Source: Gaiellales bacterium (GTDB lineage Bacteria > Actinomycetota > Thermoleophilia > Gaiellales > Gaiellaceae). From it: a stretch of 64,000 bases of DNA. Under the pieces are notes generated by a model, which saw only the letters and a list, made by a program, of their open reading frames with translations, made no database searches and had not been told where the DNA came from. The first letter of the stretch is position 1, and every line of letters starts with the position of its first letter. Positions 1 through 64,000 of this stretch are shown here, piece by piece. A program made the translations under genes and the position numbers. The stretch spans positions 7,202 through 71,201 of the forward strand of contig JBBRZA010000002.1 in the NCBI GenBank assembly GCA_038237145.1, read 5' to 3'.

Positions 1-137
1 ATCCGAAAGGCCTGGGCCCCGAGCACGAGCACGAGGTAGACGCCGTAGGCGGCCATGAAGCCGTCGGTCTCCCGGCTTCGCCCGAACTTGTGCGCCAGGA
101 AGGCACCGGCCACGGCGGCCGCCAGGCTCAGGGTCAC
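1..137 (-). CDS. partial CDS (5' end only, runs off window): MurJ/MviN-like or polysaccharide-flippase-family membrane protein
   Basis: Too short for the ORF track. The minus-strand frame from GTG at 137 reads VTLSLAAAVAGAFLAHKFGRSRETDGFMAAYGVYLVLVLGAQAFR... It is hydrophobic and resembles the FG-x-x-x-TD-A/G-F N-terminal motif of MurJ-type flippases. The start codon is a guess. Confidence 0.3.
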   Translation of the reverse strand, partial: MTLSLAAAVAGAFLAHKFGRSRETDGFMAAYGVYLVLVLGAQAFR

Positions 138-227
138 ATATGAGAGACCTGTAAAAGCGCCGCTTCGCACGGCGCTCCGGCCGCGTTCCGGGCTACCCTT
201 GGGCTGCTCGTCGGCGGGCACCGCTGC

Positions 228-1370
228 ATGAAAGCAGACCAACACGACTCCACCTGGACGGACGATGCCGTCGCTGACCTGCGGCGGGACTTCAGCGAGT
301 TCTTCAGCGGCAGGACTTGCCTGGTCACCGGTGCCGACGGTTTCATGGGATCGCACCTCACCGACGCACTCGTCCAACTCGACGCAAATGTGCATGCGTT
401 TGTTCGCGCAACGTCCAGCGGCGCGCTGAACAACATCGCTCCGCTGCGCGAGCAGCTCAAGGTGCACTTCGCCGATCTGACCGACAAGACGTCGATCGAC
501 TACCTCGTCAGGGAGCTGCTCGACGCGCCCGACAAGCCCTACGTCTTCCATCTCGGCGCGCAGGCGCACGTCGGCGAGTCGTGGCACCGCCCGTACGAAA
601 CGGTGATCGCAAACACGATCGGCACGCTCAACCTGCTCCAGTCGATCGTCGACCACGGTCTGGAGCTCGAGAAGTTCGACACCGCGGGCACCTCGGAGGA
701 GTACGGGAACGTGCACGAGTCGGTCGCGCACCATCACGACTTCGACGACGAGGGCGGCTTGATCCTTCACGAGCGTTCGCCGATCAATCCGAAGTCGATC
801 TACGCGACCTCCAAGGTCGCCGCCGACTTCCTGACGATGAACTACCACGACGCCTTCGGTCTGCCCGGCGTCGTTACGAGAATGTTCAACAACTACGGGC
901 CACGTCAGAATCCGCGCTACGTCACCGGGACGATCATCACGCAGGCACTGACCCGCGAGACCGTCGAGCTCGGCCAGCTCGAGCCGATGCGCGACTTCTG
1001 CTTCTGCACCGACGGAGTGCGCGGGCACCTGACGGTCGCCGCGCGCGGGATCCCGGGTGACCTCTACGTCTACGGGCAGGGCAAGAACATCTCGATGCGC
1101 GACTGGGCCGAGCTCATCCTCCGCGTCGGTAGCGAGCAGGGGTACTGGGAAGCGCGCGAGATCGTTTCCACCGCCGAGCGGTTCCGGCCGGGAGCCAGCG
1201 AGGTCATGTCGTTGCGCGTCGGCTACGAGAAGCTCAACCGCGAGACGGGTTGGGAGCCCCACGTCTCGTGGGAGGACGGTGTCGCACGGACGATCGCCTG
1301 GTTCGCCGAGAACCGGTCGCGCTGGATCGGCCGCGTCGACTGGCTCTCGCAGACGCACGCTCCCGCATGA
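228..1370 (+). CDS. extended-SDR NDP-sugar 4,6-dehydratase, Gmd-related
   Basis: 380-aa ORF. Rossmann motif [11 protein letters not shown], catalytic YATSK, TSEEYG, and a C-terminal RFRPGASEV...LNRETGWEP segment resembling the Gmd RYFRPAEV...KLGWKP region. ATGA overlap with the downstream fcl-like gene. Confidence 0.75.
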
Positions 1371-2293
1371 AGACGCTCGTCACAGGCGGCGGCGGCTTTC
1401 TCGGCTCGCACCTCGTCGAGCGCCTCGAGGCCGACGGTCACGACGTCTACGTCGCGCGACGGGCCGACTACGACCTGACGAAGTGGGACGACGCCGAGCG
1501 CCTGTTCAAGGACGCCCGGCCGGAGCGCGTGTTTCACCTGGCAGGCGAAGTTGGCGGCATCGGGGCGAACCGAGTGAATCCAGGCCGGTTCTGGTACGCA
1601 AACCTGATGATGGGAGCCCACGTCCTCGAGCTCTCGCGCCAACAGGGCCTCGGCAAGCTCGTGATTGCGGGCACCGTGTGCGCATACCCGAAGTTCGCGC
1701 CCGTGCCGTTCCGCGAGCACGACCTCTGGAACGGTTACCCCGAGGAGACCAACGCGCCCTACGGCGTCGCGAAGAAGTCGATCCTGGTCGGCGCACAGTC
1801 ATATCGAGAGCAGTACGGGCTCGACTCGATCTTCCTCCTGCCCGCAAACCTGTACGGGCCGCGTGACAACTTCGATCTCGAGACGTCGCATGTCATTCCG
1901 GGGCTGATCCGGAAGATGCTGGACACCCCCGATCGCGTCACGCTCTGGGGCGACGGGTCGCCAACGCGTGAGTTCCTCTACGTGGACGACTGCGTCGAAG
2001 GGCTCGTACTCGCCGCGGAGCAGTACGACGGGGCGGAGCCGGTGAACCTGGGCACCGGCGTCGAGATCTCGATTCGCGAGCTTGCGGAACAGATTGCCGA
2101 GCTCACCGGCTTCGAAGGCGAGATCGAGTGGGACTCCTCGATGCCGAACGGCCAGCCGCGCCGGAGCCTCGACGCGAGCCGGGCACGGGAGCTTTTCGGC
2201 TTCGAGGCGCGCACGCCGCTGCGCGAAGGGCTGGAGCGGACGATCGCGTGGTACCGCGAGCACGCCGGCGCGACTGCCGGCGCGCAGGCGTGA
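1367..2293 (+). CDS. fcl: GDP-4-keto-6-deoxy-sugar 3,5-epimerase/4-reductase (GDP-L-fucose synthase Fcl/WcaG family)
   Basis: Start re-set to the ATG in the ATGA overlap at 1367 ([16 protein letters not shown]). Fcl-type blocks: [68 protein letters not shown]. Confidence 0.8.
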
Positions 2294-3969
2294 GCTCCCC
2301 GGCGGCGTCCGCCCCCGCCCCGCTCATCGCCGTCACCGACCGGCTACGGCGCGCGAAGGAGCTGGTGCTCTCGGTCCGGCCTGCGTATCTCCTCGGCGGC
2401 CTCGTCACGGTGCAGTGGCTCGCAGTGCTCGCGTTCGCCCTCACCGTTCGCCACAACGGCTGGCTCTTCTACTCCGGTGGCGACCAGCTGTGGCACTACA
2501 CCGATGCGTATGTGCTCGGGCAGGGGCTGCAGCCGCCGTCCTTCGTCGGCTACGGGTGGTCGATGCTGCTCCTGCCGCTGACGCCGTTCGCCGGTCCGAA
2601 CCTCGTCTCCGCGCTTCCGGCGATCGTCCTCTTCAACACGCTGGTGCTGCTCCCCATCGCGCTGCTCTGCATCTACGGGATCGGCGCACGCATCGGCGGC
2701 TGTCTCTTCGGCTACTGGGCCGCCGCACTGTGGATCGCCCTGCCCTATCTCGGAATCCTGTTCGTCGAGCCCGGTTACCACCAGAAGTACACCGAGCTGA
2801 CGATTCCCCACATTGTCGGGCTGACCGCGATGTCGGATTTCCCGAGCATGGTCGGGCTCCTGATCTCCGCGTACCTGTGCCTGCGGGCGCTCGAGAGCGG
2901 CAGTTGGCTCACGATGGGCGCGGCGGGCTTTGCAGCGGGTTACGCGATCGCCGTGAAGCCGTCGAGCGCGATCTTCCTCTTCGCCCCTGCCATGCTGCTG
3001 CTGCTCACACGCTGGCGCACGGTCTTGCCGTTCGTGGTCGGACTGGCGCCCGTGCTGGCGACGCTTGCACTCTGGAAGTACCGCGGGCTCGGGCATCTCG
3101 GGGCCACGAACGACGAGCCCGTTCGGCTCGCAAGCGGCGTGGGCGACCTGCTGCGCCGGATTCACAACCCGGATGCCAACAGCTGGTCGCACTTCTACGC
3201 GAACGTGACGGCACTTCGCGAGCACTTCTGGGTCGCGCGCGTCCTCGAGTGGCTGCCACTGGCAGGCGCGATTGCCCTGTTCGCGCGCTCTCGGCGCGGC
3301 TTGTTGCTGATCGCCCCGTGGTTCGCAACGTTCCTCGCGATCAAGGGCAGCTATTTCCAGGCACGCATGGACGACGCCAGCTTCTTCCGGATCCTGCTGC
3401 CCGCCTTTCCCGCCTTTGTTCTGCTGATGGCGGCAGTGCCGCTGCTCTTTCCGGGCGTGCGGGCACAGCCCGCACCGGCACCGGCCCCGGTCACGGTCCT
3501 ACGAGGCCGCCGGCTGCTCGTGGCAGCTGGGGCTGCGTTCGCCGTCTTTGCGATCTTCCCCGTCGTCGTCATCGCGGCCGCGAGGCAGGTTGGCGACGAG
3601 GTGCACGTGCTCGACTACGCGGCAACGCTCGTACCCGTGCGCGATCTCGGGCTGAAGGCCACGAACGACGGCGGCGCGGTCCGTCTGACCTGGAACGGCC
3701 AGCACGTGAGCCCGGCGAAGACGTTCTACACGGTGCTGCGCACGAACCGGCCGGAGGGAGGGGTGACGTGTGCGCACGTCACCGATGCGAGCGTCGATTG
3801 CCGCCTGATCGTGGACAACTCGTTCCCGACGCGCGCCACGTCGCTGACCGACTCTCCCGGCAAGGGCACGTGGAGTTACCGCGTCACCGTCTCGGCCAAC
3901 TGGCTGAATGACACACGGCTGGGCGACGTCTACGTCGTCAGCCCGCCGGTCGCCGTCGCGGTCCCCTGA
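2290..3969 (+). CDS. GT-C-like polytopic membrane glycosyltransferase candidate (ArnT/PMT_2-like) with C-terminal FN3-like extracytoplasmic domain
   Basis: GTG at 2290 overlaps the fcl stop (GTGA). Many hydrophobic helices. The C-terminus [16 protein letters not shown]...TFYTVLRTN...[11 protein letters not shown] has an FN3-like pattern. Confidence 0.65.
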
Positions 3970-4322
3970 TCGTCGTCGCCCTCGCGCTGCTGCTGTTCGA
4001 GCAGCGCGAGGCGCTGCGCCAAGATCGTGTTCTGGTCGGAGAGCCGTGAAATCACGGTCGAGTAGTGCAGCAACACGACGAGGATGAAGAGCGCGCCGAT
4101 GGCACCGAGGATCGCCGGCGGATAGGTCTCGACGCCGAACCAGCTCGCGATCGTGTTGAGGCCGTCACGCCAAACCGACAGCCCGAGCAGCACGGCGCCG
4201 GTCAGCAGCCACAGCAGCGCGTAACGCTCGCGGAGACGCCGCGAGCGAATCAGCTCGAACACCACGAGCAGCAACAAGAAGGACGCTACCGCTGCAGCGA
4301 TCGAAACGGGAAGTGGTGTCAT
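3930..4322 (-). CDS. DUF2304-family small membrane protein (partner of GT2 polyprenyl-phosphate glycosyltransferases)
   Basis: 130 aa, 3-4 TM helices. RRLRERYALLWLLTG and a C-terminal LAQRLALLEQ motif are typical of DUF2304. Stop-start overlap with the upstream GT2 gene. Confidence 0.7.
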   Translation of the reverse strand: MTPLPVSIAAAVASFLLLLVVFELIRSRRLRERYALLWLLTGAVLLGLSVWRDGLNTIASWFGVETYPPAILGAIGALFILVVLLHYSTVISRLSDQNTILAQRLALLEQQQREGDDDQGTATATGGLTT

Positions 4323-5104
4323 CGGCGATGCTCCTCTTCTAACGGGACGGCGTAGCGGCGAAAGAGGCCGACGAAGATCGCGAGCAGCACCTTCGTCATG
4401 TAGTAGATCGAGCGCAGCGCAGTGATCGACGACTCCCCGCCGGCGCGCTCACGCATCTCGACCGGTACCTCGCGCAGGCGCAACTTGTGCTTCACGCACA
4501 TGATCGTCGCCTCGACCTCCGGATAGTCGTGTGGGTAGTCCGCGGCGAAGAGCGCGATGCCTTTCCTGTTCACTGCCCGAAAACCGGAGGTCGTGTCCGT
4601 CACTTTCTGACGCACGACCGCCGACACCACCAACGCAAACAGCCGGATCCCCAGCCGGCGCGTGAACGACGACTGGTAGCCGCTGCCACTCGTGAACCGC
4701 GACCCGACGCACAGATCGGCTTCCCCTGTGAGCACCGGCTCGAGGATCAGCGGAAGCTGCACCGGATCGTGCTGCCCGTCGCCGTCGACCTGGACGGCGA
4801 TGTCATAGCCACGCTCGAACGCGAAGCGGTATCCCGTCTGAACCGCGCCGCCGATGCCGAGGTTGAACGGGAGACGAAGCACGTGCGCACCCCGATCTGC
4901 GGCGATCCCGGCGGTGCGATCCGTCGAGCCGTCGTCGACCACGACGATGTCGAACCCCGGATCGAAGGCGTGGATCTCGTCGATTACGCGTCCGACCGTT
5001 TCCTCCTCGTTCAGCGCGGGCACAATCGCAATGCGCCGCAGCTCGCCGATCTGCACGAGCACGGCGTCGCGCGGCGGCACCTGCACTTGCGCGAGCTCAG
5101 CCAC
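4319..5104 (-). CDS. GT2 glycosyltransferase, polyprenyl-phosphate sugar synthase-like (DPM1/GtrB-like)
   Basis: IAIVPALNEEETVG..., VVVDDGSTDRT, VDGDGQHDP (DxD region), C-terminal hydrophobic tail. Coupled to the DUF2304 gene. Confidence 0.85.
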   Translation of the reverse strand: MAELAQVQVPPRDAVLVQIGELRRIAIVPALNEEETVGRVIDEIHAFDPGFDIVVVDDGSTDRTAGIAADRGAHVLRLPFNLGIGGAVQTGYRFAFERGYDIAVQVDGDGQHDPVQLPLILEPVLTGEADLCVGSRFTSGSGYQSSFTRRLGIRLFALVVSAVVRQKVTDTTSGFRAVNRKGIALFAADYPHDYPEVEATIMCVKHKLRLREVPVEMRERAGGESSITALRSIYYMTKVLLAIFVGLFRRYAVPLEEEHRR

Positions 5105-6314
5105 CGGCGGTCACGGGTGACTGCAGGCCGACGAGCTCGAGGATCTGCCGCGCACGGTGTGCGTAGGTGTGCTCGTCGAGCACACGCTCGCGCGCACGGC
5201 GTCCCATCGCCTCGGCCGCCGCTGGATCGTCGATCAGCTCGCGATAGGCGGTGAGGGCTTCGTCGGCGTTCGAGACGACGCGCAGCTCCGAGCCGGCGTC
5301 GAACCAACGCTCGATCCCTTCGTGCGGGTTGGACACAATCGCCGCGCCGGAGGCCGCTAGCTCGAACGGCCGGCACGTGGAGGACGCATAGACGGTCGCA
5401 TGCGAACGGCGCGTGATGTTCAGGTTGATTCTGGCGCGCGAGATCGCCTGAGCGAAGACGTTGAAGGGCACGTCGCCGATCATCCGCGCGTTCCCGGTGT
5501 CGCCGCGAAAATCAGTTCCACCGAGGGCGAAATCGATCTCGGGGTCACGCCGGCTCGGTTCGCCGACGAGCGCCTGCATCCACTCGCGCCGGAACTTGTC
5601 CCCGTAGCCGTAGAAGAAGACGTCGTGCTCCTTCTCGACGGGGGCGGGCTGGAACAGCTCCGGGTCCGCAGCCCAGAAGACCGCTTCCGCGCGCCGTGCA
5701 CCCAACTCGCGCAGGCGGTCGAGCCCACCCTCGGAGTTCGAGAGCACAAGGTCGTACTCGGACGGGTCGGCACCGTGGTAGTAGTTGAACCCGGTGTCCA
5801 TGCCGCCAAACTCCGGGAGGCTCATCGGCACGTCGCCGTCGTAGAACACGACCGGCACGTCGTAGCGCTCCCGCAGCCGTGTTGGAATGCCCCGCAGGTG
5901 TGCCATCGGCACGGTGAAGACGATCACCGCTGCGACATCACGTTCCTGCTCGAGGATGCGCTCGAGATGCCGCTGCCAGCGCGGCGTGACGTAGCGCCAG
6001 ATCGCCTCACGCGTGAGCCTGTCGCCCATCGTGTCGTCCGGATTGTCCTCGCCGCGGCGAAGCAGCGTGTCGCCTTTCAGGCGTGCAGCGATCCCGCGGG
6101 CACCTGCGAACAGCTCGGCTTCGCGGTAGAGGGGATTCGGCGCCGTCCGCCACCACGGCGATTCGATCGCCCGCCCGCGGTAGGGCGTGACGATGAGGTC
6201 GACGCCGACCTCGTTGAGGCCCTTCCAGATCTGCCACCAGGCGGGCGTACAGCCGTAACGGAAGTCGAGGTCGGTCGCGGACGCGACTGCAAGGATCTTC
6301 GGTGCCCCAGCCAT
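5097..6314 (-). CDS. CgeB-like / DUF3880-type glycosyltransferase (GT1-fold)
   Basis: 405 aa. C-terminal block INLNITRRSHATVYASSTCRPFELAASGAAIVSNPHEG...RVLDEHTYAHRA is typical of the CgeB-family Glyco_trans_1_2 domain. Confidence 0.65.
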   Translation of the reverse strand: MAGAPKILAVASATDLDFRYGCTPAWWQIWKGLNEVGVDLIVTPYRGRAIESPWWRTAPNPLYREAELFAGARGIAARLKGDTLLRRGEDNPDDTMGDRLTREAIWRYVTPRWQRHLERILEQERDVAAVIVFTVPMAHLRGIPTRLRERYDVPVVFYDGDVPMSLPEFGGMDTGFNYYHGADPSEYDLVLSNSEGGLDRLRELGARRAEAVFWAADPELFQPAPVEKEHDVFFYGYGDKFRREWMQALVGEPSRRDPEIDFALGGTDFRGDTGNARMIGDVPFNVFAQAISRARINLNITRRSHATVYASSTCRPFELAASGAAIVSNPHEGIERWFDAGSELRVVSNADEALTAYRELIDDPAAAEAMGRRARERVLDEHTYAHRARQILELVGLQSPVTAGG

Positions 6315-6345
6315 TGCGATCAGTATGGCGAACGGATGTGTCGGC

Positions 6346-7842
6346 TCAGTAAGCCCCGCGCCGCGCCAGCACAGCCGGCAGCGTGCGGGCCAGAATCGTG
6401 ATGTCGAGCCAGATCGACCAGTTCTCGATGTAGTAGAAGTCGAGCCGGACGAGGTCGTCGAAGCTGAGGTCGATCCGGCCGGAGACCTGCCACAAGCCGG
6501 TCATCCCCGGCAGCACGAGGTAACGCTTCCGGTGCCACGGCTGCAGCTGCTCGTAGTCGCGGATAGGAAGAGGCCGCGGCCCGACCAGCGACATCTCCCC
6601 CCAGAGGACGTTCAGGACCTGTGGCATCTCGTCGAGCGAGAAGCGGCGCAGGAACCTCCCGAGCGGCGTGACGCGAGGATCGTCCTTGATCTTGAAGAGC
6701 GGACCAGAGGCCTCGTTGTCCACCTCGAGCGAGGCCTGGCGCTCGGCCGCGTCGGCGTACATGGTGCGGAACTTCATCATCCCGAACGCCCGCTCGCCGA
6801 GCCCGATGCGCTGGTCGCGATAGAACACCGGCCCGCGCGAGCTGAGCTTGACCGCGCCGGCCACCGCGAGCCAGAGCGGCAAGCCGGCGACGATGAGAAA
6901 GGTCGACACGACGAGGTCGAAGCCGCGCTTCAACGCCCACTCCGATCCCGCCAGTGCCGGCGGGCGCAACTCGAACAGCGGCGCCCCTTCGCCGGGGATG
7001 TATTCCGCCCGCTGCAGGAGCAGCTCCGTCGTGCGGGGAGCGATCTTGACCTTGGCTCCGAAGCGGTGAGCCTCCTCGACGAGCTCGAGCAAGTCGCGAT
7101 CGCCAAAGCCACCGTCCGTCACGATGAGCTCGTGAACGTCGTGTTCGCGCAAGATGCACGGCACCGCGTCCAAGCCACCGAGCACGGGAAGGTCGCCGGC
7201 GTCGCCGCCGGGAGCGATCGCACCGAGGAATTCGTAGCGAATCCCGCTCCGGTCGGAGCCGAGCGTGCGGCGCAGAGCCGCCAGCTGCTCGCCCTCCCCC
7301 ACCAGCACGGTTCGCCGCCGCGCACCCGTGAGACGTAGTACGTCACGCGTCAGCACCTCGTAGCTCGAACGCAGGATCCCGATGAAGAACGCCGTCGTGA
7401 CAACCGCCGTCGGCGTCAAGCCGTAGGTCGTGAAGTGGTAGCCGGTCCCCAGACCGAACGCGAGTGTGATCACGGCCACGAGCACCATCGAGAGCACGAT
7501 CTGACCGACACCGGCACGGAGCTCACGCCGCCGGTAGAGGCCGCCCACCCAGAACACGAGCACCGTGATGACCGTGAGGAAAGGAAGCCAATTGCTCTCC
7601 GTCTCCCAGACGATTCCCCACAGCGGCGGCCACTCGCCGATGTAGAGCTCGCGGAAGACGAGCGCCACCCAGACGCCGAGGACGAGGCCGGCCAGGTCGA
7701 TTGTCACCAGGGCGGCAACGCTGGCGAGGCGCCGGGCGACGGCCAGGAGCGTGGTGCGGGAGAGGAGGTAGGGCCGGGCCGAGCGGATGTCTTCGACCGG
7801 CGCCGGCCGGGGCTCGGCCGGCGCGGCTGGCTTCGTGCTCAC
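6346..7842 (-). CDS. initiating polyprenyl-phosphate sugar-phosphate transferase (WbaP/bacterial sugar transferase family, large form)
   Basis: C-terminal catalytic block KRGFDLVVS...GPVFYRDQRIG...FGMMKFRTM...GPLFKIKDDPRVTPLGRFLRRFSLDEMPQVLNVLWGEMSLVGPRPLP. N-terminal TM helices plus a Rossmann-like linker. Start set to GTG 7842, which is preceded by TACACT-N7. Confidence 0.9.
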   Translation of the reverse strand: MSTKPAAPAEPRPAPVEDIRSARPYLLSRTTLLAVARRLASVAALVTIDLAGLVLGVWVALVFRELYIGEWPPLWGIVWETESNWLPFLTVITVLVFWVGGLYRRRELRAGVGQIVLSMVLVAVITLAFGLGTGYHFTTYGLTPTAVVTTAFFIGILRSSYEVLTRDVLRLTGARRRTVLVGEGEQLAALRRTLGSDRSGIRYEFLGAIAPGGDAGDLPVLGGLDAVPCILREHDVHELIVTDGGFGDRDLLELVEEAHRFGAKVKIAPRTTELLLQRAEYIPGEGAPLFELRPPALAGSEWALKRGFDLVVSTFLIVAGLPLWLAVAGAVKLSSRGPVFYRDQRIGLGERAFGMMKFRTMYADAAERQASLEVDNEASGPLFKIKDDPRVTPLGRFLRRFSLDEMPQVLNVLWGEMSLVGPRPLPIRDYEQLQPWHRKRYLVLPGMTGLWQVSGRIDLSFDDLVRLDFYYIENWSIWLDITILARTLPAVLARRGAY

Positions 7843-7849
7843 CCGCAGG

Positions 7850-7855
7850 AGTGTA
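7850..7855 (-). promoter_or_regulatory. -10-like hexamer TACACT, 7 nt upstream of GTG 7842 (candidate leaderless promoter)
   Basis: Minus strand reads TACACT CCTGCGG GTG. Confidence 0.4.
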
Positions 7856-7892
7856 CTTCCGGGGGTTCCGAGGCCTGATGGCGCCCTTCTAC

Positions 7893-7898
7893 TAGGCT
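7893..7898 (+). promoter_or_regulatory. -10-like hexamer TAGGCT, 8 nt upstream of GTG 7907
   Basis: Plus strand reads TAGGCT CGCACCCG GTG. Confidence 0.35.
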
Positions 7899-7906
7899 CG
7901 CACCCG

Positions 7907-8533
7907 GTGAGCCTGGAGCAGCTGAGCAAGCGGTACGGCGAGCACAATCGCGTCGAGCGCGGTGCCGGCTTCGTCTTCGCGGGCCCGGAGCGCATCGAGC
8001 TCTTCCGCCGCTACGTCGGCGGCCCGGGACGGCACGTGCTCGACCTGGGCTGCCGTGACGGCGCACTCACCCAGGCTTACGCCGGCGGGAACGAGATCGT
8101 CGGCGTCGACGCCGACCGTGAGGCGCTCGCCGAGGCGCAGAAGCTCGGTATCGAGACGCGCTGGGCCGACCTCGACGATGCGCTGCCGTTCGAGGACGGC
8201 AGCTTCGACATCGTGGTCGCGGGCGAGCTCCTCGAGCATCTGCGCGATCCCCGGCGCGTCGTCTCCGAAGTGCTGCGGGTCCTGCGGGCAGGCGGCACGT
8301 TCGTCGGCTCCGTGCCGAACGCCTACCGGCTGAAGAACAGGCTTCGCTTTCTACGAGGACACAAGCCCGAGAACGACCCCACGCATCTCCAGATGTTCGC
8401 GCCCAACGATATTCGCGCCTTGCTCGACGGCTTCGAGGACGTCCAGCTGCATCTCATCGCGGGAAGGCTCGTGCCGCTTCATGCACGGCTGTTTGCGAAC
8501 GACATCGTCTTCTCGGGCCGCAAGCCGCGCTGA
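7907..8533 (+). CDS. class I SAM-dependent methyltransferase (Methyltransf_11/23-like)
   Basis: VLDLGCRDG (motif I), FDIVVAGELLEHLRDP, GGTFVGSVPN. The track start at 7787 would overlap the divergent gene, so GTG 7907 is preferred. Confidence 0.75.
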   Translation: MSLEQLSKRYGEHNRVERGAGFVFAGPERIELFRRYVGGPGRHVLDLGCRDGALTQAYAGGNEIVGVDADREALAEAQKLGIETRWADLDDALPFEDGSFDIVVAGELLEHLRDPRRVVSEVLRVLRAGGTFVGSVPNAYRLKNRLRFLRGHKPENDPTHLQMFAPNDIRALLDGFEDVQLHLIAGRLVPLHARLFANDIVFSGRKPR

Positions 8534-9225
8534 AGCTCGTCCAGGTCCGTCGCGGTCCTCTTCAGTGCGAGAGAGCGGAGGCCGAACCGCAGGGCCGCCG
8601 CGCGGCGGCGATCGAGCAAATCGGTGTCGTGAAAGTACGCGTGCACGATCTGCCGCCGAAAAGGCCCGAGCAAGCCACGCGCGAGCATGCCGATCGAGTG
8701 AGTCGTCGGAACTTCGAGAAGCCGGCGCCCGTCAGTGAGCTCGAGCCAGACCGGCTCCTCCAGTTGCAGGTGCGGCGCTCCCGGCTCCAGGTAGCCGGGC
8801 CGGAACGCGGTCGCCGTGCAGTCCGAGTAACCAAGGTCGGCGACCGCTGCCATTACCCCGTCGTCGACGTACCAGCCGCCGCCGCAGAAGAAGGTCGGCC
8901 GGAGCCCAAGCGAGTCGAGCCAGCGTCCCTGTTCGCGCACGAGCGCCGCCGGGTCACCGCCGGTCGGCCGCGCGTGATCCGGCGCGGTCCAGTGCGTGTG
9001 CAGCCCGAAGGGCCCCCGCCCCTCCGCCTCCCGCGCCCGCTCGAGCCAGCGTTCCTCGTTCTCTCCCTCGGCCGGCGGGCGCATGAGGGCTGCGATCGCG
9101 AACCTGCCCGGCGGGCGCTCCTGGAGCGCGCTGAAGCGCCTCCAGACGTCGTCGTCCAGCGGACGCTCCACATGACACGAGACGACCGCGTACCGCCCGT
9201 GCAGTATGTGTCCCGTGTGCGGCAT
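8479..9225 (-). CDS. hypothetical protein (possible carbohydrate esterase/deacetylase-like fold; function unknown)
   Basis: 248-aa ORF with non-shadow composition. LHTHW and GGGWYVDDG blocks. ATG 9225 is preceded by TAGAGT-N6. No confident family assignment from sequence alone. Confidence 0.5.
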   Translation of the reverse strand: MPHTGHILHGRYAVVSCHVERPLDDDVWRRFSALQERPPGRFAIAALMRPPAEGENEERWLERAREAEGRGPFGLHTHWTAPDHARPTGGDPAALVREQGRWLDSLGLRPTFFCGGGWYVDDGVMAAVADLGYSDCTATAFRPGYLEPGAPHLQLEEPVWLELTDGRRLLEVPTTHSIGMLARGLLGPFRRQIVHAYFHDTDLLDRRRAAALRFGLRSLALKRTATDLDELQRGLRPEKTMSFANSRA

Positions 9226-11053
9226 CGCCGGACTCTATTCGCCAGCGGGCGCGCCGAATCCCGAGCTCGTGGACGCCATGCGTGCGGCGCTCGTCCAGCG
9301 CGGGCCCGACGAGGGATCGACGGACGCCTTCGGCCACTGCGTGCTCGGTCACCAGCGACTGAAGGTCATCGACCTCGAGAGCGGCTACCAGCCGGTGTCG
9401 AACGAGGTGGGCGACGTCGTCGCTGTGTTCAACGGCGAGGCATACAACTTCATATCGCTTCGCGACGAACTGCGAGGCCACGAAGTGCGCGGCACTGGTG
9501 ACACTCCCATCCTGCCGCACCTTTACGAGGAAAGCGGCCCGCATTTCGTCGAGCGGCTGCACGGCATGTTCGCGTTGGCGCTCTGGGACGCCGGACGGGA
9601 GCGCCTCGTACTCGCACGTGACCGGCTCGGCAAGAAGCCGCTCCTCTGGACACGGCTGCCCGATGGCACGCTGGCGTTTGCGTCCGAGCTGAAGGCGCTG
9701 CTGCGGCTGCCGCAGGTCTCCCGGGAGATCGACCTCGACGCCCTCGACGCATATCTGGCGCTGCAGTACGTCCCGGGCGACGAGACGGCGCTGCGCGGCA
9801 TCCACAAGCTCGCGCCGGGCCACGTGCTCGTCGCAGAAGGCGGGACCGAGCGGATCGAGCGGTACTGGCAACCCGAGCCGGCCGAACCGAGCACGCACGA
9901 GGGCGAGTGGCTCGAACGCGTTCGTGTAACCGTGGGAGGGGCGGTGCGTAAGCGTCTCGTCGCGGACGTACCGCTCGGAGCGCTGCTCTCCGGCGGGATC
10001 GACTCCAGCATCGTCGTCGCGCTGATGGCGCAGGCATCGTCGCAACCGGTACGCACGTTCACTGTCGGGTTTCCGGACGCGCGCTATGACGAGCGAGCGT
10101 ACGCGCGTGCGGTCGCGTCACGGTACGGCACGGTGCACGAAGAGGTGGAGATCGAGGAAGACATCGCGTCGACGCTGCCGCGCCTTGCGGCAACCTTCGA
10201 CGAGCCTCTCGGCGACGAGGCTGCGTTCCCGACCTTCCTGATCGCCGAGCAGGCGCGCCGACATGTCACGGTGGCGCTCGCGGGTGACGGCGGAGACGAA
10301 GCATTCGCCGGCTACGAGCGCTACATCGCGCATCGCCTGGCCGAGCGCATCCCCGCTCGGCTGGCGCAAGGAGGCGCAGCGGCGTTGCGGCTCCTTCCGG
10401 CCGCCCGGCGGGAGCCGCGGTCCTCCCTCTTTCGCGCGACGCGCTTTCTCGACGTTGCGTCCGCACCCGCCGCTCAGCGGTACGCGCGTCTGATGGAGGT
10501 CTTTCCGGTCGAGTTGCGCCGCGAGCTGTGGTCCGATGCTCGGCTGGCGCAACAGGTACTCCTCACACCGTCGCGGCCCGGTGTTGCGGGCCTGCAACTT
10601 CTCGACATCGAGACGTACCTGCCCGGCGATCTGTTGCTGAAGGCGGACCTCGCGTCGATGGCCCACTCGCTGGAGCTGCGCTCGCCGTTCCTCGACCACG
10701 AGGTCGTGGCCCTCGGCCTCGCGCTGCCGGACTCGCTAAAGACGCACGGCCGGGAGGGGAAGGTCGGGCTGCGGCGTGCGTTTGCCGCTGATCTGCCGGC
10801 CGAGGTCGCCGGCCGGGGCAAAAGCGGCTTCGGCGTTCCGCTCGGACGCTGGTTCCGGTCCGACCTGCGCGAAGTGGCGCACGACCTCCTCAGCGGTGAC
10901 CGCGGCTGGTTCCGGCCGGACACCGTGCGACGTCTGCTCGACGAGCACGAGTCCGGGCACGCGGACCACGGTCACCGGCTCTGGTGCCTGTTGATGCTCG
11001 AGCTCTGGGTGCGCGAGCACGTGGAAGCGCCCGTCCTCGTCCCCGCCGCGTGA
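9215..11053 (+). CDS. asnB: asparagine synthase (glutamine-hydrolysing) family amidotransferase, glycan-locus paralog
   Basis: The N-terminal nucleophile motif must be Met-Cys-Gly-Ile-Ala-Gly. GTG 9215 gives (M)CGIAGLY, whereas the track start at 9206 gives MCPVCGIAG. SGGIDSS PP-loop. Length and C-terminal region are typical of AsnB. Confidence 0.9.
   Translation: MCGIAGLYSPAGAPNPELVDAMRAALVQRGPDEGSTDAFGHCVLGHQRLKVIDLESGYQPVSNEVGDVVAVFNGEAYNFISLRDELRGHEVRGTGDTPILPHLYEESGPHFVERLHGMFALALWDAGRERLVLARDRLGKKPLLWTRLPDGTLAFASELKALLRLPQVSREIDLDALDAYLALQYVPGDETALRGIHKLAPGHVLVAEGGTERIERYWQPEPAEPSTHEGEWLERVRVTVGGAVRKRLVADVPLGALLSGGIDSSIVVALMAQASSQPVRTFTVGFPDARYDERAYARAVASRYGTVHEEVEIEEDIASTLPRLAATFDEPLGDEAAFPTFLIAEQARRHVTVALAGDGGDEAFAGYERYIAHRLAERIPARLAQGGAAALRLLPAARREPRSSLFRATRFLDVASAPAAQRYARLMEVFPVELRRELWSDARLAQQVLLTPSRPGVAGLQLLDIETYLPGDLLLKADLASMAHSLELRSPFLDHEVVALGLALPDSLKTHGREGKVGLRRAFAADLPAEVAGRGKSGFGVPLGRWFRSDLREVAHDLLSGDRGWFRPDTVRRLLDEHESGHADHGHRLWCLLMLELWVREHVEAPVLVPAA
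9232..9237 (-). promoter_or_regulatory. -10-like hexamer TAGAGT, 6 nt upstream of ATG 9225, lying inside the first codons of the divergent asnB-like gene
   Basis: Minus strand reads TAGAGT CCGGCG ATG. Confidence 0.4.
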
Positions 11054-12282
11054 AGCGCGTCCACCTCTGGCTGATCGCCGTCGCGGCGATCGCCCCGCGC
11101 CTGGCCGTCCTTCTACACGAGCGCGGGCGCATCCTCACGGCCTTCACCGACAAGAGCGACGACTTCGCACAGACGTTCATCCACCACGGGACGTTCGGCT
11201 TCATCCTTGGTGAGCCGTCGGCGTACACCCAGCCGCTGTACGGGTTCTTCCTGATCCCGATCTACTGGATCCTCGGGCGCAACTGGTGGGCCGTTGGCGG
11301 AGCCCAGATCGCTGTGGCAACCGTGACTGCCGTCCTCGTCTATGCAATCGGGGCGCGCGTGATGTCACGGCGCGCGGGCACGATCGCCGCGATCCTCTCG
11401 ACCCTCAACCCGTACCTCGTCTGGCATGACGTGCATCTCAACCGGGAGGTGCTCGACCAGCTCGTTGCCGCAGCGCTGATCCTCTGCACGCTCGTCGCCG
11501 CCGATCGGCGCTCCGTCAAATGGGCGACCGCTGCGGGACTCTTCGGCGGGCTCGCCGTGCTCGGCAACGTGCGGCTCATCTTCATCCCGCTCGTCGTCGC
11601 CGCGTACCTCGTGATCCGCAACGGCTGGAGTTGGGCTCCCGCCGCGCTCGTCGTCGCGGCGGCGCTGACCATCACGCCTTGGGTGGTTCGCAACAAGGTG
11701 GAGGTCGGGTGCTTTGCGCTCACGACCGACGGCCGCGCACTCTGGAAGGCCAACAACGACCAGACGTACGACCTGCTGGCCCGGGGGAAGTGGATCGACG
11801 ACGTCAAGGACCCGCCGGGCCATCCGTTCCCCAACCCGGAAGAGGCGCGCGACATCTACAGACAGAGCGGCAAGAAGATCCACGTCGACGAATGTGCAAA
11901 CCAGGCCTACTACCAGCACAAGACCTGGAAGTTCGTCCGCGACCATCCCGGCGAGAAGGCGAAGCTCGCTGCGCAGGCGGTGCGCATGGAGTGGGACCCG
12001 CGCACCACCGCCTCCGCGACGGACTCGGGCCACGGAGCGATCCGCAGCCTGGCGCAGCCGCTCTACACCTCGATCCTGTACGCGCTCGCGCTACTCGGCA
12101 TCTTCGTGGGCGCGCGCCGGTTCGTCGGGCTCGCAGTCGCAGTGCTCGCCTACCAGACACTCGCCGCAATGGTGTTCGTAGGCGCGACTCGTTACCGCGT
12201 CACCACGGACTTTCTGATCGCGCTCCTGGCCGCAGGCGCGGTCGAGTGGACGCTCACACAGCGGCGGCGCAGGTTGCAGTGA
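11050..12282 (+). CDS. GT-C-like polytopic membrane protein (GT39/ArnT-like, PMT_2-type)
   Basis: GTG 11050 overlaps the asnB stop (GTGA). About 10 predicted TM helices with a periplasmic loop: FALTTDGRALWKANNDQTYDLLARGKWIDD. Confidence 0.65.
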   Translation: MKRVHLWLIAVAAIAPRLAVLLHERGRILTAFTDKSDDFAQTFIHHGTFGFILGEPSAYTQPLYGFFLIPIYWILGRNWWAVGGAQIAVATVTAVLVYAIGARVMSRRAGTIAAILSTLNPYLVWHDVHLNREVLDQLVAAALILCTLVAADRRSVKWATAAGLFGGLAVLGNVRLIFIPLVVAAYLVIRNGWSWAPAALVVAAALTITPWVVRNKVEVGCFALTTDGRALWKANNDQTYDLLARGKWIDDVKDPPGHPFPNPEEARDIYRQSGKKIHVDECANQAYYQHKTWKFVRDHPGEKAKLAAQAVRMEWDPRTTASATDSGHGAIRSLAQPLYTSILYALALLGIFVGARRFVGLAVAVLAYQTLAAMVFVGATRYRVTTDFLIALLAAGAVEWTLTQRRRRLQ

Positions 12283-12287
12283 AGGTC

Positions 12288-13349
12288 ATGCATATCCACC
12301 GGATCGGAGGGATCGGCGGCTCCGAACGCCACCTGCTGACGCTCTTGCCTGCGCTCGCAGAGCGTGGAGTCGACGTGCGCTTCCTCGGGCTCGACGACAC
12401 GTCGCGTGCGCCCGACCCGTTCTACGAGGCGCTGACGGTGCCGTTCGTCCGGGTTCGCGCGCCACGCGACATCGATCCCCGGCTGGCGCTGCGCGTTCGT
12501 CGAGAAGCGAGGAACGCGGACCTCGTGCACACGCACCTTGTGCATGCGGACGTCTACGGAGCGCTGGGAGCGCCGCAACTCGTTTCGACGAAGCACAACG
12601 ACGACCCGTTCCGTGCGGGAGCGTTCCGCTTCGTCGAGCGTGCGTTGGCGCGGCGCGCTTTCAGGGTGATCGCGATCACCGAGGCGTTGGCGCGGTTCCA
12701 GGTGGAACGTGTCGGCCTTCCGGCCGACAAACTGGAGGTGATCCACTACGGCCTCGACGAGCTGCCCCCTGCATGGGGATCGAATCCTCCGGATCACGTG
12801 CGGCCGGACGCTCGCGTGCTGCTCGCCGTGTGCCGGCTCGAGCGCCAGAAGGGCCTGGACATCGCGGTGCGGGCCTTGCCGGACATCCGCGCCCGCCACC
12901 CGAAGGCCGAGCTCGTCGTGCTCGGCGAGGGCGCGCAGCGATCGGAGCTCGAGCAGCTGGCGGGCGAGCTGGAGGTCCCGGTGCACCTGCTCGGGCGCGT
13001 CCCAGACGTCGCCGCGTGGCTGCGACGGGCGGACCTGCTCGTCCATCCGGCGCGCTGGGAGGGCTTCGGCCTCGCGCTGCTCGAGGCGATGCTGGCCTCG
13101 AAGCCCATCGTCGCGACGAACGTCAGCTCGATCCCAGAGATCGTGGCGAATGGCGAGACGGGACTGCTCGTCCCACCGGACGACGCAGCGGCCTTGGCGG
13201 CTGCAGTGATCCGTGTCCTGGAAGACCCCGGCAACTACGGCGAGCAAGGCCGCAGCCGTGCACAGACGCAGTTCAGTGTCGCCCGGATGACCGACCGCAC
13301 CCTCTCGCTCTACGAGACAGCACTCCGCGGGACAGGTCCCGGGGTCTGA
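12288..13349 (+). CDS. GT4 glycosyltransferase
   Basis: MHIHRIGGIGGSERH, HTHLVHADVYG, EGFGLALLEAM...ETGLLVPP (E-x7-E region). Alternative GTG 12279 overlaps the upstream stop. Confidence 0.85.
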   Translation: MHIHRIGGIGGSERHLLTLLPALAERGVDVRFLGLDDTSRAPDPFYEALTVPFVRVRAPRDIDPRLALRVRREARNADLVHTHLVHADVYGALGAPQLVSTKHNDDPFRAGAFRFVERALARRAFRVIAITEALARFQVERVGLPADKLEVIHYGLDELPPAWGSNPPDHVRPDARVLLAVCRLERQKGLDIAVRALPDIRARHPKAELVVLGEGAQRSELEQLAGELEVPVHLLGRVPDVAAWLRRADLLVHPARWEGFGLALLEAMLASKPIVATNVSSIPEIVANGETGLLVPPDDAAALAAAVIRVLEDPGNYGEQGRSRAQTQFSVARMTDRTLSLYETALRGTGPGV

Positions 13350-13472
13350 CCCCAAGACATGTCACTAAAGGAACACGTCCTCCGTTGGGTCAGGCCCCCC
13401 GCTCGGGACGTGACTGGTGTGACCGTGACCCGAAGAGCTGGGGTCAGAACCCCTGCCGTTCGGGACGTGACT
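13341..13472. repeat. intergenic repeat cluster: 3 copies of GGGGTC[T/A]G[A/G](A)CCCC about 50 bp apart, and 2 copies of CGGGACGTGACT
   Basis: The GGGGTC-type copies are at 13341-13353 (contains the GT4 stop TGA), 13387-13400 and 13440-13453. CGGGACGTGACT is at 13404-13415 and 13461-13472. CACGTCC (13374-13380) is inverted relative to GGACGTG (13406-13412). This is a locally AT-richer patch. Confidence 0.55.
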
Positions 13473-13473
13473 A

Positions 13474-13638
13474 ATGGAAATCGTCGCCGACGGCGAGACC
13501 GGACTGCTCGTCGCACCTGACGATCCAGGCCGCTACGGCGAGCTAGGCCGAGAACGCGCAGAGTCGGGGTTCAGCGTCGCGCGCATGGCCGATCGGACCC
13601 TGGCGCTCTACGAGCGCGCCGCCAGGGCGCCTTCGTAG
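13474..13638 (+). pseudogene. relic of a GT4 3' end (degenerate copy of the C-terminus of the 12288-13349 gene)
   Basis: The 54-codon ORF MEIVADGETGLLVAPDDPGRYGELGRERAESGFSVARMADRTLALYERAARAPS aligns to PEIVANGETGLLVPPDD[14-aa gap]PGNYGEQGRSRAQTQFSVARMTDRTLSLYETALRG of the upstream GT4 (about 13137-13325). No N-terminal GT domain is present. Confidence 0.6.
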
Positions 13639-14711
13639 AGCAGTTCCGTCCGGTCGGTGCAGCGCTCCTGCAGGAAGTGCTCGAGCGCGCGGCGGCGGCC
13701 GGCCTCGCCCATCTCCGCTGCACGCGACAGATCACCCGCGAGGTGCACGATCGCTTCCTCGAGCGGCTCTGCCTCTCCGGCAGGGACGAGTAGACCGGTG
13801 ACCCCGTCCTGGACGAGCTCGCCCAGACCACCGATCTCCGCCGCGATTACCGGTCGCGCGCGCTCCATCGCTTCGAGCGCGACCATGCCGAAGCCTTCGC
13901 CCATCGACGGAACGACGACGATCGCCGCCTCCTCGATCGCTTGCTGCACCGGCGCGACGTAGCCGAGGAATCGCACCGAGTCCCCGAGCTCGAGCTCTAT
14001 TGCCAGGGCACGTAGCGCCGGCTCCAACGGACCGTGCCCCGCGATGTGGAGTTGCAGATCGGGGATGCGCCTGCGAGCTGCGGCAAACGCACGCAGCAGC
14101 ACGATGTGACCTTTGATTGGAATCAAACGACCGACGCAAAGCAACACAGGCACACCACCGTCATAGGAACGGGGTGAACCGTTCGGCTCGATGCCGTAGT
14201 GCACGATCTCGAAGCTCGAACCGTCAAAGCCTTCGACCTCTTCGAGGTAGCGCGCAAGGCCGCGCGAGATTGCGATGTGCGTGTGGGCAAAGGTCGCGAT
14301 CGCACGGTCTCCGAGCGCAAAGCCGGGGTTCTCACGAAACTCGTTGAAGCCGTGCTTCGTCGACACACGAAGAGGCACCCCGGTCAACGCTCCGGCGAGC
14401 TGCCCGTAGACGTCCGCGTGCACGAGATGGGTGTGGAGAATCCTCGGTCGCCGGTGCGCGAGATACCCGGCGAGCCGCAGGAACGCGAACGGGTCGACGT
14501 CCGCCGCCAAAGAAATCGAGTCGAGAGGTACGCCGCGACTCCTCAGCTCGCGCGCAAAGTCCCAGGCGCCCGGCTCGTGCTCGTGCAGCATCAGGAAGCG
14601 GATGCCCCAGCCCCGCTCCTTCAGACGCGGCAGCAGTGAGAGCAGATGCGCCTCGGAGCCCGAGATCCCCGCCACCTTCTGCAGGTGCAGGACGGTTCGG
14701 TTCTGATTCAC
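13608..14711 (-). CDS. GT4 glycosyltransferase (paralog of 12288-13349)
   Basis: VLHLQKVAGISGSEAH, HTHLVHADVYG (shared with the paralog), EGFGMVALEAM...VTGLLVP. Confidence 0.85.
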   Translation of the reverse strand: MNQNRTVLHLQKVAGISGSEAHLLSLLPRLKERGWGIRFLMLHEHEPGAWDFARELRSRGVPLDSISLAADVDPFAFLRLAGYLAHRRPRILHTHLVHADVYGQLAGALTGVPLRVSTKHGFNEFRENPGFALGDRAIATFAHTHIAISRGLARYLEEVEGFDGSSFEIVHYGIEPNGSPRSYDGGVPVLLCVGRLIPIKGHIVLLRAFAAARRRIPDLQLHIAGHGPLEPALRALAIELELGDSVRFLGYVAPVQQAIEEAAIVVVPSMGEGFGMVALEAMERARPVIAAEIGGLGELVQDGVTGLLVPAGEAEPLEEAIVHLAGDLSRAAEMGEAGRRRALEHFLQERCTDRTELLYEGALAARS

Positions 14712-15703
14712 CGCGCCGCCGCCAGGATTCCGTCGGCCCAGGTGTCCACCGAATGTCGTTGCGCAACCCGTTCGCGCAACGTCCGACCGATCTCCGCCCG
14801 TTCGCGCTCGTCGAGCCCGGCGAACCAGCGCAAGCGCTCGGCGAGACTGTCGGGGGAGTCACGCTCGAAGAGCAGCGGATAGCCGTCGAACAACTCGTCG
14901 AACACGGGATTGGACGCCAGTACCGGGAGACAGGCCGCGGCGGCCTCGTAGACCACCTTGTCGGGCGCTCCCGCCTCCATGTTGTTGACGAGAACGTCAG
15001 ACCGCGCGAACAGCTCGGGAACCTGCGACCGCGGCACCGCGTCTCCGAGCGGAATGCCGAGCCGCTCGAGGTCGGTGCGATGTCGACGCTCGAGCTCGTT
15101 CAACGCGACGCCGTGCAGCTGGAGATCCGTGCCGTCGACCTGCTGCACGGCGTGAAGGATCGTCTCGATCCCCTTGGCCGGGGAATAGCGCCCGAGCACG
15201 AGTGCGCGCACGCCGCTGCGACCGGTGCGATCCGTGCAGGCGAACTCGTTCACGTCGATACCGTGCCCGATCGGCCGGACTTTGGGCGACGCCAGTGGAA
15301 ACGAGCGTCGGTCGACGCTGACGATCGCCGTTGCAAGCCTCTCTGCCATACGGAGCGTTGAGGACGCCTTCCAGTGCGTGTACCAGAGCAGGAGCGGCGT
15401 GCGCCTCGGGCGCACCAGAGGGGCGGCGAGCACGACGTAGGCCGGAATCATGTGCGCCACGACGGCATCAGCCGGCAGAGCGCGTGCGAGCTCGCGCTCG
15501 AACCGCCAGACACGCTGCGCACGAGAGGGCGCTCCGAACGACCGCACCTCGACGTTTGCGGGCAACCCGTCACCGTCGCCCGACTGTGTGACGACGACCA
15601 CCTCGTCGACGCGCTCGGCGAGCGCACGGATCTTCGGAATCGTCGCTGCGAGCACAGGATGTGCCGGATCGACGCTCTGCGTGAGGAAAACGAGCCGCCG
15701 CAT
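14708..15703 (-). CDS. GT1-fold (GT4-like) glycosyltransferase
   Basis: Start re-set to ATG 15703 (MRRLVFLTQSVDPAHP). The track's N-terminal extension is Arg/Ser-rich shadow. C-terminal half has GRYSPAKG...APDKVVYEAAAACLPVLAS. Confidence 0.7.
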   Translation of the reverse strand: MRRLVFLTQSVDPAHPVLAATIPKIRALAERVDEVVVVTQSGDGDGLPANVEVRSFGAPSRAQRVWRFERELARALPADAVVAHMIPAYVVLAAPLVRPRRTPLLLWYTHWKASSTLRMAERLATAIVSVDRRSFPLASPKVRPIGHGIDVNEFACTDRTGRSGVRALVLGRYSPAKGIETILHAVQQVDGTDLQLHGVALNELERRHRTDLERLGIPLGDAVPRSQVPELFARSDVLVNNMEAGAPDKVVYEAAAACLPVLASNPVFDELFDGYPLLFERDSPDSLAERLRWFAGLDERERAEIGRTLRERVAQRHSVDTWADGILAAAR

Positions 15704-15710
15704 CGGGCCT

Positions 15711-16601
15711 TTAGAAGAAGTCCGTGTCGCCGAGCGTGAACCGCCACGCTCGGCGATCGGTCTGCAGCTCGCCTGCGAGCGCCTTCCCCATGAAATGGAG
15801 CGTCGTCCGCGTTGGGAAGAAGCCCAGCGAGGCGTACGCCGCACGGTGCTCGGGCGCGGGGATGGCGAGCAATGCGCGGGAGCCACGCTGCACTTCTGCG
15901 AGGCACGCACGCAGCAGGGGTTTCGGCGCCGCCCCCACCAGGTCGGCAACGTAAGCGAGGGCCGTCCCTCTGTGCTCCTTGTGACCGACGACTGCATAGC
16001 TCCCGCCTGCCGCGACAGCCACGTAATCGCGAGGCGACGAGAGGTAGCGCCAGTTCAAGTACTCGGCGTCGCGCACCACATGGTTCGGCCAAGATTTCGC
16101 CGCGTCCCCGGCATGGCGGAACCGTGGGAGTCGCGCGTGCGGCTCGAGCCGTCGCGGCCGGCGCGGGAACGGCCGGGCCCAGACACGGATTCGCGCGATC
16201 TCCGTCCAGCCGAGCGGGCCGAGGAAAATGGGCGTGGTCGGCTTGGAGGCGAACGCAAGCGCGACCGCAACACCCCTGTCCTCAGCCTCCTGCTCGTGCT
16301 TCCTCTCCAGGGCAGGAAAGATCCCGAGTCCGCGCGCGGACGTGTCCGTGGTCGCATGGACCGAGAAGCTCACCTCGCGCTCCGTGCCTCCGAGCACCAT
16401 GCGTAAGAGGGAGTGCGAGGCAACTCCTGCCACCTGCCCACCGACACGCGCGACGGACATGAGCGAGCCAACGGGGTTCTCCCGGAACCACCAGTCGAAC
16501 TCGGGCCCGGACAGTGCCAGGTCGCCCCAGGCATCGTGCAGCAGCCGCAGGTAATCCTCCCGCTGCTCCGGCTCGTAGGAGGCGAGCTCGTACCCTGACA
16601 T
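15711..16601 (-). CDS. GNAT-family N-acetyltransferase
   Basis: 296 aa. GNAT motif A-like ...HATTDTSARGLGIFPALERK... The start ATG directly abuts the stop of the upstream deacetylase gene. Confidence 0.65.
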   Translation of the reverse strand: MSGYELASYEPEQREDYLRLLHDAWGDLALSGPEFDWWFRENPVGSLMSVARVGGQVAGVASHSLLRMVLGGTEREVSFSVHATTDTSARGLGIFPALERKHEQEAEDRGVAVALAFASKPTTPIFLGPLGWTEIARIRVWARPFPRRPRRLEPHARLPRFRHAGDAAKSWPNHVVRDAEYLNWRYLSSPRDYVAVAAGGSYAVVGHKEHRGTALAYVADLVGAAPKPLLRACLAEVQRGSRALLAIPAPEHRAAYASLGFFPTRTTLHFMGKALAGELQTDRRAWRFTLGDTDFF

Positions 16602-17489
16602 TTACTTGCTGGACGTGCCCAGCGCCGCATTGAAGATGCGGCGAGCGTGCGTCCCGGTGACTGTGTCCTTCAGCGAGATCAGGTCGCATGCTCCCGCCAG
16701 CACGAGCTCGAACGTGCGCGGGGAGTAGGGCTCGATGTTGTAGCGGCGCAGCTGCAGCGGATCCGTCGCCTGTGAGTTGGAGCCCGAGACCGCCGTGAAA
16801 GCCACGTCGTAGCCGGCCTGGCGGACGAGCGAGAGATGGACGGGCTTGTAGTGCGCCTCCGAGCCTTTGACGTACGAGAAAGCGCGCACCGGCCGGCCGA
16901 GGCGCTCCTCCAGCCGTAGCTTGGAGAGAGCGATCTCGCGCGCCGCCTCATCGACCTCGAGATCCGCAAGCGGACGATGTGAGATGCCGTGTGACTCGAT
17001 GCGGATCCCTTCGTGCTCCAGGTCGGCGAGCTCGGCCCACTCGATCGTTCGATTGAGGATCCCTTGCGCTGCAAGATGCTCCTCGTGCGGCAGCGGATAG
17101 CGGTCGTCGAGGTAGCCGATGGGAACGAACAGCACGGCCGGGTAGCCGTACTTGCGCAATACGCCGGCTGCGTTGTCGAGGTTGTCGTAATAGCCGTCGT
17201 CGAAGGTGATCAGGACCGCCCGTTCCGGCAGTGACTTCCCTTCGACGTAATGATCGAGCACGGCGTCGAGTCCCACCACCGTGTAGTCGAGGTCGCGCAG
17301 CTGATCCATCTGCTCGTCGAAGATCGACACAGGCATCGTCAACGGATTGCCGGGCAGATTGTTCACCTTGTGGTACATGAGCACGCGCAGGCTTCGCTCG
17401 CCGTTGCTGGCGCCGATCGCGGACGCCGTCTCGCCGATCGTCCGGTAGACGGAGTTCTTCAGCACCTGCTTGAAGCGGTCTGCACGCAA
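16602..17489 (-). CDS. polysaccharide deacetylase (CE4 / NodB homology domain)
   Basis: VLMYHKV, LITFDDGYYDN (TFDD metal/catalytic motif), ESHGISHRPL (HxxH-type motif), SYVKGS. Confidence 0.85.
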   Translation of the reverse strand: MRADRFKQVLKNSVYRTIGETASAIGASNGERSLRVLMYHKVNNLPGNPLTMPVSIFDEQMDQLRDLDYTVVGLDAVLDHYVEGKSLPERAVLITFDDGYYDNLDNAAGVLRKYGYPAVLFVPIGYLDDRYPLPHEEHLAAQGILNRTIEWAELADLEHEGIRIESHGISHRPLADLEVDEAAREIALSKLRLEERLGRPVRAFSYVKGSEAHYKPVHLSLVRQAGYDVAFTAVSGSNSQATDPLQLRRYNIEPYSPRTFELVLAGACDLISLKDTVTGTHARRIFNAALGTSSK

Positions 17490-17495
17490 GGCGAC

Positions 17496-18599
17496 CTAGC
17501 TTAGCCCGGTGATCCGGCCGACGAGGTCCCGCAGACGGGAGGCGAAGTCCTCCGGCGAGACCGTCCAGAGACCGGCGCTCGAGTGCGCTCCTGCACCGAG
17601 CCGCGCGGCCAGCTCCCGCTCGGCGAGGACGCGGACCAGCGCATCGGCGAGGCCGTCCGTGTCGCCCGGTTCGACAAGCAGTCCGTTGCTTTCGTCCTGG
17701 ACGAGATCCGCAATGCCGCCGACGCGGCTGCCCACGACCGGCCGGGCCCGGCAGAATGCCTCGACGATCACCCGGCCCATGCCCTCGGAACGCGACGGCA
17801 GGACGAGCAGAGTCGAATCGTCGAGCGCGGACGCGACGCCGCTCGGCGTCAGGCGCTCCGTCCAGCTCGTCTGCGCCGGCAAATCTCGGACGAGTTGCTC
17901 GACGATGGGTTGCAGCGCTCCCGAGCCGACAACGTGCAGGCGTGTACCGGGAACGCGTGGCGCTGCCCGCCGCCAAGCCTCGGCGAGCCCGTCCACGTTC
18001 TTGTAACGCTCGAGCACGCCGACGAAGAGCGCCTGCGGACGCGTTGGGATCGGCTTCGGCTGCTCCTGTAGGAAGGAGTCGAAGTCCATGTAGGCGGGAA
18101 ACTCGTCCGCCGGCTCGAGGCCGAGATCGCGCACGAGCCCGGTGGTGTAGCCGGTCACCGTGCGGATGCCGTCGGCTCGGCGCAGCGCGCCGAGCGCGAC
18201 GCGGTCGGCGACGGGGCTCAGCACTCCGCGCAGCCGCGAGCCGTAGAGACGAGTCGGTGCACGCCAGTCGCCGTGGAGGTCCGCGATCACGACCGTGTCA
18301 GCGCGCGCAAGCTTGCGCGCGCTCAGCGCGGCTGCAGTCTCGTGTGCACCCTGCGCGAGAACGGCGTGAGGCTTGAAGTGGCGCAGCTCACGCGCGATGC
18401 GGAGAGGCAGCGCCACGAAGAACGCCGGGCCGTCGAGCGCGGGCAACTCTCGCGCCAGGTGGAACGCGCCGTTGCTTCCGCTTCCCCCGGCCAGCACGCG
18501 AAACTCGAGCTCCGCGCCGATCGCGTCCCATTTGCGGGCAAGGCTCGGCGACAGCGGCAGCTCGACGCGCCGCGAGACGAACAGGACTCGCGGCTTCAC
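17496..18599 (-). CDS. GT4 glycosyltransferase
   Basis: MKPRVLFVSRR..., SEGMGRVIVEAF...ESNGLLVEPGD. Confidence 0.85.
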   Translation of the reverse strand: MKPRVLFVSRRVELPLSPSLARKWDAIGAELEFRVLAGGSGSNGAFHLARELPALDGPAFFVALPLRIARELRHFKPHAVLAQGAHETAAALSARKLARADTVVIADLHGDWRAPTRLYGSRLRGVLSPVADRVALGALRRADGIRTVTGYTTGLVRDLGLEPADEFPAYMDFDSFLQEQPKPIPTRPQALFVGVLERYKNVDGLAEAWRRAAPRVPGTRLHVVGSGALQPIVEQLVRDLPAQTSWTERLTPSGVASALDDSTLLVLPSRSEGMGRVIVEAFCRARPVVGSRVGGIADLVQDESNGLLVEPGDTDGLADALVRVLAERELAARLGAGAHSSAGLWTVSPEDFASRLRDLVGRITGLS

Positions 18600-19732
18600 G
18601 CGAGTGCCGCCCGACGCAGCGTTTCTTCCAGTTCGCCGAGCACGCGCTCCGGGGCGTACCGGGCCACCGAGCCGGCCGCAGCGCCGCGCAGGCGCTCGCG
18701 CAGGCTCTCGTCGCCGAAGTAGCGCCGCACCGCCTCGCCCAGCGCAGCAGTGTCGCCCGCGGGAACGAGCAGCCCGTTCTCGCCGTCGCGCACCACCTCT
18801 GCGACGCCCCCTACCGACATCGCGAGCACGGGAGTGCCGGCGGCGAGCGCCTCCACGACCACATGCGGGAAGTTCTCCCAGCTCGACGAGAGAATGGCTG
18901 CGTCGGCTGCTCGGAAGAGCTCGACGATTTGCTCACGCGGCTGCGCGCCGAGGAAGCGGACCCGCTGAGCAATGCCGAGCTCTGCCGCCCGTTCCTCGAG
19001 CTGCTTGCGGTCGGGCCCCTCGCCTGCGATCACGAGCTGCACTCCGTCGGCCCCGGCGACCGCCTCGAGCGCGCGCCCCAGCGACTTCTGCGCAGTCAGC
19101 CGCCCTGCGAATGCGAGGGTCGCTCCGTTGAGCCCGAGCGTGCGCCGCAGCTCGTCCCGCGCCGGCAGGTCGGGCGGCAGAACCGGCGCCGGGTTCGGCA
19201 GGACGCTCACCCGGTCCGCTGCGACACCCCACCTGAGGGCGAGCTCACGGAGATACGCGCTCGGAGTGAACACGTGCGCGGCATGTCGCAGCTCGACGTC
19301 GCGCGCGAAGCGCAGGAGCGCAACCCCGGCCCCGGCCCGCCGACGCTGGAACTCGTCCACGTCGCCCTCGACGAGACCGCGCCGCCGCGACCGCTCGAAC
19401 GCCGGGTCGGCCGTGAGCTTGACAACGTAGGGCTTACGCGCCACAGCCGATCCGACAGCACTGCGGCCGAACATGCCGGTCGTGTAGACGACGTCCACTT
19501 CGCGCGCGCGGTGGCGAATGAGCGACGCGCCGCGAAAGTGCCGGACGCCGACGCGGTGGCGCCGCGGCACAGCGCGCACGGGATACGGACGGGTGTCCGG
19601 AGGTGCGTCCGAAGTCGTGACGACCTCTACCTCATGACCGCGGCCACGCAGAAACTCGGCCACGTCAGGCGCATGACTGGCCGGCCCGCCGACGTCCGGC
19701 GGCCAGATCCCGGAAACGATCAATACCCTCAC
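18596..19732 (-). CDS. GT4 glycosyltransferase
   Basis: Start re-set to GTG 19732 (VRVLIVSGIWPPDVGGPASH), in a GTGA overlap with the wzx stop. WENFPHVVVEALAAGTPVL...ENGLLVPAGD. Confidence 0.85.
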   Translation of the reverse strand: MRVLIVSGIWPPDVGGPASHAPDVAEFLRGRGHEVEVVTTSDAPPDTRPYPVRAVPRRHRVGVRHFRGASLIRHRAREVDVVYTTGMFGRSAVGSAVARKPYVVKLTADPAFERSRRRGLVEGDVDEFQRRRAGAGVALLRFARDVELRHAAHVFTPSAYLRELALRWGVAADRVSVLPNPAPVLPPDLPARDELRRTLGLNGATLAFAGRLTAQKSLGRALEAVAGADGVQLVIAGEGPDRKQLEERAAELGIAQRVRFLGAQPREQIVELFRAADAAILSSSWENFPHVVVEALAAGTPVLAMSVGGVAEVVRDGENGLLVPAGDTAALGEAVRRYFGDESLRERLRGAAAGSVARYAPERVLGELEETLRRAALA

Positions 19733-21036
19733 GGAAGAAAGACAGCCTCGGGTCGAGGGGGATGTGTTCCCTGGCTTGCCGGTTCGCGCCGTATCCGCAG
19801 AAAAAGCCCCGTCCAGAAAGCGATGAACACCACTGTGGAGACGAGCACCGCGCCTGCTGCGCCGGTCGCCCCCCACGCCGACCCGAGAACGACGACGAGC
19901 GGGATGAGAACGAGTGTCTCGATTCCGTGTGCCCAGATCCGTAGTTTCGGCCGCCCGATCGAGACCGGAAAGCTCTTCGTCCAGCCGAAGACGAACTGCA
20001 ATGCGCCAGCAACGACGATCAGGCGAAGCGCGTCCGTCGCGCCGACGTTCTTGGACGTGAAGAACAGCCGAACCAGGTCGGGCGCCAACCACAGCAGGAG
20101 TGGCCCCGCGACAAGGACTGCAGCGGCAGCGCCGAGCGAATAACGGCGCACACCTGCGAAAACCGACTCGCGCGTGCCACGCTCCCAGGCCCGGGTCTGC
20201 TCCGTCAACAGCACCAGCCGCGCCGGCGCGGAAAGCGCCGCGAAACCTTGCAGGGGCGCCTGTGCGACGCGAAAATACCCGACTTGGTTGGGCGACGAGA
20301 CGACACCCAGAAGCAAAGGGCTCAGCGTGCCTCGCAGCGCAACGACACCGGTTGCGAGGGTGGACTGCATGACGAAGCGCGTGATCTCCGGACGCTCCTC
20401 GCCGATCTCAACGGCGGCAACACGGGGATTGCGCCTGAACGCCGCCCAGCCGGCGCCGAGCACTGCCGCTGTCGCCAGGACCTGCGCGACGACGATGGCG
20501 GCGATCGTCTCGGGGAGCCCGTACCGCGTGCCAATCGCAATCGCTCCGAGCCGCAACGCCATCGAAACGAAGAGAAAGAACGCACGGATGTCGTAACGGC
20601 CGCGAAGAATGAGGGCGACTCCGCCAACGTTCTCGGGTGCCTGCGCAAGAGGCAAAGCGGCCGCGATCAGCATCGGCGTCAGCAGGCGATCGTCGCCGAA
20701 GAGCGTGTGCGCAGCCGGCGCCAGTGCAAGCAGACACAAACCGGCCACCACTCCCCCGGCGAGCTTCAATTGCAGCGCCCGGCCGAACAGGCGCCTCAGC
20801 CGCCCCCAGTCCTCCCGCTCCTGGAAGCGGAAGCCGTACTTGACCAGCGCCTCTTCGATCGTGAGGTCGAGCAAGGTCTGAAAGAACCCCGTGGCCGCGA
20901 TGACGATGGCGTATAGGCCGAGTAGGCGCGTCGTGAACGCGTGGGCAACGATCACCGTCCCGAGGAAGCCGAGGACGACCGAGGCATAGATCCCAGCGGC
21001 TGCCGCCGACCGGCGCCAGAAGAGCCGCGAGCGCAT
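19729..21036 (-). CDS. wzx: Wzx-type polysaccharide/oligosaccharide flippase (MOP superfamily)
   Basis: About 435 aa, 12-14 hydrophobic helices. Start at ATG 21036 (MRSRLFWRRSAAAAGIYASVVLGF) or ATG 21048. The track start at 21231 would run through the divergent gene. Confidence 0.75.
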   Translation of the reverse strand: MRSRLFWRRSAAAAGIYASVVLGFLGTVIVAHAFTTRLLGLYAIVIAATGFFQTLLDLTIEEALVKYGFRFQEREDWGRLRRLFGRALQLKLAGGVVAGLCLLALAPAAHTLFGDDRLLTPMLIAAALPLAQAPENVGGVALILRGRYDIRAFFLFVSMALRLGAIAIGTRYGLPETIAAIVVAQVLATAAVLGAGWAAFRRNPRVAAVEIGEERPEITRFVMQSTLATGVVALRGTLSPLLLGVVSSPNQVGYFRVAQAPLQGFAALSAPARLVLLTEQTRAWERGTRESVFAGVRRYSLGAAAAVLVAGPLLLWLAPDLVRLFFTSKNVGATDALRLIVVAGALQFVFGWTKSFPVSIGRPKLRIWAHGIETLVLIPLVVVLGSAWGATGAAGAVLVSTVVFIAFWTGLFLRIRREPASQGTHPPRPEAVFLP

Positions 21037-21048
21037 CAGAACGACCAT

Positions 21049-21070
21049 TCTAGGGAGTGCCTTACCTAGA
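21049..21070. promoter_or_regulatory. inverted repeat TCTAGG-N10-CCTAGA in the roughly 30-bp wzx / wzy-like divergent spacer (candidate operator)
   Basis: Perfect 6-bp arms at 21049-21054 and 21065-21070 in a locally AT-richer spacer. It overlaps the TAGACT hexamer. Confidence 0.3.
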
Positions 21071-21072
21071 CT
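21067..21072 (+). promoter_or_regulatory. -10-like hexamer TAGACT, 6 nt upstream of ATG 21079
   Basis: Plus strand reads TAGACT CGTTCC ATG. Confidence 0.4.
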
Positions 21073-21078
21073 CGTTCC

Positions 21079-22413
21079 ATGGCCGTGGCGGAGACCCTGG
21101 CGCTGAGGGCGCGCTCCGTAGCACGCTCCGGCATCAGCCCTGGTCCCGCGGCCCTCGCCCTCGCAGTTCCGTTCCTGTTCCTGCACATCAAGTACCAGCC
21201 GGGCGTGAGGGTGCCGCTCGGGTCCACCCACCTCGGGCTCGAGCTGTCGGATGTGGCGGTCGTCGTCGTGGCGCTCGTCGCCCTGCGAGAGGGGTTGCGG
21301 ACCGGCTTCGCGCCTCTGCGCGCCGCACTGCCGCTGTGGGTCGCGTCAGCTGCGTTGCTCCTGTGGATCTTCATTCGCTCGGGCTCGCTCGAGCACTTCG
21401 TCACCGCGACGAAGTTCTCGGAGTACGCCCTGCTCGCGCTCTCCGCTCCGCTGATCCTCCGGCGCCGCACCGACTGGGAGTTAGTCGCTGCGGCGGTCGT
21501 TGCGTGGAGCGTCGTGGCGACCTGCTTCGGACTCCTGCAGTTCCTGGGCGTCGACATGGCCGAAGCCTGGGCCGCCGGGCGGCGGCAACCGTCGTTCCTC
21601 GGCCACTCGGACTTCGCCGCGCTCTCGGCGCTGGCGCTCGGGATCGGGCTCGCTGCCGTCCTCCTTGCCGGCAAGCGGATCGGCTGGACGGCGGTCGCAA
21701 CCGGTGGGATCGGCCTGATCCTGTCTGGGGCGACAGCGGGGCTGATCGGGATCGTCGCGGCAACGGCAGCCTTCCTGTACGCCGTCTCGCGCCGGCGCCG
21801 CCTTGCGTTGCGCGACGTCGCGGTGAGCGGCATCGTCGTCGGAGTCGTCGCGATGGGCATTCTCGTTTTACGCGCCGGCGACTTCGAGAACTTCCTGCGC
21901 TTCGTGCATCTCAAGGGAAAGGAGGCGCAGACCACTGACATCCAGACCTACTCGCACCACACGCTGCTCGCGTACATCGGCTACCGAATCTGGCGCGACC
22001 ATCCCATCGTCGGCGCGGGTTGGCAGGCGTCCACCGATCCCGAGGTGGTCGACCCCCAGCTGCCCGCCGCGCGCAAGAAGTTCCCGGACGTCGCCCCGCT
22101 GGCCTTTCCGACCCGCGAGCACGAGTGGGGCGTCCAGAACGCGTATGTCCAGGCCGCCGCGGACCTCGGCTTGATCGGCCTCGCCCTCTGGCTGGCACCG
22201 TTCGCACTAGCGGTCATGCTCGCCTTCCGCGCGAATGCCCCGCCGGGAGCCGTGGCGGCCTTCACGATCCTCTCGGCGATGGGAATCTGGGGCGGACAGG
22301 GCCTCGTGGCCGGAATTCCCCTGGACGCGGTCACCTGGCTCGGCTTCGGCCTCGCGGCCACGGCGGCTGCGCAGAGGAGTCAGGCGCCTCCTCAGGGAAA
22401 ATGGCAGGGATGA
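21079..22413 (+). CDS. O-antigen ligase/polymerase-like membrane protein (Wzy_C domain family)
   Basis: 444 aa, polytopic, with a large loop. HEWGVQNAYVQAAADLGLIGLALWL matches the H-N-x-Y...E/D-x-G-x-x-G signature of Wzy_C/O-antigen ligase proteins. Confidence 0.75.
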   Translation: MAVAETLALRARSVARSGISPGPAALALAVPFLFLHIKYQPGVRVPLGSTHLGLELSDVAVVVVALVALREGLRTGFAPLRAALPLWVASAALLLWIFIRSGSLEHFVTATKFSEYALLALSAPLILRRRTDWELVAAAVVAWSVVATCFGLLQFLGVDMAEAWAAGRRQPSFLGHSDFAALSALALGIGLAAVLLAGKRIGWTAVATGGIGLILSGATAGLIGIVAATAAFLYAVSRRRRLALRDVAVSGIVVGVVAMGILVLRAGDFENFLRFVHLKGKEAQTTDIQTYSHHTLLAYIGYRIWRDHPIVGAGWQASTDPEVVDPQLPAARKKFPDVAPLAFPTREHEWGVQNAYVQAAADLGLIGLALWLAPFALAVMLAFRANAPPGAVAAFTILSAMGIWGGQGLVAGIPLDAVTWLGFGLAATAAAQRSQAPPQGKWQG

Positions 22414-23339
22414 AGGCGTTGGTGACAGGCGGAGCCGGGTTCATCGGCTCGAATCTCGTGGATGCGCTCGTCGAGCGGGGCGACGAGGTCCGCGTGCTCG
22501 ACAACTTCTCGACCGGCAACCGGGCGAATCTCGAAGGCCTCGACGTCGAGGTTGTCGAAGGGGAACTTCGCTCCTACGAGCGCGTCCACGCCGCGGTGCG
22601 CGGCGTCGAGGTCGTGTACCACCTCGGCGCGCTCGGATCCGTGCCGCGCTCCGTGCAGGACCCGCTCACGTCGAGCGCCGTGAACATCGAAGGCACGCTC
22701 AACGTGCTACTGGCAGCGCGCGACGAAGGCGTGCGGCGCGTGATCTTCTCATCCTCCACGTCCGTCTACGGATCGAGCCGGGAGCTCCCGACGTCGGAGT
22801 CGACTCCCCTCGACCCGATCTCTCCCTACGGCGTGGCGAAACTTGCGGCGGAGCGGTACTGCATCAGCTTCGGCCGCGTCTACGACTCCTTCGAGACCGT
22901 CGTCCTCAGATACTTCAACGTGTTTGGACCGCGGCAAAGCCCCTACTCGCAGTACGCCGCGGCCATTCCGCTCTTCATCGCGGCCATCGACCAGGGCGAG
23001 CCGGTCACCATCTATGGCGACGGCGAGCAGTCGCGTGACTTCACGTACGTCGGCAACGTAGTCGACGCCACGATACGAGCGGCGGATGCGACCGACGCCA
23101 GCGGACGCACGTTCAACGTTGCCGCGGGCTCACCCGCGAGCGTGAACCACGTCGCGGAGACGATCGGCGTCATTCTCGGCAAGCCGGTCGAGAAGCGCTA
23201 CGAGCCGCCGCGTCCGGGAGACATCCGAGATTCGTGGGCGGACATCTCCTCGGCTCGCGAACTGCTCGGCTACGAGCCGCGCATCGACCTCGCCGCAGGG
23301 CTCGAGCTCACGGCCGAGGCGATCGTTGCCCGAGTCTGA
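22410..23339 (+). CDS. NAD-dependent NDP-sugar 4-epimerase (extended SDR, WbpP/TviC-like)
   Basis: ATGA overlap at 22410 (MKALVTGGAGFIGSNL); alternative ATG 22401. SPYGVAKL (YxxxK), RYFNVFGPRQ, IYGDGEQSRDFTYV. Confidence 0.85.
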   Translation: MKALVTGGAGFIGSNLVDALVERGDEVRVLDNFSTGNRANLEGLDVEVVEGELRSYERVHAAVRGVEVVYHLGALGSVPRSVQDPLTSSAVNIEGTLNVLLAARDEGVRRVIFSSSTSVYGSSRELPTSESTPLDPISPYGVAKLAAERYCISFGRVYDSFETVVLRYFNVFGPRQSPYSQYAAAIPLFIAAIDQGEPVTIYGDGEQSRDFTYVGNVVDATIRAADATDASGRTFNVAAGSPASVNHVAETIGVILGKPVEKRYEPPRPGDIRDSWADISSARELLGYEPRIDLAAGLELTAEAIVARV

Positions 23340-24525
23340 CAAGCCAATCAAAATCCTCCGCGTCATCGCGCGGCTCAACATGGGCGGGCCGGCGCTGCAT
23401 GTCGCGTACCTGACGGAGGGCCTCAGGAAGCGCGGCTACGACACGACGCTGGTCGCGGGCTCGCTCGCCCGGGGAGAGGATTCGATGGCCTTCGTCGCCA
23501 CCGCGCGTGGCGTCGAGGTCGTGCGGATCGACGAGCTCGGCCGCGAGATCTCTCCGTTGCGAGACCTGATGGCGACGATCCGGCTCGCCCGGCTGATCAG
23601 AAAGGAGCGCCCGCAGATCCTCCACACCCACACCGCCAAGGCGGGCACCGTCGGTCGTGTCGCCGCGCGGCTGGCCGGCTCGCGGAGGCCGCCGATCGTC
23701 GTCCATACGTTCCACGGCCACGTCCTCCGGGGCTATTTCGGGCCCGTGCGCACGCTCCTCTTCCGGTTGCTCGAACGCTGGCTCGCCGGTGGCACGACGG
23801 CGCTCATTGCGGTGAGTCCGCAGGTTCGCGACGACCTCGTCGCCCTCGGCGTCGCTCCCCGGGAGCGCTTCGTCGTCATTCGGCTCGGCATCGAACTGGA
23901 CGAGCGCGTTACCCCGGAACAGAACGGCCGCGCCGAGAGCCGGCGCTATCTCGGCATCCCCGGCGACCGCTTCGCCGTCGGCTGGATCGGCCGCATGACG
24001 GCGGTGAAGCGAACGGACGACGTGTTGATCGCCTTCAAGAGCCTGCGCGACGGCGGTGTCGACGCCGTGTTGTGCATGGTCGGCGACGGCCCCGACCGAC
24101 TGCAGCTGGAACAGCGCGCGCACGAGCTCGGCGTCGCCCGCGACACGGTCTTCCTCGGTTATCAGGAAGACGTCGCGCCCTTCTACGCAGCCTTCGACGT
24201 GCTGGTGCTCCCGTCGGGGAACGAGGGGACGCCGGTGACCGTCATCGAGGCCCTTGCGGCGGAGCGTCCCGTCGTAGCCACACGCGTCGGCGGTGTCCCT
24301 GACGTCGTCCGAGACGGCGAGGACGGCTTCCTGGTCGAAGCAGGAGCGACCGACGACCTCGCCGACCGGCTCGGCCGGCTCGCACGCGATCCCGCCTTAC
24401 GTGCGCGCATGGGCAAGAAAGGCCGTGAGCGCGTGCTGCCGCGCTATGCGGTGGAGCGGCTCGTGGACGACATCGACGAGCTCTACAAGTCGCTGCTCAG
24501 TGCGGGAGGCCGGCGAAGACGCTGA
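23326..24525 (+). CDS. GT4 glycosyltransferase
   Basis: ILRVIARLNMGGPALHV, ILHTHTAKAG, NEGTPVTVIEALAAERPVV...EDGFLVE. Confidence 0.85.
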   Translation: MPESDKPIKILRVIARLNMGGPALHVAYLTEGLRKRGYDTTLVAGSLARGEDSMAFVATARGVEVVRIDELGREISPLRDLMATIRLARLIRKERPQILHTHTAKAGTVGRVAARLAGSRRPPIVVHTFHGHVLRGYFGPVRTLLFRLLERWLAGGTTALIAVSPQVRDDLVALGVAPRERFVVIRLGIELDERVTPEQNGRAESRRYLGIPGDRFAVGWIGRMTAVKRTDDVLIAFKSLRDGGVDAVLCMVGDGPDRLQLEQRAHELGVARDTVFLGYQEDVAPFYAAFDVLVLPSGNEGTPVTVIEALAAERPVVATRVGGVPDVVRDGEDGFLVEAGATDDLADRLGRLARDPALRARMGKKGRERVLPRYAVERLVDDIDELYKSLLSAGGRRRR

Positions 24526-25621
24526 ACGACGGCTTCTTCTTCCCGGCAGCGGTAAGGAAGCCGGACTGCCACCCGATCGAGAGATTCGTGTCGTCGCGGA
24601 GCATGAACCACACCATCATGTCGATGCGCGGGTTCGCACGGGCGATCGCATACGACTGGCGCACGTAAGCCGCCTGTCGGGCAAACGAGACGCCGAAAAG
24701 AGCATCAGGCGGGCGCGTCTGCCAACCGTACTCGGTGATCCAGATGCGCTTCTTGCCCCAGAGCTTGTTCACGGCGGTGATGAGCGTGTTGATGTTTCCA
24801 AGCTCCACCGCGGAGCCACCGGGACGCGTTGCCGGCGTTTCGCTCGGCCGGCTGTAGTACGGATGGTGCGCGTACGCGTCGAGGTTCCGGAGCCCGGCGC
24901 GGCGGGCGAGCGTCATGAATGCAACGGGCGACAACGAGGGCCGGCTCGAGCGCGGAGCGTTGTTCCCGCGTGGCCCGGTCGCCCCGCAGGCGACCTTCTC
25001 GCCCGCGAAGTTCGTGAAATGCACGCCCTGCCAGATTGCCGTGCAGATCCGCGCGTAGGAGCGCGGGCTTGTGAAGCCGCCGCCGGAGGTCTGCTTCAGC
25101 CAGTTCGGATTGTTGGGCTCGTTCCACGCAAGCCAGTACTTCACCGCCGGTAAGTAGGTCTCGTCGAACTGGTCTGTGTTGGGGATGTACTGACCGCTGT
25201 ACCGAGTCGCCGCTGCATACGCGAAGTTACGCAGGTCTGTGTAGTTGCTCGGCGGGACGTTGCGCGCGCCGCCGCCGTTCGCCCAGGAGGGCGTGAACAG
25301 GATCGTGAGCAAGACCTGCATGCCGTTCTGCCCCGCGTAGCGAATCGCGCGGTCGTAAAGGTCCCAGTCATACGCAGGATCAGCGGGATCCTGCGAATGC
25401 GCCGGACGCCTCTTGGCGACGTCATTCCAGTTCAGGTTGATGCGCACGATCTGGGTGCGCAACTGCTTCAGGGTCCCGAACGTGAAGGTTGGATTGCCAC
25501 GGAGCGTCATGGCGTCGTCCTGGATGCCGACCAGCATGTGCGGCTTGGCCTGCGCCGCGGGCACAGCTAGACCGGCAGCGACGAGAACGATCGCCGCCGC
25601 GACCCCGATACGCCTAAGCAA
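24497..25621 (-). CDS. secreted clan GH-A (TIM-barrel) glycoside hydrolase
   Basis: Start re-set to TTG 25621, giving the signal peptide (M)[33 protein letters not shown] (acid/base NEP) and IWITEYGW (nucleophile TE) motifs. Confidence 0.7.
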
Positions 25622-26552
25622 CGACCGGCTCCCGTCCGAAACTCGGCAGCATGCGGCGCAAGCCTTCCTCGAGTTGAATCTTGGGCTCCCAGCCGAGGAG
25701 CTGGCGCGCACGGGTGATGTCGGGCTGGCGGACCTGCGGGTCGTCGACGGGCAGTGCCTCGTAGACGAGCTCGCTCTTCGAGCCGGTGATGCGGAGGACG
25801 GTCTCCGCCAGCTCGTTGAGCGTGAACTCGGTCGGGTTGCCAATGTTGACAGGGAGATGCTCGCCTGACTCGGCGAGCGCCACGAGCCCGCGAATGAGGT
25901 CGTCGACGTAGCAGAAGCTGCGCGTCTGGGAGCCGTCGCCGAACACCGTCAAGGGCTTGCCCTCAAGAGCCTGTCTGACAAACGTGGGAACCGCGCGGCC
26001 GTCGCTCGGGCGCATCCGCGGGCCATAGGTGTTGAAGATCCGCGCGATCGAGGTGTCGACGCCCTGCTGGGTGTGGTACGCCATCGCCATCGCCTCGGCA
26101 TAGCGCTTGGCCTCGTCGTAGACACCGCGGGGCCCGATCGGGTTGACGTTGCCCCAGTAGGTCTCCGGCTGCGGGTGCACCTGCGGGTCGCCGTAGACCT
26201 CACTCGTCGAGGCGAGCAGAAAGCGGGCACGCTTGAACTTCGCCAGCCCTAGCGCGTTGTGCGTTCCGTAGGAGCCCACTTTGAGCGAGTGCAGGGGCAT
26301 GCGCAGGTAGTCGATGGGGCTCGCCAGAGCCGCGAGGTGGTAGACGGCGTCGACCGGCTCCTCGATCTTCAGGTAGTGGGTCACGTCCTGGTTGATGAAG
26401 AGGAAGTTGTCGCCGCGCAGGTGCTCGATGTTCTGAAGCGACCCGGTGTCGAGGTTGTCGATACAGACGACGCGGTAGTCCTTCGAGATGAGGTAATCGC
26501 AGAGGTGCGAGCCGAGGAACCCGGCACCACCAGTCACAACTGCGGTCGGCAT
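25614..26552 (-). CDS. uxs: UDP-glucuronate decarboxylase (UDP-xylose synthase)
   Basis: [77 protein letters not shown] very typical UXS signature. Confidence 0.9.
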
Positions 26553-26559
26553 CGGGGGG

Positions 26560-26565
26560 ATGCTA
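26560..26565 (-). promoter_or_regulatory. -10-like hexamer TAGCAT, 7 nt upstream of ATG 26552
   Basis: Minus strand reads TAGCAT CCCCCCG ATG. Confidence 0.4.
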
Positions 26566-26635
26566 CCGGGGCGCCTTTCGCCCGGCCGCAGACTTTACGA
26601 GGGCTTTACAGGGGTCCGGTGCTTTCCTGACGGGC

Positions 26636-26641
26636 TAGGCT
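26636..26641 (+). promoter_or_regulatory. -10-like hexamer TAGGCT, 6 nt upstream of GTG 26648
   Basis: Plus strand reads TAGGCT GGCGCG GTG. Confidence 0.4.
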
Positions 26642-26647
26642 GGCGCG

Positions 26648-28091
26648 GTGCCGCCTCCGCGAGCTTCAGCCGGAATCGCGGTCCTCGCGTGCGTCGTCTG
26701 CGCAGCTGCGGGCTTGGCCCCGCTCGGGCGAAGCTGCCCGGCCACTGACCACACGGTGTTCGATCCCGGACTCATCGGACCTGACGCTCCTGCCGTCCTG
26801 ATGCGTAGTCGCGGAGCCGGAGCGACGGCCGTGCGCATCACGTTGAGCTGGCGGGCCGTCTCGCCGGACCGCCCTCTCGACCCGACGGATCCGAGCGATC
26901 CTGCATATCGCTGGGCGCGTACGACCGTGCCATCCAGTTCGCCACCGAGAAAGGCTTGACGCCGATCGTCTCGGTGGTCGCCGCTCCGGACTGGGCAGAG
27001 GGAGGCGGCTCGTCCCGCCCGGACGGAAGCGTCAGTCCGAACGCGGTCGAATATGGCCGCTTCGCAACCGCCGCAGCCCGGCGTTACAGCGGCACGCTCA
27101 CGGGCCTGCCCCGGGTCCGTTACTGGCAAGCGTGGAACGAGCCGAACATCACGCAGTTCCTCAATCCGCAATACGAGAACGGCCGTCCCTACTCGCCGTC
27201 TCTCTACCGATCGATCGTCAACGAGTTCTCGAGCGGAGTGAAGTCGGCCGCGCGAGACAATCTCGTGATTGCAGGAGGCACGGCGCCGTTCCGGGACACC
27301 GCACCCGCCGTCGTGAGGATCGACCCGAAGTGGGGCCGCTCGCTTTCATGCGCGAGTTGCTGTGCCTCTGTCCTTCGCTCGCACCCAAGTGCAGCGAGAA
27401 GATCCGATTCGACATCTGGGCCCATCACCCGTACCCGTCGGGCGGGCCGACACATCACGCAGTCCTTCGAAACGACGTCTCGCTGGGCGACCTGCCGGAG
27501 ATGAAACGCGTACTGAACGCCGGAGTCCGGACAGGCAACATCCAGTCGGACCGACCGATGCAATTCTGGGTGACGGAGTTCAGTTGGGATTCGAGCCGGC
27601 CGGATCCCAAAGGCGTCCCGGTCAATCTGGAGGCCCGCTGGGTCGCCGAGGCGCTCTACCGGATGTGGAGCTCGGGGGTCAGCTTCGTCACCTGGTTCCT
27701 CTTGCGCGACGAGCCGCCCGCGACAAGCTACTTCCAGTCGGGACTCCTCTTTCGAGGCAAGAACGTGAGCACGGCCAGGCCCAAGCCGGCCTTCACCGCC
27801 TTCCGCTTTCCGCTGGTCGGACTGCCGTCCCACGGCGGCTTCCTCGTGTGGGGCCGAACTCCGGCCGGAAAGCCGGGAAGGGTGCTCGTCGAACAGAGCT
27901 TCCACGGCGGCTGGACTCGACTTGGCATCTTGCGCACCAACGGCTTCGGGATCTTCCAGAAGAGCTTCGGCCGACCCGCCACGGGCTTCGTCCGTGCACG
28001 GCTGCTCGGCCCGAGGGACCGTGCGCGACCGTTCGGGCTCAAGCCCGTGCCGGACCGCTTCTTCAACCCGTTTGGCACGCCGCCCCGTTAG
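26648..28091 (+). pseudogene. paralog of the 24497-25621 GH-A hydrolase, split over three reading frames by two 1-nt frameshifts
   Basis: Track ORFs 26648-26959, 26956-27504 and 27132-28091 each align to consecutive parts of the intact paralog. Matches: DPSDPAYRW to DPADPAYDW; AYDRAIQFATEKGLTPIVSVVAAPDWAEGGG to [31 protein letters not shown]; YWQAWNEPN; PLAFMREL...WAHHPY; FWVTEFSW. Frame changes occur at about 26912-26917 (cgcTGGGcgcg) and about 27331-27336 (aagTGGGGcc). Confidence 0.65.
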
Positions 28092-28143
28092 CCGGCGTCG
28101 CCTCGGCACGTCGCGTATCCGACGAGCCGACGAAACTACGCAA

Positions 28144-28902
28144 GTGCACGAACGACCGGACGACTGGGACCGGCATTGGGCCGAGTACGCAGCGGCCAAC
28201 GCGCAGAACCCGGCGCAGGCGTACCGCCGGCACCTGATCCTCGAGTTGCTGAGCTCGCTCGACGGGAGCAGCGAGCAGCGAGTACTCGACGTCGGGTCCG
28301 GGACGGGAGCCATGGCGACAGAGCTGCGGCGCAGGTTTCCCCACGCGGCCATCGTGGGCATCGAGCTGAGCCGCGAAGGCGTCGAGCGGGCACGCATCGC
28401 CGTCCCCAGCGCGACCTTCGTGCAGCGTGACCTGCTCAACGACTCGGAGGTCGAGCCCAGGCTGCGCGGCTGGGCGACGGCAGCGGTGTGCTCGGAGGTA
28501 TTGGAGCACGTCGATGAGCCGCAGCGCCTGCTGCGCGGCGTCGTGCCGTACCTCGAGCCGGGGTGCCGGCTGGTCGTGACCGTGCCGGGCGGTCCGATGT
28601 CTGCGTTCGACCGCAGCATCGGACACCGGCGCCACTTCACGCCCGACTCGCTCTCGCAGGTGCTGCGGGAGTCCGGCTTTCGAGTGGAACGCGCCCAACG
28701 CGCGGGCTTTCCCTTCTTCAACCTCTACCGGCTCGTCGTCATCGCACGAGGGAGGAAACTGACGCGTGACATCGGCAGCGGAAGCGCGACGGCAAGCACA
28801 GCGATGTCCGCGTTCGGCCACCTGTTCCAGCTCAACCTCGACCGCTCGCCGTTCGGATGGCAGATCGTTGCAACCGCGACTCTGCCAGAGCGAGGAGAGT
28901 GA
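28144..28902 (+). CDS. class I SAM-dependent methyltransferase
   Basis: Start GTG 28144 (VHERPDDWDRHWAEY). VLDVGSGTGAM motif I, SEVLEHVDEP, CRLVVTVPG. Confidence 0.75.
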   Translation: MHERPDDWDRHWAEYAAANAQNPAQAYRRHLILELLSSLDGSSEQRVLDVGSGTGAMATELRRRFPHAAIVGIELSREGVERARIAVPSATFVQRDLLNDSEVEPRLRGWATAAVCSEVLEHVDEPQRLLRGVVPYLEPGCRLVVTVPGGPMSAFDRSIGHRRHFTPDSLSQVLRESGFRVERAQRAGFPFFNLYRLVVIARGRKLTRDIGSGSATASTAMSAFGHLFQLNLDRSPFGWQIVATATLPERGE

Positions 28903-31688
28903 CAGTCCAGCCCCTCCCGCGTCTGCGCCCGACTCCTGGGGTTCGCGCAGCGCTGCTCGTCGCCTCGGCCGCGGTTTCCGCAGCGCTGGCTGGCCTCGTG
29001 TGGTCGCAACTCCCTGGGCGACTGAATGTCCACACCGACATCGTCGGGTATCCGATAGCCGGCGACTTCAACATCGAGCGCTACTTCTGGGCCTACGGCC
29101 TTGTCGCAGGTCTCTTCCCTTTCCTGACGCTTGCTCTCTACGTCATCGCGCGCCGAACAATCGCTCGCGGCCCGGCGAAGCCACTCGGGGTAATCGCGCT
29201 ACTCGACAAGCGCGCGCCAGCGGCGAGCGGAGACCGCGTCAGCCTCGCGGTCAGCGCCGGAAGCATCATCCTCGTAGGGATCGTTCTGGGCTTCGAGATC
29301 GCGATCGGTGGAGGTTGGCAGGACTTCGGCGGAATCGTCCTCGCCGTCACCGCGACTGCCTACGGCCTCTCCGTCGCCATAGGTGCCGCTGCCGCTACGG
29401 CGGGTCCGCTGCGTGGCCGCGAGCTCGACACAGTTCTCGCCGGCGTGAACGCTCTCCTTGCGACGTTGACCGTGCTCGGTCTGGCATGGGTCTCGTCAGG
29501 GACAAAGGTCACCGTCAGCTCGGACGGGACGGTGCATCACTATCCGTGGTTTCCATGGTGGCTTGGCGGGCTGCTCACGGCCGCCCTGCTCGCACTCGTC
29601 GCTCGCGCACTGCGAGGGTCGGTTCCGGCCAAGCGGGTCGAGCGCCGCCTCCTGCTCCTGATCGTCGTTCCGATGCTGCTCTTTCTCTTCCTCGCCGTGC
29701 TCCCGGGAGGAGCCGGCGACATGGACAGCTTCCACGAGGGTGAGCAGCTCGGCGCCGCGCACCTCACCGCGGCTGGACGTTTCCCGTGGCGCGACCTGCT
29801 CTTCATCCATGGACCCCTCGGCGACGTGCTTCAGCCCTTACTGAGCATGCACGTCTTCGGCGACACGCGCTGGGGCAACCTCGCAGGAGAGGCAGTGCTG
29901 GCCAAACCAGCCGCGGTGGTCGCGCTCTTCCTGCTCTGCGCCTACCTCTTCCGCGACAACTGGCTCTTCCTCGTCGGCACGCAGGTCGCGATTCTGACCG
30001 GTTGGGTTTTCACGTTCCAAGTCCAGAGCACCCGCCTCCTGTTCGTGCCTGTCGTACTCCTTCTGCTTGCGGCGCTCCTGCGACGGCCGACCTGGCCGAG
30101 GGGAATCGCATTTGCGACTCTCCTACTGACACAGGCGGTGCTTACGCCCGAAGGCAGTTACATGGTGCCCGCGTTTCTCGCCACCGTCGTGCTCTACGAG
30201 CTCGTACACCGTCAAGGCTTCGCACGTACGATTCGCTGCGCGGTAACGACAGCCATCCTCGGCGCCGGCTGGATCGTTTTCTTGGCCTCACAGCATGCGC
30301 TGGACGACTTCGTCTTTTACTACCGCACGTTCGCTCCGGGTCACGAGCTCACGGGCGGCCTCACGGTCGCGCTAGGCGAGGGCCAGACTCCCACGGCGTT
30401 CGGTGGGCATCTGTACTACGTCTTCGCGGCCGGGGCTCCGGTCGTGCTGGTGCTCCTCGCGATCTGGTATTTCGCCGCGCGGGCGCCGGATGCGCGGGCA
30501 ATCCCGGTGGACGACTGGGTAATGGGCTCGACAGCAGTCTTCGTGGGCTTCTTCTACGTCAAGTTCATCAGCCGCACCGATCACGTGTACCAACCGTTCG
30601 AGGCGGCTCTTCCCGTGCTCTTCTACGCGATCTACCGCGTCGTCTCTGCAGCGGAAGCATGGTTGGCGTCGCGCCGACCGTCCAAGCCACTGCCGCGCCA
30701 CACCGTGACGCTTCCGCTCCTGGTCGTGCTATTGCTCGGAGCTCCGACGAGCCTCCTGGCCCTCACCCGAGGAGTGCCATCGCATCTGGCCGCCTTCGCG
30801 CCCAGCGATCCACCCGTGGCCCGCGTCGGATACGTCCTGAATCGCGAGCCGCTCTTTCGCTCGGTCACTCCGGCGCCGGCCAAATCGGTCGGGCCGAATC
30901 TCGTCCACGACCTGCGCGCGGTCATGCGCGCCTACGTTCTTCCCGGCGAGCGCATCTTCGACTTCAGCAACAACCCGGGCCTCTTCTGGTACGTCCTGAG
31001 GCTCGATCCGGCAACGCGCTACTACCACGTCAGCATGGCGATTCGGCAGGAAACACAGCACGATCTCATCCGCGAGCTGCGAAAGGAGCAGCCCACGATC
31101 GTCGTCTTCGGGAGCGACTGGCTCGGACTTCCCGCGTGGGACGGGATCGCGAACGAGGTGCGCCACTATGACGTCAGCCGATACCTGCTCGACCACTACC
31201 GCCCGCTCCTGCACTCGCACGGGTTCCTCGTCTTCGCGCGCAACGACGTCTCCGTGCCGCCCGTCTCCAACCTTACGAGCAAGCTCGACGAACCGGCACA
31301 GACGACGAATCTCTATTTCCGCACGTTCCCCTGCGACTGGGGCTACTCGCCCGACTTCCTGACCATTCACCCGCAGTCGGACTCGGGCGCCGTGACGCTG
31401 CGGCCTGAGCATGGTGTCCTGCAGGTGCCTACAGGCCTTGCCGCGCACTTCGGCTGGCTCGAGGTCCAAGGGACATCGACGTTCAACCAGACCAGCTTCG
31501 AGCTCTCGGATCGCCGGGCTGCGAACTCGGACGAGCGTCGCACGATCCGCTTCAGGACGCGCGGCGGCACCGATACGGTGCGCGTCCAGGTCGGGTCGTG
31601 CAGCCAGTGGCACGGCTACCGCGGCCGCACGCTCTACCTCCGCGCGGATCCGCACCAGCCGATCCGCGCCGTGCGATTGCTGCGCTGA
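28899..31688 (+). CDS. large (about 929 aa) polytopic membrane protein of unknown function with a roughly 330-aa C-terminal soluble domain (candidate GT-C-type transferase/polymerase)
   Basis: GTG 28899 is in a GTGA overlap with the methyltransferase stop. There are more than 12 hydrophobic helices through about aa 600, then a hydrophilic domain (YYHVSMAIRQETQHDLIRELRKEQPTIVVFGSDW...). I recognise no family signature. Confidence 0.7.
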   Translation: MTVQPLPRLRPTPGVRAALLVASAAVSAALAGLVWSQLPGRLNVHTDIVGYPIAGDFNIERYFWAYGLVAGLFPFLTLALYVIARRTIARGPAKPLGVIALLDKRAPAASGDRVSLAVSAGSIILVGIVLGFEIAIGGGWQDFGGIVLAVTATAYGLSVAIGAAAATAGPLRGRELDTVLAGVNALLATLTVLGLAWVSSGTKVTVSSDGTVHHYPWFPWWLGGLLTAALLALVARALRGSVPAKRVERRLLLLIVVPMLLFLFLAVLPGGAGDMDSFHEGEQLGAAHLTAAGRFPWRDLLFIHGPLGDVLQPLLSMHVFGDTRWGNLAGEAVLAKPAAVVALFLLCAYLFRDNWLFLVGTQVAILTGWVFTFQVQSTRLLFVPVVLLLLAALLRRPTWPRGIAFATLLLTQAVLTPEGSYMVPAFLATVVLYELVHRQGFARTIRCAVTTAILGAGWIVFLASQHALDDFVFYYRTFAPGHELTGGLTVALGEGQTPTAFGGHLYYVFAAGAPVVLVLLAIWYFAARAPDARAIPVDDWVMGSTAVFVGFFYVKFISRTDHVYQPFEAALPVLFYAIYRVVSAAEAWLASRRPSKPLPRHTVTLPLLVVLLLGAPTSLLALTRGVPSHLAAFAPSDPPVARVGYVLNREPLFRSVTPAPAKSVGPNLVHDLRAVMRAYVLPGERIFDFSNNPGLFWYVLRLDPATRYYHVSMAIRQETQHDLIRELRKEQPTIVVFGSDWLGLPAWDGIANEVRHYDVSRYLLDHYRPLLHSHGFLVFARNDVSVPPVSNLTSKLDEPAQTTNLYFRTFPCDWGYSPDFLTIHPQSDSGAVTLRPEHGVLQVPTGLAAHFGWLEVQGTSTFNQTSFELSDRRAANSDERRTIRFRTRGGTDTVRVQVGSCSQWHGYRGRTLYLRADPHQPIRAVRLLR

Positions 31689-31689
31689 G

Positions 31690-32436
31690 CTACTTGCGGG
31701 CCGACAGGGTCGGTGTCGGCAGTGAGTAGTTCGCCGCCCGGGCGTCGTCGTGGAACATGCGGACCGTGTCGAGCGAGACTCCTTCGAGGTCGCGACCGAG
31801 CCACGGCAGCTTTGCGAGCAGCTGTTGCGTGACGGTGATCACATGACACCCGACCGCATCGGCGTGAAGGATGTTCAGGATCTCGCGCGGGCTTGCCCAG
31901 ATCAACTGCAGCTGCGGGTGCGCGCTGAGCACTCCCACAGCCTCCGCCATGATCGGGCTCGGATCTCGTCCGGTGTCGGCGATCCGCCCAGCGAAGACTG
32001 ACACGAAGCCGGCGGTGCAACCACTCAGCGCGGCTGCGATTTCCTCAACCTGGCGCACCGTGGTCAGCGCGGTGACGTTCAACCGAACGCCCTCGGCCAC
32101 CAGATGACGAACGACGTCGGCGGCAGACTCGCCGCGTGTGTTGGTTACGGGGACCTTCACGAAGACGTTCTGTCCCCACTGCGAAATGGTGCGCGCCTGC
32201 TGTTCCATCTCGCCGAAGTCATCGGAGAAGACCTCCAGCGAGATCGGCAGTTCGGGAACGAGCTCGACGATGTCACGCGCGAAGGCCTCGTAGTCTTCGA
32301 CGCCGGCCGCGCGCATCAGAGTCGGGTTCGTCGTGAAGCCGGAAACGACGGGATTGGTCGCCAGTTCCGCGATCGCGTTGCGATCGGCGCCGTCGGCGAA
32401 GATCTTCACGCGCAGGCGCTGGACCATCTCATTCAT
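31690..32436 (-). CDS. tal: transaldolase-family protein (short Tal/FSA type)
   Basis: Start ATG 32436 in an ATGA overlap with the gmhB stop. KIFADGAD...SGFTTNPTL, VFVKVPVT (Schiff-base Lys region), NVTALTT, SVFAGRIAD. Confidence 0.8.
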   Translation of the reverse strand: MNEMVQRLRVKIFADGADRNAIAELATNPVVSGFTTNPTLMRAAGVEDYEAFARDIVELVPELPISLEVFSDDFGEMEQQARTISQWGQNVFVKVPVTNTRGESAADVVRHLVAEGVRLNVTALTTVRQVEEIAAALSGCTAGFVSVFAGRIADTGRDPSPIMAEAVGVLSAHPQLQLIWASPREILNILHADAVGCHVITVTQQLLAKLPWLGRDLEGVSLDTVRMFHDDARAANYSLPTPTLSARK

Positions 32437-32984
32437 TGCGTCCCCGGTCCCCTGGTCGTCAGACGCAGAATCCACTCCGCCGCCTCCTCGAGATTCCTCA
32501 CTGTTGCATCGGGCTCGGACGCGATGGTCTCAGCGTAGCCCCGATCCACGAAGATCGCACGACACCCCGCGCGGTGCGCCGCCTCGACATCCCGCCAGCG
32601 GTCACCGACGAGAAAGCTGGTGGCGAGGTCGACCCTCCAGCGTTCCGCGGCGGCCAGCAGCAGGCCCGGTTGCGGCTTGCGGCAATCGCAGCCGTCGGCG
32701 TCGTCGTGAAGGCAGGCCGCGATCTCGTCCAGGGGCAGGCGCTCCTGCAACTCGGCGTGCATCTCTTCCACGGCCTCGGCGGTGAGAGTGCCACGCGCGA
32801 CGTCGGGCTGGTTCGTGACCACGATCAAGAAGAAGCCTGCTGCACGCAGCCGCTCGCACGCCCGCGCGACGCCCGGCAGGATTTGCAACTCCGCGAGGCT
32901 CCGCGCCGACTGCGGGACACCCTCGCGAACAGTCGAGTCCACGAGCACGCCGTCCCGGTCGAGGAAGACGGCGGAGCGGCTCAC
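32433..32984 (-). CDS. gmhB: D-glycero-D-manno-heptose 1,7-bisphosphate phosphatase (HAD-IIIA)
   Basis: GTG 32984 in a GTGA overlap. AVFLDRDGVL (DxDG nucleophile motif), VVTNQPDVARG, CDCRKPQPGLL, LVGDRWRDVEAA. Confidence 0.8.
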   Translation of the reverse strand: MSRSAVFLDRDGVLVDSTVREGVPQSARSLAELQILPGVARACERLRAAGFFLIVVTNQPDVARGTLTAEAVEEMHAELQERLPLDEIAACLHDDADGCDCRKPQPGLLLAAAERWRVDLATSFLVGDRWRDVEAAHRAGCRAIFVDRGYAETIASEPDATVRNLEEAAEWILRLTTRGPGTQ

Positions 32985-33958
32985 CGCGACTGCTGCCGCG
33001 TCTCCGCGACGAGCGCTTCGAGCGACTCGCGCAGCGCCTCGCGTGACGAACGCGTGCAACGCCAGCCGAGACCGTTGATCTTGTCGACCTGCAGGCGCAC
33101 GACCGGTACGTCTCCCCGCCAGCCGCGGTCGCCGCCGGTGAACTCGTACTCGACGGCATCCGGGCTGAGCCCGACTGCTTCGACCGCCAGGTCGGCGATC
33201 TCCGCAACGGTGATCTCGTCGCCGGTCGCGACGTTGTAGACGTCGTAGTCGCCGGGGCTCTCGCGATGCGCGAGCAGCACCGCCCCGATGACGTCGTGCA
33301 CGTGGATGTACGACTTGCGCTGCGAGCCGTCGCCGAGGATGCGCAGCCGGCTCGCATCCGCGAGGAGTGCGCGCGTAAAATCGAACCCGACGCCGTGCGT
33401 CTGGCGCGGGCCGACGACGTTGCCGAACCGAAACGACCGGCCGGTGAGCCCGAACATCGCGCAATACGCGGAGATGAGCGTTTCGCCGGCGAGCTTGCTC
33501 GAGCCGTAGGTCGAGATCGGCAACAGCGGGCCCCAGTCCTCGTCGATCGCGGTCTCGCCGAGGTCGCCGTAGACGCCGCTGCCGGAGGCGTAGAGGATAC
33601 GCGGCGTTTCGGTTACGCGCATCGCCTCGACCACGTTCTGCGTCAGCACCGTTCCCTGATCGAAGTCGATGGTCGGCTCGACCGCGGCGCGCGCGATGTC
33701 CGGATTCGAAGCGAGGTGCACGACGACGTCGTGCCCCCGCATGGCGTCGTTCAGCTTCTCGACGTCGACAACGTCCGCCCGGTGCACGGTCAGACGCTCG
33801 TCACCGTTGTGATGTGCGAGATGCCAGTCTCGTCCCGACGAGAAGTTGTCGTAGACCGTAACCCCCATGGCGCTCTCGTCGCCCAGCAAGCGGTCGACAA
33901 AATGGCTGCCGAGGAAGCCTGCGCCGCCGACGATGAACCAGCGCTCGCCGGCGCTCAT
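32981..33958 (-). CDS. NAD-dependent NDP-sugar epimerase/dehydratase (extended SDR)
   Basis: ATG 33958 in an ATGA overlap with the gmhA stop. [21 protein letters not shown] (YxxxK), RFGNVVGPRQ, ILGDGSQRKSYIHVHD. Confidence 0.8.
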   Translation of the reverse strand: MSAGERWFIVGGAGFLGSHFVDRLLGDESAMGVTVYDNFSSGRDWHLAHHNGDERLTVHRADVVDVEKLNDAMRGHDVVVHLASNPDIARAAVEPTIDFDQGTVLTQNVVEAMRVTETPRILYASGSGVYGDLGETAIDEDWGPLLPISTYGSSKLAGETLISAYCAMFGLTGRSFRFGNVVGPRQTHGVGFDFTRALLADASRLRILGDGSQRKSYIHVHDVIGAVLLAHRESPGDYDVYNVATGDEITVAEIADLAVEAVGLSPDAVEYEFTGGDRGWRGDVPVVRLQVDKINGLGWRCTRSSREALRESLEALVAETRQQSR

Positions 33959-34551
33959 CCCCGCGACTCCCACACGGGTGCGCTCTGCTGCAGCGCCGGA
34001 TGGGAGACGAGGAGGTGACAGATCACGGAGGCGAGTCCCTCGGTGTGCGGCGTGACGTGCTCCGGCACGAGCGGCGGGATCACCACGCAGGCGTGGGCAA
34101 TCTCCCGCGCGTAGCCACCGTCACGGCCGACGATCGCGAAGATCCGCGCGCCCACTTGACGAGCATGGTCCATCGCTGCGACGAGATTTGCGGAGAGGTT
34201 CCTCGCGACGCTGCCACCGCCGACGGAGAGGGCGAGGACGGCGTCACCGGAGCCGAGCCGCGAGCCGCGCAGCCACTCCACGTAGGCAGTGTCCCACCCG
34301 TCGTCGTTGACACGCGCGGTGAGCTCGGAGACGTTGTCGGTCGGCGCATACGTCTCGAAGCCGCAGAGCTTGCGGAAGTCGTTGACGGCATGACCGGCGT
34401 GCGCGGCCGAGCCCCCGACTCCGAGCACGAACAGCCTGCCGCCGGCGTCGCGCACGTCCGCGAGGCCGGCGGCGAGGCGCTCGATCGAGTCTGGATCGAG
34501 CTGACTTACGATCCGGCCGGTTTCCTCGAGATAGCTCTCGGAGAAGCTCAC
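33955..34551 (-). CDS. gmhA: sedoheptulose-7-phosphate isomerase (SIS domain)
   Basis: GTG 34551 in a GTGA overlap. LFVLGVGGSAAHAGHAVNDFRK, AYVEWL, DAVLALSVGGGS, IFAIVGRDGG, TPHTEGLASVICHLL. Confidence 0.8.
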   Translation of the reverse strand: MSFSESYLEETGRIVSQLDPDSIERLAAGLADVRDAGGRLFVLGVGGSAAHAGHAVNDFRKLCGFETYAPTDNVSELTARVNDDGWDTAYVEWLRGSRLGSGDAVLALSVGGGSVARNLSANLVAAMDHARQVGARIFAIVGRDGGYAREIAHACVVIPPLVPEHVTPHTEGLASVICHLLVSHPALQQSAPVWESRG

Positions 34552-35186
34552 GTCGGCATCCTGCAGGCCGCGAAGGTGTTGAGGCCGAACTTGTGCTTGT
34601 AGCACTCGATCTCGTGAAGCCTGAAGCCCGCCTGCGTGAGCAGCGGCAGGAGGTCACGAGGGTCGTAGTAGGTCTTGTGATCCCTGATCTCCTCGGCTGG
34701 GCTGAGGCCAAGCCGGAAGGCCGAGAACTCCAGGAACCGCTTGCCGCGCCACGATGGGACGTTGACGAGGCAGACGGCGCCGGGCGCAGCGACACGGCGC
34801 AGCTCGCGCAGCAGCGAGACCGGATCCCAGAGGTGCTCGAGCACGGAGATACACAGCACGACGTCCAGCGAGTCCTCCTCGACGCCTCCGACCGCTTCGG
34901 GCAGGGTGCCCTCGATCACAGTGACCCTTGGATCGGCTTTCAGATCCGGCGAAAGGGCGACGTCGACGAGCGTCGCGTGACTGACCTCATCGAGGACCGA
35001 GCGGACAAATCGCGCTTCGAACCCGCAGCCGAAGTCACCGAGCCGCAGGCCGGCGAAGTGCGTGACGTGCTTACGCAACGCGCGCGCCGAGAGCCAGACG
35101 CCGAACCGATCCACCGGCGTCAAAGGCCGATGCTGTCCGTATGCGCCTGTGCGTCCCGATGCTTCAGCGCTTGACGGCGAAGCCAT
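34548..35186 (-). CDS. class I SAM-dependent methyltransferase
   Basis: ATG 35186 lies 7 nt after the upstream stop. LGDFGCGFEA motif I, LDVVLCISVLEHLWDP, VCLVNVPS. Confidence 0.7.
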   Translation of the reverse strand: MASPSSAEASGRTGAYGQHRPLTPVDRFGVWLSARALRKHVTHFAGLRLGDFGCGFEARFVRSVLDEVSHATLVDVALSPDLKADPRVTVIEGTLPEAVGGVEEDSLDVVLCISVLEHLWDPVSLLRELRRVAAPGAVCLVNVPSWRGKRFLEFSAFRLGLSPAEEIRDHKTYYDPRDLLPLLTQAGFRLHEIECYKHKFGLNTFAACRMPT

Positions 35187-35193
35187 TGCCGGG

Positions 35194-36459
35194 CTACCCG
35201 CCGCCCACAACTGGCCGGCGTCGGGTCGTCGCGACGACAGCGCCGTGGAGCAGCAACGTGAAGACGAACAACTGAGCACCCAATAGGGCCAGGGCGACAC
35301 CGGTCAGCGCAAGGTGATTCGAAAGCGTGTCCGTCTGCTCGAGCTTGAAGCTGTTGCCGATGTATGTAGCAATCAGCGGAATCGCGAGCGCGATGCCCGC
35401 AACGACGAGCGCGAACGCGCTCAGCACGGTGCGGGTGTACGGGAAGATCCGCAGCCAACGCCGCTTCTCGCGACCGGTGTAGTCGAACAGCACGCGCGCG
35501 ATGCAGCCGAGGAAGAAAGCCTGAGCGCCGGCCGCCAACAGCGCGACGCCGAGAAGCTGCCAGTTGAGCGAAAGGCCGAGCCCGCCGAGCTGGACGTTCC
35601 CGAAGCTCAGCGGCACGGTCAGCAGCAGCCCGAGAATCATCAGCACGAGGCCCGGTTTGTAGACAAAGAACCCGGAGCCGTACACGAACATCGCGCGCAG
35701 GTTGATCCAGGCCGCCTTCCACGGCGACAGCCAGCCTGAGCGCCTGTGATGGCTCAACCGGCCCTCGCGGTCCTTCAGGAACCGCACCGGCACCTCCGTG
35801 GTCCGCAACTCCATCTGCACCGACTTGAGCGTCATCTCGGATGCGTACTCCCACGACTCGGAATGCAGGTCCATGCGCTCGAGAGCGTCGCGGGTGATCC
35901 CGCGCATGCCGCAATGGATGTCCGAGAAGCGGCTGCCGAAGACCCGGTTCAGGATCCAGGTCGTCACGGGAGTACCGAGATAGCGATGCAGGGCCGGCAT
36001 CGAGCCGGGCTCGATCGACCCGCGCCAGCGGGAGCCCATCACGAACTCGTAGCCGTCGTGGAAGCGCTCCACGAACGGTGCGAGCAGGCGGAAGTCATAG
36101 GTGCAGTCGGCGTCGCCCATCACGACGTAGCGTCCTCGCACGAAAGGCAGGGCATCGATGTATGCCCGGCCCAGCCCGCGCTTCGGCGTCTTCAGCACTC
36201 TCGCTCCGCGCTCCAGCGCGATCTCGGCCGTGCGGTCGCCCGAGCTGTCGACGATCAGGACCTCCCCCGCAACGCCCGCCTGCTCGAGGCCCTGCTTGCA
36301 CCAGTCGACGAACTCGCCGACCGTCAGCTCCTCGTTGAGCGCGGGAATGACGATCGAGAGCTGCGGATCGGCCACGTCCTCCTGCGGGACGAGTAGCCTG
36401 ACGTCGCCGCCCTCGGCCGGATTCGGGGCCGTTACGATCTGCTGCTCCAGCCGCGCCAC
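35194..36459 (-). CDS. GT2 glycosyltransferase with C-terminal 4-TM domain (polyprenyl-phosphate sugar synthase-like; paralog of 60277-61449)
   Basis: LSIVIPALNEELTVG, LIVDSSGDRT, VVMGDADCTYD, MGSRWRG, DIHCGMRGI, then hydrophobic helices. Confidence 0.85.
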   Translation of the reverse strand: MARLEQQIVTAPNPAEGGDVRLLVPQEDVADPQLSIVIPALNEELTVGEFVDWCKQGLEQAGVAGEVLIVDSSGDRTAEIALERGARVLKTPKRGLGRAYIDALPFVRGRYVVMGDADCTYDFRLLAPFVERFHDGYEFVMGSRWRGSIEPGSMPALHRYLGTPVTTWILNRVFGSRFSDIHCGMRGITRDALERMDLHSESWEYASEMTLKSVQMELRTTEVPVRFLKDREGRLSHHRRSGWLSPWKAAWINLRAMFVYGSGFFVYKPGLVLMILGLLLTVPLSFGNVQLGGLGLSLNWQLLGVALLAAGAQAFFLGCIARVLFDYTGREKRRWLRIFPYTRTVLSAFALVVAGIALAIPLIATYIGNSFKLEQTDTLSNHLALTGVALALLGAQLFVFTLLLHGAVVATTRRRPVVGGG

Positions 36460-36479
36460 GGCGGACAGTTAACCAGTCC

Positions 36480-37460
36480 ATGCTGATCACTCGTACACCG
36501 CTCCGGATCTCGATCGGCGGCGGCGGAACCGACCTCGCCTCGTACTACTCGCGGCACGGCGGCTTCGTCATCTCCGCCGCGATCGACAGACACGTCTATA
36601 TCGCCATCAACCGGACGTTCACCGATGACTACTTCCTGAAGTACGCCGCGCTCGAGCGTGTCAACGGCATCGACGAGATCGAGCATCCGATCATCCGGAC
36701 GGCCCTCCAACTCCATCCCGTCGGGCCGTCGCTGGAGATCGTCAGCGTGGCGGACATCCCGGCGGGAACAGGCCTCGGCTCGTCCGGCACGTTCACGGTC
36801 GGGCTCCTGCGCGCGCTGCACGCATACAAGCGCGAGCCCGTGACGCCTGGCGACCTCGCAGAGGAGGCCTGTCACATCGAGATCGATCTGCTCGATCGTC
36901 CCGCGGGCAAGCAGGATCAGTACATCGCCTCGTTCGGCGGGATCACCTGCTTCCAGATCGAGCCCGATGGGCGCGTGCACGTGTCGCCGCTCAACATCAG
37001 CACCTCGACGCTGCACGATCTCGAAGAGCATCTGCTGATGTTCTTCACGGGCTACTCGCGCCGTGCAGAGGAGCTGCTCGACGATCAGCGTCAGCGCACC
37101 GAAGCGGGTGACGAGATCATGATCGGCGCGATGCGCGCTGTTGAGCAAATCGGCGTTGAGATACGCACAGCGCTCGAGGAGGGCGCCACCGCCGACTTCG
37201 GCGAGCTGATGCACGAGCACTGGGTGCGAAAGCGTGAGCGCTCAAAGGGAATGTCGCGACCTGAGATCGACGATGCGTACGACGCAGCGATCGCGAACGG
37301 CGCGCTCGGCGGCAAGCTCACCGGCGCCGGCGGCGGCGGCTTCCTCGTCGTGTACGCAGCCGACCCCAAGGCGGTGCGCAAGAAGATGTCGGAACTGGGG
37401 CTCCCGGAGGTGAGGTTCGGCTTCGACCACGACGGGTCGACGCTGCTCGTCCGTGAGTGA
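36480..37460 (+). CDS. hddA: GHMP-family sugar kinase, D-glycero-alpha-D-manno-heptose 7-phosphate kinase type
   Basis: TRTPLRISIGGGGTDL, DIPAGTGLGSSGTFTVGL (GHMP motif II), GKQDQY, GGKLTGAGGGGFL (motif III). Confidence 0.8.
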   Translation: MLITRTPLRISIGGGGTDLASYYSRHGGFVISAAIDRHVYIAINRTFTDDYFLKYAALERVNGIDEIEHPIIRTALQLHPVGPSLEIVSVADIPAGTGLGSSGTFTVGLLRALHAYKREPVTPGDLAEEACHIEIDLLDRPAGKQDQYIASFGGITCFQIEPDGRVHVSPLNISTSTLHDLEEHLLMFFTGYSRRAEELLDDQRQRTEAGDEIMIGAMRAVEQIGVEIRTALEEGATADFGELMHEHWVRKRERSKGMSRPEIDDAYDAAIANGALGGKLTGAGGGGFLVVYAADPKAVRKKMSELGLPEVRFGFDHDGSTLLVRE

Positions 37461-38148
37461 GTGCGTCATCCTCGCCGGCGGGGTCGCGTCGCGACTCGGG
37501 GCGCAAGCCGGCGACCTGCCGAAGACGCTCGTCCCCGTCGGAGGCCGCCCGTTCGCCGACCACCAGCTGACGTGGCTCGCGGAGCAGGGTGTCGGCGAAG
37601 TCGTCTACTGCATCGGCTACCGCGGCGACCAGATCCGCGACTACGTCGGCGAGGGCGAGCGCTGGGGGTTGAACGTGACGTATGTCGACGAAGGCGCCGA
37701 CCTGCGCGGAACCGGCGGAGCTCTGCGCCTGGCCTACGACGATGGGGTTTTGGCCGAGAGCTATGCAGTGCTCTACGGCGATTCCTATCTGGACGTGGAT
37801 CTCCCACGCGTCCACGAGGCATTTCGTGCATCGGAGCAGCCCGCGCTGATGACCGTCCTCAGGAACGAACGGAGGTGGGACAAGAGCAATGCCGACTTCG
37901 ATGGAGCGCTCGTGACCCGCTATTCCAAGACGGAGGGAGCCTTCGAGTGGATCGACTACGGCCTCTCCGTCCTGACGCGCAACATCGCGAGCGAGATCCC
38001 AAACGACGAACCTGCGGACCTCGCGGAGCTCTACACGCGACTCAGCGGCGAGGGGCGGCTCGCCGGCTTCGAGGTGACTGAGCGCTTCTACGAGATCGGC
38101 TCGCCGAACGGACTCGCCGAGCTCGAGCGCTTCCTCGGCTCAGCTTAG
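37453..38148 (+). CDS. hddC: sugar-1-phosphate nucleotidyltransferase, D-glycero-alpha-D-manno-heptose 1-phosphate guanylyltransferase type
   Basis: GTG 37453 overlaps the hddA end. ILAGGVASRLG...PKTLVPVGGRPF (GxGxR NTP-transferase motif), GTGGAL, YGDSYLD, FYEIGSP. Confidence 0.75.
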   Translation: MSECVILAGGVASRLGAQAGDLPKTLVPVGGRPFADHQLTWLAEQGVGEVVYCIGYRGDQIRDYVGEGERWGLNVTYVDEGADLRGTGGALRLAYDDGVLAESYAVLYGDSYLDVDLPRVHEAFRASEQPALMTVLRNERRWDKSNADFDGALVTRYSKTEGAFEWIDYGLSVLTRNIASEIPNDEPADLAELYTRLSGEGRLAGFEVTERFYEIGSPNGLAELERFLGSA

Positions 38149-38155
38149 GGCCGCG

Positions 38156-39097
38156 TTAACGGAGGTCTTTGTTCGACTCCATGTCGAACCACATGGCGAA
38201 CAGCGTGAACTGCGAACCGAAGATCAGCAACAACGCAACGAGCACGACGGTGCCCACCGACACGGCGTTGCCCATGAACCGCAGGACCACTTCCGCGATG
38301 CCGAGCCCCAGGCCGAGCAGGGTCATCAGGAAGCCGAAGGCGTAGAAGAAGACGAGCGGGTGGAAGTCCCGGATCACGTACTTCTCGCGCATCCGCCAGA
38401 AGAAGCCCTTCACGAGGAGCCACGAGATACGCGGAATGACCTTCCGGATCTTGATGCCCGACTGCTCGCCGACGCCGTAGACCGGACGCGACGGGATGTC
38501 CCGCACCCTTGCGTTCCACACGTTCAGATGGACGAGCATGTCGTTCGGCATCCCGTAGCCGGGATAGATCCGGTCGAGGTCGAGCTGCTCGAGAATCTCG
38601 CGGCTGGCCGCCGTGTACCCCGACTGCGAGTCGGCGACGTGCCAGTACCCCGACGCGATCTTCGTCAGCAACGAGAGAACCGCATTGCCGAGGTAACGGG
38701 AGCGCGGGATCACGCGCCAGGCTTCCCCCGAGATGAGACGGTTCGCCTTGGCGTACTCGAGCTCGCCCCGCGCGACCGGGAGGGCGATCTTCTTCAGATC
38801 GGTCGGATCCATCTGGTTGTCGGCAGCCATCACGCAGACAACCTCGCTCCCCTCGACGAGTGCACGCTGGTACCCCGTCACGATCGCCGCGCCGACCCCG
38901 GAGTTGCGTTCGTGCGTCACCACCTCGACGCGCGGGTCTCCGGCGGCGCGGGCGGCTGCCGCAGTGCCGTCGCGGGACGCGTCGTCGACGACGAAGATCC
39001 GGTCGACGAAATCAGGGACGCCCTGGATGGTCGTCGCGACGAGCGTTTCTTCGTCGTAGGCGGGAACGACCACCGCCACCGTCTTGCCTTCCAGCAT
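38156..39097 (-). CDS. GT2 glycosyltransferase with 2 C-terminal TM helices (GtrB-like)
   Basis: VAVVVPAYDEE, FVVDDASRDGT, MAADNQMDP, SQSGY, and the C-terminal helices FFYAFGFLMTLLGLGLG / VVLVALLLIFGSQF. Confidence 0.85.
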   Translation of the reverse strand: MLEGKTVAVVVPAYDEETLVATTIQGVPDFVDRIFVVDDASRDGTAAAARAAGDPRVEVVTHERNSGVGAAIVTGYQRALVEGSEVVCVMAADNQMDPTDLKKIALPVARGELEYAKANRLISGEAWRVIPRSRYLGNAVLSLLTKIASGYWHVADSQSGYTAASREILEQLDLDRIYPGYGMPNDMLVHLNVWNARVRDIPSRPVYGVGEQSGIKIRKVIPRISWLLVKGFFWRMREKYVIRDFHPLVFFYAFGFLMTLLGLGLGIAEVVLRFMGNAVSVGTVVLVALLLIFGSQFTLFAMWFDMESNKDLR

Positions 39098-39144
39098 TAG
39101 CCCGAGCGACGGCGCCTGAGCGTCGCTCGCCTGCGGCTCGCTCC

Positions 39145-39171
39145 CGTGAGGGAAACCATGTTTCCCTCACG
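39145..39171 (-). promoter_or_regulatory. perfect palindrome CGTGAGGGAAAC-N3-GTTTCCCTCACG upstream of the GT2 gene; as RNA it sequesters a GAGGG SD-like element and an AUG
   Basis: The 12-bp arms 39145-39156 and 39160-39171 flank the centre CAT/ATG. The minus-strand RNA would be GUGAGGGAAAC-AUG-GUUUCCCUCAC. The AUG opens a 20-codon ORF ending in TAATG on the GT2 start at 39097. Confidence 0.5.
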
Positions 39172-39242
39172 AGCTCCCTTCTTTAGGTGTCGCCTCAGCC
39201 CTCGCGCCGCTGAGATCGCCGCGTGGGCCGAGGAGAACGAGA

Positions 39243-39264
39243 GGGGAAACCTCACGGTTTCCCC
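39243..39264 (-). terminator. hairpin GGGGAAACC-N4-GGTTTCCCC with the wzz-like stop codon in the loop (terminator/attenuator candidate; related in sequence to the 39145-39171 palindrome)
   Basis: 9-bp arms at 39243-39251 and 39256-39264. The loop TCAC is GUGA on the minus-strand RNA. No U-tract follows. Confidence 0.4.
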
Positions 39265-40106
39265 CGCTGCCCCTTCCGTCGCTCATCGGGCAGACGCCGC
39301 CCGATGAGCGGCTCCCACGCGAGCGCCGCGAACAAGCCCACGAGCAGGCCGAGGAACGCCGCGACGACGACCGAGTTTCGGCGGCTCCGTGCGGTCGTCT
39401 TCACCGCCGCCGCGCGCGTGAGCACCTTCGGCCGCTCGACCTCTTCGGCCTGGATCAGGAGCTGCTTCGCCTGAAGCTCGTCGTCGAGGACGTCTGCGAG
39501 GTGAACGCCGAACACCGCCTTCGCGGTCGGGTCACCGGAGCTCTCGGCCTGCCGCTCGATCACAGCAACCTCCTGCTCATCCGCGGCGATGCGTTGCTTC
39601 AGGATGTCGATCTTCTTCTCCGTGTACGGCGCGAGCCGCTGTACGACGAGGCGCGCGAGCGCGTTCGCGGCGACCTGCGCCTTCCGTCTCGTCGCCGCCT
39701 GCACGGTGATCTGAACGAGGGGGTTCGCGGTACGAACGGTGCCCGTTGTGGTACCGGCCGAGATCGTCTTCGTCGAAACGTGGCCACGCAGATCCCCGGC
39801 TCGCATGCCGGCCTGCGTTGCGGCCCGCTGGATCGCGTCCTCCGAGCGGACGATCGTCCCGACGGTCGCCGGGTTCGCCTGCAGGCCCTGGAGAGGGACG
39901 CTGCCGATGACGCTGTAGGGCGCGCCGACGAAGATCGTCGAGCTCGCCTTCCAGACCTGGGAGCCCCCGAGGGAGATGAGATAGCCGATCAGAACGCCGA
40001 CGAGCAACCCGGCGACGGGGAGCCACCAGTGAGCGACGATCGCGCTCCAGTAGCGGCCGAGATCGACTTCCCGCTCGGCTTCGAGATCCACGTCAGGCGT
40101 GTTCAA
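39252..40106 (-). CDS. wzz: Wzz-like polysaccharide co-polymerase / chain-length determinant (PCP family, no kinase domain)
   Basis: N-terminal TM (WWLPVAGLLVGVLIGYLI), a long hydrophilic coiled-coil-like middle section, and a C-terminal TM (VVVAAFLGLLVGLFAALAW). TTG 40106 is in a TTGA overlap with the upstream stop. Confidence 0.7.
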   Translation of the reverse strand: MNTPDVDLEAEREVDLGRYWSAIVAHWWLPVAGLLVGVLIGYLISLGGSQVWKASSTIFVGAPYSVIGSVPLQGLQANPATVGTIVRSEDAIQRAATQAGMRAGDLRGHVSTKTISAGTTTGTVRTANPLVQITVQAATRRKAQVAANALARLVVQRLAPYTEKKIDILKQRIAADEQEVAVIERQAESSGDPTAKAVFGVHLADVLDDELQAKQLLIQAEEVERPKVLTRAAAVKTTARSRRNSVVVAAFLGLLVGLFAALAWEPLIGRRLPDERRKGQRGKP

Positions 40107-41020
40107 GGCGCGGCGACTCTAACCGAGGCCCATTCCCACTGGGCCCGCAAGCCGTCTTCGAGTGGGGTCGTGGCGCGCCAGCCGAGGTCGCGCCCGATCC
40201 TGGTCGCGTCCGCGGAGGTGCGCCTCACGTCGCCGGCGGCCGCAGGGCTCTCGACGAGGTCGAGGGCGCGGTCCGACACTCGTTCCAACGTCGCGATCGC
40301 CTCGCGCATCGTCGCCTCCTCGCCGCCGCCGACGTTGTAGACGGACCCCGCCGGGGCGCGCTCCATCGCCGCCATCGTCGCCTCGACCCCATCGGCGACG
40401 TACGTGAACGAACGGGACTGGAGCCCGTCGCCGTAGAGCTCGAACGAAGAGCCACGCGCAAGCGCGTCGACGATGCGGGCGAGCGCCATGTCGGGACGCT
40501 GGCGCGGGCCGTAGAAGGTGAAGTAGCGCAGGACAACAGCGTCGAGCCCGAAACCCTGCGCGTAGGCGTGCGCAAGTTGCTCGCAACCGAGCTTCGTGAT
40601 CCCGTACGGGGAGATCGGGCGCGGCTCGGTCTCCTCCGGCGTCGGATACCGCTCCGCATCTCCATAGATCGACGACGACGACGCGAAGACGACCCGGACG
40701 CCCGCGGACGCGGCGGCCTCGAATACTCTTCGGCTCGCGAGCAGGTTGCGGCGCACGTACTCCTCGAACACGTCGCCGAAGCTGCGTACTCCCGGCTGGC
40801 CCGCGAGGTGGAAGATGCCGTCGACGCCGTCGAGGTCGAGGTCCTCCTCGGCTAAGTCGAGCCGCACGACGTCGAGCCCGGCCGCATTCTCTTCCTTCAA
40901 GGCCGGGTCGTAGTAATCCGTGAAGCAATCGATCGCGACGACTTCGTGCTCGCCCTCAAGCAGCTTCTCCGCCAGCTGCGAGCCGATGAACCCCGCCGCA
41001 CCCGTGACTACATATTTCAT
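40103..41020 (-). CDS. NAD-dependent NDP-sugar epimerase (extended SDR; UDP-glucose/UDP-glucuronate 4-epimerase-like)
   Basis: MKYVVTGAAGFIGSQL, SPYGITKL, RYFTFYGPRQRPDMA, LYGDGLQSRSFTYV. Confidence 0.85.
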   Translation of the reverse strand: MKYVVTGAAGFIGSQLAEKLLEGEHEVVAIDCFTDYYDPALKEENAAGLDVVRLDLAEEDLDLDGVDGIFHLAGQPGVRSFGDVFEEYVRRNLLASRRVFEAAASAGVRVVFASSSSIYGDAERYPTPEETEPRPISPYGITKLGCEQLAHAYAQGFGLDAVVLRYFTFYGPRQRPDMALARIVDALARGSSFELYGDGLQSRSFTYVADGVEATMAAMERAPAGSVYNVGGGEEATMREAIATLERVSDRALDLVESPAAAGDVRRTSADATRIGRDLGWRATTPLEDGLRAQWEWASVRVAAP

Positions 41021-41988
41021 TCGGCGGGGGCGAGAGGCTTCAACGTCCCGTCGCCGTTCGGAGTGAGACTGAGATCGGAGAAGAAACGCGTCATGACGAT
41101 GCCCTCGCGGAAGTCGCCGAGGCGCGGCTCGGGGTGCTCACCCCGCGCGAGTGCAAGCGCGAGCTCGGGATAGCGTCCTCCGGCCGCGAGCGGCAATGGG
41201 AAGCCGCCGCCAAACCGCGTGTTGATGTCGGTGAGGTAGTGGGATCCGTCGGATTCACGGAAGCACTGGATGTTCGCCGGCCCGACGAGCTCGAGCTTCT
41301 CGGAGACGTCGCGCGCCAGTTCGATCAGCTGCTCGTCGCGGATGCTCATCCCCTTGATCGACTCGCCTCCCTTCGACTCGATCATCGTGCGAGGGATCGC
41401 GTTGAGGCAGCGCCCTTCGAGGTCGCAGAACACGTCGATCGAGAACTCCTCGCCGCCGAGACACGACTGTACGATCGAGTCGACCGGCGTGTAGCCGAGG
41501 AAGAAGCCGAGCTGAGCGGGGTCGGCAGCGCGGTAGATGTGCCGCGAGCCGAAGCCGTGGCGCGCTTTCACCAGCAGCGGAAACGTCGCGTCGTCCGGCA
41601 CGCCTTTCGGCAGCCACGTCGGAGGCGACGCGATCCCACGCTCCTCGAAGAGGAGATGCGCCAGGTACTTGTCCTCGAGACGCTCGACGATCTCCGCGTC
41701 CGGCAGGAGCACGACCGCCCCAAGCTCGTCGCGCGAGTGTGCGAGCAGGACCTGGTCGAGATCGGTCAGCGGCACGATCAAGCGGACGTCGTACTGCTCG
41801 ACGAGTGAGCGCAGAGCCGGGATGTAGTCCGGGTCGTCCACCCTCGGGACAAGGGCGTGCTCATCGGCGTGGTAGAGCGCCGGCGCGAGCGGGTTGGCAT
41901 CCGCCGCAACAGCTGTGGCGCCGGCCCGGCGAAACGCGCCCACGATGTCGACGCGCTGCCCGGCACACGTGAAGAGAACGGCCGTCAC
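41017..41988 (-). CDS. ATP-grasp domain enzyme (carboxylate-amine ligase type)
   Basis: Start GTG 41988 (VTAVLFTCAGQRVDIV), 5 nt after the upstream stop. FPLLVKARHGFGSRHI, SIVQSCLGGEEFSIDVF, YLTDINTRFGGGFP. ATGA overlap with the epimerase start. Confidence 0.7.
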   Translation of the reverse strand: MTAVLFTCAGQRVDIVGAFRRAGATAVAADANPLAPALYHADEHALVPRVDDPDYIPALRSLVEQYDVRLIVPLTDLDQVLLAHSRDELGAVVLLPDAEIVERLEDKYLAHLLFEERGIASPPTWLPKGVPDDATFPLLVKARHGFGSRHIYRAADPAQLGFFLGYTPVDSIVQSCLGGEEFSIDVFCDLEGRCLNAIPRTMIESKGGESIKGMSIRDEQLIELARDVSEKLELVGPANIQCFRESDGSHYLTDINTRFGGGFPLPLAAGGRYPELALALARGEHPEPRLGDFREGIVMTRFFSDLSLTPNGDGTLKPLAPAE

Positions 41989-41993
41989 GGCGG

Positions 41994-43196
41994 TCAGTAC
42001 AGCAGGAACGGCAGACTTGCGAGCGCCGAGGCGGCCAGGATCGCGGCCACGACGAGACGCGTGAGCCCGGGAAGCCTGTCCACCGCGTAGCCGAAGGCGA
42101 GCGCCCAGGCCGGGGCTGTCGTGAGCATGTAGCTCGCCTTCAGAACGTCCCCGTCCGGCGTGGGATAGCTGATCGTGAAATAGAGGTAGCCCAGGATCCC
42201 GAGTCCCGGCAGCAGAGCGGCGGGCAGACGTGCAGGCACTTGCCGCGAGCGTGCTAGCAGCACGGCCCAGCCCACGATCGCGAGCGCCGTCGGCAGCAAG
42301 CCGAGAATGCTCTGGCGCTCGCGACTCCCTCTCCACACGCCGAAGTAATCGCCCCAGACCTCGCTGTAGGTCGTCGGGATCGCTTCGTTGCGAAAGTGCG
42401 GCCGGATCGGATCGGTGACGACGTCCGGCAGTCCGAGGCCGACGTAGAACCGAGCCGGACGCCGGTCCCAGATCGCCTCCTGCTTCGTGGGACGGTCGAA
42501 GACCGGATTACCGTACTCGATCGCCTGCCGGACGTACCAGGGTGCCGTGACCACCACAGTCGCGGCGACGATCACGAGCAACGGCCTCCACGCGCGCGCG
42601 GCTGCGAACCCGAGCACCACCGCGGCGAAGGTCCAGAGTGAGAAGGCGCGCACCAGCTGCGCCAAACCCAGGGCAATGCCCGTTGCCACGGCGAACTGCC
42701 AGCTGTACTGATGACGGCCGAGCATGCGGCTCGCGAGCAGCAGCGCGACCGCGCACAGGAGCATCGACAACGGCTCGGGATGGAACATCGCGCCCACACG
42801 CAAGACGACCGGTAAGAAGCAGAAGAACGCGAGCGCGGAGAGCTGCAACCACGGACGGCGCGGAAAGAGCTCGCGTGAGAGCAGCCAAAGCACGCCGGCG
42901 GTCGCAAGCAGTACGAGCCAGTTCAGCACCTGGCCGAGCTTGTGCGGATCTCCGGCATGAACGTGCTCGCCGACGACGGTCGCCGCGCCGGCGAGCGCAT
43001 AGAACACGGGCGGCGTGTAGTACTCGCTGCGCGACTCCGGGCCGGGAATCTCCCCGTGGTGGATCAGCAGGTCGGCGTACTCGCGATGCTGGCGCACGTC
43101 GTAGCCTGCGCCGCTCGGATATTTGTAGGCGTTCCAGCCCGCGACCAGCGCGAGTACTGCAATCAGCCCCGCGGCCGCGAGCGCGCTACGAGGCAA
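41994..43196 (-). CDS. GT-C-like polytopic membrane protein (ArnT/PMT_2-like)
   Basis: Hydrophobic throughout, about 10 helices. N-terminal loop YKYPSGAGYDVRQHREYADLL...YYTPPVFY. The start is uncertain: TTG 43196 overlaps the upstream stop by 11 nt, and the track start at 43265 would overlap by 80 nt. Confidence 0.6.
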   Translation of the reverse strand: MPRSALAAAGLIAVLALVAGWNAYKYPSGAGYDVRQHREYADLLIHHGEIPGPESRSEYYTPPVFYALAGAATVVGEHVHAGDPHKLGQVLNWLVLLATAGVLWLLSRELFPRRPWLQLSALAFFCFLPVVLRVGAMFHPEPLSMLLCAVALLLASRMLGRHQYSWQFAVATGIALGLAQLVRAFSLWTFAAVVLGFAAARAWRPLLVIVAATVVVTAPWYVRQAIEYGNPVFDRPTKQEAIWDRRPARFYVGLGLPDVVTDPIRPHFRNEAIPTTYSEVWGDYFGVWRGSRERQSILGLLPTALAIVGWAVLLARSRQVPARLPAALLPGLGILGYLYFTISYPTPDGDVLKASYMLTTAPAWALAFGYAVDRLPGLTRLVVAAILAASALASLPFLLY

Positions 43197-44388
43197 GCTC
43201 GAGCAGAAGGTCGCGGTAGCGGCGCACGGCGACAGAACGATCGGCCTCGCGCTCGACCCACTCACGCCCGCGCGCCCCCATCCCCTCCAGGTCGTATTTG
43301 CCGTCGTGCGCGTCGCGGATCGCGCGCGCGAGCAGTTCAGGACGCCCAGACGGCACCACGATGCCGCAGTCCGCCTGCCGCACGACCTGCACCGTCTCGC
43401 TCTCCTCGTCCGCCGCGACGATCACCGGCTTTGCAACCGCAAGAATTCCGTAGAGCCGGCTGGGGACGACGTAGCCTGCAAGCCCGGGCGCGAGACCGAC
43501 CACGTGGATGTCGGCGGCGGAAAGCGAATGCGGCAGGACGCCCTGCGATTGGTAGTAGAGGAACTGGACCTGGTCGACTTCGAGCCGCGACGCCAACGCA
43601 ACGAGCTCCGCGTGACGCGCCCCCATGCCGATGATGGCAATCCGCACGTCGTCGAGATCGCGCAGGAATGTGGCAGCGCGGACGAGCGAATCGAGGTCCT
43701 GTGCATGGCCGACGTTGCCGCTGTGCATGACGACGAACTTCTTGTCGAGACCAAAGCCCTTGGCCCATTCGTTCCCTCCGACGGAGGGCTCGAGCCGCTT
43801 GGTGTCGACCCAGTTGGGTATCACGCGCACGCGCCCCGGTGGGGCTCCCTTCTCCTCCAGCCGAAGGCGCATCGTGTCTCCGATCGCGACTATGCGGTCC
43901 GCACGCCGAAGATAGAGCGAAACGAGCCCTCGGAGCACACTCATCACTGCACGATTCTCGAGCCGCTTGAGCTGTACGGCTATCTCCGGGAAGACGTCCT
44001 GACTGATGACGACGAGCGGCACGCGGTAGCGGCGCGCAACGGCGAGCCCGATGGCACCGATGATCGGTGGATCGGTCATGCACAGGACGACGTCAGGTTT
44101 CGGCCCGCGCAGGCCACTGAGTAGCGCGTTGCCGAGATAGGTGAGGTAGTTCGAGGCCCGAGCCGCAATCTTTGAGCGCTCGAAGGAAGTTGAAGGGACG
44201 CGCACGATCTCGACGCCTTTCTGAACCGCCAGTCGAGGGTCCCCCTCGTGGCCATGAAGGACTCCGGTGACGACACGTACGTCCATGTCCTCGGCCAGCG
44301 CCTCGCACAGCTCGGTCAGGAGCTGCGCCGTCGCCTCGACGCCGGGCCAGTAGTACTGGTTCAGAACCAGTAGGCGCATTCTCCGCAC
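43186..44388 (-). CDS. GT4 glycosyltransferase (WcaI-like)
   Basis: LLVLNQYYWPGVEATAQLLTEL is a WcaI-type N-terminus. NWVD..., SGNVGHAQD, VVPSRLYGILAVAKPVI. GTG 44388 is preceded by TACCCT-N6; alternative ATG 44379. Confidence 0.85.
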   Translation of the reverse strand: MRRMRLLVLNQYYWPGVEATAQLLTELCEALAEDMDVRVVTGVLHGHEGDPRLAVQKGVEIVRVPSTSFERSKIAARASNYLTYLGNALLSGLRGPKPDVVLCMTDPPIIGAIGLAVARRYRVPLVVISQDVFPEIAVQLKRLENRAVMSVLRGLVSLYLRRADRIVAIGDTMRLRLEEKGAPPGRVRVIPNWVDTKRLEPSVGGNEWAKGFGLDKKFVVMHSGNVGHAQDLDSLVRAATFLRDLDDVRIAIIGMGARHAELVALASRLEVDQVQFLYYQSQGVLPHSLSAADIHVVGLAPGLAGYVVPSRLYGILAVAKPVIVAADEESETVQVVRQADCGIVVPSGRPELLARAIRDAHDGKYDLEGMGARGREWVEREADRSVAVRRYRDLLLELAS

Positions 44389-44394
44389 CGCGCA

Positions 44395-44400
44395 AGGGTA
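44395..44400 (-). promoter_or_regulatory. -10-like hexamer TACCCT, 6 nt upstream of GTG 44388
   Basis: Minus strand reads TACCCT TGCGCG GTG. Confidence 0.4.
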
Positions 44401-44410
44401 GTGCCCTCGC

Positions 44411-44416
44411 TAGCCT
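44411..44416 (+). promoter_or_regulatory. -10-like hexamer TAGCCT, 7 nt upstream of in-frame GTG 44424
   Basis: Plus strand reads TAGCCT CGTGCCT GTG. Confidence 0.35.
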
Positions 44417-44417
44417 C

Positions 44418-45620
44418 GTGCCTGTGGCTTCCAGACCCCTTCGAATTCTCTTCGCAGCGCCCGTCTGGGCGCCGTCACGCGCGTTCGGCGGCCCGGTTGT
44501 CGCCGCCGGGGAGCTCGTCCGCCGCCTGGTGGCCCATGGGCACACCGTCGACGTGATCACGACGACGATCCTCGATCTCCAGCAGCGTCCGGCCTCCCGG
44601 TCGGCCGTCGAGTTGGTGGACGGCGCGACCGTCCACTATCTCGCCACGCCGCTTCGCTATCGGTGGATGGGGATCACGCCGACGCTCCCGATCGCGCTGG
44701 CGCGTTTGCGCCGTCCGGACGTCGTGCACATTTTCGGCTTCCGCGACCCGATCACCACCGGCACCGCCGCCTGGTGCCGGGTAAGACGCGTGCCGTACGT
44801 CTTCGAGCCGCTCGGCATGTTCGAGCCACGGCTGCGCAAGGTTTTGCTCAAGCGACTGCTCGACGGGACGCTCTACCGCGGCGTCGCGCGCGGCGCTACG
44901 GCGGTGGTCGTCGCGTCGCCGCGCGAGCGAGACGCGACGACCGCGTGCGGCGTGGATCCGGGGAAAGTGCACGTGCGCGGCAACGGTTTCCCGGATCCCG
45001 ACGACAGCGGCACCGCGAACGGCGCGTTGCGCACACAGCTGCGCATCCCCGCAGAGGCGCCACTGATCCTTTACGTCGGCAGGATCGCCGCGGGCAAAGG
45101 CATCGAGCACCTCATCGAAACCACGCGGGAGATTCCCGATGCGCACCTCGTCGTCGCCGGGCCTGATGACCGCCATGGCGCAAGCGCGCTGCTGCAACAG
45201 GCACAGTTCGCTGCCGCAACGGCCGGCAGGGTCCACACCTTGCCCGTGACGGAGGAGCCGCCGCGTGACCTCTACCCGCAGGCCGACGTGTTCGTTCTCG
45301 CGTCGGCGGGCGAGAGCTTCGGAATGGTGGCCGCGGAGGCCGCTGCGGCCGGCACGCCGGTCGTCGTCTCCGACCGCTGCGGCATCGCAGGTTTCTTCGA
45401 GGACGGCGAGGCACTCATCGTTCCCTACGACGGTGCCGCGGTCGTCGACGCGGTACGGAGCGTGCTGTCGGACGCGACGTTGCGAGAACGACTCGCACGC
45501 GGCGGCGTGGCAGCAGCGCGGCGCACGTCGTGGGATCACGTCGCAGAGCTGCAGGAGGAGATCTACCGCGCGGCGGCGTCACGCACGGCGGCGACGAAGC
45601 CCTCGACCGAAGGCTCGTAG
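44418..45620 (+). CDS. GT4 glycosyltransferase
   Basis: LRILFAAPVWAPSRAFGGP, YVGRIAAGKG, GESFGMVAAEAAAAGTPVV. The start is either GTG 44418 or GTG 44424; the latter fits the leaderless spacing. Confidence 0.85.
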   Translation: MPVASRPLRILFAAPVWAPSRAFGGPVVAAGELVRRLVAHGHTVDVITTTILDLQQRPASRSAVELVDGATVHYLATPLRYRWMGITPTLPIALARLRRPDVVHIFGFRDPITTGTAAWCRVRRVPYVFEPLGMFEPRLRKVLLKRLLDGTLYRGVARGATAVVVASPRERDATTACGVDPGKVHVRGNGFPDPDDSGTANGALRTQLRIPAEAPLILYVGRIAAGKGIEHLIETTREIPDAHLVVAGPDDRHGASALLQQAQFAAATAGRVHTLPVTEEPPRDLYPQADVFVLASAGESFGMVAAEAAAAGTPVVVSDRCGIAGFFEDGEALIVPYDGAAVVDAVRSVLSDATLRERLARGGVAAARRTSWDHVAELQEEIYRAAASRTAATKPSTEGS

Positions 45621-47710
45621 TCCCAGTTACGCACGAGCCCGCGCGACCGCTCGCCGGCCTGCGTCCGCAGACCAGCATCCGCGGCGAGACGTTTGAACGC
45701 TTCGCCCGTCGCGTCCACGTCTCCGGCGCCGACGAGGAAGCCGTTCTCGCCGTCACACAGCAAGTCGTACGCCGCGCCGACGCGATCCGAGAGGACGAGT
45801 GGCAGCCCCGAGGCCGCGGCCTCGTTGACCACCACACCCCACGTCTCCCGCGTCGAGAGGAGTGCGAAGAGGTCCGCGGCCGCGTAGGCCTCTGCGATCC
45901 TGTCGGCGGGGAGGTCGCCCGTCAGACGCAAGCGCACGCCGAGCTCTTGCGCAAGTGCCTCGATCTCACGACGCTGCGGACCGTCACCTGCGACGACCAG
46001 CAACAGCTTCGGATCGCGGGCAGCCGCGACTCCCCGGACGAGAGTGTCCAGGCCCTTCTCGGGCCCGAGCCGGGCCACGGAAAGCAGGAGTACGTCGTCG
46101 GCTGCGGCGCCGAGCTCCGCCCTCAACTCGGGACGTCGTCGTGCAAGCTCGCGCTGCCGTTCCTCCCACGCGGGAACGTCGATCGTGTTCGCGAAGATGT
46201 GAATGCGCTCCCGTGGCGCGCCTCGTTCGACGAGCGAGTCGCGTGACGCAGTGCCGAGTGCGAGCGCACCTGCCGCACCACGGAGAACGCGCGGGACGAC
46301 TGCACCCTTGACGGCGCGCCGCCAGCCTTTGCGTGGGCCGAGATCGTGGCTCTCGACGAGCGGGAGGTAGGGCACGCCGCGCCGGCGGCACCACGCGATC
46401 GTGGCCTGCGCTGCGAAGGTGCTCCAGCCGGACACGACGACCACGTCGGGCCGGGGCTCGCGGAGCGCCCTGAGGATTCCGGGCGTCACGGGATAGTCGT
46501 GGTGGAGCACCCGCGCGAGCCCGGGAAGGGCAAGGCCGCGAAGGAACGTGCTCCGGTGCTGCGGCTCCACCGACCAGGTTCGTCCGGCCACGGTGTGGGC
46601 GGCATAGATCACGGTGAGCTCGAGCTCCGGCCGCGCGGCGATGAGGTCGAAGAGCGGCGACCGATACGGAGTCGGCTCGGGCGAGACGACGGTCACGCGA
46701 ATGGGGGCCGACGGCTCGTCCAGACTTTCCAGCCAGATGGCCGCTCGTCCCTGCGCGCGGCGCTCCTCACGCCGGCGTCGCGCCCTGCCCAGGGCGAGCC
46801 GGACGGGATACGTGGGCCCTAGGACGAGCCCATGGAGCGACTTGGCGCGGAGGAGCACCCTCGCTGCGCTCTCGCGTACCTCCGGGTCGGTGCCGTGCCG
46901 ACGCTCGAATGCCGCCAGCAGGGCCGCGTAAGGCCCGGCCGCAGCGGTACCAGGGCTCCCGCGGCCGCTGCCGAGCCTCCAGGCCAGCTCCGCCTCCTCC
47001 ACGCCCAGCTCCGGGGCGATGCGGGCGATCTCGCGGAGAGCGACCTGCCGCTGGAACGACTCCTGCAGATCGCTCCGACGGAGAGACGCCTGTCCGGCGT
47101 GCACGCGTTTGAGCACGAGCGGCTCGGCGAGGTTCGTACCGTCGCCGAGCGCGAGCAGCCTCGACCAGAGGTCGTAGTCCTCGCTCTCCAGGTACGCCGG
47201 GTCGTAGCGAAGCCCGTGCCGGTCGAGCAGCTCGCGATCGACGAGCATCGTCGGATGGAAGAACGGCGACCCGAAGAGGGTGAGCCAGCGCACGCCTCGC
47301 GTCCCGGCGGGATTTCGATGCAGCGTCCCCATGCGGCCGGTCTCGTCGAGATCGAGGATCCCGGTCCCGACCGCGGCGACCGGCGGATTCGCAGTGATTC
47401 GGGCGAGTTGCGACTCGAGGCGCTGGGGCAGGGCGACGTCGTCCGCATCGAGCCGGGCGGCGTATCTGCCCTGGGCCTCGTCGAGGCCACGGTTCAACGA
47501 CGCGGCGAGGCCGAGCTGCTGCTCGTTGCGGAGCAGCCGGAGCCGCGAGTCCTGGACGGCGGAGAGGACAGCCGGCGTCTCGTCCGTCGATGCGTCGTCG
47601 ACCACGATCAGCTCGAGGTCGTCCACGGTCTGCCGCAGCACGCTTTCGACGGCCGCCGCGAGGACGCGCGCGTCGTTATGGACGGACAGGAGAACCGAGA
47701 CCAGCGGCAC
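45563..47710 (-). CDS. two-domain glycosyltransferase: N-terminal GT2 fused to C-terminal GT4
   Basis: N-terminus: VSVLLSVHNDARVL..., IVVDDASTDET, LDADDV, ESEDYDLW. C-terminus: IRVTVVSPEPTPYRSPLF..., GPEKG, RETWGVVVNEAAASGLPLV...ENGFLV. The ORF is a single 715 aa with no internal stop. Confidence 0.85.
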   Translation of the reverse strand: MPLVSVLLSVHNDARVLAAAVESVLRQTVDDLELIVVDDASTDETPAVLSAVQDSRLRLLRNEQQLGLAASLNRGLDEAQGRYAARLDADDVALPQRLESQLARITANPPVAAVGTGILDLDETGRMGTLHRNPAGTRGVRWLTLFGSPFFHPTMLVDRELLDRHGLRYDPAYLESEDYDLWSRLLALGDGTNLAEPLVLKRVHAGQASLRRSDLQESFQRQVALREIARIAPELGVEEAELAWRLGSGRGSPGTAAAGPYAALLAAFERRHGTDPEVRESAARVLLRAKSLHGLVLGPTYPVRLALGRARRRREERRAQGRAAIWLESLDEPSAPIRVTVVSPEPTPYRSPLFDLIAARPELELTVIYAAHTVAGRTWSVEPQHRSTFLRGLALPGLARVLHHDYPVTPGILRALREPRPDVVVVSGWSTFAAQATIAWCRRRGVPYLPLVESHDLGPRKGWRRAVKGAVVPRVLRGAAGALALGTASRDSLVERGAPRERIHIFANTIDVPAWEERQRELARRRPELRAELGAAADDVLLLSVARLGPEKGLDTLVRGVAAARDPKLLLVVAGDGPQRREIEALAQELGVRLRLTGDLPADRIAEAYAAADLFALLSTRETWGVVVNEAAASGLPLVLSDRVGAAYDLLCDGENGFLVGAGDVDATGEAFKRLAADAGLRTQAGERSRGLVRNWDYEPSVEGFVAAVRDAAAR

Positions 47711-47716
47711 GGTCGT

Positions 47717-47723
47717 TAGCGTA
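47717..47723. promoter_or_regulatory. overlapping face-to-face -10-like hexamers (TAGCGT on plus, TACGCT on minus) in an 18-bp divergent spacer
   Basis: Plus strand: TAGCGT ACGGCC GTG(47729). Minus strand: TACGCT AACGACC GTG(47710). Confidence 0.45.
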
Positions 47724-47728
47724 CGGCC

Positions 47729-48574
47729 GTGGCGCCCGCCGAGCTTCCCTCATTCGATCTCGTGGTCGCCACGGTCGATCGCACAGCCGAGCCGGAGCGG
47801 CTGCTGGCTTCGCTGGAAGGCCAGACCCACTCTGCGTTCCGGATCGTGCTCGTCGACCAGAACGACGACGACCGGCTCGCGGAGGTCATCCGGCGCCACC
47901 CGTCGCTCGAGATCGAGCACGTCCACGCAAAGCGGGGGCTCTCCCGCGCTCGCAACGCCGGCCTGGCGCGGCTCGGCGCTGACGTCATCGCCTTTCCGGA
48001 CGACGACTGCACGTATCCCGACGACTTGCTCGAGCGTGTCGCGCATCGCTTCGCCGCCGATCCGAGCCTGGGTGGCCTGACCGGACGCGCGGCGGACATG
48101 AGCGGACGTTCGTCGCCGTCATGGCCGTTGGCTCCCGCTGAAGTGACACGCGAGAACATGTGGAACCGCGCGATTTCGTTCGCGATCTTTCTGCGCGCAT
48201 CGGTGGTTGGTGCCGTGGGTCTTTTCGACGAAGAGCTCGGCCTGGGCTCGGGCCGGCCGTGGTCGTCGGGAGAGGAGACGGAGTACCTCATCCGCGCGGT
48301 GGACGCAGGCGCGCGCATCGAGTACGACCCCGAGCTGCTGGTGCCCCACGACGAGAAGGCCTACACGCCCACCGCCCTGCGCATTGCGGGCGCCCGGGAC
48401 GGCGCAAGCGTCGGCTACATCCTGCGCAAGCACCGTTATCCGCCGGTGACGGTCGCCAGGATGCTGATCCGCCCCGCCGGAGGTGCAGCGCTCGCGCTCG
48501 CGCGACGGGACCGGGCACGCGCGGGCTTCCACCTCTCGACTCTGCGCGGCCGCCTGCTCGGCTACCGGAGCTGA
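47729..48574 (+). CDS. GT2 glycosyltransferase
   Basis: FDLVVATVDR..., VLVDQNDDDR, AFPDDDCTYPDD (DxD), GEETEY. Confidence 0.8.
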   Translation: MAPAELPSFDLVVATVDRTAEPERLLASLEGQTHSAFRIVLVDQNDDDRLAEVIRRHPSLEIEHVHAKRGLSRARNAGLARLGADVIAFPDDDCTYPDDLLERVAHRFAADPSLGGLTGRAADMSGRSSPSWPLAPAEVTRENMWNRAISFAIFLRASVVGAVGLFDEELGLGSGRPWSSGEETEYLIRAVDAGARIEYDPELLVPHDEKAYTPTALRIAGARDGASVGYILRKHRYPPVTVARMLIRPAGGAALALARRDRARAGFHLSTLRGRLLGYRS

Positions 48575-49647
48575 GGCTTCGCCAGGAGCTGGTTGAACAG
48601 CTCCTCGTGCCGGCCGAGCCATGGGCGCACGTCGAAGCGCTCGACGGCGCGCCGCCTCGCGGCCTTCGCGTACCGCGCACGGTCGGCGAGCACCCGCAGG
48701 ACGGCGTCCGCAAGCTCAGCCGCTGTGGGCGGCTGGTCGCGCTCCCAGCCAACCGGATGTGCAACGCCGATGCCTGCCTCGTCGCCGACGAGCTCGATCG
48801 TTCCTCCGCTCGCCGGGTACACGACCGGCAGGCCGCACGCCATCGCTTCGATCACGACGCTCGGGCACGGATCCTGGACCTTCGTGTGCAGAAGCAGATG
48901 CGCGCGGTGCATGATCTCCGGCGCGTCTCGCTGTGAGTAGCGGCCGAGGAACTCGACACGGTCACGCAGGCCCAGCTCCTCTACGAGAGGCTCGGCAGAC
49001 GACACGAGACGGCCGGTCACGAGCAGCCGCGCGGCGGGCTCGGTCGCGAGCACCTGCGCAAACACGCGCAGGCCGAGCTCGAGCCTGTACTCCTGGGTCT
49101 GATCGCCGCCGAGCAGGAGCACCGGGCCGCCGGCAGGCGCCCCGGCGGCAGGAGTGAAGTGGCTTAGGTCCACTGCGTTCGGGAGGATCTCCCAGCTACC
49201 GGGAGGCTCACCGAGGAATTCGTCCGCGGATCGCTTCGAGAACTCGCTCTGGTAGATGACGTGCTCAGCTGCCGCGAGCGCGCGCCGGTAGTGGTCGTTG
49301 AGCTCCGCCGTTCTGTCTCCTGCCCAACCCGGGTAGGCGACACCGTCCTGGTTGACGACGACCGGCACGGACCGGCGCTTCGCGAGGTCGAGCAGCGGCC
49401 CGAGATCGCGCGGCAGCCACGTCGAGCCGAGATAGAGCAACGTGAACCCGCTCGGGTCGTTCGGAAAGCGCGACGCAAGCCGCTGAAACTTCGCCGATCC
49501 GCCGGCGACAGGCTCGCCGGCCGCCGGTACCCGATCGTGCCCATAGAAGACGCGCAGACCGCGTCGCCGCGGCAGCGGCGAAAGAAGTCGCAGCCACCGC
49601 CACCCCGCGCGTGCATAGCGACCGGCGCGCGCCGCATCAATGCGCAT
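48562..49647 (-). CDS. GT1-fold (GT4-like) glycosyltransferase
   Basis: Start re-set to ATG 49647 (MRIDAARAG...). C-terminal DPCPSVVIEAMACGLPVVYPASGG. The upstream track extension is shadow-like. Confidence 0.7.
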   Translation of the reverse strand: MRIDAARAGRYARAGWRWLRLLSPLPRRRGLRVFYGHDRVPAAGEPVAGGSAKFQRLASRFPNDPSGFTLLYLGSTWLPRDLGPLLDLAKRRSVPVVVNQDGVAYPGWAGDRTAELNDHYRRALAAAEHVIYQSEFSKRSADEFLGEPPGSWEILPNAVDLSHFTPAAGAPAGGPVLLLGGDQTQEYRLELGLRVFAQVLATEPAARLLVTGRLVSSAEPLVEELGLRDRVEFLGRYSQRDAPEIMHRAHLLLHTKVQDPCPSVVIEAMACGLPVVYPASGGTIELVGDEAGIGVAHPVGWERDQPPTAAELADAVLRVLADRARYAKAARRRAVERFDVRPWLGRHEELFNQLLAKPQLR

Positions 49648-50740
49648 GCCGGCCGTCCTTCTGCACGAAGCCGGCGAGCAGACCCGCCCACAGCGGATCG
49701 AGCCGCTCGTCGGCGTATGCCTCGGCCGTCGGACGGCCCGCCGTGCGCAGGCGCGCCGCAAATTCCGCATCGTCGTGGACTCGCAGCACGGACGCAGCGA
49801 GCGCCTCGACGTCGTCGACGTCGGCGAGCAGTCCGTTCTCACCGTCGGAGACGAGCTCCGGTGCCTGGCCGACGCGGGTCGTCACGAGTGGGGCTCCTGT
49901 AGCCATCGACTCGAGCACGCTCTTCGGTCCACCCTCCTGCCGCGACGTGACGAGATAGACGTCGAGCGCGTGATATGCGGACGCGAGTCGACCGCGCGGC
50001 TTGAGGTTGGCGTAGCGATAAGGGATGGCGGCGCGCTCGAGCTCTCGACGGACATACCCGCGGGCAGGACCCGTCAGCAGCACGGCGAGATCGGGAATAC
50101 GAGCCCGCAGCAGCTCGAGCGTCACGACGAGCGTGTCGGGGCCCTTGATCTGCTTCGGCTCGAGCCCTTCCCCCCAGCCGACGCCGTCCTTCTGGAACGA
50201 GCCGACCACGAAAGCCGACTCCGGCAATCCGAGCTCCCGGCGCGAGTCGGCCCGCGCCTGCCCATCTACGAGCGGAAAATGCTCGATGTCGACGCCGATC
50301 GGGATGCGGAAGACGTTCGCACGATCGACGCCCGCCTCCAGAACGAGCTCTTCCATCTCGCGGTGCGTGACCTGAACGCGGTCGACGCGCGCAGCGTGGC
50401 TGCGCAAGGCCTGATGGGCCTCGTCGAATTCGGGATACCCGGGGGTCCCGGGGCGGCCGTGGAAGTACGACAGGCCGAGCCGATGGGACGAATCGAGCCA
50501 GCGCGGCCTGAGGGCGCCGAAGTGCTCGGAATGGAAGACGGCCTGGCGGTTTGCGAAGCGTGCCCAGGAGCCGGGGAAGACGTCGTAGCCGAGCCGCCGC
50601 GCAGTCCGGGAAAGGCGGGCGGTGTCGTCGTCGATCGACCAGCCGATGTCATCCCCAACTACGAAGAGACGCGACGCCTCCGGCCACCGAGCGGTGCGCG
50701 CAGGCACGTAGGCACGCAGGTACTGACGCGCGAGCCTCAC
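49637..50740 (-). CDS. GT4 glycosyltransferase
   Basis: GTG 50740 in a GTGA overlap. QKDGVGWGEGLEPKQIKGPD, SRQEGGPKSVLESMATGAPLV...ENGLL. Confidence 0.8.
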   Translation of the reverse strand: MRLARQYLRAYVPARTARWPEASRLFVVGDDIGWSIDDDTARLSRTARRLGYDVFPGSWARFANRQAVFHSEHFGALRPRWLDSSHRLGLSYFHGRPGTPGYPEFDEAHQALRSHAARVDRVQVTHREMEELVLEAGVDRANVFRIPIGVDIEHFPLVDGQARADSRRELGLPESAFVVGSFQKDGVGWGEGLEPKQIKGPDTLVVTLELLRARIPDLAVLLTGPARGYVRRELERAAIPYRYANLKPRGRLASAYHALDVYLVTSRQEGGPKSVLESMATGAPLVTTRVGQAPELVSDGENGLLADVDDVEALAASVLRVHDDAEFAARLRTAGRPTAEAYADERLDPLWAGLLAGFVQKDGRHAH

Positions 50741-51738
50741 CCTCGCAGCACCTCGAGGTAGCGCTCGGCCACGTCGGCGAGCGCCGGCACGCGGATCTCG
50801 GCGCGGCGCACCTCGAGCTCGCGACGCAGTCGAGAGAGGAGCTCCGGCAGCTCCTCCGCATCGTCGAAGCCGAGGCCACCCTCTCCGACGAGCTCCGGAT
50901 GGCCGCCGCTGCGCAGGAACGCCGCGGGCAACCCGCACGCAAGTCCTTCGAGCAGCGCGTTCGAGCAGGGGTCGTCACGGCTCGCCGCCAGGTAGACGTC
51001 CTGCGCACGCAGCAGCTCGGCGAGCTCGTGCGACGCGAGCGGCCCCACGACGCGGATTCGTTCGAACTTCGTGTCGGTACGGCCGGCGAACGTCACCTCG
51101 AACTCGTCCGCGTCGAGATGACAATCGAGCCATTCGAGCACGTCGGCGCCCTTGCGTGGGTTGTCCGACCAGCTGGTCGCAATCACGCGCAGGCGCCTGC
51201 CTGATAGCGAGGTAAGCGCGGCAGGCGGATGGAAGATCTCGGGGTCCGGAGCATTCGGGATCAACACCGGCGAGCGCAGCTCCAGCCCGAGCTCCGCATG
51301 CTTCTCCAGGCTATAGCGCGATTGGACGACGGTTGCGTCCGCAAACGCGCGGTTCAGATCGATGATGTGCTTGTCCGTTCCGTCGTCGAAGCCGCGGTAG
51401 ACATCGATCGGCCCGTCCACCCTGTGCACCATCCGCACGTCCTCGCGCGCAAAGCGACGCAACCGTGCGGCGTCGAAGTTGAAGGAGTTGAAGAGACAGC
51501 TCGTCGTGCCGCGGGAGATGCGATTCGTCTCGAGTCTCAGCCCTCGCCGTTCCAACTCACGCGACAGCGCGCGAACGAACTGGTGACCCCCGCCTGACGG
51601 CGGCGGCACATATTCGTGGAACACGGACAGGTCGGCCCCGCCGTGCCGCGACGAGAGCCAGTCGACATACGTGCGCGCAGGACGGAGAAGACGCCGGGCG
51701 TGCACCACCGCAGCTCGCGGTTTCGTGCGCAGGGGCAT
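50737..51738 (-). CDS. GT1-fold (GT4-like) glycosyltransferase
   Basis: SGGGHQFVRAL, SWSDNPRKG, SRDDPCSNALLEGLACGLPAA. Confidence 0.7.
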   Translation of the reverse strand: MPLRTKPRAAVVHARRLLRPARTYVDWLSSRHGGADLSVFHEYVPPPSGGGHQFVRALSRELERRGLRLETNRISRGTTSCLFNSFNFDAARLRRFAREDVRMVHRVDGPIDVYRGFDDGTDKHIIDLNRAFADATVVQSRYSLEKHAELGLELRSPVLIPNAPDPEIFHPPAALTSLSGRRLRVIATSWSDNPRKGADVLEWLDCHLDADEFEVTFAGRTDTKFERIRVVGPLASHELAELLRAQDVYLAASRDDPCSNALLEGLACGLPAAFLRSGGHPELVGEGGLGFDDAEELPELLSRLRRELEVRRAEIRVPALADVAERYLEVLRG

Positions 51739-52832
51739 CAGCTTGCAGCCAACGCTAGCCGACAGACTTCGAGCAACCGTTCGGCGTAGCGTTCGATGGT
51801 CGCATCGGCCAACACGCTCTCACGCGCGGACGTCCCGATTGCGCTGGCCCGCGGCTGATCGTCGAGCAACAGGCGCACGGAATGAGCCAGCTCGCGGGGA
51901 TCTGCCGGCGGCACGAGCACGAGGTTCTCCCCGTCGCGCAGCTCTGCGGGCGCCCATAGTCCGCGTGTCTTCGAGAGCACGACGGGCCGCCCAGTTGCCA
52001 TCGCCTGCAGCGTGACGCTCTGGCCCGAGGGCTGCGGGACGTCTTTCGTCGGGACGACGACCACTGCTGCGCGCCTGTAGAGGTCACGAACTTCCTCGTC
52101 GGTGAGCACCTGCGAGTACCAGTCGGCTCGCTGCCAGGTGACGTTCGGGGGCAGAGTGGACGGCGGAGCGTGGCGCGTGAAGATCCGGATCGGCGCCGAG
52201 ATGTAGGGGGCGGCAGCGACGAGCGTCTCCCAGTCGCGGTGGCCATCGTTGCCGATCGCGAGCACCTCGCGCGTGGGCTCGATGTTGCCGGGGACCCAGA
52301 AATCCGCGTCGACGCCGAACGGCACGACGTGCACGCGTTCGGCCGACCCGAGCCCGCGCAGGCCCTCGAGCTCGCCCGGGCCGTACAGGACCGCGTGCAT
52401 GCGGTGCAGCAGCGGCACGGTGGTGAGCCTGCGCGAGCGCCGCCAGGGATCGTTGAGCAGTCCCGCGACGATTCCGACGAGCGGCTGCCTTAGTCGAGCC
52501 GCCCGGCTCCAGGCGGCGAGCGCCATCGCGGTGCCGGTGGTGGTCGCGACGACCACGTCGGCGGAGCGAAGCTCCGGAAGCAGGCGGCTGGTCTCTCCGA
52601 GGACGGCGGCACTGAGATGCGGCGCCAGGTGCCCGCGGCCCGCGTTGCCGTCGACCAGCCGCCGTGCGACCCGTGAGACAGGTGCCGCAGGGTCCACTTC
52701 GTACTGCACGATCTCGTGGCCCGAGCTCTCCAGCTCGATCGCGCCGAACAGGAACTCGCTCGGAGCCGTGCCGGCTCGCGCAGCAGCGATGCGCGACAGC
52801 CGACCGGGGTAATGAACGAAGGCGATCTTCAT
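51738..52832 (-). CDS. GT1-fold glycosyltransferase-like protein
   Basis: MKIAFVHYPGRL..., PTKDVPQPSGQSVTLQAMATGRPVVLS...ENLVLVPP. Its stop overlaps the downstream start by 1 nt (TGATG). Confidence 0.65.
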   Translation of the reverse strand: MKIAFVHYPGRLSRIAAARAGTAPSEFLFGAIELESSGHEIVQYEVDPAAPVSRVARRLVDGNAGRGHLAPHLSAAVLGETSRLLPELRSADVVVATTTGTAMALAAWSRAARLRQPLVGIVAGLLNDPWRRSRRLTTVPLLHRMHAVLYGPGELEGLRGLGSAERVHVVPFGVDADFWVPGNIEPTREVLAIGNDGHRDWETLVAAAPYISAPIRIFTRHAPPSTLPPNVTWQRADWYSQVLTDEEVRDLYRRAAVVVVPTKDVPQPSGQSVTLQAMATGRPVVLSKTRGLWAPAELRDGENLVLVPPADPRELAHSVRLLLDDQPRASAIGTSARESVLADATIERYAERLLEVCRLALAAS

Positions 52833-52873
52833 CTCGGCGGCCCGAGGCTACCGCGCGGTACGGTTGGGCCACG

Positions 52874-53842
52874 ATGCACCGACAGCGCACACGTCTTGCC
52901 GCGCGCGTTCCGAGCCGCGCCCAGCCAGTGGCGAAGGCAGTCGAAAAGACCGGAATCGTCGCGACGTACCGACTCCACGACCGGCTTCTCTCCAACCGCG
53001 CGAGCCGCCGCCACTACGCGGACAGCCCGCCGGCCCTGAGCGACGTGCAGCGCCACATCGTCGAGGCGGTCGACCGTGAGGGCTACACGACGGTGCGTTT
53101 CGACGAGCTCGTCTCCGACGACGCTCTGCGCGACGCTGTGCTCGAGCAGGGGGCGTCCTTCGTGGAACAGACGGAGCGGGGCCTGCGCGAGGAGGACAAG
53201 AACGGGGGCTCGGAGCTTCGCCGCCGCCCCGGCAAGGAGTTCCTCGTCAGGGCTCACAGCTTCGACGGCGTCCGGCTCGGCCTCGATCACGCGTGGCTGC
53301 GCGCGGCGTTGTCGCCGCACATGCTCGCCGTCGCGAACGCGTACCTGCGCATGTGGGCAAAGCTCTCGTACGTCGACCTCTGGTACACCGTGCCGCAGCC
53401 GGCCGAGGCCGAGCGCGTCGCCTCGCAACTCTGGCATTACGACTTCGACGACAAGCACCTGCTGAAGGCGTTCCTCTACCTGGACGACGTCGACAAGGAG
53501 ACAGGCCCCTTCGAGTATGTGGCGGGCAGCCAGCCCGGAGGTCCGCATCACGACGTGCGTCCATGGCGGCCCATGGGGTACGGCCGTGTGCCCGAGGAGG
53601 ACGTGCAACGCAGCGTTCCGGACGAAGCGATCCGCACGTTCGCTGCTCCCCGCGGGACGATCATCTTCTGCAACACGAGCGGCCTTCATCGTGGCGGATT
53701 CGCTACCTCGCGAGCACGCGTGCTTTCAACCGCGACGTACTGCTCACCTGCATCCCTTGCCGCTCTGTCGCAGCGGAACTACGACGTAGACCCCTCCCAG
53801 CTGAACGATCTCAGCCGGGAGGGGCGCTACGCCGTGAGTTAG
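52874..53842 (+). CDS. Fe(II)/2-oxoglutarate-dependent dioxygenase, phytanoyl-CoA dioxygenase (PhyH) family
   Basis: Start ATG 52874. WHYDFDD (HxD facial-triad motif) and a distal GLHRGG histidine. The size and layout are typical of PhyH. Confidence 0.7.
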   Translation: MHRQRTRLAARVPSRAQPVAKAVEKTGIVATYRLHDRLLSNRASRRHYADSPPALSDVQRHIVEAVDREGYTTVRFDELVSDDALRDAVLEQGASFVEQTERGLREEDKNGGSELRRRPGKEFLVRAHSFDGVRLGLDHAWLRAALSPHMLAVANAYLRMWAKLSYVDLWYTVPQPAEAERVASQLWHYDFDDKHLLKAFLYLDDVDKETGPFEYVAGSQPGGPHHDVRPWRPMGYGRVPEEDVQRSVPDEAIRTFAAPRGTIIFCNTSGLHRGGFATSRARVLSTATYCSPASLAALSQRNYDVDPSQLNDLSREGRYAVS

Positions 53843-54982
53843 CTAGCCCGCCGAGACGACGAACGTCTTCGCCGAGAGCCCGCCCGCTGCGTCCCTCGCC
53901 CGGAGGGTCACTCTTGCGGTGCGTGCTGCCCGTGCCGTGCCCGCGATCCTGCCGGTGCGAGCATTGAGCCTCAGCCCCGCCGGCAACGTCCCTCGAACGA
54001 TCGTCCAACGCACGGAGCCAGCGCCGCCCTTCGTGCCCAGCTTGAACGAGTAGGCGGTCCCGACCCTCGCTGACACGATCCGCTTCGTCGAGATGACGAG
54101 CTTCGGCGCGACACGGAACGTGACGGCTGTCGCCTTCGTGTTCCCGTTCGCATCGGTGACCGTGACCTGAGCGGGATACGAGCCCACCGTCGTCGGCGTG
54201 CCCGTGATCGAGCCGCCCCCTCCCACCGACAGGCCGGCCGGGAGGCCGGAGGCCGACCATGCGTACGGGCCCTGGCCACCCGTCGCCGACAGCGAGCCGA
54301 CGTAACGGACGCCGACCTCGGCCGCCCGCGTGGAGACTCTCGCCACCAGTGGCTGGGAGACGTTGAGCGTGTACGTCTTCGTGTCGACGCGCGTGCCGTC
54401 CGCCGACGGATTGGTGCTCACCGCCGTGCCCTTGATGGTGAAGGTCGACGCTCCGACCGCGGTCGGAGTCCCGGAAATCAGCCCCGCTGGCGAAAGCGTG
54501 ACTCCTGCGGGAAGCGACCCGCCGGTGACTTCGTAGGTCACATTCGACTGAATGCCCTGGCCCTGAAGCTGGGACGAGTAGGCAGCGCCGACCGTCGCCG
54601 GCTTCAGCGAATCGGTGGCGATTCCCCATCTGCGTACCCAGATCTCGAACGTGAACAGCAACTCCGCGCTGTTCCCACAGATGTCCTTGAGCGCGATCCA
54701 GGCGGGAAATGTGCCCGGCTCCGTGGGGACACCGCTGACGAGGCCCGTGAGGTTGCTGAAGTTGCCGATCTTCAGGCCCGGCGGCAGAACCCCCGACTCG
54801 ACGACGTAGCGGTACGGCGCGTAGAAGCAGCCGCCGTGGCTGACCATCTTGAACTCGTAGACCTTGCCGACCTCGCCGATCGGCGCCTCTTCGGACTCAT
54901 CGTTGAAGTCCAGAGCCGAAGCGGCGCCCGCGAAGACCCCCGCCAGCAACCCCACGAGCACCACTGCTTTGATGAAGCGCAT
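53843..54982 (-). CDS. secreted protein with about 4 Ig-like (He_PIG / dystroglycan-cadherin-like) repeats
   Basis: Signal peptide MRFIKAVVLVGLLAGVFAGAASA. Repeated ...LPAGL.L...G.ISGTPT..G... units. SD-like AAAGGGG upstream of ATG 54982 (TTG 54985 also in frame). No LPXTG motif and no TM anchor. Confidence 0.8.
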   Translation of the reverse strand: MRFIKAVVLVGLLAGVFAGAASALDFNDESEEAPIGEVGKVYEFKMVSHGGCFYAPYRYVVESGVLPPGLKIGNFSNLTGLVSGVPTEPGTFPAWIALKDICGNSAELLFTFEIWVRRWGIATDSLKPATVGAAYSSQLQGQGIQSNVTYEVTGGSLPAGVTLSPAGLISGTPTAVGASTFTIKGTAVSTNPSADGTRVDTKTYTLNVSQPLVARVSTRAAEVGVRYVGSLSATGGQGPYAWSASGLPAGLSVGGGGSITGTPTTVGSYPAQVTVTDANGNTKATAVTFRVAPKLVISTKRIVSARVGTAYSFKLGTKGGAGSVRWTIVRGTLPAGLRLNARTGRIAGTARAARTARVTLRARDAAGGLSAKTFVVSAG

Positions 54983-55027
54983 CAAGACCCCTTTCTTGAC
55001 AGCGATTTCAGGGGGCCGAGTGTATCT

Positions 55028-55068
55028 AGGGCGTTCGGTTCCTTCCAGAGGTCGGAACCGAACGCCCT
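55028..55068 (-). terminator. strong hairpin (15-bp perfect stem, 11-nt loop) 13 nt downstream of the stop of the 55081-56235 gene
   Basis: AGGGCGTTCGGTTCC (55028-55042) pairs with GGAACCGAACGCCCT (55054-55068). Confidence 0.6.
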
Positions 55069-55080
55069 CTACCTCACTCG

Positions 55081-56235
55081 CTACTTGATGGTGATCGTGA
55101 ACGTCTGCGTGAACGTCGCGCGCAGAGCATCCGTGACGCGGATCGTGACCTTGAGCTTGCCTGCTTTCGTCGGTTTGCCGGTGAGCGCGCCGGTCGTGGC
55201 ACCGAGCTTGAGGCCGGCTGGAAGCTTGCCGAGGCTACGCCACTTCAGCGGCTTCACACCGCCGGTGACCTTGAGCTTGAGCGCGTACGCCTTGCCAACG
55301 GTCGCCGCCTTGAGCTTCGTCGTCGAGATCGCGACATGCGCGGCGACGTTCAGCTTCAGGAGCAGATCCTGCGTCAGGCCTGCTGCGCCGTCGGTGACCG
55401 TGACCTTCGCGGTGTAGAGCCCGGCGGCAGTCGGAGTGCCGCTCAGGACATGCGTGTTGGGATCGAACGTCAGACCCTCGGGAAGGTCCGTGGCCACCCA
55501 GCTATACGTGCCGAGGCCCCCGGTCGCCTGGAAGGCGGCCGTGAACGCCTTGCCCACTTCGGCCGGACGAGTGGCAGGACCCGTGACCTTCAGCGGCTCG
55601 ATGACCTGCAACCCGAACTGCGCGGACTTGGACGAGGTGCCGTTGTTCACCGTGACGGTGACCGTGTAGTTGCCGGCTGCGGTCGGCGTGCCGGTGATCG
55701 TGCTGCCGCTGACGGCGAGGCCGGCGGGCAGGCCCGTGGCGGACCAGCTCTGGTTGCCTCCCCCGGAGGCGGTCAGCGTCTCCGTATACGGAGCGCCGAC
55801 GACACCACGCCGCAGCGACGTCGTCTTGATCGCGAGTGGGGCCGGCCCGATCGTGAGATCGAATAACCGATCGGCTCGATCCCCGAGGCAAGTCGGCGAC
55901 TCGGGAGTCGTGATCGTCACCCAGAACAAGTAGTGGCCGGGAGTGGTCGGCGTGCCCTTCAGCCGGCCGATGCCGCCACTCGCCCCGTCGTTGACGGTCG
56001 TGAGCGTCAGGCCAGGCGCGGGCGTGCCGCCCGTGACGTTGTAGTGGTAGGGCGGGCATCCCGACCGCGCGTACATGTCGAATTGGTACGGCACTTCGGC
56101 GTTGCCGGCAGGGATGACACACGTCGGCTTGCTGTTGTCACACGTCCGGTCCTGGAACGTGAGCGCCGAGGCGCTGCCTGCGGCTGCGCATGCAAGCACG
56201 GCGAACAAAAATGTGAACTGGATCAAGCGTTTCAA
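55081..56235 (-). CDS. secreted protein with about 4 Ig-like (He_PIG-type) repeats, paralog of 53843-54982
   Basis: TTG 56235 is preceded by GAAAGGGG (SD-like, about 8-nt spacing). Signal peptide (M)KRLIQFTFLFAVLACAAAGSASA. Repeats GLPAGLAVSGSTITGTPTAAGNYTVTVTV and similar. A Cys-containing N-terminal module is shared with the paralog. Confidence 0.8.
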   Translation of the reverse strand: MKRLIQFTFLFAVLACAAAGSASALTFQDRTCDNSKPTCVIPAGNAEVPYQFDMYARSGCPPYHYNVTGGTPAPGLTLTTVNDGASGGIGRLKGTPTTPGHYLFWVTITTPESPTCLGDRADRLFDLTIGPAPLAIKTTSLRRGVVGAPYTETLTASGGGNQSWSATGLPAGLAVSGSTITGTPTAAGNYTVTVTVNNGTSSKSAQFGLQVIEPLKVTGPATRPAEVGKAFTAAFQATGGLGTYSWVATDLPEGLTFDPNTHVLSGTPTAAGLYTAKVTVTDGAAGLTQDLLLKLNVAAHVAISTTKLKAATVGKAYALKLKVTGGVKPLKWRSLGKLPAGLKLGATTGALTGKPTKAGKLKVTIRVTDALRATFTQTFTITIK

Positions 56236-56362
56236 GGATGAGGCCCCTTTCTCAACGGCGGCTCGGTCTTCCCCGCCCCCAAATGGCGGCTCGGAAACTA
56301 GCAAGGAAAGGACAGGGTGCAAACGGACCTCACAAATCGCTTACTTCCCAGCACCAATTTCC

Positions 56363-56387
56363 CCATCCTGGACGCGGCGCCGGATGG
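56363..56387 (-). terminator. weak hairpin downstream of the wzt stop (CCATCC...GGATGG)
   Basis: 6-bp arms at 56363-56368 and 56382-56387, plus 2 further pairs with a bulge. No clear U-tract. Confidence 0.25.
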
Positions 56388-56414
56388 AGAATGAGATAGC
56401 GCGAGCGCGATCCC

Positions 56415-57662
56415 CTAGGTCCACTCGAGCAACGGGCGCACGACACCTTGCAGTTGCCCGCTGAACTGGCCGCGCGCGGAGCCGCCCTCCCCCGGGTCGT
56501 GCACGTGGAACGAGATGAGATCGCGCGCCGCAGCATGATGAAAGAGCTTCGTTGGGCCGATCGAGCAGACGTCGACGTGTACGGAGATGAGCCCTTCGTT
56601 CAGGAGGTTCCCGGGGATCCACGCAGTTGCCGTGTAGTCATCCGGCGGGCGCGCTTCGCTCCAGCGCGGGCTCGTGTCCATCGCGTTGAACGCAACGTCG
56701 CCCTTGCCGTCGAACAGCTTGATCTTCGGAAAGATCGGCTCGCCTTGACGCAGCACGGTTACCGCGATCTCGATTCCCACGGGACGGCGGACATCGGCAG
56801 TGTCCGTGCGCGAGCCACTCTCGTCCACGACTCGAACGCGGCGAATGCGCACGAGATCGTCACCGGGGGCCGTAGCGACATTCGGCCATTCCTGCTCGGA
56901 GGTCGAACCATGTCCCATCTGAAGGTACTGCGCGACGACTTCCGTGCTCGGCCCGTCGACCACCACAGCGCCGCCTTCAAGCAGGATCACCCGGTCGCAG
57001 AGCTGCGCGACCGCTTGCATGTTGTGCGAGACGAACAACACAGTGCGCCCCGTGCCGCCGATCTCCTCCATCCGTCCGAGGCAGCGGCGTTGGAACTCGG
57101 CGTCGCCGACGGCGAGGACCTCGTCGACGAGCATGATCTCCGGCTCTAGGTGTGCGGCGACTGAAAAGGCCAGTCGCACGTACATGCCGCTCGAGTAGCG
57201 CTTGACGGGCGTGTCCATGAATTGCTCGATGCCCGAAAACTCGACGATGTCAGGAAGCTTGCGAATGATCTCGCGACGCTTCATACCGAGGATCGCGCCG
57301 TTCAGGAAGACGTTCTCGCGGCCGGTGAGCTCAGGGTGGAAACCGGTCCCGACCTCGAGCAGGCTGCTGACGCGGCCGCGGATCGTCGCGCGGCCCGACG
57401 TCGGCGCAGTAATTCGTGTCAGCACCTTGAGCAGCGTCGACTTGCCTGCCCCGTTGCGTCCGATCACCCCGAGGACCTCGCCCTGGGCGACTTCGAGGGT
57501 GATGCCCTTCAGCGCCCAGATCTCCTCGTGGTGATGGTGTCCTGTCTGGCGAATACGTTGGACGGCGCCTGCGATCGTGTCTCGCAGCGTCCCGTAGCCT
57601 CGCTGCAGCTCGCCGATGCGATAGCGCTTGGAAAGAGCTTCTGCTGTGATCGCCGCCGACAT
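56415..57662 (-). CDS. wzt: ABC transporter ATP-binding protein, Wzt/TagH type, with C-terminal (Wzt_C-like) glycan-binding extension
   Basis: Start ATG 57662 (MSAAITAEALSKRY). Walker A GRNGAGKST, signature YSSGM, Walker B MLVDEVLAVGD, H-loop FVSHN. A further roughly 165 beta-rich residues follow the NBD (VRIRRVRVVDESG...IEIAVTVL...). Confidence 0.9.
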   Translation of the reverse strand: MSAAITAEALSKRYRIGELQRGYGTLRDTIAGAVQRIRQTGHHHHEEIWALKGITLEVAQGEVLGVIGRNGAGKSTLLKVLTRITAPTSGRATIRGRVSSLLEVGTGFHPELTGRENVFLNGAILGMKRREIIRKLPDIVEFSGIEQFMDTPVKRYSSGMYVRLAFSVAAHLEPEIMLVDEVLAVGDAEFQRRCLGRMEEIGGTGRTVLFVSHNMQAVAQLCDRVILLEGGAVVVDGPSTEVVAQYLQMGHGSTSEQEWPNVATAPGDDLVRIRRVRVVDESGSRTDTADVRRPVGIEIAVTVLRQGEPIFPKIKLFDGKGDVAFNAMDTSPRWSEARPPDDYTATAWIPGNLLNEGLISVHVDVCSIGPTKLFHHAAARDLISFHVHDPGEGGSARGQFSGQLQGVVRPLLEWT

Positions 57663-57667
57663 CGCGC

Positions 57668-60244
57668 CTAGATGGTGTCCGCAAACTTGGGCTCGGACCG
57701 CCGGAAGAACGCGAGCCCGAGCAGGAAGATGACGGCTGCCGAGGCGACGCTCACGAGGAACTGGCCGGTGTCGGGAGGAGGCGTTCCGACGAGCGCCCAG
57801 CGAAACCCGGTGATCGCCCCGTTCATCGGATTGGTCGCCAGCACCCACTGCCACTTCAAGGGCAGAGCGGCGATTGGATAGACGACGGACGAGACGTAGA
57901 GCCACGTCTGCACGATGAAGGGGATGACGTACGGCACGTCTCGGTAGCGGACGTTGAGTGCTGAGAAGAACAACCCAGTGCCGAGTGCGGCTGCGACGGC
58001 AAGAACGAGGAACGCCGGAGCGAGGTACGCCATGTCGCCGACGGGCGCGTGGTAGTAGGCCATCAGCCCGACGAGCACTGTGGACGCCATCGCCAGGTCG
58101 ACGATGGGAACGAGCGTCGCGCCCGCGGGCAGCAAGACGCGTGGAAAGTAGACCTTCGTCACGAGCGGGACGTTGGAGACAAGGCTCATGCTCGCGCCGG
58201 TCAGCGCGGACGAGAAGTACGACCAGAGCAGCAGACCGGAGTACAGGAACACCGGATACTGCTGACCCTGGTTCGGGAACTTCGCGAACTTCCCGAAGAC
58301 GAGCGTGAACACGACCATCGTCAGGAACGGCTGCAGGATCGCCCAGGCGACGCCGATGAAGGTCTGCTTGTAGCGCACCTTGACGTCGCGCCAGACGAAG
58401 CGTCCGAGCAGTTCTCGGTAGTGCCACAGTTCGCGGAGGTCGAGACGAGGCCAACGCGCGGCCGGCCGGATCACGGTCACACGGTCAGGTCGGAGCGCAA
58501 GGGCATCGCCGACCCGCTCGACGGCCCGCCTACCTGCGGATCTCGTTGGTTTTGGCTCGGCGACCGCGCCGTCGGGAGAGCGGCTCACCGGGTCGATGCT
58601 ACCCCGCCCCGTTTCGCCTCGACGGCGGGCCCTGGTGCCGAAGAGCCCTGCGGCGGCGAGCAGGATGAACGAGGGCGCAACCGGCACCTCGTACTCGGGG
58701 ATCGCGTAAACACCCAGCACGGTCGCAAGGAGGAGCAGCAGCGACGAGGCCACGAGGATCGCCGGGACACGCCAGGACTGCGGACGCCGCCAGACGAGAG
58801 CACCGATTCCAAGCAAGAGCCACAGCCAGGAGCGCGGAAACGCCTTGGACGCGTGATTCAGCTGCAGTCCAAGCCAGCTGCTCTCGCCACGCGTCGGGAA
58901 GCGGTCGCCAAGCTCACGCAGACGCTCGTTCAGCCGGTCGTAGCGCCGCTGGTCGCGCGGATCCTCGAACACGATGTCGTGCGCCGTCGGCGACGTCCAG
59001 ACCTCGTGGATGTGGTTGTCCGGCGTCGAGGTGTACGCACCCTGGTGCGCCGCCGGAATCGGCTCGCCCTCGGTCGGGACGGGGAGTGGCGTGCCCTGCT
59101 TGGGCGTACTCCGTGCCGCAGCAGACGGGGCCTTTGTCGGCGCGGGAGCTCGCGGCGAAACGTAAAGGGGCTGATTCAACTCGTCCCACATCGACCTTGC
59201 CACGCCGCGAACGTACTTCGCAGGGTGCCGGCGCACCGCCTCGCGCGCTGCTCGGCCGAGCACCTCGTAGTCGGTGTTCCAGCCGAAGACGCGGTCGGAC
59301 AGGCTGATCAGATCTTCCTCCATGCGCGGGCTGCCCGAGGCGAAGAACTCGTGCAGGTCGATCCCGTAAGACCGATACGGCTCGCGCGGCAGCAGATCCC
59401 TCTGCACCGCCGCGGCCAGCCGGCGTGACGCCTGGCCGTAGTCCGGCGACATGATCCGGTCGGTCACGAAGGCGCGAAAGAACGGCACGCTCGCCTGCCC
59501 GCCACGGGCGACCGTGAAGTCGTCGTACCGCAGATCGTTCACGCCTGCCCAGGCCACGAGAGGCAGCACTGCCGCAGCCGCAAACGCAGCCGCATGCGCG
59601 GCCCGAAGGCGCCAGGGCTCGGAGACGACGAACGCGAACACTGCACCGAGCACGAGCGCCTGGTTCGCCGGTCGGGTGAGCGCAAGGAACGCCACGCCCG
59701 CGCCTGCCGCCGCGAAGCGGTACGCGCTCGGCCGCTCCACCGCTCGCATGACGAGGACCGCCCAGCCGGCGAACACGATCGCGAAGACAACATCGCTGGA
59801 GAGCTGGTGGAAGAGACCGCCGTAGCCGGGAAAGAGGAGGAGCGCCACAGCGACGAGGAGGGCGGCGCGGCGGCCGGCAACACGCAAGGCGACGAAGCTC
59901 CAGGCGAGGATCGACGCCGCGAAGAGCAGAGCCATCAGGACCTCGGCGAAGAGACCCCCGCCTGCCTCGAGCAGGCCTCCCACGAAGAGGGGCGTCACCG
60001 GCGTTCGGGTCAGCATCGCCCACGGAAAGACGGGATGGTCCTGCCCGAGCTGGATGTAGTACCGCAGGTAGACGCCCAGGTCGCGGCCGGGTCGAAGCGC
60101 CCAGCCGATGCTCTCGAACGCATAGACGGCCAGGGCGATGACGACGAGGAGGGCGGCGCCCCGGCGCGTGCCCGCAAGCCGCTCGAGGCCCTGGAACACC
60201 GGGACGACACGCGTACGGAATGCGGTCGTCCGCGCCGAAGGCAT
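57668..60244 (-). CDS. wzm: fusion protein: N-terminal roughly 590-aa GT-C-like polytopic domain with periplasmic module, plus C-terminal ABC-2 (Wzm) permease
   Basis: One uninterrupted 858-codon frame. The last roughly 268 aa (57671-58474) are a typical Wzm: LRELWHYRELLGRFVWRDVKVRYKQTFIGVAWAILQP followed by 6 TM helices. The first roughly 590 aa have 9 or more TM helices, a roughly 200-aa hydrophilic loop and 1-2 further TM helices. Confidence 0.8.
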   Translation of the reverse strand: MPSARTTAFRTRVVPVFQGLERLAGTRRGAALLVVIALAVYAFESIGWALRPGRDLGVYLRYYIQLGQDHPVFPWAMLTRTPVTPLFVGGLLEAGGGLFAEVLMALLFAASILAWSFVALRVAGRRAALLVAVALLLFPGYGGLFHQLSSDVVFAIVFAGWAVLVMRAVERPSAYRFAAAGAGVAFLALTRPANQALVLGAVFAFVVSEPWRLRAAHAAAFAAAAVLPLVAWAGVNDLRYDDFTVARGGQASVPFFRAFVTDRIMSPDYGQASRRLAAAVQRDLLPREPYRSYGIDLHEFFASGSPRMEEDLISLSDRVFGWNTDYEVLGRAAREAVRRHPAKYVRGVARSMWDELNQPLYVSPRAPAPTKAPSAAARSTPKQGTPLPVPTEGEPIPAAHQGAYTSTPDNHIHEVWTSPTAHDIVFEDPRDQRRYDRLNERLRELGDRFPTRGESSWLGLQLNHASKAFPRSWLWLLLGIGALVWRRPQSWRVPAILVASSLLLLLATVLGVYAIPEYEVPVAPSFILLAAAGLFGTRARRRGETGRGSIDPVSRSPDGAVAEPKPTRSAGRRAVERVGDALALRPDRVTVIRPAARWPRLDLRELWHYRELLGRFVWRDVKVRYKQTFIGVAWAILQPFLTMVVFTLVFGKFAKFPNQGQQYPVFLYSGLLLWSYFSSALTGASMSLVSNVPLVTKVYFPRVLLPAGATLVPIVDLAMASTVLVGLMAYYHAPVGDMAYLAPAFLVLAVAAALGTGLFFSALNVRYRDVPYVIPFIVQTWLYVSSVVYPIAALPLKWQWVLATNPMNGAITGFRWALVGTPPPDTGQFLVSVASAAVIFLLGLAFFRRSEPKFADTI

Positions 60245-60276
60245 CGCGGGGCGCGATCATACTGGTGAGCGTTCCG

Positions 60277-61449
60277 ATGTCGTCGTCCGTGCAGATCTCC
60301 GTCGTCATCCCCTGCCTCAACGAAGAGGAGGCGGTCGGCGCCGTCGTGGACCAGGCGTGGGAGGGCATCCGGCGGTCGGGCCGCGAAGGCGAGGTCATCG
60401 TGGTCGACAACGCCTCCAGCGATCGCTCCGCCGAGGTCGCCGCCGAGCACGGCGCGCGCGTGGTGTCCGAGCCCAGACGCGGCTACGGGAGCGCCTATCT
60501 CGCAGGCCTCGCGGATGTGCGCGGGGAGTACGTCGTGATGGGCGACGCAGACGAGACCTATCCCATTCAGGAGCTCGGACCGTTCGTCGACCGACTGGAG
60601 CAGGGTGACGATCTCGTGCTCGGCTCGCGCTTCAAGGGCAAGATCCACGGCGACGCGATGCCGTGGCTGAACCGGCGGATCGGCAACCCGATCCTGACGG
60701 GGCTGCTGAATCTCTTCTTCGGCGTCAAGGTGTCGGACGCACATTGCGGTATGCGCGCCGTGCGCCGCGACGCGCTGCGCACGCTCGACCTCCATGCGAC
60801 CGGAATGGAGTTCGCCTCCGAGATGGTCTTCAAGGCGTACCGACGCAGCCTGCGCGTGAGCGAGATCCCGATCGACTATTTCCCGCGCGTCGGCGAGTCG
60901 AAGCTGAACCGCTTCGGCGACGCCTGGCGACACGCGCGGTTCATGCTCGTCTACAGCCCGAGCTGGCTGTACTTCCTTCCGGGTGCGATCCTGCTGGTGC
61001 TCGGACTCGTCGGCGCCGTCGTGCTCGCGACGGGACCGGTCGACATCTTCGGACGAACATGGGAGATCCACACCATGCTCGCCTGCATCGCGGCGACGCT
61101 CGTCGGAGCGCAGGTCGTCCAGCTCGGGCTCTTCGCCCGGACGTATGCGCTCGTGCACCTGAACGAGCACGACCCGCTCGTGGACCGCCTGCACTCGCGG
61201 ATGAGGCTGGAGCACGGGCTCATCCTCGGGTTCGGCCTCATGCTCGCCGGGCTCGTGATCGTCGGGATCATCTTCGGCGAATGGGCGGCGGGCGGCTTCG
61301 GCCGGCTCGGTCATGCGCACGCAACGGCGCTCGGCTTCACGCTGTTCGGCCTCGGCGTCCAGGTCGTGCTCGGCTCGTTCTTCCTCAGCCTCCTGACCAT
61401 GCGCTGGGCCGGCACGCCGTTCGAGGCGAACGGGCGCCGAGCCGCGTGA
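60277..61449 (+). CDS. GT2 glycosyltransferase with C-terminal 4-TM domain (paralog of 35194-36459)
   Basis: ISVVIPCLNEEEAVG, IVVDNASSDRS, VVMGDADETYP, LGSRFKG, DAHCGMRAV, then hydrophobic helices. Start ATG 60277; alternative GTG 60265. Confidence 0.85.
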   Translation: MSSSVQISVVIPCLNEEEAVGAVVDQAWEGIRRSGREGEVIVVDNASSDRSAEVAAEHGARVVSEPRRGYGSAYLAGLADVRGEYVVMGDADETYPIQELGPFVDRLEQGDDLVLGSRFKGKIHGDAMPWLNRRIGNPILTGLLNLFFGVKVSDAHCGMRAVRRDALRTLDLHATGMEFASEMVFKAYRRSLRVSEIPIDYFPRVGESKLNRFGDAWRHARFMLVYSPSWLYFLPGAILLVLGLVGAVVLATGPVDIFGRTWEIHTMLACIAATLVGAQVVQLGLFARTYALVHLNEHDPLVDRLHSRMRLEHGLILGFGLMLAGLVIVGIIFGEWAAGGFGRLGHAHATALGFTLFGLGVQVVLGSFFLSLLTMRWAGTPFEANGRRAA

Positions 61450-62096
61450 GCGGCGCTGCGTACGTCCCCCTCAACACGCGGCCGTACGGAGGGCACGAGC
61501 GACTGCTCGCGCTCACCGGCTCGCCCAAGCGCGTGCTCGATGTCGGCTGCTCCTCCGGCTACCTCGCCCGCCGGCTCGTGGAGCGCGGGGCGACGGTCGT
61601 GGGCATCGACACGGACGAGCATGCCGCCGCGGAGGCTCGAACGGTCTGCGAGCAGGTGCTCGTCGGAGACGTCGAGTCGATGGAGCTTCTCTTTCCGGAG
61701 CAGTCGTTCGACGTCGTGCTCTGCGGAGACGTGATCGAGCACCTGCGCGATCCGGAGGCCTTCTTCAAGCGCGTGCGCCCTCTGCTTCGCCCGGGCGGAA
61801 GCCTCGTGCTGACGACGCCGAACGTGGCCAACTGGGCGATGCGGCTCGGGCTCCTCGCGGGCCGCTGGCAGTACACCGACCGAGGCATCCTCGACCGCAC
61901 GCACACGCATTTCTTCACGAGGAAGACGCTCGAGCAGACGCTCGAGCGAGCCGGCTACCGCATCGTCGCGTTCGACGTGACCGCGCCGGTCCCGGGCATC
62001 GGCACGCCGATCGTCGAACGCGCCGCGCATGCGCTGGCGCGGCTGCGTCCATCGTTGCTCGCGTACCAGTTCGTCGTCGCTGCGACGCCGCGGTGA
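61446..62096 (+). CDS. class I SAM-dependent methyltransferase
   Basis: GTG 61446 in a GTGA overlap. VLDVGCSSGYL, FDVVLCGDVIEHLRDP, GSLVLTTPN. Confidence 0.8.
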   Translation: MSGAAYVPLNTRPYGGHERLLALTGSPKRVLDVGCSSGYLARRLVERGATVVGIDTDEHAAAEARTVCEQVLVGDVESMELLFPEQSFDVVLCGDVIEHLRDPEAFFKRVRPLLRPGGSLVLTTPNVANWAMRLGLLAGRWQYTDRGILDRTHTHFFTRKTLEQTLERAGYRIVAFDVTAPVPGIGTPIVERAAHALARLRPSLLAYQFVVAATPR

Positions 62097-62968
62097 TCTC
62101 AGTCCTCATCCCTGTCAAGGACGGCGGCTCCGACCTGATCCGCTGCCTGCAGGCGATTGCAGCGCAGACGGTCGAGCAAGAGGTCGAGGTGGTCGTGGTG
62201 GACTCCGGGTCGAGCGACGGGAGCGCGGACAACGCGCGCAAGCTGGGCGCGACGGTGCACGAGATTCCGGCGAGCGCGTTCGTCCACGGCGCGACGCGAA
62301 ATCTTGCAGCACGGCTCTCCAGTGGCGACGTGCTCGTGTTTACGACGCAGGACGCGGTGCCCGCGACCGACCACTGGCTCGCCTGGCTCGTCGCGGCGCT
62401 CGAGGGCGACGGCGTCGTCGGTGCGTACGGGCGTCAGCTCCCGCACGAGGACGCGACTCCACCAGAGCAGTTCTTCCTCGACTTCATGTACGGAACCTCT
62501 CCTCGAACTCAGCGTCTCGACGGCATCGAGGAGCTCAGCTTCGAGCAGACGCTCTTCTCCAACGTCAACTCGGCGATCCCGCGCAGCGTCTGGGAGGCGA
62601 ACCCGTTCCGCGACGACGTGACGATGAGCGAGGACCAGGAGTGGTCGCGCCGGATGCTCCTGGCCGGGCACACGATCGTCTACGAGCCCGCTGCGGCGGT
62701 CCGGCATTCCCACGCATACACGCTGCGCGGCGCATTCCGGCGGTTCTACGACTCGGGCGCATCGGCCGGGCGCTCGTATGTCGCGGGTGAGGAATCTCGC
62801 GCCGCGCTTCGGCGCGCGTTCAAACGCTATGCGGTCGGCGAGCTCCGGTGGCTCTGGCGCACGGGCCGGCGGCGCTGGATTCCGTACGCCGCCGTCTACG
62901 AGCTGGCCAAGCTGACCGGGCTCCAGCTCGGTCTGCGCAAGAAGAGCGTTACGAAGTCCGGCGTCTGA
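62093..62968 (+). CDS. GT2 glycosyltransferase
   Basis: GTG 62093 in a GTGA overlap. ISVLIPVKDGG, VVVDSGSSDGS, FTTQDA, SEDQEW. Confidence 0.8.
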   Translation: MISVLIPVKDGGSDLIRCLQAIAAQTVEQEVEVVVVDSGSSDGSADNARKLGATVHEIPASAFVHGATRNLAARLSSGDVLVFTTQDAVPATDHWLAWLVAALEGDGVVGAYGRQLPHEDATPPEQFFLDFMYGTSPRTQRLDGIEELSFEQTLFSNVNSAIPRSVWEANPFRDDVTMSEDQEWSRRMLLAGHTIVYEPAAAVRHSHAYTLRGAFRRFYDSGASAGRSYVAGEESRAALRRAFKRYAVGELRWLWRTGRRRWIPYAAVYELAKLTGLQLGLRKKSVTKSGV

Positions 62969-63974
62969 GCAGACGCTCGACCAGGCGTTGAGCGCGCGCG
63001 CCGACCTGCGCTTCCAGCGTCTGCACACGACGCTCGAGATCGTCCACCTGGCGACGGACACGGACGTCATCGGCCTGTGAGACGACGGCCGCTTCGACCG
63101 CGAACAGCGCATCGTCCACGACGGACGGACGCGGGAAGACCAAGGTCTCGCGGCGAAACTCCGCTCCCTCGGGAAGCGGGGTAGTGCCCGCGAGCGTGCG
63201 AAGCGCGTCACGCAGCCGCGTGTCTTCGACGAGCAGGTTCTCCGCCAGGCCGCGCTGGAGCTCGGCGTCGTCGACGACCAGCGGATCCGCTGCGGCGTCG
63301 AGCCGGTCCTCGTCAGGGACGAAGCGCAGGCCGCGGCGGGCGCCACCGGCGTACTTCGTCTCGACCTGAGCACGCGAGCGCAGCGGCAGGTGGAAGACCT
63401 CCAGTGGATGCCAGCCGTGAAGCGTCACGAGCGGCGCGCCCTCGACGTCGTGATTCCCGTCTCGCACCCGTATTCCAGGGTGGGCACGATGCGTCGCCTT
63501 GCGCGCAGGGCGGAATGGATTCGTCGGATCGTTGATGGCCGCCTGCATCGACAAGCGCACGGTCATCCGCTCGGCGAAGTGCGAGCCGTCGTCCGGGCGG
63601 GCGACGAACGGCCGCCAGACACCGTGCACGACTCCGTAGCGCTCCGGTAGCCGCTCGAGGACCTCCTTCAGGTTTTCGGCACGCGGCCACCAGAACTCGT
63701 CGGCGTCCGCATTGATCACCCAGCCGGCACCACGCTCAGCCGCAAGTCTCGCCATGCGGGTCACCCATTCCCCCTGGCGAAAGTCGGTGCTCGGCTCGCG
63801 GATGAGATGCAACACTCCTGTTTGCTCGTAGCGCTCGAGGACCCCGAGCGTCCCGTCGGTCGACCCGTTGTCGGTCGCGACGATGAAGTCGACGCCTGCC
63901 CCGAGGTGGTACGCGATGTTGGCCTCTATCACGTCGACCTCGTTCTTGGCGAGGAGCGTCAGGGCCAGTTTCAT
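62949..63974 (-). CDS. GT2-like glycosyltransferase (Glyco_tranf_2_4-type) with C-terminal coiled-coil
   Basis: LTLLAKNEVDVIEANIAYHLGAGVDFIVATDNGSTDGT, INADADEFW. C-terminal RRQVDDLERRVQTLEAQV. ATG 63974 is preceded by TAGGCT-N6. Confidence 0.7.
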   Translation of the reverse strand: MKLALTLLAKNEVDVIEANIAYHLGAGVDFIVATDNGSTDGTLGVLERYEQTGVLHLIREPSTDFRQGEWVTRMARLAAERGAGWVINADADEFWWPRAENLKEVLERLPERYGVVHGVWRPFVARPDDGSHFAERMTVRLSMQAAINDPTNPFRPARKATHRAHPGIRVRDGNHDVEGAPLVTLHGWHPLEVFHLPLRSRAQVETKYAGGARRGLRFVPDEDRLDAAADPLVVDDAELQRGLAENLLVEDTRLRDALRTLAGTTPLPEGAEFRRETLVFPRPSVVDDALFAVEAAVVSQADDVRVRRQVDDLERRVQTLEAQVGARAQRLVERLLRRRTS

Positions 63975-63980
63975 CCTGCA

Positions 63981-63986
63981 AGCCTA
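63981..63986 (-). promoter_or_regulatory. -10-like hexamer TAGGCT, 6 nt upstream of ATG 63974
   Basis: Minus strand reads TAGGCT TGCAGG ATG. Confidence 0.4.
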
Positions 63987-64000
63987 GACTGAGGCAAATG

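What the first reader, a model, noticed from the sequence alone, without database searches (positions are those of the whole stretch)
31690..38148. Complete GDP-D-glycero-alpha-D-manno-heptose pathway with a translationally coupled, dedicated transaldolase
Seen: gmhA (SIS isomerase), hddA (GHMP kinase rather than the ribokinase-type HldE), gmhB (HAD phosphatase) and hddC (nucleotidyltransferase) lie within 6.5 kb. The minus-strand run epimerase, gmhB, tal, preceded by gmhA, is chained by ATGA/GTGA overlaps, and the transaldolase start overlaps the gmhB stop. Established: the GmhA-HddA-GmhB-HddC combination makes GDP-activated alpha-heptose, as used for S-layer glycoprotein glycans in Aneurinibacillus and for Campylobacter capsules, rather than the ADP-heptose of LPS cores. 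Inference: the extra transaldolase-family gene supplies or balances sedoheptulose-7-phosphate for the pathway. That would be an unusual metabolic addition inside a heptose operon in an actinobacterial-type genome.
Basis: partly seen in the sequence, partly recalled or inferred. Interest (0 to 1): 0.6.

Follow-up and report, generated by a model that had tools for sequence, protein, structure and literature searches.

The report
Transaldolase-primed seven/eight-carbon surface-sugar cassette
An uncultured actinobacterium carries a tightly packed, widely conserved gene set that starts with its own transaldolase and probably builds an activated eight-carbon (possibly seven-carbon) sugar for the cell surface; several of its enzymes are closer to those that make the eight-carbon sugar of lincomycin than to the textbook heptose pathway.

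Summary
Isomerase, GHMP kinase, HAD phosphatase, nucleotidyltransferase, epimerase and a transaldolase (Tal) lie at 31690-38148. The minus-strand genes are chained by ATGA/GTGA overlaps.

- None of the four "heptose" enzymes reaches the curated cut-off for GmhA, HddA, GmhB or HddC.
- The genome already has a full pentose-phosphate operon, so this Tal is an extra copy.
- Tal is not an odd addition. The whole cassette recurs at 45-77% identity in Dormibacterota, Solirubrobacter and other actinobacteria, once with phosphatase and Tal fused. In one variant a lincomycin-type Tal replaces it.

I fetched real celesticetin and lincomycin-type clusters for comparison. In trees, the phosphatase, nucleotidyltransferase and epimerase group with LmbK/O/M, apart from Tal-less heptose clusters. 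The isomerase shares two insertions with LmbN/CcbN that all 12 Tal-less GmhA-like enzymes lack. The kinase does not follow this pattern.

Best reading (about 0.55): a lincosamide-type GDP-octose module. Its product is epimerised, probably O-methylated, loaded on polyprenyl phosphate by the adjacent GT2, and transferred outside the membrane by a 943-aa GT-C-like protein. Heptose remains a serious rival (about 0.3). The cassette is uncharacterised in the literature searched.

The parts
31690..32436 (-). Small transaldolase of the TIGR02134 subfamily, an extra paralogue. Its ATG overlaps the phosphatase stop (ATGA).
   Evidence: PF00923; TIGR02134 315.6 bits, above the cut-off of 281.95; aligned to 3s0c and 1vpx, the Asp, Asn, Glu, Lys (Schiff base), Thr, Phe, Arg and Ser/Arg residues are all of the Tal type, not the FSA type; a canonical tal_mycobact Tal sits elsewhere, on C39. 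One search shows the overlap.
32433..32984 (-). HAD-IIIA sugar-bisphosphate phosphatase (GmhB/LmbK-like). Its GTG overlaps the epimerase stop (GTGA).
   Evidence: TIGR01656 139 bits; GmhB models score below their cut-offs; 49-50% identity to the CcbK/LmbK-type proteins; clan with the lincosamide enzymes, support 98/95*.
32981..33958 (-). Extended SDR, NDP-sugar epimerase type (LmbM-like). Its ATG overlaps the SIS stop (ATGA).
   Evidence: PF01370; the sequence has ASGSGVYG and YGSSK motifs and no Asp-Glu dehydratase pair; 41-42% identity to CcbM/LmbM-type proteins; clade with the lincosamide enzymes, support 99/98*.
33955..34551 (-). SIS-domain ketose-phosphate isomerase of the LmbN/CcbN type, not the GmhA type. 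Its GTG overlaps the methyltransferase stop.
   Evidence: TIGR00441 41 bits against a cut-off of 209. GmhA structures match only at E 4e-8; two insertions are shared with CcbN, the LmbN-type protein and L085, and are absent from 12 Tal-less GmhA-like enzymes.
34548..35186 (-). Class I SAM methyltransferase, conserved in the cassette.
   Evidence: Methyltransf_23/11/12; 55-69% identical copies at the same position in L001, L019 and L022, and 56% in L004.
35194..36459 (-). GT2 with a C-terminal transmembrane domain: a polyprenyl-phosphate sugar synthase-like enzyme. First gene of the minus-strand operon.
   Evidence: PF00535; the best NCBIfam matches are AglJ and dolichyl-phosphate hexose transferase, both below their cut-offs; homologues are tagged GT2_TM_C; 66-77% identical in five cassettes.
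36480..37460 (+). GHMP-family anomeric sugar-phosphate kinase (HddA/LmbP-like), divergent from the GT2 gene with a 20-nt spacer.
   Evidence: GHMP N and C domains; NF049969 156 bits against a cut-off of 600; best structures are 3k85, WcbL (4usk) and the C. jejuni HddA (4n3o), E about 1e-45; the tree places it with kinases of Tal-less intermediate clusters, not with LmbP.
37453..38148 (+). Sugar-1-phosphate nucleotidyltransferase (LmbO/HddC-like, probably GTP-dependent).
   Evidence: HddC model 68 bits against a cut-off of 300; best structure is Yersinia HddC (6jq8), E 8e-19; in a clade with the lincosamide LmbO-type enzymes (99/97-98*), with Yersinia HddC outside.
28144..28902 (+). Second class I SAM methyltransferase of the cassette. 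Its stop overlaps a possible GTG start of the large membrane protein.
   Evidence: Methyltransf_23 69 bits; 52-57% identical copies lie inside the cassettes of L001 and L019. Searches give the sequence.
28857..31688 (+). 943-aa polytopic membrane protein with a GT-C-like fold: the candidate extracytoplasmic transferase. Convergent with Tal, 1 nt apart.
   Evidence: no Pfam match; 954 representatives in the family. AlphaFold model with pLDDT 90 and pTM 0.90; the top 17 PDB matches are all GT-C enzymes (AftA, STT3, EmbB, ArnT), probability about 1 but E 3e-3 to 9e-2; a 33% identical homologue sits next to the cassette in L004.
38156..39097 (-). Second GT2 with membrane segments (Dpm1/AglJ-like). 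Its link to the cassette is uncertain.
   Evidence: PF00535; AglJ and PpgS models score below their cut-offs. It is not conserved next to the cassette in the other loci.

Best explanation
The locus is one copy of a widespread, uncharacterised cassette that makes a nucleotide-activated higher-carbon sugar, starting from its own transaldolase. It then hands the sugar to a lipid carrier for glycosylation outside the membrane.

Proposed steps:
1. Tal transfers a dihydroxyacetone unit from fructose-6-P (or sedoheptulose-7-P) to an aldose phosphate. The most likely acceptor is ribose-5-P, giving octulose-8-P as LmbR does.
2. The LmbN-type SIS enzyme isomerises the ketose phosphate to the aldose phosphate.
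3. The GHMP kinase phosphorylates C1.
4. The HAD enzyme removes the terminal phosphate.
5. The nucleotidyltransferase makes the GDP-sugar.
6. The LmbM-type SDR epimerises it.
7. The GT2 with a membrane domain loads it on polyprenyl phosphate.
8. One or both methyltransferases O-methylate it, at an unknown stage.
9. The 943-aa GT-C-like protein attaches it to an envelope acceptor.

Shown here: gene content, translational coupling, conservation, Tal catalytic residues, and the relatedness of four enzymes to the lincosamide ones.

Inferred: every substrate, the carbon number (C8 preferred over C7), GDP as the nucleotide, the lipid-carrier step and the acceptor.
For: Coupling and conservation:
- Four ATGA/GTGA overlaps chain the minus-strand genes.
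- The cassette GT2-TM / MT / SIS / SDR / HAD / Tal / (MT) / GHMP / NTase recurs at 45-77% identity in a Logan assembly, a Dormibacterota MAG, Solirubrobacter, and two genomes of the window's own phylum.
- One variant fuses HAD and Tal into a single 429-aa protein.

Tal is dedicated and needed:
- The genome has tkt plus a canonical tal-pgi-gnd-zwf operon.
- It has no other SIS, GHMP or HAD-IIIA paralogue.
- In L066, the closest cassette variant (SIS 54%, kinase 51%, HAD 52% identity), Tal belongs to a different subfamily. It groups with LmbR/CcbR (88/86) and shares their SL[LF]W.R, GS[IV]R and VTVPP motifs. The activity has been kept while the gene was replaced.
- Of 20 HddA-like neighbourhoods fetched from the phylum, only L066 and a lincosamide-type block (L085) have a Tal.

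Comparison with real lincosamide clusters:
- L086 is the ccb cluster. Its gene lengths match the published table (PMC4351081 supplement).
- L087 is an lmb-type cluster.
- Nucleotidyltransferase: cassette plus lincosamide enzymes form one clan at 99/97*, with Yersinia HddC and all Tal-less clusters on the other side. This holds when rooted with paralogues (99/98*).
- HAD: 98/95*, and 49-50% identity.
- SDR: 99/98*.
- SIS: a 6-residue insertion in the phosphate-binding loop (FSV[GH]GG...) and a 4-residue insertion near the C terminus are present in 10 of 10 Tal-associated enzymes. These are 7 cassette enzymes plus CcbN, the LmbN-type protein and L085. Both insertions are absent from 12 of 12 Tal-less GmhA-like enzymes, including B. 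pseudomallei GmhA.

Delivery: the GT2 resembles AglJ and dolichyl-P hexose transferases. The 943-aa protein models confidently and matches only GT-C enzymes at the top of the list.
Against: - The kinase does not group with LmbP/CcbP. A 95/97* split puts it with kinases of Tal-less clusters, and the lincosamide kinases on the canonical side.
- The SIS sequence tree itself is unresolved. Only the indels link it to LmbN.
- Our Tal belongs to TIGR02134, not the LmbR subfamily. Its closest non-cassette relatives (44% identity) sit beside a PTS permease in a catabolic setting. It keeps the catalytic Glu where LmbR/CcbR have Gln. Nothing in its sequence points to ribose-5-P as acceptor.
- AU tests could not exclude a placement of the lincosamide-type block just outside the cassette clade (p 0.10-0.24).
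- The comparison set of Tal-less clusters comes from one phylum, plus three partial PDB sequences.
- LmbL, LmbZ and LmbS are absent, so the product is not lincosamine.
- No GtrA-type flippase lies in the window.
- The GT-C assignment rests on weak Foldseek E-values.
- No chemistry was measured.
Confidence: 0.55

Rival explanations
1. The cassette makes a GDP-activated heptose (D-glycero-alpha-D-manno-heptose or an epimer). The dedicated Tal only supplies or channels sedoheptulose-7-P (fructose-6-P + erythrose-4-P) into the isomerase.
For: - The nearest solved structures are heptose enzymes: kinase 3k85, WcbL and C. jejuni HddA at E about 1e-45; Yersinia HddC at 8e-19; GmhA at 4e-8.
- The kinase clusters with kinases of Tal-less clusters, which must use sedoheptulose-7-P from central metabolism.
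- Tal has a complete classical Tal active site, with Glu and Phe. It passes the curated cut-off of TIGR02134, a family annotated as an ordinary transaldolase.
- Heptoses are well known in surface glycans. Octoses are not.
Against: - The organism already has tkt and a canonical Tal.
- All 18 of the fetched HddA-like neighbourhoods that are neither cassette-like nor lincosamide-type manage without a Tal.
- A mere supply enzyme would not be expected to stay translationally coupled, become fused to the phosphatase, and be replaced by an LmbR-type Tal in a sister cassette.
- All four heptose equivalog models score far below their cut-offs.
- The SIS enzyme carries LmbN-type indels that every GmhA lacks.
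- HAD, NTase and SDR group with the octose enzymes.
Confidence: 0.32
2. The cassette makes another Tal-derived sugar. One option is a nonose built on a hexose-6-P acceptor. Another is a heptose or octose with non-manno, non-gluco stereochemistry set by the divergent isomerase. The nucleotide might not be GDP.
For: - Tal enzymes accept several aldose phosphates (established knowledge).
- The isomerase differs from both GmhA and LmbN at catalytic-region positions. It has Asp for the GmhA Glu and a distinct C-terminal motif.
- The nucleotidyltransferase scores best against MurU among the NCBIfam models (88 bits).
Against: There is no positive evidence for any specific alternative acceptor. The closest relatives of the nucleotidyltransferase, LmbO and HddC, both use GTP according to the literature cited.
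Confidence: 0.1
3. Tal is functionally unrelated to the sugar-nucleotide genes. It would be a housekeeping or catabolic paralogue that merely sits at the operon end.
For: TIGR02134-type Tals occur without any cassette, beside a PTS permease and a DeoR regulator, in three genomes of the phylum.
Against: - The ATGA overlap with the phosphatase gene.
- The same position in five cassettes from different phyla.
- A HAD-Tal fusion protein.
- A canonical Tal elsewhere in the genome.
Confidence: 0.03

Closest known systems
Lincosamide GDP-octose module of Streptomyces lincolnensis / S. caelestis (LmbR/CcbR Tal, LmbN/CcbN isomerase, LmbP kinase, LmbK phosphatase, LmbO guanylyltransferase, LmbM epimerase)
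   Same: - The six enzyme activities and protein sizes match: ours are 248/198/326/183/231/325 aa and Ccb are 222/202/323/185/232/325 aa.
- HAD, NTase and SDR form well-supported clans with the Lmb/Ccb proteins.
- The SIS enzyme shares two indels with LmbN/CcbN.
- Identities are 33-50%.
   Different: - Tal belongs to another subfamily (TIGR02134) and keeps Glu where LmbR has Gln.
- The kinase does not group with LmbP.
- LmbL, LmbZ and LmbS (dehydration and amination) are absent, as is the condensation machinery.
- The cassette is instead joined to a polyprenyl-P-type GT2, two methyltransferases and a GT-C-like protein. It therefore serves the envelope, not an antibiotic.
GDP-D-glycero-alpha-D-manno-heptose pathway (GmhA, HddA/WcbL, GmhB, HddC) of Aneurinibacillus S-layer glycan, Campylobacter and Burkholderia capsules, and Yersinia O-antigen
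   Same: The same four enzyme superfamilies and reaction order. The best solved structural relatives of the kinase and nucleotidyltransferase are from this pathway.
   Different: - All four curated equivalog cut-offs are missed by wide margins.
- The isomerase has two insertions and an Asp-for-Glu change that GmhA lacks.
- HddC and the GmhB-like enzymes of Tal-less clusters fall on the other side of strong branches.
- That pathway has no Tal.
Three-component lipid-carrier glycosylation systems (GtrB/GtrA/GtrC, CsbB/GtcA/YfhO, ArnC/ArnT, PpgS/Rv3779)
   Same: - A GT2 of the Dpm1/AglJ type sits beside a large polytopic protein whose model matches GT-C enzymes.
- Related cassettes carry YfhO-like or GtrA-like genes at the corresponding place.
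   Different: - The membrane protein belongs to no Pfam family and is not detectably YfhO.
- No flippase gene lies in the window.
- The cargo would be a C7 or C8 sugar rather than a hexose, GlcNAc or aminoarabinose.
TIGR02134 small transaldolases (Staphylococcus/Coxiella type)
   Same: Passes the curated cut-off (315.6 against 281.95 bits) and has all Tal catalytic residues.
   Different: Here it is an extra copy beside a canonical Tal, and it is embedded in and translationally coupled to a sugar-nucleotide operon.

Membership tests
GDP-D-glycero-alpha-D-manno-heptose pathway | GmhA-type sedoheptulose-7-P isomerase | tested here: not met
   TIGR00441 scores 41 bits against a cut-off of 209. 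Two insertions are absent from all 12 GmhA-like comparators, and Asp replaces the GmhA catalytic Glu.
GDP-D-glycero-alpha-D-manno-heptose pathway | HddA-type heptose-7-P 1-kinase | tested here: inconclusive
   NF049969 scores 156 bits against a cut-off of 600. However, the best structures are heptose kinases at E 1e-45, and the tree places the kinase with kinases of Tal-less clusters.
GDP-D-glycero-alpha-D-manno-heptose pathway | GmhB (alpha) 7-phosphatase and HddC guanylyltransferase orthology | tested here: not met
   NF050049 scores 63 against 250, and NF049965 scores 68 against 300. In the trees both enzymes fall with LmbK/LmbO-type proteins, apart from Tal-less GmhB and HddC enzymes including Yersinia HddC.
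GDP-D-glycero-alpha-D-manno-heptose pathway | Product is a heptose made from sedoheptulose-7-P | not testable with these tools
   Needs enzymology or glycan analysis.
Lincosamide-type GDP-octose module (LmbR/N/P/K/O/M) | Pathway-dedicated transaldolase in the operon | tested here: met
   ATGA coupling, conservation in five cassettes, a HAD-Tal fusion, and an extra canonical Tal elsewhere.
Lincosamide-type GDP-octose module (LmbR/N/P/K/O/M) | Tal orthologous to LmbR/CcbR | tested here: not met
   Our Tal lies in the TIGR02134 clade, at 32-34% identity to CcbR/LmbR-type proteins. It lacks their SLLW.R, GS[IV]R and VTVPP motifs and their Gln. The sister cassette L066 does carry an LmbR-type Tal.
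Lincosamide-type GDP-octose module (LmbR/N/P/K/O/M) | LmbN-type isomerase | tested here: met
   Two shared insertions, in 10 of 10 Tal-associated enzymes against 0 of 12 Tal-less ones. Identity is 33-36% to the CcbN/LmbN-type proteins against 28% to GmhA. The sequence tree alone is unresolved.
Lincosamide-type GDP-octose module (LmbR/N/P/K/O/M) | LmbK-, LmbO- and LmbM-type phosphatase, guanylyltransferase and epimerase | tested here: met
   Clans with the Lmb/Ccb proteins at 98/95*, 99/97* and 99/98*. NTase and SDR were also rooted with paralogues.
Lincosamide-type GDP-octose module (LmbR/N/P/K/O/M) | LmbP-type kinase | tested here: not met
   A 95/97* split separates the cassette kinases from the LmbP/CcbP clade.
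Lincosamide-type GDP-octose module (LmbR/N/P/K/O/M) | Octulose-8-P / GDP-octose as intermediates | not testable with these tools
   Needs an in vitro assay with ribose-5-P against erythrose-4-P, and the mass of the product.
Three-component lipid-carrier glycosylation | Polyprenyl-phosphate glycosyltransferase (GT2, GtrB/Dpm1 type) | tested here: inconclusive
   PF00535 is present. The best NCBIfam models are AglJ (119 against 325) and dolichyl-P hexose transferase (78 against 375), both below their cut-offs. Homologues carry the GT2_TM_C tag.
Three-component lipid-carrier glycosylation | GT-C fold transferase | tested here: inconclusive
   The model has pLDDT 90. The top 17 PDB matches are all GT-C enzymes, with probability about 1 but E 3e-3 to 9e-2 and TM 0.3-0.48. 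There is no Pfam match.
Three-component lipid-carrier glycosylation | GtrA-type flippase in the locus | tested here: not met
   The only PF04138 match in the genome is on contig C4, not in the window.
TIGR02134 transaldolase | Score above the curated cut-off, and Tal catalytic residues | tested here: met
   315.6 against 281.95 bits. The Lys, Glu, Asp, Asn, Thr, Phe and Arg residues are conserved.

The most novel reading that the evidence does not exclude
Eight-carbon sugars made by a transaldolase-initiated, lincosamide-like route are a widespread but unrecognised component of bacterial cell envelopes. In this reading the cassette makes a GDP-octose, which is epimerised, O-methylated, carried on polyprenyl phosphate and attached outside the membrane by a new family of GT-C enzymes. 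The lincomycin sugar pathway would then be a specialised offshoot of this primary envelope pathway.
Probability: 0.45. Interest if true: 0.8.

Novelty: new variant of a known kind. Interest (0 to 1): 0.62.

Why it matters
Apart from Kdo-type acids and a few branched sugars, straight-chain octoses are known in bacteria almost only from lincosamide antibiotics (my own knowledge, not checked here). The Tal of this cassette has thousands of close homologues in soil and other metagenomes, and the cassette recurs across at least two phyla.

If the cassette makes an octose, three things follow:
- A whole class of envelope glycans has been overlooked.
- Many genes now annotated as "GDP-heptose pathway" are misnamed.
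- The evolutionary source of the lincomycin sugar pathway becomes visible.

Even if the product is a heptose, the finding still defines two things. One is a distinct, uncharacterised enzyme set with an LmbN-type isomerase and an obligatory Tal. The other is a large unannotated family of GT-C-like membrane proteins.

The question can be tested directly with four or five purified enzymes and a mass spectrometer.

Tried and rejected
1. Fetching the S. lincolnensis lmb cluster from genome contigs with primer-derived sequences from PMC4351081 Table S1. Real ccb and lmb-type clusters were later reached indirectly, through homologues of the L085 isomerase.

2. A test in organisms without transketolase. 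If the cassette occurred in methanogens that cannot make erythrose-4-P, heptose would be excluded. I obtained a Methanobacterium handle through the HMfB histone. However, 329 Methanobacteriota genomes contain neither a TIGR02134 Tal nor a cassette-type kinase. The test could not be made.

3. AU tests of "L085 on the Tal-less side". These were poorly posed for unrooted trees and non-significant (p 0.10-0.24). They were replaced by outgroup rooting and by adding real Lmb/Ccb sequences.

4. L085 as the celesticetin cluster itself: rejected. No CcbJ match in the PDB, a different gene order around the Z and P genes, and no carrier-protein domain. It is a third lincosamide-type sugar block.

5. The 943-aa protein as a YfhO relative: hhalign probability 9%; no Pfam hit in 42 family members.

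6. FSA rather than Tal: rejected. The protein has Glu and Phe, not Gln and Tyr.

7. Literature searches for tal + hddA + gmhA, for octulose-8-P + nucleotidyltransferase, and for GDP-octose outside lincosamides found no description of the cassette.

8. Earlier AI notes of this scan reach a similar "C7 or C8, Lmb-like" reading. I treated them as leads only.

Full report
**1. What is in the sequence**

Six genes form a minus-strand operon in a 68% G+C window (ORFs; families):
- GT2 with a C-terminal membrane domain, 35194-36459
- SAM methyltransferase, 34548-35186
- SIS isomerase, 33955-34551
- extended SDR epimerase, 32981-33958
- HAD-IIIA phosphatase, 32433-32984
- small transaldolase (Tal), 31690-32436

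Divergent from it, after a 20-nt spacer, lie a GHMP kinase (36480-37460) and a nucleotidyltransferase (37453-38148).

The junctions were read directly:
- methyltransferase/SIS: GTGA
- SIS/epimerase: ATGA
- epimerase/phosphatase: GTGA
- phosphatase/Tal: ATGA

Upstream, convergent with Tal, lie a second methyltransferase (28144-28902) and a 943-aa membrane protein (28857-31688). The surrounding 25 kb is a surface-glycan island with a Wzy-like gene, GT4 genes, further SDRs and an ATP-grasp enzyme.

**2. Are these the heptose enzymes?**

Not by the curated models. Scores against cut-offs:

| Model | Score (bits) | Cut-off (bits) |
|---|---|---|
| GmhA | 41 | 209 |
| HddA | 156 | 600 |
| alpha-GmhB | 63 | 250 |
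| HddC | 68 | 300 |
| Tal, TIGR02134 | 315.6 | 281.95 |

Only Tal passes its family cut-off.

Among solved structures, the kinase and nucleotidyltransferase are nearest to heptose enzymes. These are 3k85, WcbL and C. jejuni HddA at about 1e-45, and Yersinia HddC at 8e-19. The isomerase matches GmhA only at 4e-8. No lincosamide sugar enzyme appeared among the PDB matches, so this comparison cannot choose between the two pathways.

Tal is a true transaldolase, not a fructose-6-P aldolase. Aligned to the Thermoplasma and Thermotoga enzymes it keeps Asp, Asn, Glu, the Schiff-base Lys, Thr, Phe and the phosphate-binding Arg and Ser/Arg.

**3. Is the Tal needed for precursor supply?**

The assembly (3.3 Mb, 94% complete) has a second Tal of the canonical actinobacterial type, in a tal-pgi-gnd-zwf operon divergent from tkt. 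Sedoheptulose-7-P is therefore available without the cluster Tal.

The genome has no other GmhA-like, HddA-like or HAD-IIIA gene. The genome belongs to Actinomycetota. It is labelled "same phylum" as G394, whose isomerase is 96% identical to a Streptomyces protein.

**4. The cassette is conserved, and Tal is its constant**

Long contigs carrying 65-66% identical Tals all carry the whole set: GT2-TM, (MT), SIS, SDR, HAD, Tal, (MT), GHMP, NTase. They also carry a large membrane protein, or in one case a GtrA-like gene. These loci are a Logan assembly, a Dormibacterota MAG and Solirubrobacter. Two genomes of the window's own phylum have the same set. Identities are 45-77%.

In the Logan locus, HAD and Tal are one 429-aa protein.

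Within the phylum the distribution is patchy. A TIGR02134-type Tal is present in 6 of 401 sampled genomes. Three have the cassette. The other three have the Tal beside a PTS permease and a DeoR regulator, without any cassette gene.

**5. Comparison with Tal-less clusters and with real lincosamide clusters**

Seventy-five of the 401 genomes have an HddA-like kinase. I fetched 20 of those neighbourhoods. Only two have a Tal within about 10 kb.

- L066 is a close cassette variant (SIS 54%, kinase 51%, HAD 52%, NTase 46% identity). Its Tal is of a different subfamily.
- L085 comes from a 9.5-Mb Streptomyces genome. Its nine genes are Tal, DegT aminotransferase, NTase, GHMP, GFO/IDH/MocA oxidoreductase, SIS, SDR, UDP-glucose-dehydrogenase-like and HAD. 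They stand in the order of lmbR-S-O-P-Z-N-M-L-K. The order and direction of the lmb genes were taken from PMC4351081 and its primer table.

Searching with the L085 isomerase led to two genuine clusters.
- L086 has gene lengths that reproduce the published celesticetin table: R 222, S 386, O 232, P 323, C 505, E 274, F 416, N 202, M 325, J 256.
- L087 is an lmb-type cluster in Streptomyces sp. CAU 1734, running from the LmbC-like adenylation enzyme to the LmbV-like MDMPI protein. Its LmbZ-type and LmbM-type termini resemble the S. lincolnensis peptides deduced from the primers.

**6. Trees and indels**

In these trees, the "Tal-less" group also contains the partial PDB anchor sequences. Results with the lincosamide sequences added:

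| Enzyme | Result | Support |
|---|---|---|
| Nucleotidyltransferase | cassette + lincosamide on one side; all Tal-less enzymes, including Yersinia HddC, on the other | 99/97* |
| Phosphatase | cassette + lincosamide | 98/95* |
| Epimerase | cassette + lincosamide + one Tal-less cluster (L068) | 99/98* |
| Isomerase | unresolved | none |
| Kinase | cassette with Tal-less "intermediate" clusters; LmbP/CcbP with the canonical side | 95/97* |

Before the real Lmb/Ccb sequences were added, I rooted two trees with paralogues from the window's genome. In both, the lincosamide-type block L085 stayed inside the cassette clade: the nucleotidyltransferase tree at 99/98* and the epimerase tree at 99/98*.

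The isomerase alignment shows two rare changes. One is a 6-residue insertion in the phosphate-binding loop: FSVGGG...S.NLV in the cassette and FSVHGG...S.NL in CcbN, the LmbN-type protein and L085, against STSG.S.N in GmhA. The other is a 4-residue insertion before a TP.[TI]E motif. Both are present in all 10 Tal-associated isomerases. Both are absent from all 12 Tal-less ones, including B. pseudomallei GmhA.

The kinase is the exception. The only hint the other way is a short deletion that the cassette and lincosamide kinases share relative to the canonical ones.

Pairwise identities agree with the trees:

| Enzyme | Identity to Lmb/Ccb-type proteins | Identity to heptose-pathway anchor |
|---|---|---|
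| Phosphatase | 49-50% | not compared |
| Epimerase | 41-42% | not compared |
| Isomerase | 33-36% | 28% (GmhA) |
| Nucleotidyltransferase | 33-35% | 27% (HddC) |
| Kinase | 29-33% | 31% (3k85) |

**7. The Tal itself**

Our Tal is in the TIGR02134 clade, together with the PTS-context enzymes. The Tal of the sister cassette L066 groups with LmbR/CcbR (88/86) and shares their motifs. An otherwise orthologous cassette has therefore exchanged one Tal subfamily for another. That argues the Tal reaction is integral to the pathway.

It does not say which acceptor our Tal uses. LmbR/CcbR also differ from ours at the catalytic Glu position, where they have Gln.

**8. Delivery**

The first gene of the operon is a GT2 of the AglJ / dolichyl-P hexose transferase kind.

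The 943-aa protein:
- belongs to a family of about 950 representative sequences with no Pfam model;
- is not detectably YfhO;
- gives a confident model, with pLDDT 90 and pTM 0.90;
- has as its best 17 PDB matches only GT-C enzymes (AftA, STT3, EmbB, ArnT), at weak E-values.

Related cassettes carry YfhO-like or GtrA-like genes at the same place. This fits a three-component scheme of lipid-carrier loading, flipping and extracytoplasmic transfer. No flippase gene is in the window.

**9. Verdict**

- [quoted passage not shown] is only partly right.
- The better description is a conserved, uncharacterised, Tal-primed sugar-nucleotide cassette. Its isomerase (by indels), phosphatase, nucleotidyltransferase and epimerase (by trees) are nearest to the lincosamide GDP-octose enzymes. 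The cassette is wired to a lipid-carrier glycosylation module.
- My odds are octose about 0.55, heptose about 0.3, another sugar about 0.1.
- Nothing here measures chemistry. The carbon number is an inference from relatedness, and from the argument that a redundant supply enzyme would not be kept, fused and replaced.

Earlier AI notes of this scan had proposed the same idea for related loci.

Noticed in passing
L085 (G394:C17:150001-170000), genes at about 5843-13912, minus strand: A third lincosamide-type sugar block (R-S-O-P-Z-N-M-L-K order) in a 9.5-Mb Streptomyces genome. It has no carrier-protein domain on N or Z and no NRPS-like condensation genes in the fetched 20 kb. It is flanked by an ABC transporter and a second DegT/GFO pair. 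This may be an undescribed amino-octose natural product or glycan. Its isomerase family has only 48 members in the big protein collection.
   Followed up: partly
L086 / L087 / L085 Tal genes: CcbR, the LmbR-type protein and the L085 Tal all have Gln at the position of the catalytic Glu of classical small transaldolases (Glu60 in Thermoplasma). They also have Leu-Trp in place of Phe-Val next to the conserved Arg. That is partly FSA-like, and may relate to their unusual ribose-5-P acceptor.
   Followed up: no
L019 (G145:C6:131844-132795): In this cassette the GHMP kinase is found in two pieces in different frames, joining at about 132211. This could be a frameshifted pseudogene or an assembly error, in an otherwise intact cassette.
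   Followed up: no
L020 (G285:C28:7545-12694), also G297 and G385: TIGR02134-type transaldolases, in two copies, flank a galactitol/ascorbate-type PTS EIIC and a DeoR regulator in 2.2-Mb genomes of the same phylum. This is a catabolic context, quite unlike the cassette.
   Followed up: partly
window 28857-31688: The 943-aa membrane protein defines a large family (954 representatives at E<=1e-3) with no Pfam model. Invariant residues include P310, H318, G319, D323, W339, R573, D575 and H576. It has a beta-rich C-terminal domain of about 300 aa, and the predicted fold matches GT-C enzymes.
   Followed up: partly
window 36460-36479: Only 20 nt separate the divergent start codons of the GT2 gene and the kinase gene. 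Both transcripts would have to be leaderless or nearly so, unless one start lies further in.
   Followed up: no
window 31688-31690: The convergent stop codons of the GT-C-like gene and Tal are separated by a single base, with no room for a terminator hairpin.
   Followed up: no
L001 10001-11290 (protein P0113): A natural HAD phosphatase-transaldolase fusion (429 aa) occurs in a cassette from several sequencing runs. In the same locus the large membrane protein is YfhO/DUF6044-like rather than of the window's family.
   Followed up: partly

Follow-up and report, generated by a model that had tools for sequence, protein, structure and literature searches.

The question raised by this locus is whether a GT-C-like membrane glycosyltransferase and a Wzm export permease have been fused into a single protein, or whether two separate genes merely read as one. 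The window, which is the whole stretch of 64,000 nucleotides of Gaiellales DNA that was analysed, carries a stop-free frame of 858 codons spanning both modules, and the original prediction took this frame for an evolved fusion architecture. Our analysis points to a different answer. Two normally separate genes have very probably been joined by one extra G, which is best regarded as an error or as a one-off, recent mutation of the strain and not as an evolved fusion, because it was seen only in this assembly. The frame itself was found as described, and so were the wzt gene, whose ATG at 57662 sits 5 nt past the TAG stop, and the in-frame GTG codons at 58480 and 58474. A third in-frame GTG at 58588 is the start codon used by homologs. 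The features of the locus are collected in Table 1.

Table 1. Features of the locus, in positions of the window.
Feature	Position	Strand	Basis and remarks
Fused ORF, 858 codons	57668..60244	(-)	Uninterrupted frame in the window
GT-C-like (PMT_2/ArnT-like) membrane glycosyltransferase gene	58585..60244	(-)	Homologs, in-silico repair, PMT_2, AF2, Foldseek
G run of four G, holding the one extra base behind the fused frame	58602..58605	(-)	DNA alignment with L001, L002 and L003; relatives have three G
wzm, ABC-2 permease, 306 aa from GTG 58588	57668..58588	(-)	Pfam ABC2_membrane; 90% cluster members; GTGA overlap with the GT-C TGA
wzt, ABC ATPase, 415 aa, C-terminal extra domain weakly Wzt_C-like	56415..57662	(-)	ABC_tran, 70.8 bits
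GT2 polyprenyl-phosphate-sugar synthase-like gene, 390 aa, C-terminal TM helices	60277..61449	(+)	Glycos_transf_2, 97.7 bits; divergent from the GT-C-like gene
SAM-dependent methyltransferase, 216 aa, immediately following the GT2 synthase	61446..62096	(+)	Methyltransf_23, 102 bits

In every relative examined, the run at the junction was observed to be GGG; this holds for L001, L002 and L003 in the DNA alignment and also for L006 and L084. The extra G of the window is located 18 nt before the GT-C stop codon of the relatives. It shifts the GT-C frame from codon 548 on, with the result that the TGA (58587..58585) is read through and VASTR, the last five residues of the GT-C protein, becomes GSIDP. 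No stop interrupts the wzm frame at the junction and the ORF runs on into the natural N-terminus of Wzm. When one G was deleted in silico, a 552-aa protein ending in GETGRVASTR was obtained, with a C-terminus as in the homolog P0001, and the same deletion brought back both the TGA stop and the GTGA overlap between the two genes. In metagenomes, a plain 21-mer matched one contig, L084, which carries the 3-G allele, and a variable-gap pattern designed for both alleles gave 0 matches.

Indel lists were compiled against L001 and L003. Over the 5-kb core compared with L001, the extra G was found to be the sole frame-breaking indel, the other indel being an in-frame one of 3 nt. As the Pfam domains of the neighbouring genes also look intact, the assembly is not obviously error-prone, and a generally poor assembly is not supported as an explanation, this one site aside. 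GC3 was observed to be about 0.8-0.9 throughout both modules and therefore both are considered to be coding. Only residues 541-600, at the junction, showed a dip in GC3 to 0.68, with a GC2 of 0.70; the GC content of the genome is 68%.

The split state was found in all relatives. In these, the GT-C-like gene encodes 552 aa and ends at the TGA. None of the 120 best homologs is a fused copy; the match of every one runs from query residue 1 to about 545 and stops short of Wzm. Homologs of the GT-C module are 537-566 aa long and up to 94% identical, and 14 of the 40 closest end like the repaired protein, in GETGRVASTR or a sequence that differs from it in one residue. Fusion to Wzm was seen at none of 80 Gaiellales genome loci, and when 1.84 billion representative proteins were searched, not one of the 150 top hits matched both halves. 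Exact look-ups for further contigs that encode the Wzt of the window or the 858-aa protein returned none. For the 858-aa protein there is a single record, which lies on an 81-kb NCBI contig, and the motifs of both modules occurred together, among all proteins retrieved, only in P0121, which is the window's own protein. It clusters at 90% (111 members) mainly with stand-alone Wzm proteins among the members that were read, these being mostly 306 aa and in some cases 270 aa long. Orthologs that are always split in two had been named beforehand as the observation that would speak against a fusion, and this is what was found among the relatives examined; the database search for the same fused architecture in relatives, which had been proposed alongside it, returned none. 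Literature searches for a Wzm/GT-C fusion likewise gave no relevant report. Between the two genes of the relatives there is either a GTGA overlap or a gap, of 11 nt or of 55 nt. The GTGA stop/start overlap was found in L001 and L006 and is a feature of the closest relatives, and the more distant L010 and L080 have differing junctions with gaps.

The two-module layout of the original prediction stands, but its boundary near residue 590 does not. The GT-C-like module comprises residues 1-552 and residues 553-588 of the frame are the natural N-terminal extension of Wzm. The assignment of the first module as GT-C-like was borne out by family matches, an AlphaFold model and a Foldseek comparison. 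Of 70 family members, 58 match Pfam PMT_2 (PF13231) with an E of 0.1 or less (best E 8e-08), and several homologs carry a precomputed PF13231 match; the window copy itself reaches 18.2 bits, under the cut-off of 26.1 (E 0.0031). The AF2 model (pLDDT 87.7, pTM 0.88) shows about seven TM helices, a loop of about 230 aa and then three TM helices, which agrees with the polytopic layout that had been proposed, including the Pro/Ala stretch in the loop, where residues 367-381 are disordered (pLDDT <50). Nearly all Foldseek matches in the PDB were observed to be GT-C enzymes, with ArnT on top (PDB 5f15, E 1.5e-4) in a list that includes STT3, AglB, Pmt1/2/4, ALG9, Emb, AftB/D, PimE and PglB. The top matches have a probability near 1.0, yet a TM-score of only about 0.3 and an identity of 14-15%. 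A profile search of the family against PDB sequences gave nothing at E up to 10; the link to GT-C enzymes is drawn from the comparison of folds only. On the strength of these models, the module is assigned to the GT-C superfamily.

The residues G53-R54-D55 are invariant in 70 sequences and are located 6-8 residues past the helix formed by residues 27-47 (TM1). Asp55 is the conserved acidic residue of the first outer loop after TM1, with a putative catalytic role. Modelled on its own, the 230-aa loop domain (pLDDT 70) had no significant match in the PDB (best E 1.1) and gives no clue to the acceptor. From the AF2 model and the positive-inside rule, the Arg-rich tail, which follows the loop and the three TM helices, probably ends in the cytoplasm like the N-terminus of Wzm. 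With both termini on the cytoplasmic side, a fused protein would be topologically feasible. The family is restricted to Gaiellales.

The C-terminal module is an ABC-2 permease of the Wzm type, as had been proposed. Pfam ABC2_membrane (PF01061) matches residues 616-818 with 63.1 bits against a cut-off of 26.9. Membership in Wzm appears to hold at the family level only, as no equivalog-level match was reached, with 49 bits against 380 for NF050109 (galactan Wzm/RfbD) and 28.6 against 300 for KpsM. An alternative start at GTG 58480 would give a protein of 270 aa, and the alignment of more distant Wzm representatives begins at query residues 548-570. NCBIfam matches of wzt are of the TagH/Wzt type and its Wzt_C match of 17.4 bits lies under the cut-off.

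Comparison of species showed the divergent GT2 synthase, and not Wzm, to be the conserved partner of the GT-C-like gene. A GT2 synthase was observed near the GT-C-like gene at 57 of 83 loci and Wzm at 12 of the 83. In most species Wzm is absent within 4 kb, and the adjacency of GT-C and Wzm is confined to few lineages. In the window the start codons of the two divergent genes are 32 nt apart. The GT2 gene was matched in NCBIfam by AglJ, Dol-P-hexose transferase, PpgS and ArnC-type models, all under their equivalog cut-offs, and GT2_TM_C is present in its L001 and L003 orthologs; the methyltransferase gene is syntenic in the same two relatives. Numerous GT2 and GT4 enzymes are encoded in the 30-kb island. 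A Pfam scan of the ORFs of at least 200 aa between 33 and 64 kb showed no flippase of the GtrA or Wzx type. [quoted passage not shown]

The ancestral and general state accordingly consists, very probably, of two genes, one for a 552-aa GT-C-type glycosyltransferase and the other for a 306-aa Wzm permease. The GT-C enzyme would most likely take its sugar from a polyprenyl-phosphate-sugar made by the divergent GT2 enzyme and pass it to an acceptor, presumably at the outer face of the membrane. The glycan exported by Wzm together with Wzt would be lipid-linked and assembled by the island's GT2 and GT4 enzymes. In the closest relatives, the TGA of the GT-C gene overlaps the GTG start of wzm, and in the window the extra G brings the GT-C gene, through a shift of one base, into the frame of wzm to give 858 codons. 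This G may have arisen as a homopolymer error in a metagenome-assembled contig or as a very recent mutation specific to the strain. Coupling of export to extracytoplasmic glycosylation is plausible at the level of the operon.

We considered whether the extra G might instead be a real mutation of the strain, which makes a working 858-aa protein in which a side-chain glycosyltransferase is physically tied to the exporter. The lone frame-breaking indel in an otherwise clean region would agree with this, as would the alteration of just five tail residues and the likely cytoplasmic location of the GT-C C-terminus, which would be compatible with that of the Wzm N-terminus; natural N-terminal fusions to Wzm are also known, though with a GT4 domain (P0238 and P0244). 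However, the fused protein stands alone among hundreds of related sequences, and a homopolymer is the typical setting of sequencing and assembly errors. Wzm acts as a dimer in Wzm2Wzt2 and therefore two bulky 10-TM modules would need to be accommodated. We consider a working fusion of this kind unlikely. If it existed, it could serve as natural 'Rosetta-stone' evidence that the GT-C enzyme acts directly at Wzm/Wzt, a claim that we regard as quite doubtful. The glycan would in that case be decorated by a side-chain GT-C while emerging from the exporter, and close relatives would reach the same coupling through their GTGA-overlapped gene pair; a real and functional allele would thus hint at a physical coupling of export with decoration.

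An evolved, conserved fusion that couples export to extracytoplasmic glycosyl transfer has next to no probability. The ORF is uninterrupted in the window and both modules are real domains, but the genes are split in every relative, no Wzm occurs within 4 kb of the GT-C-like gene in most species and the whole fusion hangs on one inserted base. A programmed switch between split and fused states, by ribosomal -1 frameshifting or by slipped-strand phase variation at the G run, was rejected as very improbable. The wzm frame is indeed -1 relative to the GT-C frame in relatives and contains no stop in the more than 60 codons that precede the junction, the DNA of which is almost invariant in close relatives. 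This conservation is explained by the N-terminal extension of Wzm that the junction encodes, which aligns with more distant Wzm proteins. The sequence ACG GGG CGG GTA contains no X XXY YYZ slippery heptamer and a run of 3-4 G is much shorter than known phase-variable tracts; furthermore, the junctions of L010 and L080 are not of this form. Two genes joined by a single extra G remains our reading of this locus.

This case carries a caution. In a genome of 68% GC, two overlapping genes can come to look like a convincing "novel fusion protein" through one homopolymer indel close to a stop codon. Comparison with close relatives reveals such merged genes at once. The underlying biology, as far as the gene content indicates, appears to be an ordinary multi-component transmembrane glycosylation pair beside a Wzm/Wzt exporter. 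The true content of the locus is modest: a Gaiellales-specific PMT_2/ArnT-like GT-C family that is paired with a polyprenyl-phosphate-sugar synthase and whose gene, in one lineage, overlaps the start of the exporter genes by 4 nt.

The exporter resembles the WzmWzt exporters of O-antigen and teichoic acid (A. aeolicus WzmWzt, PMC9445017; TarGH) in that the gene after the permease codes for an ATPase that carries an additional domain at its C-terminus. It differs from them in the 36-aa N-terminal extension of Wzm and, in this assembly alone, in that Wzm shares its ORF with the gene upstream. Natural fusions of a GT4 (GT-B) enzyme to the N-terminus of Wzm were also encountered, namely P0238 (655 aa) and P0244 (644 aa); these are located in separate 50%-identity clusters and this type of fusion therefore recurs. 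They share with the window an N-terminal glycosyltransferase fused to a Wzm permease, but theirs is a soluble cytoplasmic GT-B enzyme in a recurrent arrangement whereas here it is a polytopic GT-C in a singleton.

ArnC and ArnT are the undecaprenyl-phosphate-L-Ara4N synthase and the GT-C transferase that acts on lipid A. ArnT is the best structural match of the GT-C module and has a similar Asp in the first outer loop after TM1, and the GT2 gene scores 70 bits on the ArnC model, which is far under the cut-off. The soluble domain of ArnT is C-terminal whereas here it forms an internal loop, and the host is an actinobacterium that we take to be without lipid A. Also comparable are the multi-component systems that glycosylate Gram-positive cell-wall polymers (PMC8035078), which include GacI/GacL with the GacDE ABC exporter in S. 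pyogenes, CsdA-F in L. lactis, GtsA/GtsC in B. anthracis and CsbB/YfhO. As in the GacL, CsdD/F and GtsC systems, a membrane-linked GT2 synthase lies beside a polytopic PMT_2-type GT-C, and as in the TarGH and GacDE systems the pair clusters with a Wzm/Wzt-type exporter and many cytoplasmic glycosyltransferases. In contrast to the Gram-positive systems, there is no GtrA/Wzx flippase among the scanned ORFs of at least 200 aa, the GT-C has a loop of about 230 aa without structural match followed by three more TM helices, and the pair does not adjoin Wzm/Wzt in most relatives. The locus fits what is known of how cell-wall glycans exported by ABC transporters are decorated outside the cytoplasm, a scheme that it would extend to Thermoleophilia.

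The original prediction described a single frame in which a GT-C-like module is fused to Wzm, an ABC-2 permease. A stop-free frame of 858 codons is indeed present, and its C-terminal part matches the Pfam ABC-2 permease domain (residues 616-818, 63 bits). The ATG of wzt was found 5 nt past the ORF stop, as claimed, and the in-frame GTG codons were located at 58480 and 58474. GC3 is 0.8-0.9 in both modules, which indicates that both are coding; residues 541-600 alone drop to 0.68, with a GC2 of 0.70. From residue 553 onward the ORF is simply that of Wzm, beginning with the 36-aa extension that Wzm naturally carries at its N-terminus, and alignments with more distant Wzm proteins begin at query residues 548-570. 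This stretch is therefore coding and not a linker.

We observed that the fused frame depends on one extra base relative to split relatives. Alignment of the junction DNA gave GGGGCGGGGTAGC in the window versus GGGGC-GGGTAGC in L001, L002 and L003 (relatives' contigs), which places the extra base within the run 58602-58605 at codon 547/548 of the ORF. In the relatives, the GT-C-like frame ends in GETGRVASTR followed by TGA, and the T and G of this stop are shared, within a GTGA, with the GTG that starts a 306-aa Wzm. Window residues 548-552 read GSIDP where the relatives have VASTR and the stop. When one G was removed in silico, a 552-aa protein was obtained whose C-terminus is identical to that of P0001, a homologous protein. 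Across the 5-kb core (GT2, the GT-C-like gene, wzm and wzt), the sole other indel relative to L001 is an in-frame 3 nt at the wzt start.

The fused form is not general among relatives. A whole-protein search gave 685 matches, and the best 120, with up to 94% identity, cover the query from residue 1 to no further than about 545; these are about 490-570 aa each except for one of 1070 aa, which likewise falls short of the Wzm module. L001 and L003 (the latter from a 175-kb MAG contig) are syntenic with the window (GT2, 552-aa protein, Wzm, Wzt and He_PIG proteins) and have the 552-aa gene and wzm annotated as two genes. None of 80 genome loci that encode relatives, drawn from Gaiellales, Gaiella and a small number of Solirubrobacteraceae MAGs, showed fusion to Wzm. 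An immediately downstream Wzm is confined to the closest relatives and two others: L001 and L006 have the GTGA overlap, and the two genes are separated by 11 nt in L080 and by 55 nt in L010. In five loci Wzm is 1.7-2.3 kb off, and about 65 loci have no Wzm within 4 kb. No protein matching both halves occurred in the top 150 of an exhaustive phmmer search over 1.84 billion representatives. The exact 858-aa sequence is recorded once, on an 81,077-nt NCBI contig, and its 90%-identity cluster has 111 members. The other members inspected are mainly stand-alone Wzm proteins of 306 or 270 aa; they come from Gaiellaceae MAGs and from metagenomes, and several occur on 15-28 contigs. A junction 21-mer search returned one metagenome contig, which carries the 3-G allele. 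The tail GETGRVASTR or a one-residue variant was present in 14 of the 40 closest homolog clusters, while nearly all others end earlier. Orthologs are thus split throughout, an outcome counted beforehand against the proposal, and fusion as an evolved architecture does not hold. Whether error or mutation, the fused form is a singleton event and not an evolved design.

Sequencing or assembly error and real mutation appear about evenly balanced as the origin of the extra G. A one-base homopolymer gain is the classic form of such an error and an equally classic spontaneous frameshift. No further frame-breaking indels were found in the roughly 10 kb of coding DNA that was compared, and the genes neighbouring the fused ORF have complete Pfam domains; therefore, the assembly is not obviously error-prone. 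In L003 (= L005; MAG MFD00392.bin.2.64, contig_1865) wzm is broken: a 63-aa remnant is all that is called, and near window position 57860 the gene differs from the window by an indel of 1 nt, so single-base indels in the GT-C-like/wzm pair are not unique to the window assembly. The extra G alters just five GT-C-like residues. The AlphaFold model and the positive-inside rule suggest that the Arg-rich tail, which follows a large loop and three TM helices, is probably cytoplasmic, as is the Wzm N-terminus, and a fused chain would therefore be topologically possible. That the extra G is real and also yields a functional GT-C-Wzm neo-fusion is improbable. A programmed frameshift or phase switch at the G-run is unlikely as well, since the junction has no slippery heptamer, the run is merely 3-4 long and the junctions differ in more distant relatives.

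Other fusions were observed elsewhere. P0238 (655 aa) and P0244 (644 aa), natural fusions representing two separate 50%-identity clusters, carry a cytoplasmic GT4 (GT-B) domain N-terminal to a Wzm part about 50% identical to that of the window. The GT-C-like family is also fused to a second GT-C domain of GT87 type (PF09594, E 6e-22) in four other Gaiellales genomes, and the ORF in L033 extends into a third, GT4-type domain. These GT-C/GT-C fusions look recurrent and genuine.

Coordinates of features in the window and in relatives' loci (L numbers)
Feature	Position	Strand	Remarks
858-codon ORF	57668..60244	-	
wzt	56415..57662	-	Wzt/TagH-type ABC ATPase; Pfam/NCBIfam matches
GT2 synthase-like gene	60277..61449	+	divergent from GT-C-like gene; C-terminal TM helices
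Spacer between GT2 and GT-C-like starts	60245-60276; L001:5969-6000		32 nt
Two tandem secreted He_PIG/PKD Ig-like repeat proteins	53843-54985, 55081-56322	-	directly downstream of wzt
NAD-dependent epimerase/dehydratase gene	L001:9848-10927, L003:9833-10912		about 1.1 kb; absent from window (56401-56415)
Second methyltransferase/GT2-synthase junction	39110-39312		about 200 nt; compared with L001:4603-4805
ORF with weak Wzz match	39252..40106		chain-length determinant
Broken wzm	L003:7764-8577		
GT-C-like/GT87 in-frame ORFs	L020:4001-6721, L022:4001-6730, L033:4001-7762, L067:4001-6946		both domains polytopic
GT-C/GT87 fusion proteins			P0162 (929 aa), P0178 (972 aa)

The GT-C-like character claimed for the N-terminal module was borne out by PMT_2 family matches and by AlphaFold/Foldseek matches to GT-C enzymes. 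Of 70 family members, 58 gave a Pfam PMT_2 match (best E 8e-08), the window copy scoring a sub-threshold 18 bits, and several homologs are labelled ArnT-like by JGI. The AlphaFold model, which is confident (pLDDT 87.7, pTM 0.88), matched almost exclusively GT-C enzymes in the PDB, with TM-scores of just about 0.3; ArnT came first, followed by STT3/AglB, Pmt1/2/4, ALG9, Emb, AftB/D, PimE and PglB. The catalytic acidic residue of GT-C enzymes sits just after TM1, and G53-R54-D55, directly past TM1, is invariant. The loop of about 230 aa between TM7 and the final three helices had no structural match. Two GT-C-like paralogs, 78% and 82% identical to that of the window, lie a few kb apart on the MAG contig CAWHXK010000034.1 (L007 and L014), where wzm-wzt is 1.9 kb downstream of the second copy only.

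The conserved genomic partner of the GT-C-like gene is GT2 (a neighbour in 57 of 83 loci) and not Wzm (12/83); Wzt was found in 11/83. GT2 is similar to AglJ, Dol-P-hexose, PpgS and ArnC-type polyprenyl-phosphate glycosyltransferases. The spacing between the two divergent starts leaves no space for two conventional promoters with leaders, and the transcripts may be leaderless or have promoters inside coding sequence. The surrounding 30 kb form a glycan island. Its glycosyltransferases comprise several GT2 and GT4 genes and a 715-aa GT2-GT4 enzyme. Also encoded are epimerases, methyltransferases, an ATP-grasp enzyme and a GHMP kinase with a nucleotidyltransferase, together with a weakly Wzz-like protein and the two He_PIG proteins. 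The latter, whose synteny is kept in relatives, may sit on the cell surface and are possible targets of glycosylation. Both of the closest syntenic contigs have an epimerase/dehydratase gene separating wzt from the first He_PIG gene. A second, 80% identical copy of the methyltransferase/GT2-synthase junction was observed about 22 kb away, beside the ORF with the weak Wzz match.

We infer the mechanism as a whole as follows. Cytoplasmic glycosyltransferases would assemble a polyprenol-linked glycan for export by Wzm/Wzt. In parallel, the GT2 enzyme would charge polyprenyl phosphate with a sugar, and this lipid-linked sugar would be flipped. The GT-C enzyme would then hand the sugar over to an acceptor beyond the membrane; the exported glycan is the likeliest candidate, although a protein may serve instead. 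In the closest relatives, the gene for the GT-C enzyme and wzm overlap by the 4 nt GTGA, which points to translational coupling of the two products within this lineage. The locus is an uncharacterised instance of an already known type of system, in the under-studied class Thermoleophilia. PMC8035078 reviews multi-component transmembrane glycosylation systems that follow the proposed scheme, such as GacI/GacL with its GacDE exporter, CsdA-F and GtsA/C, and their GT-C members are likewise of the PMT_2 type.
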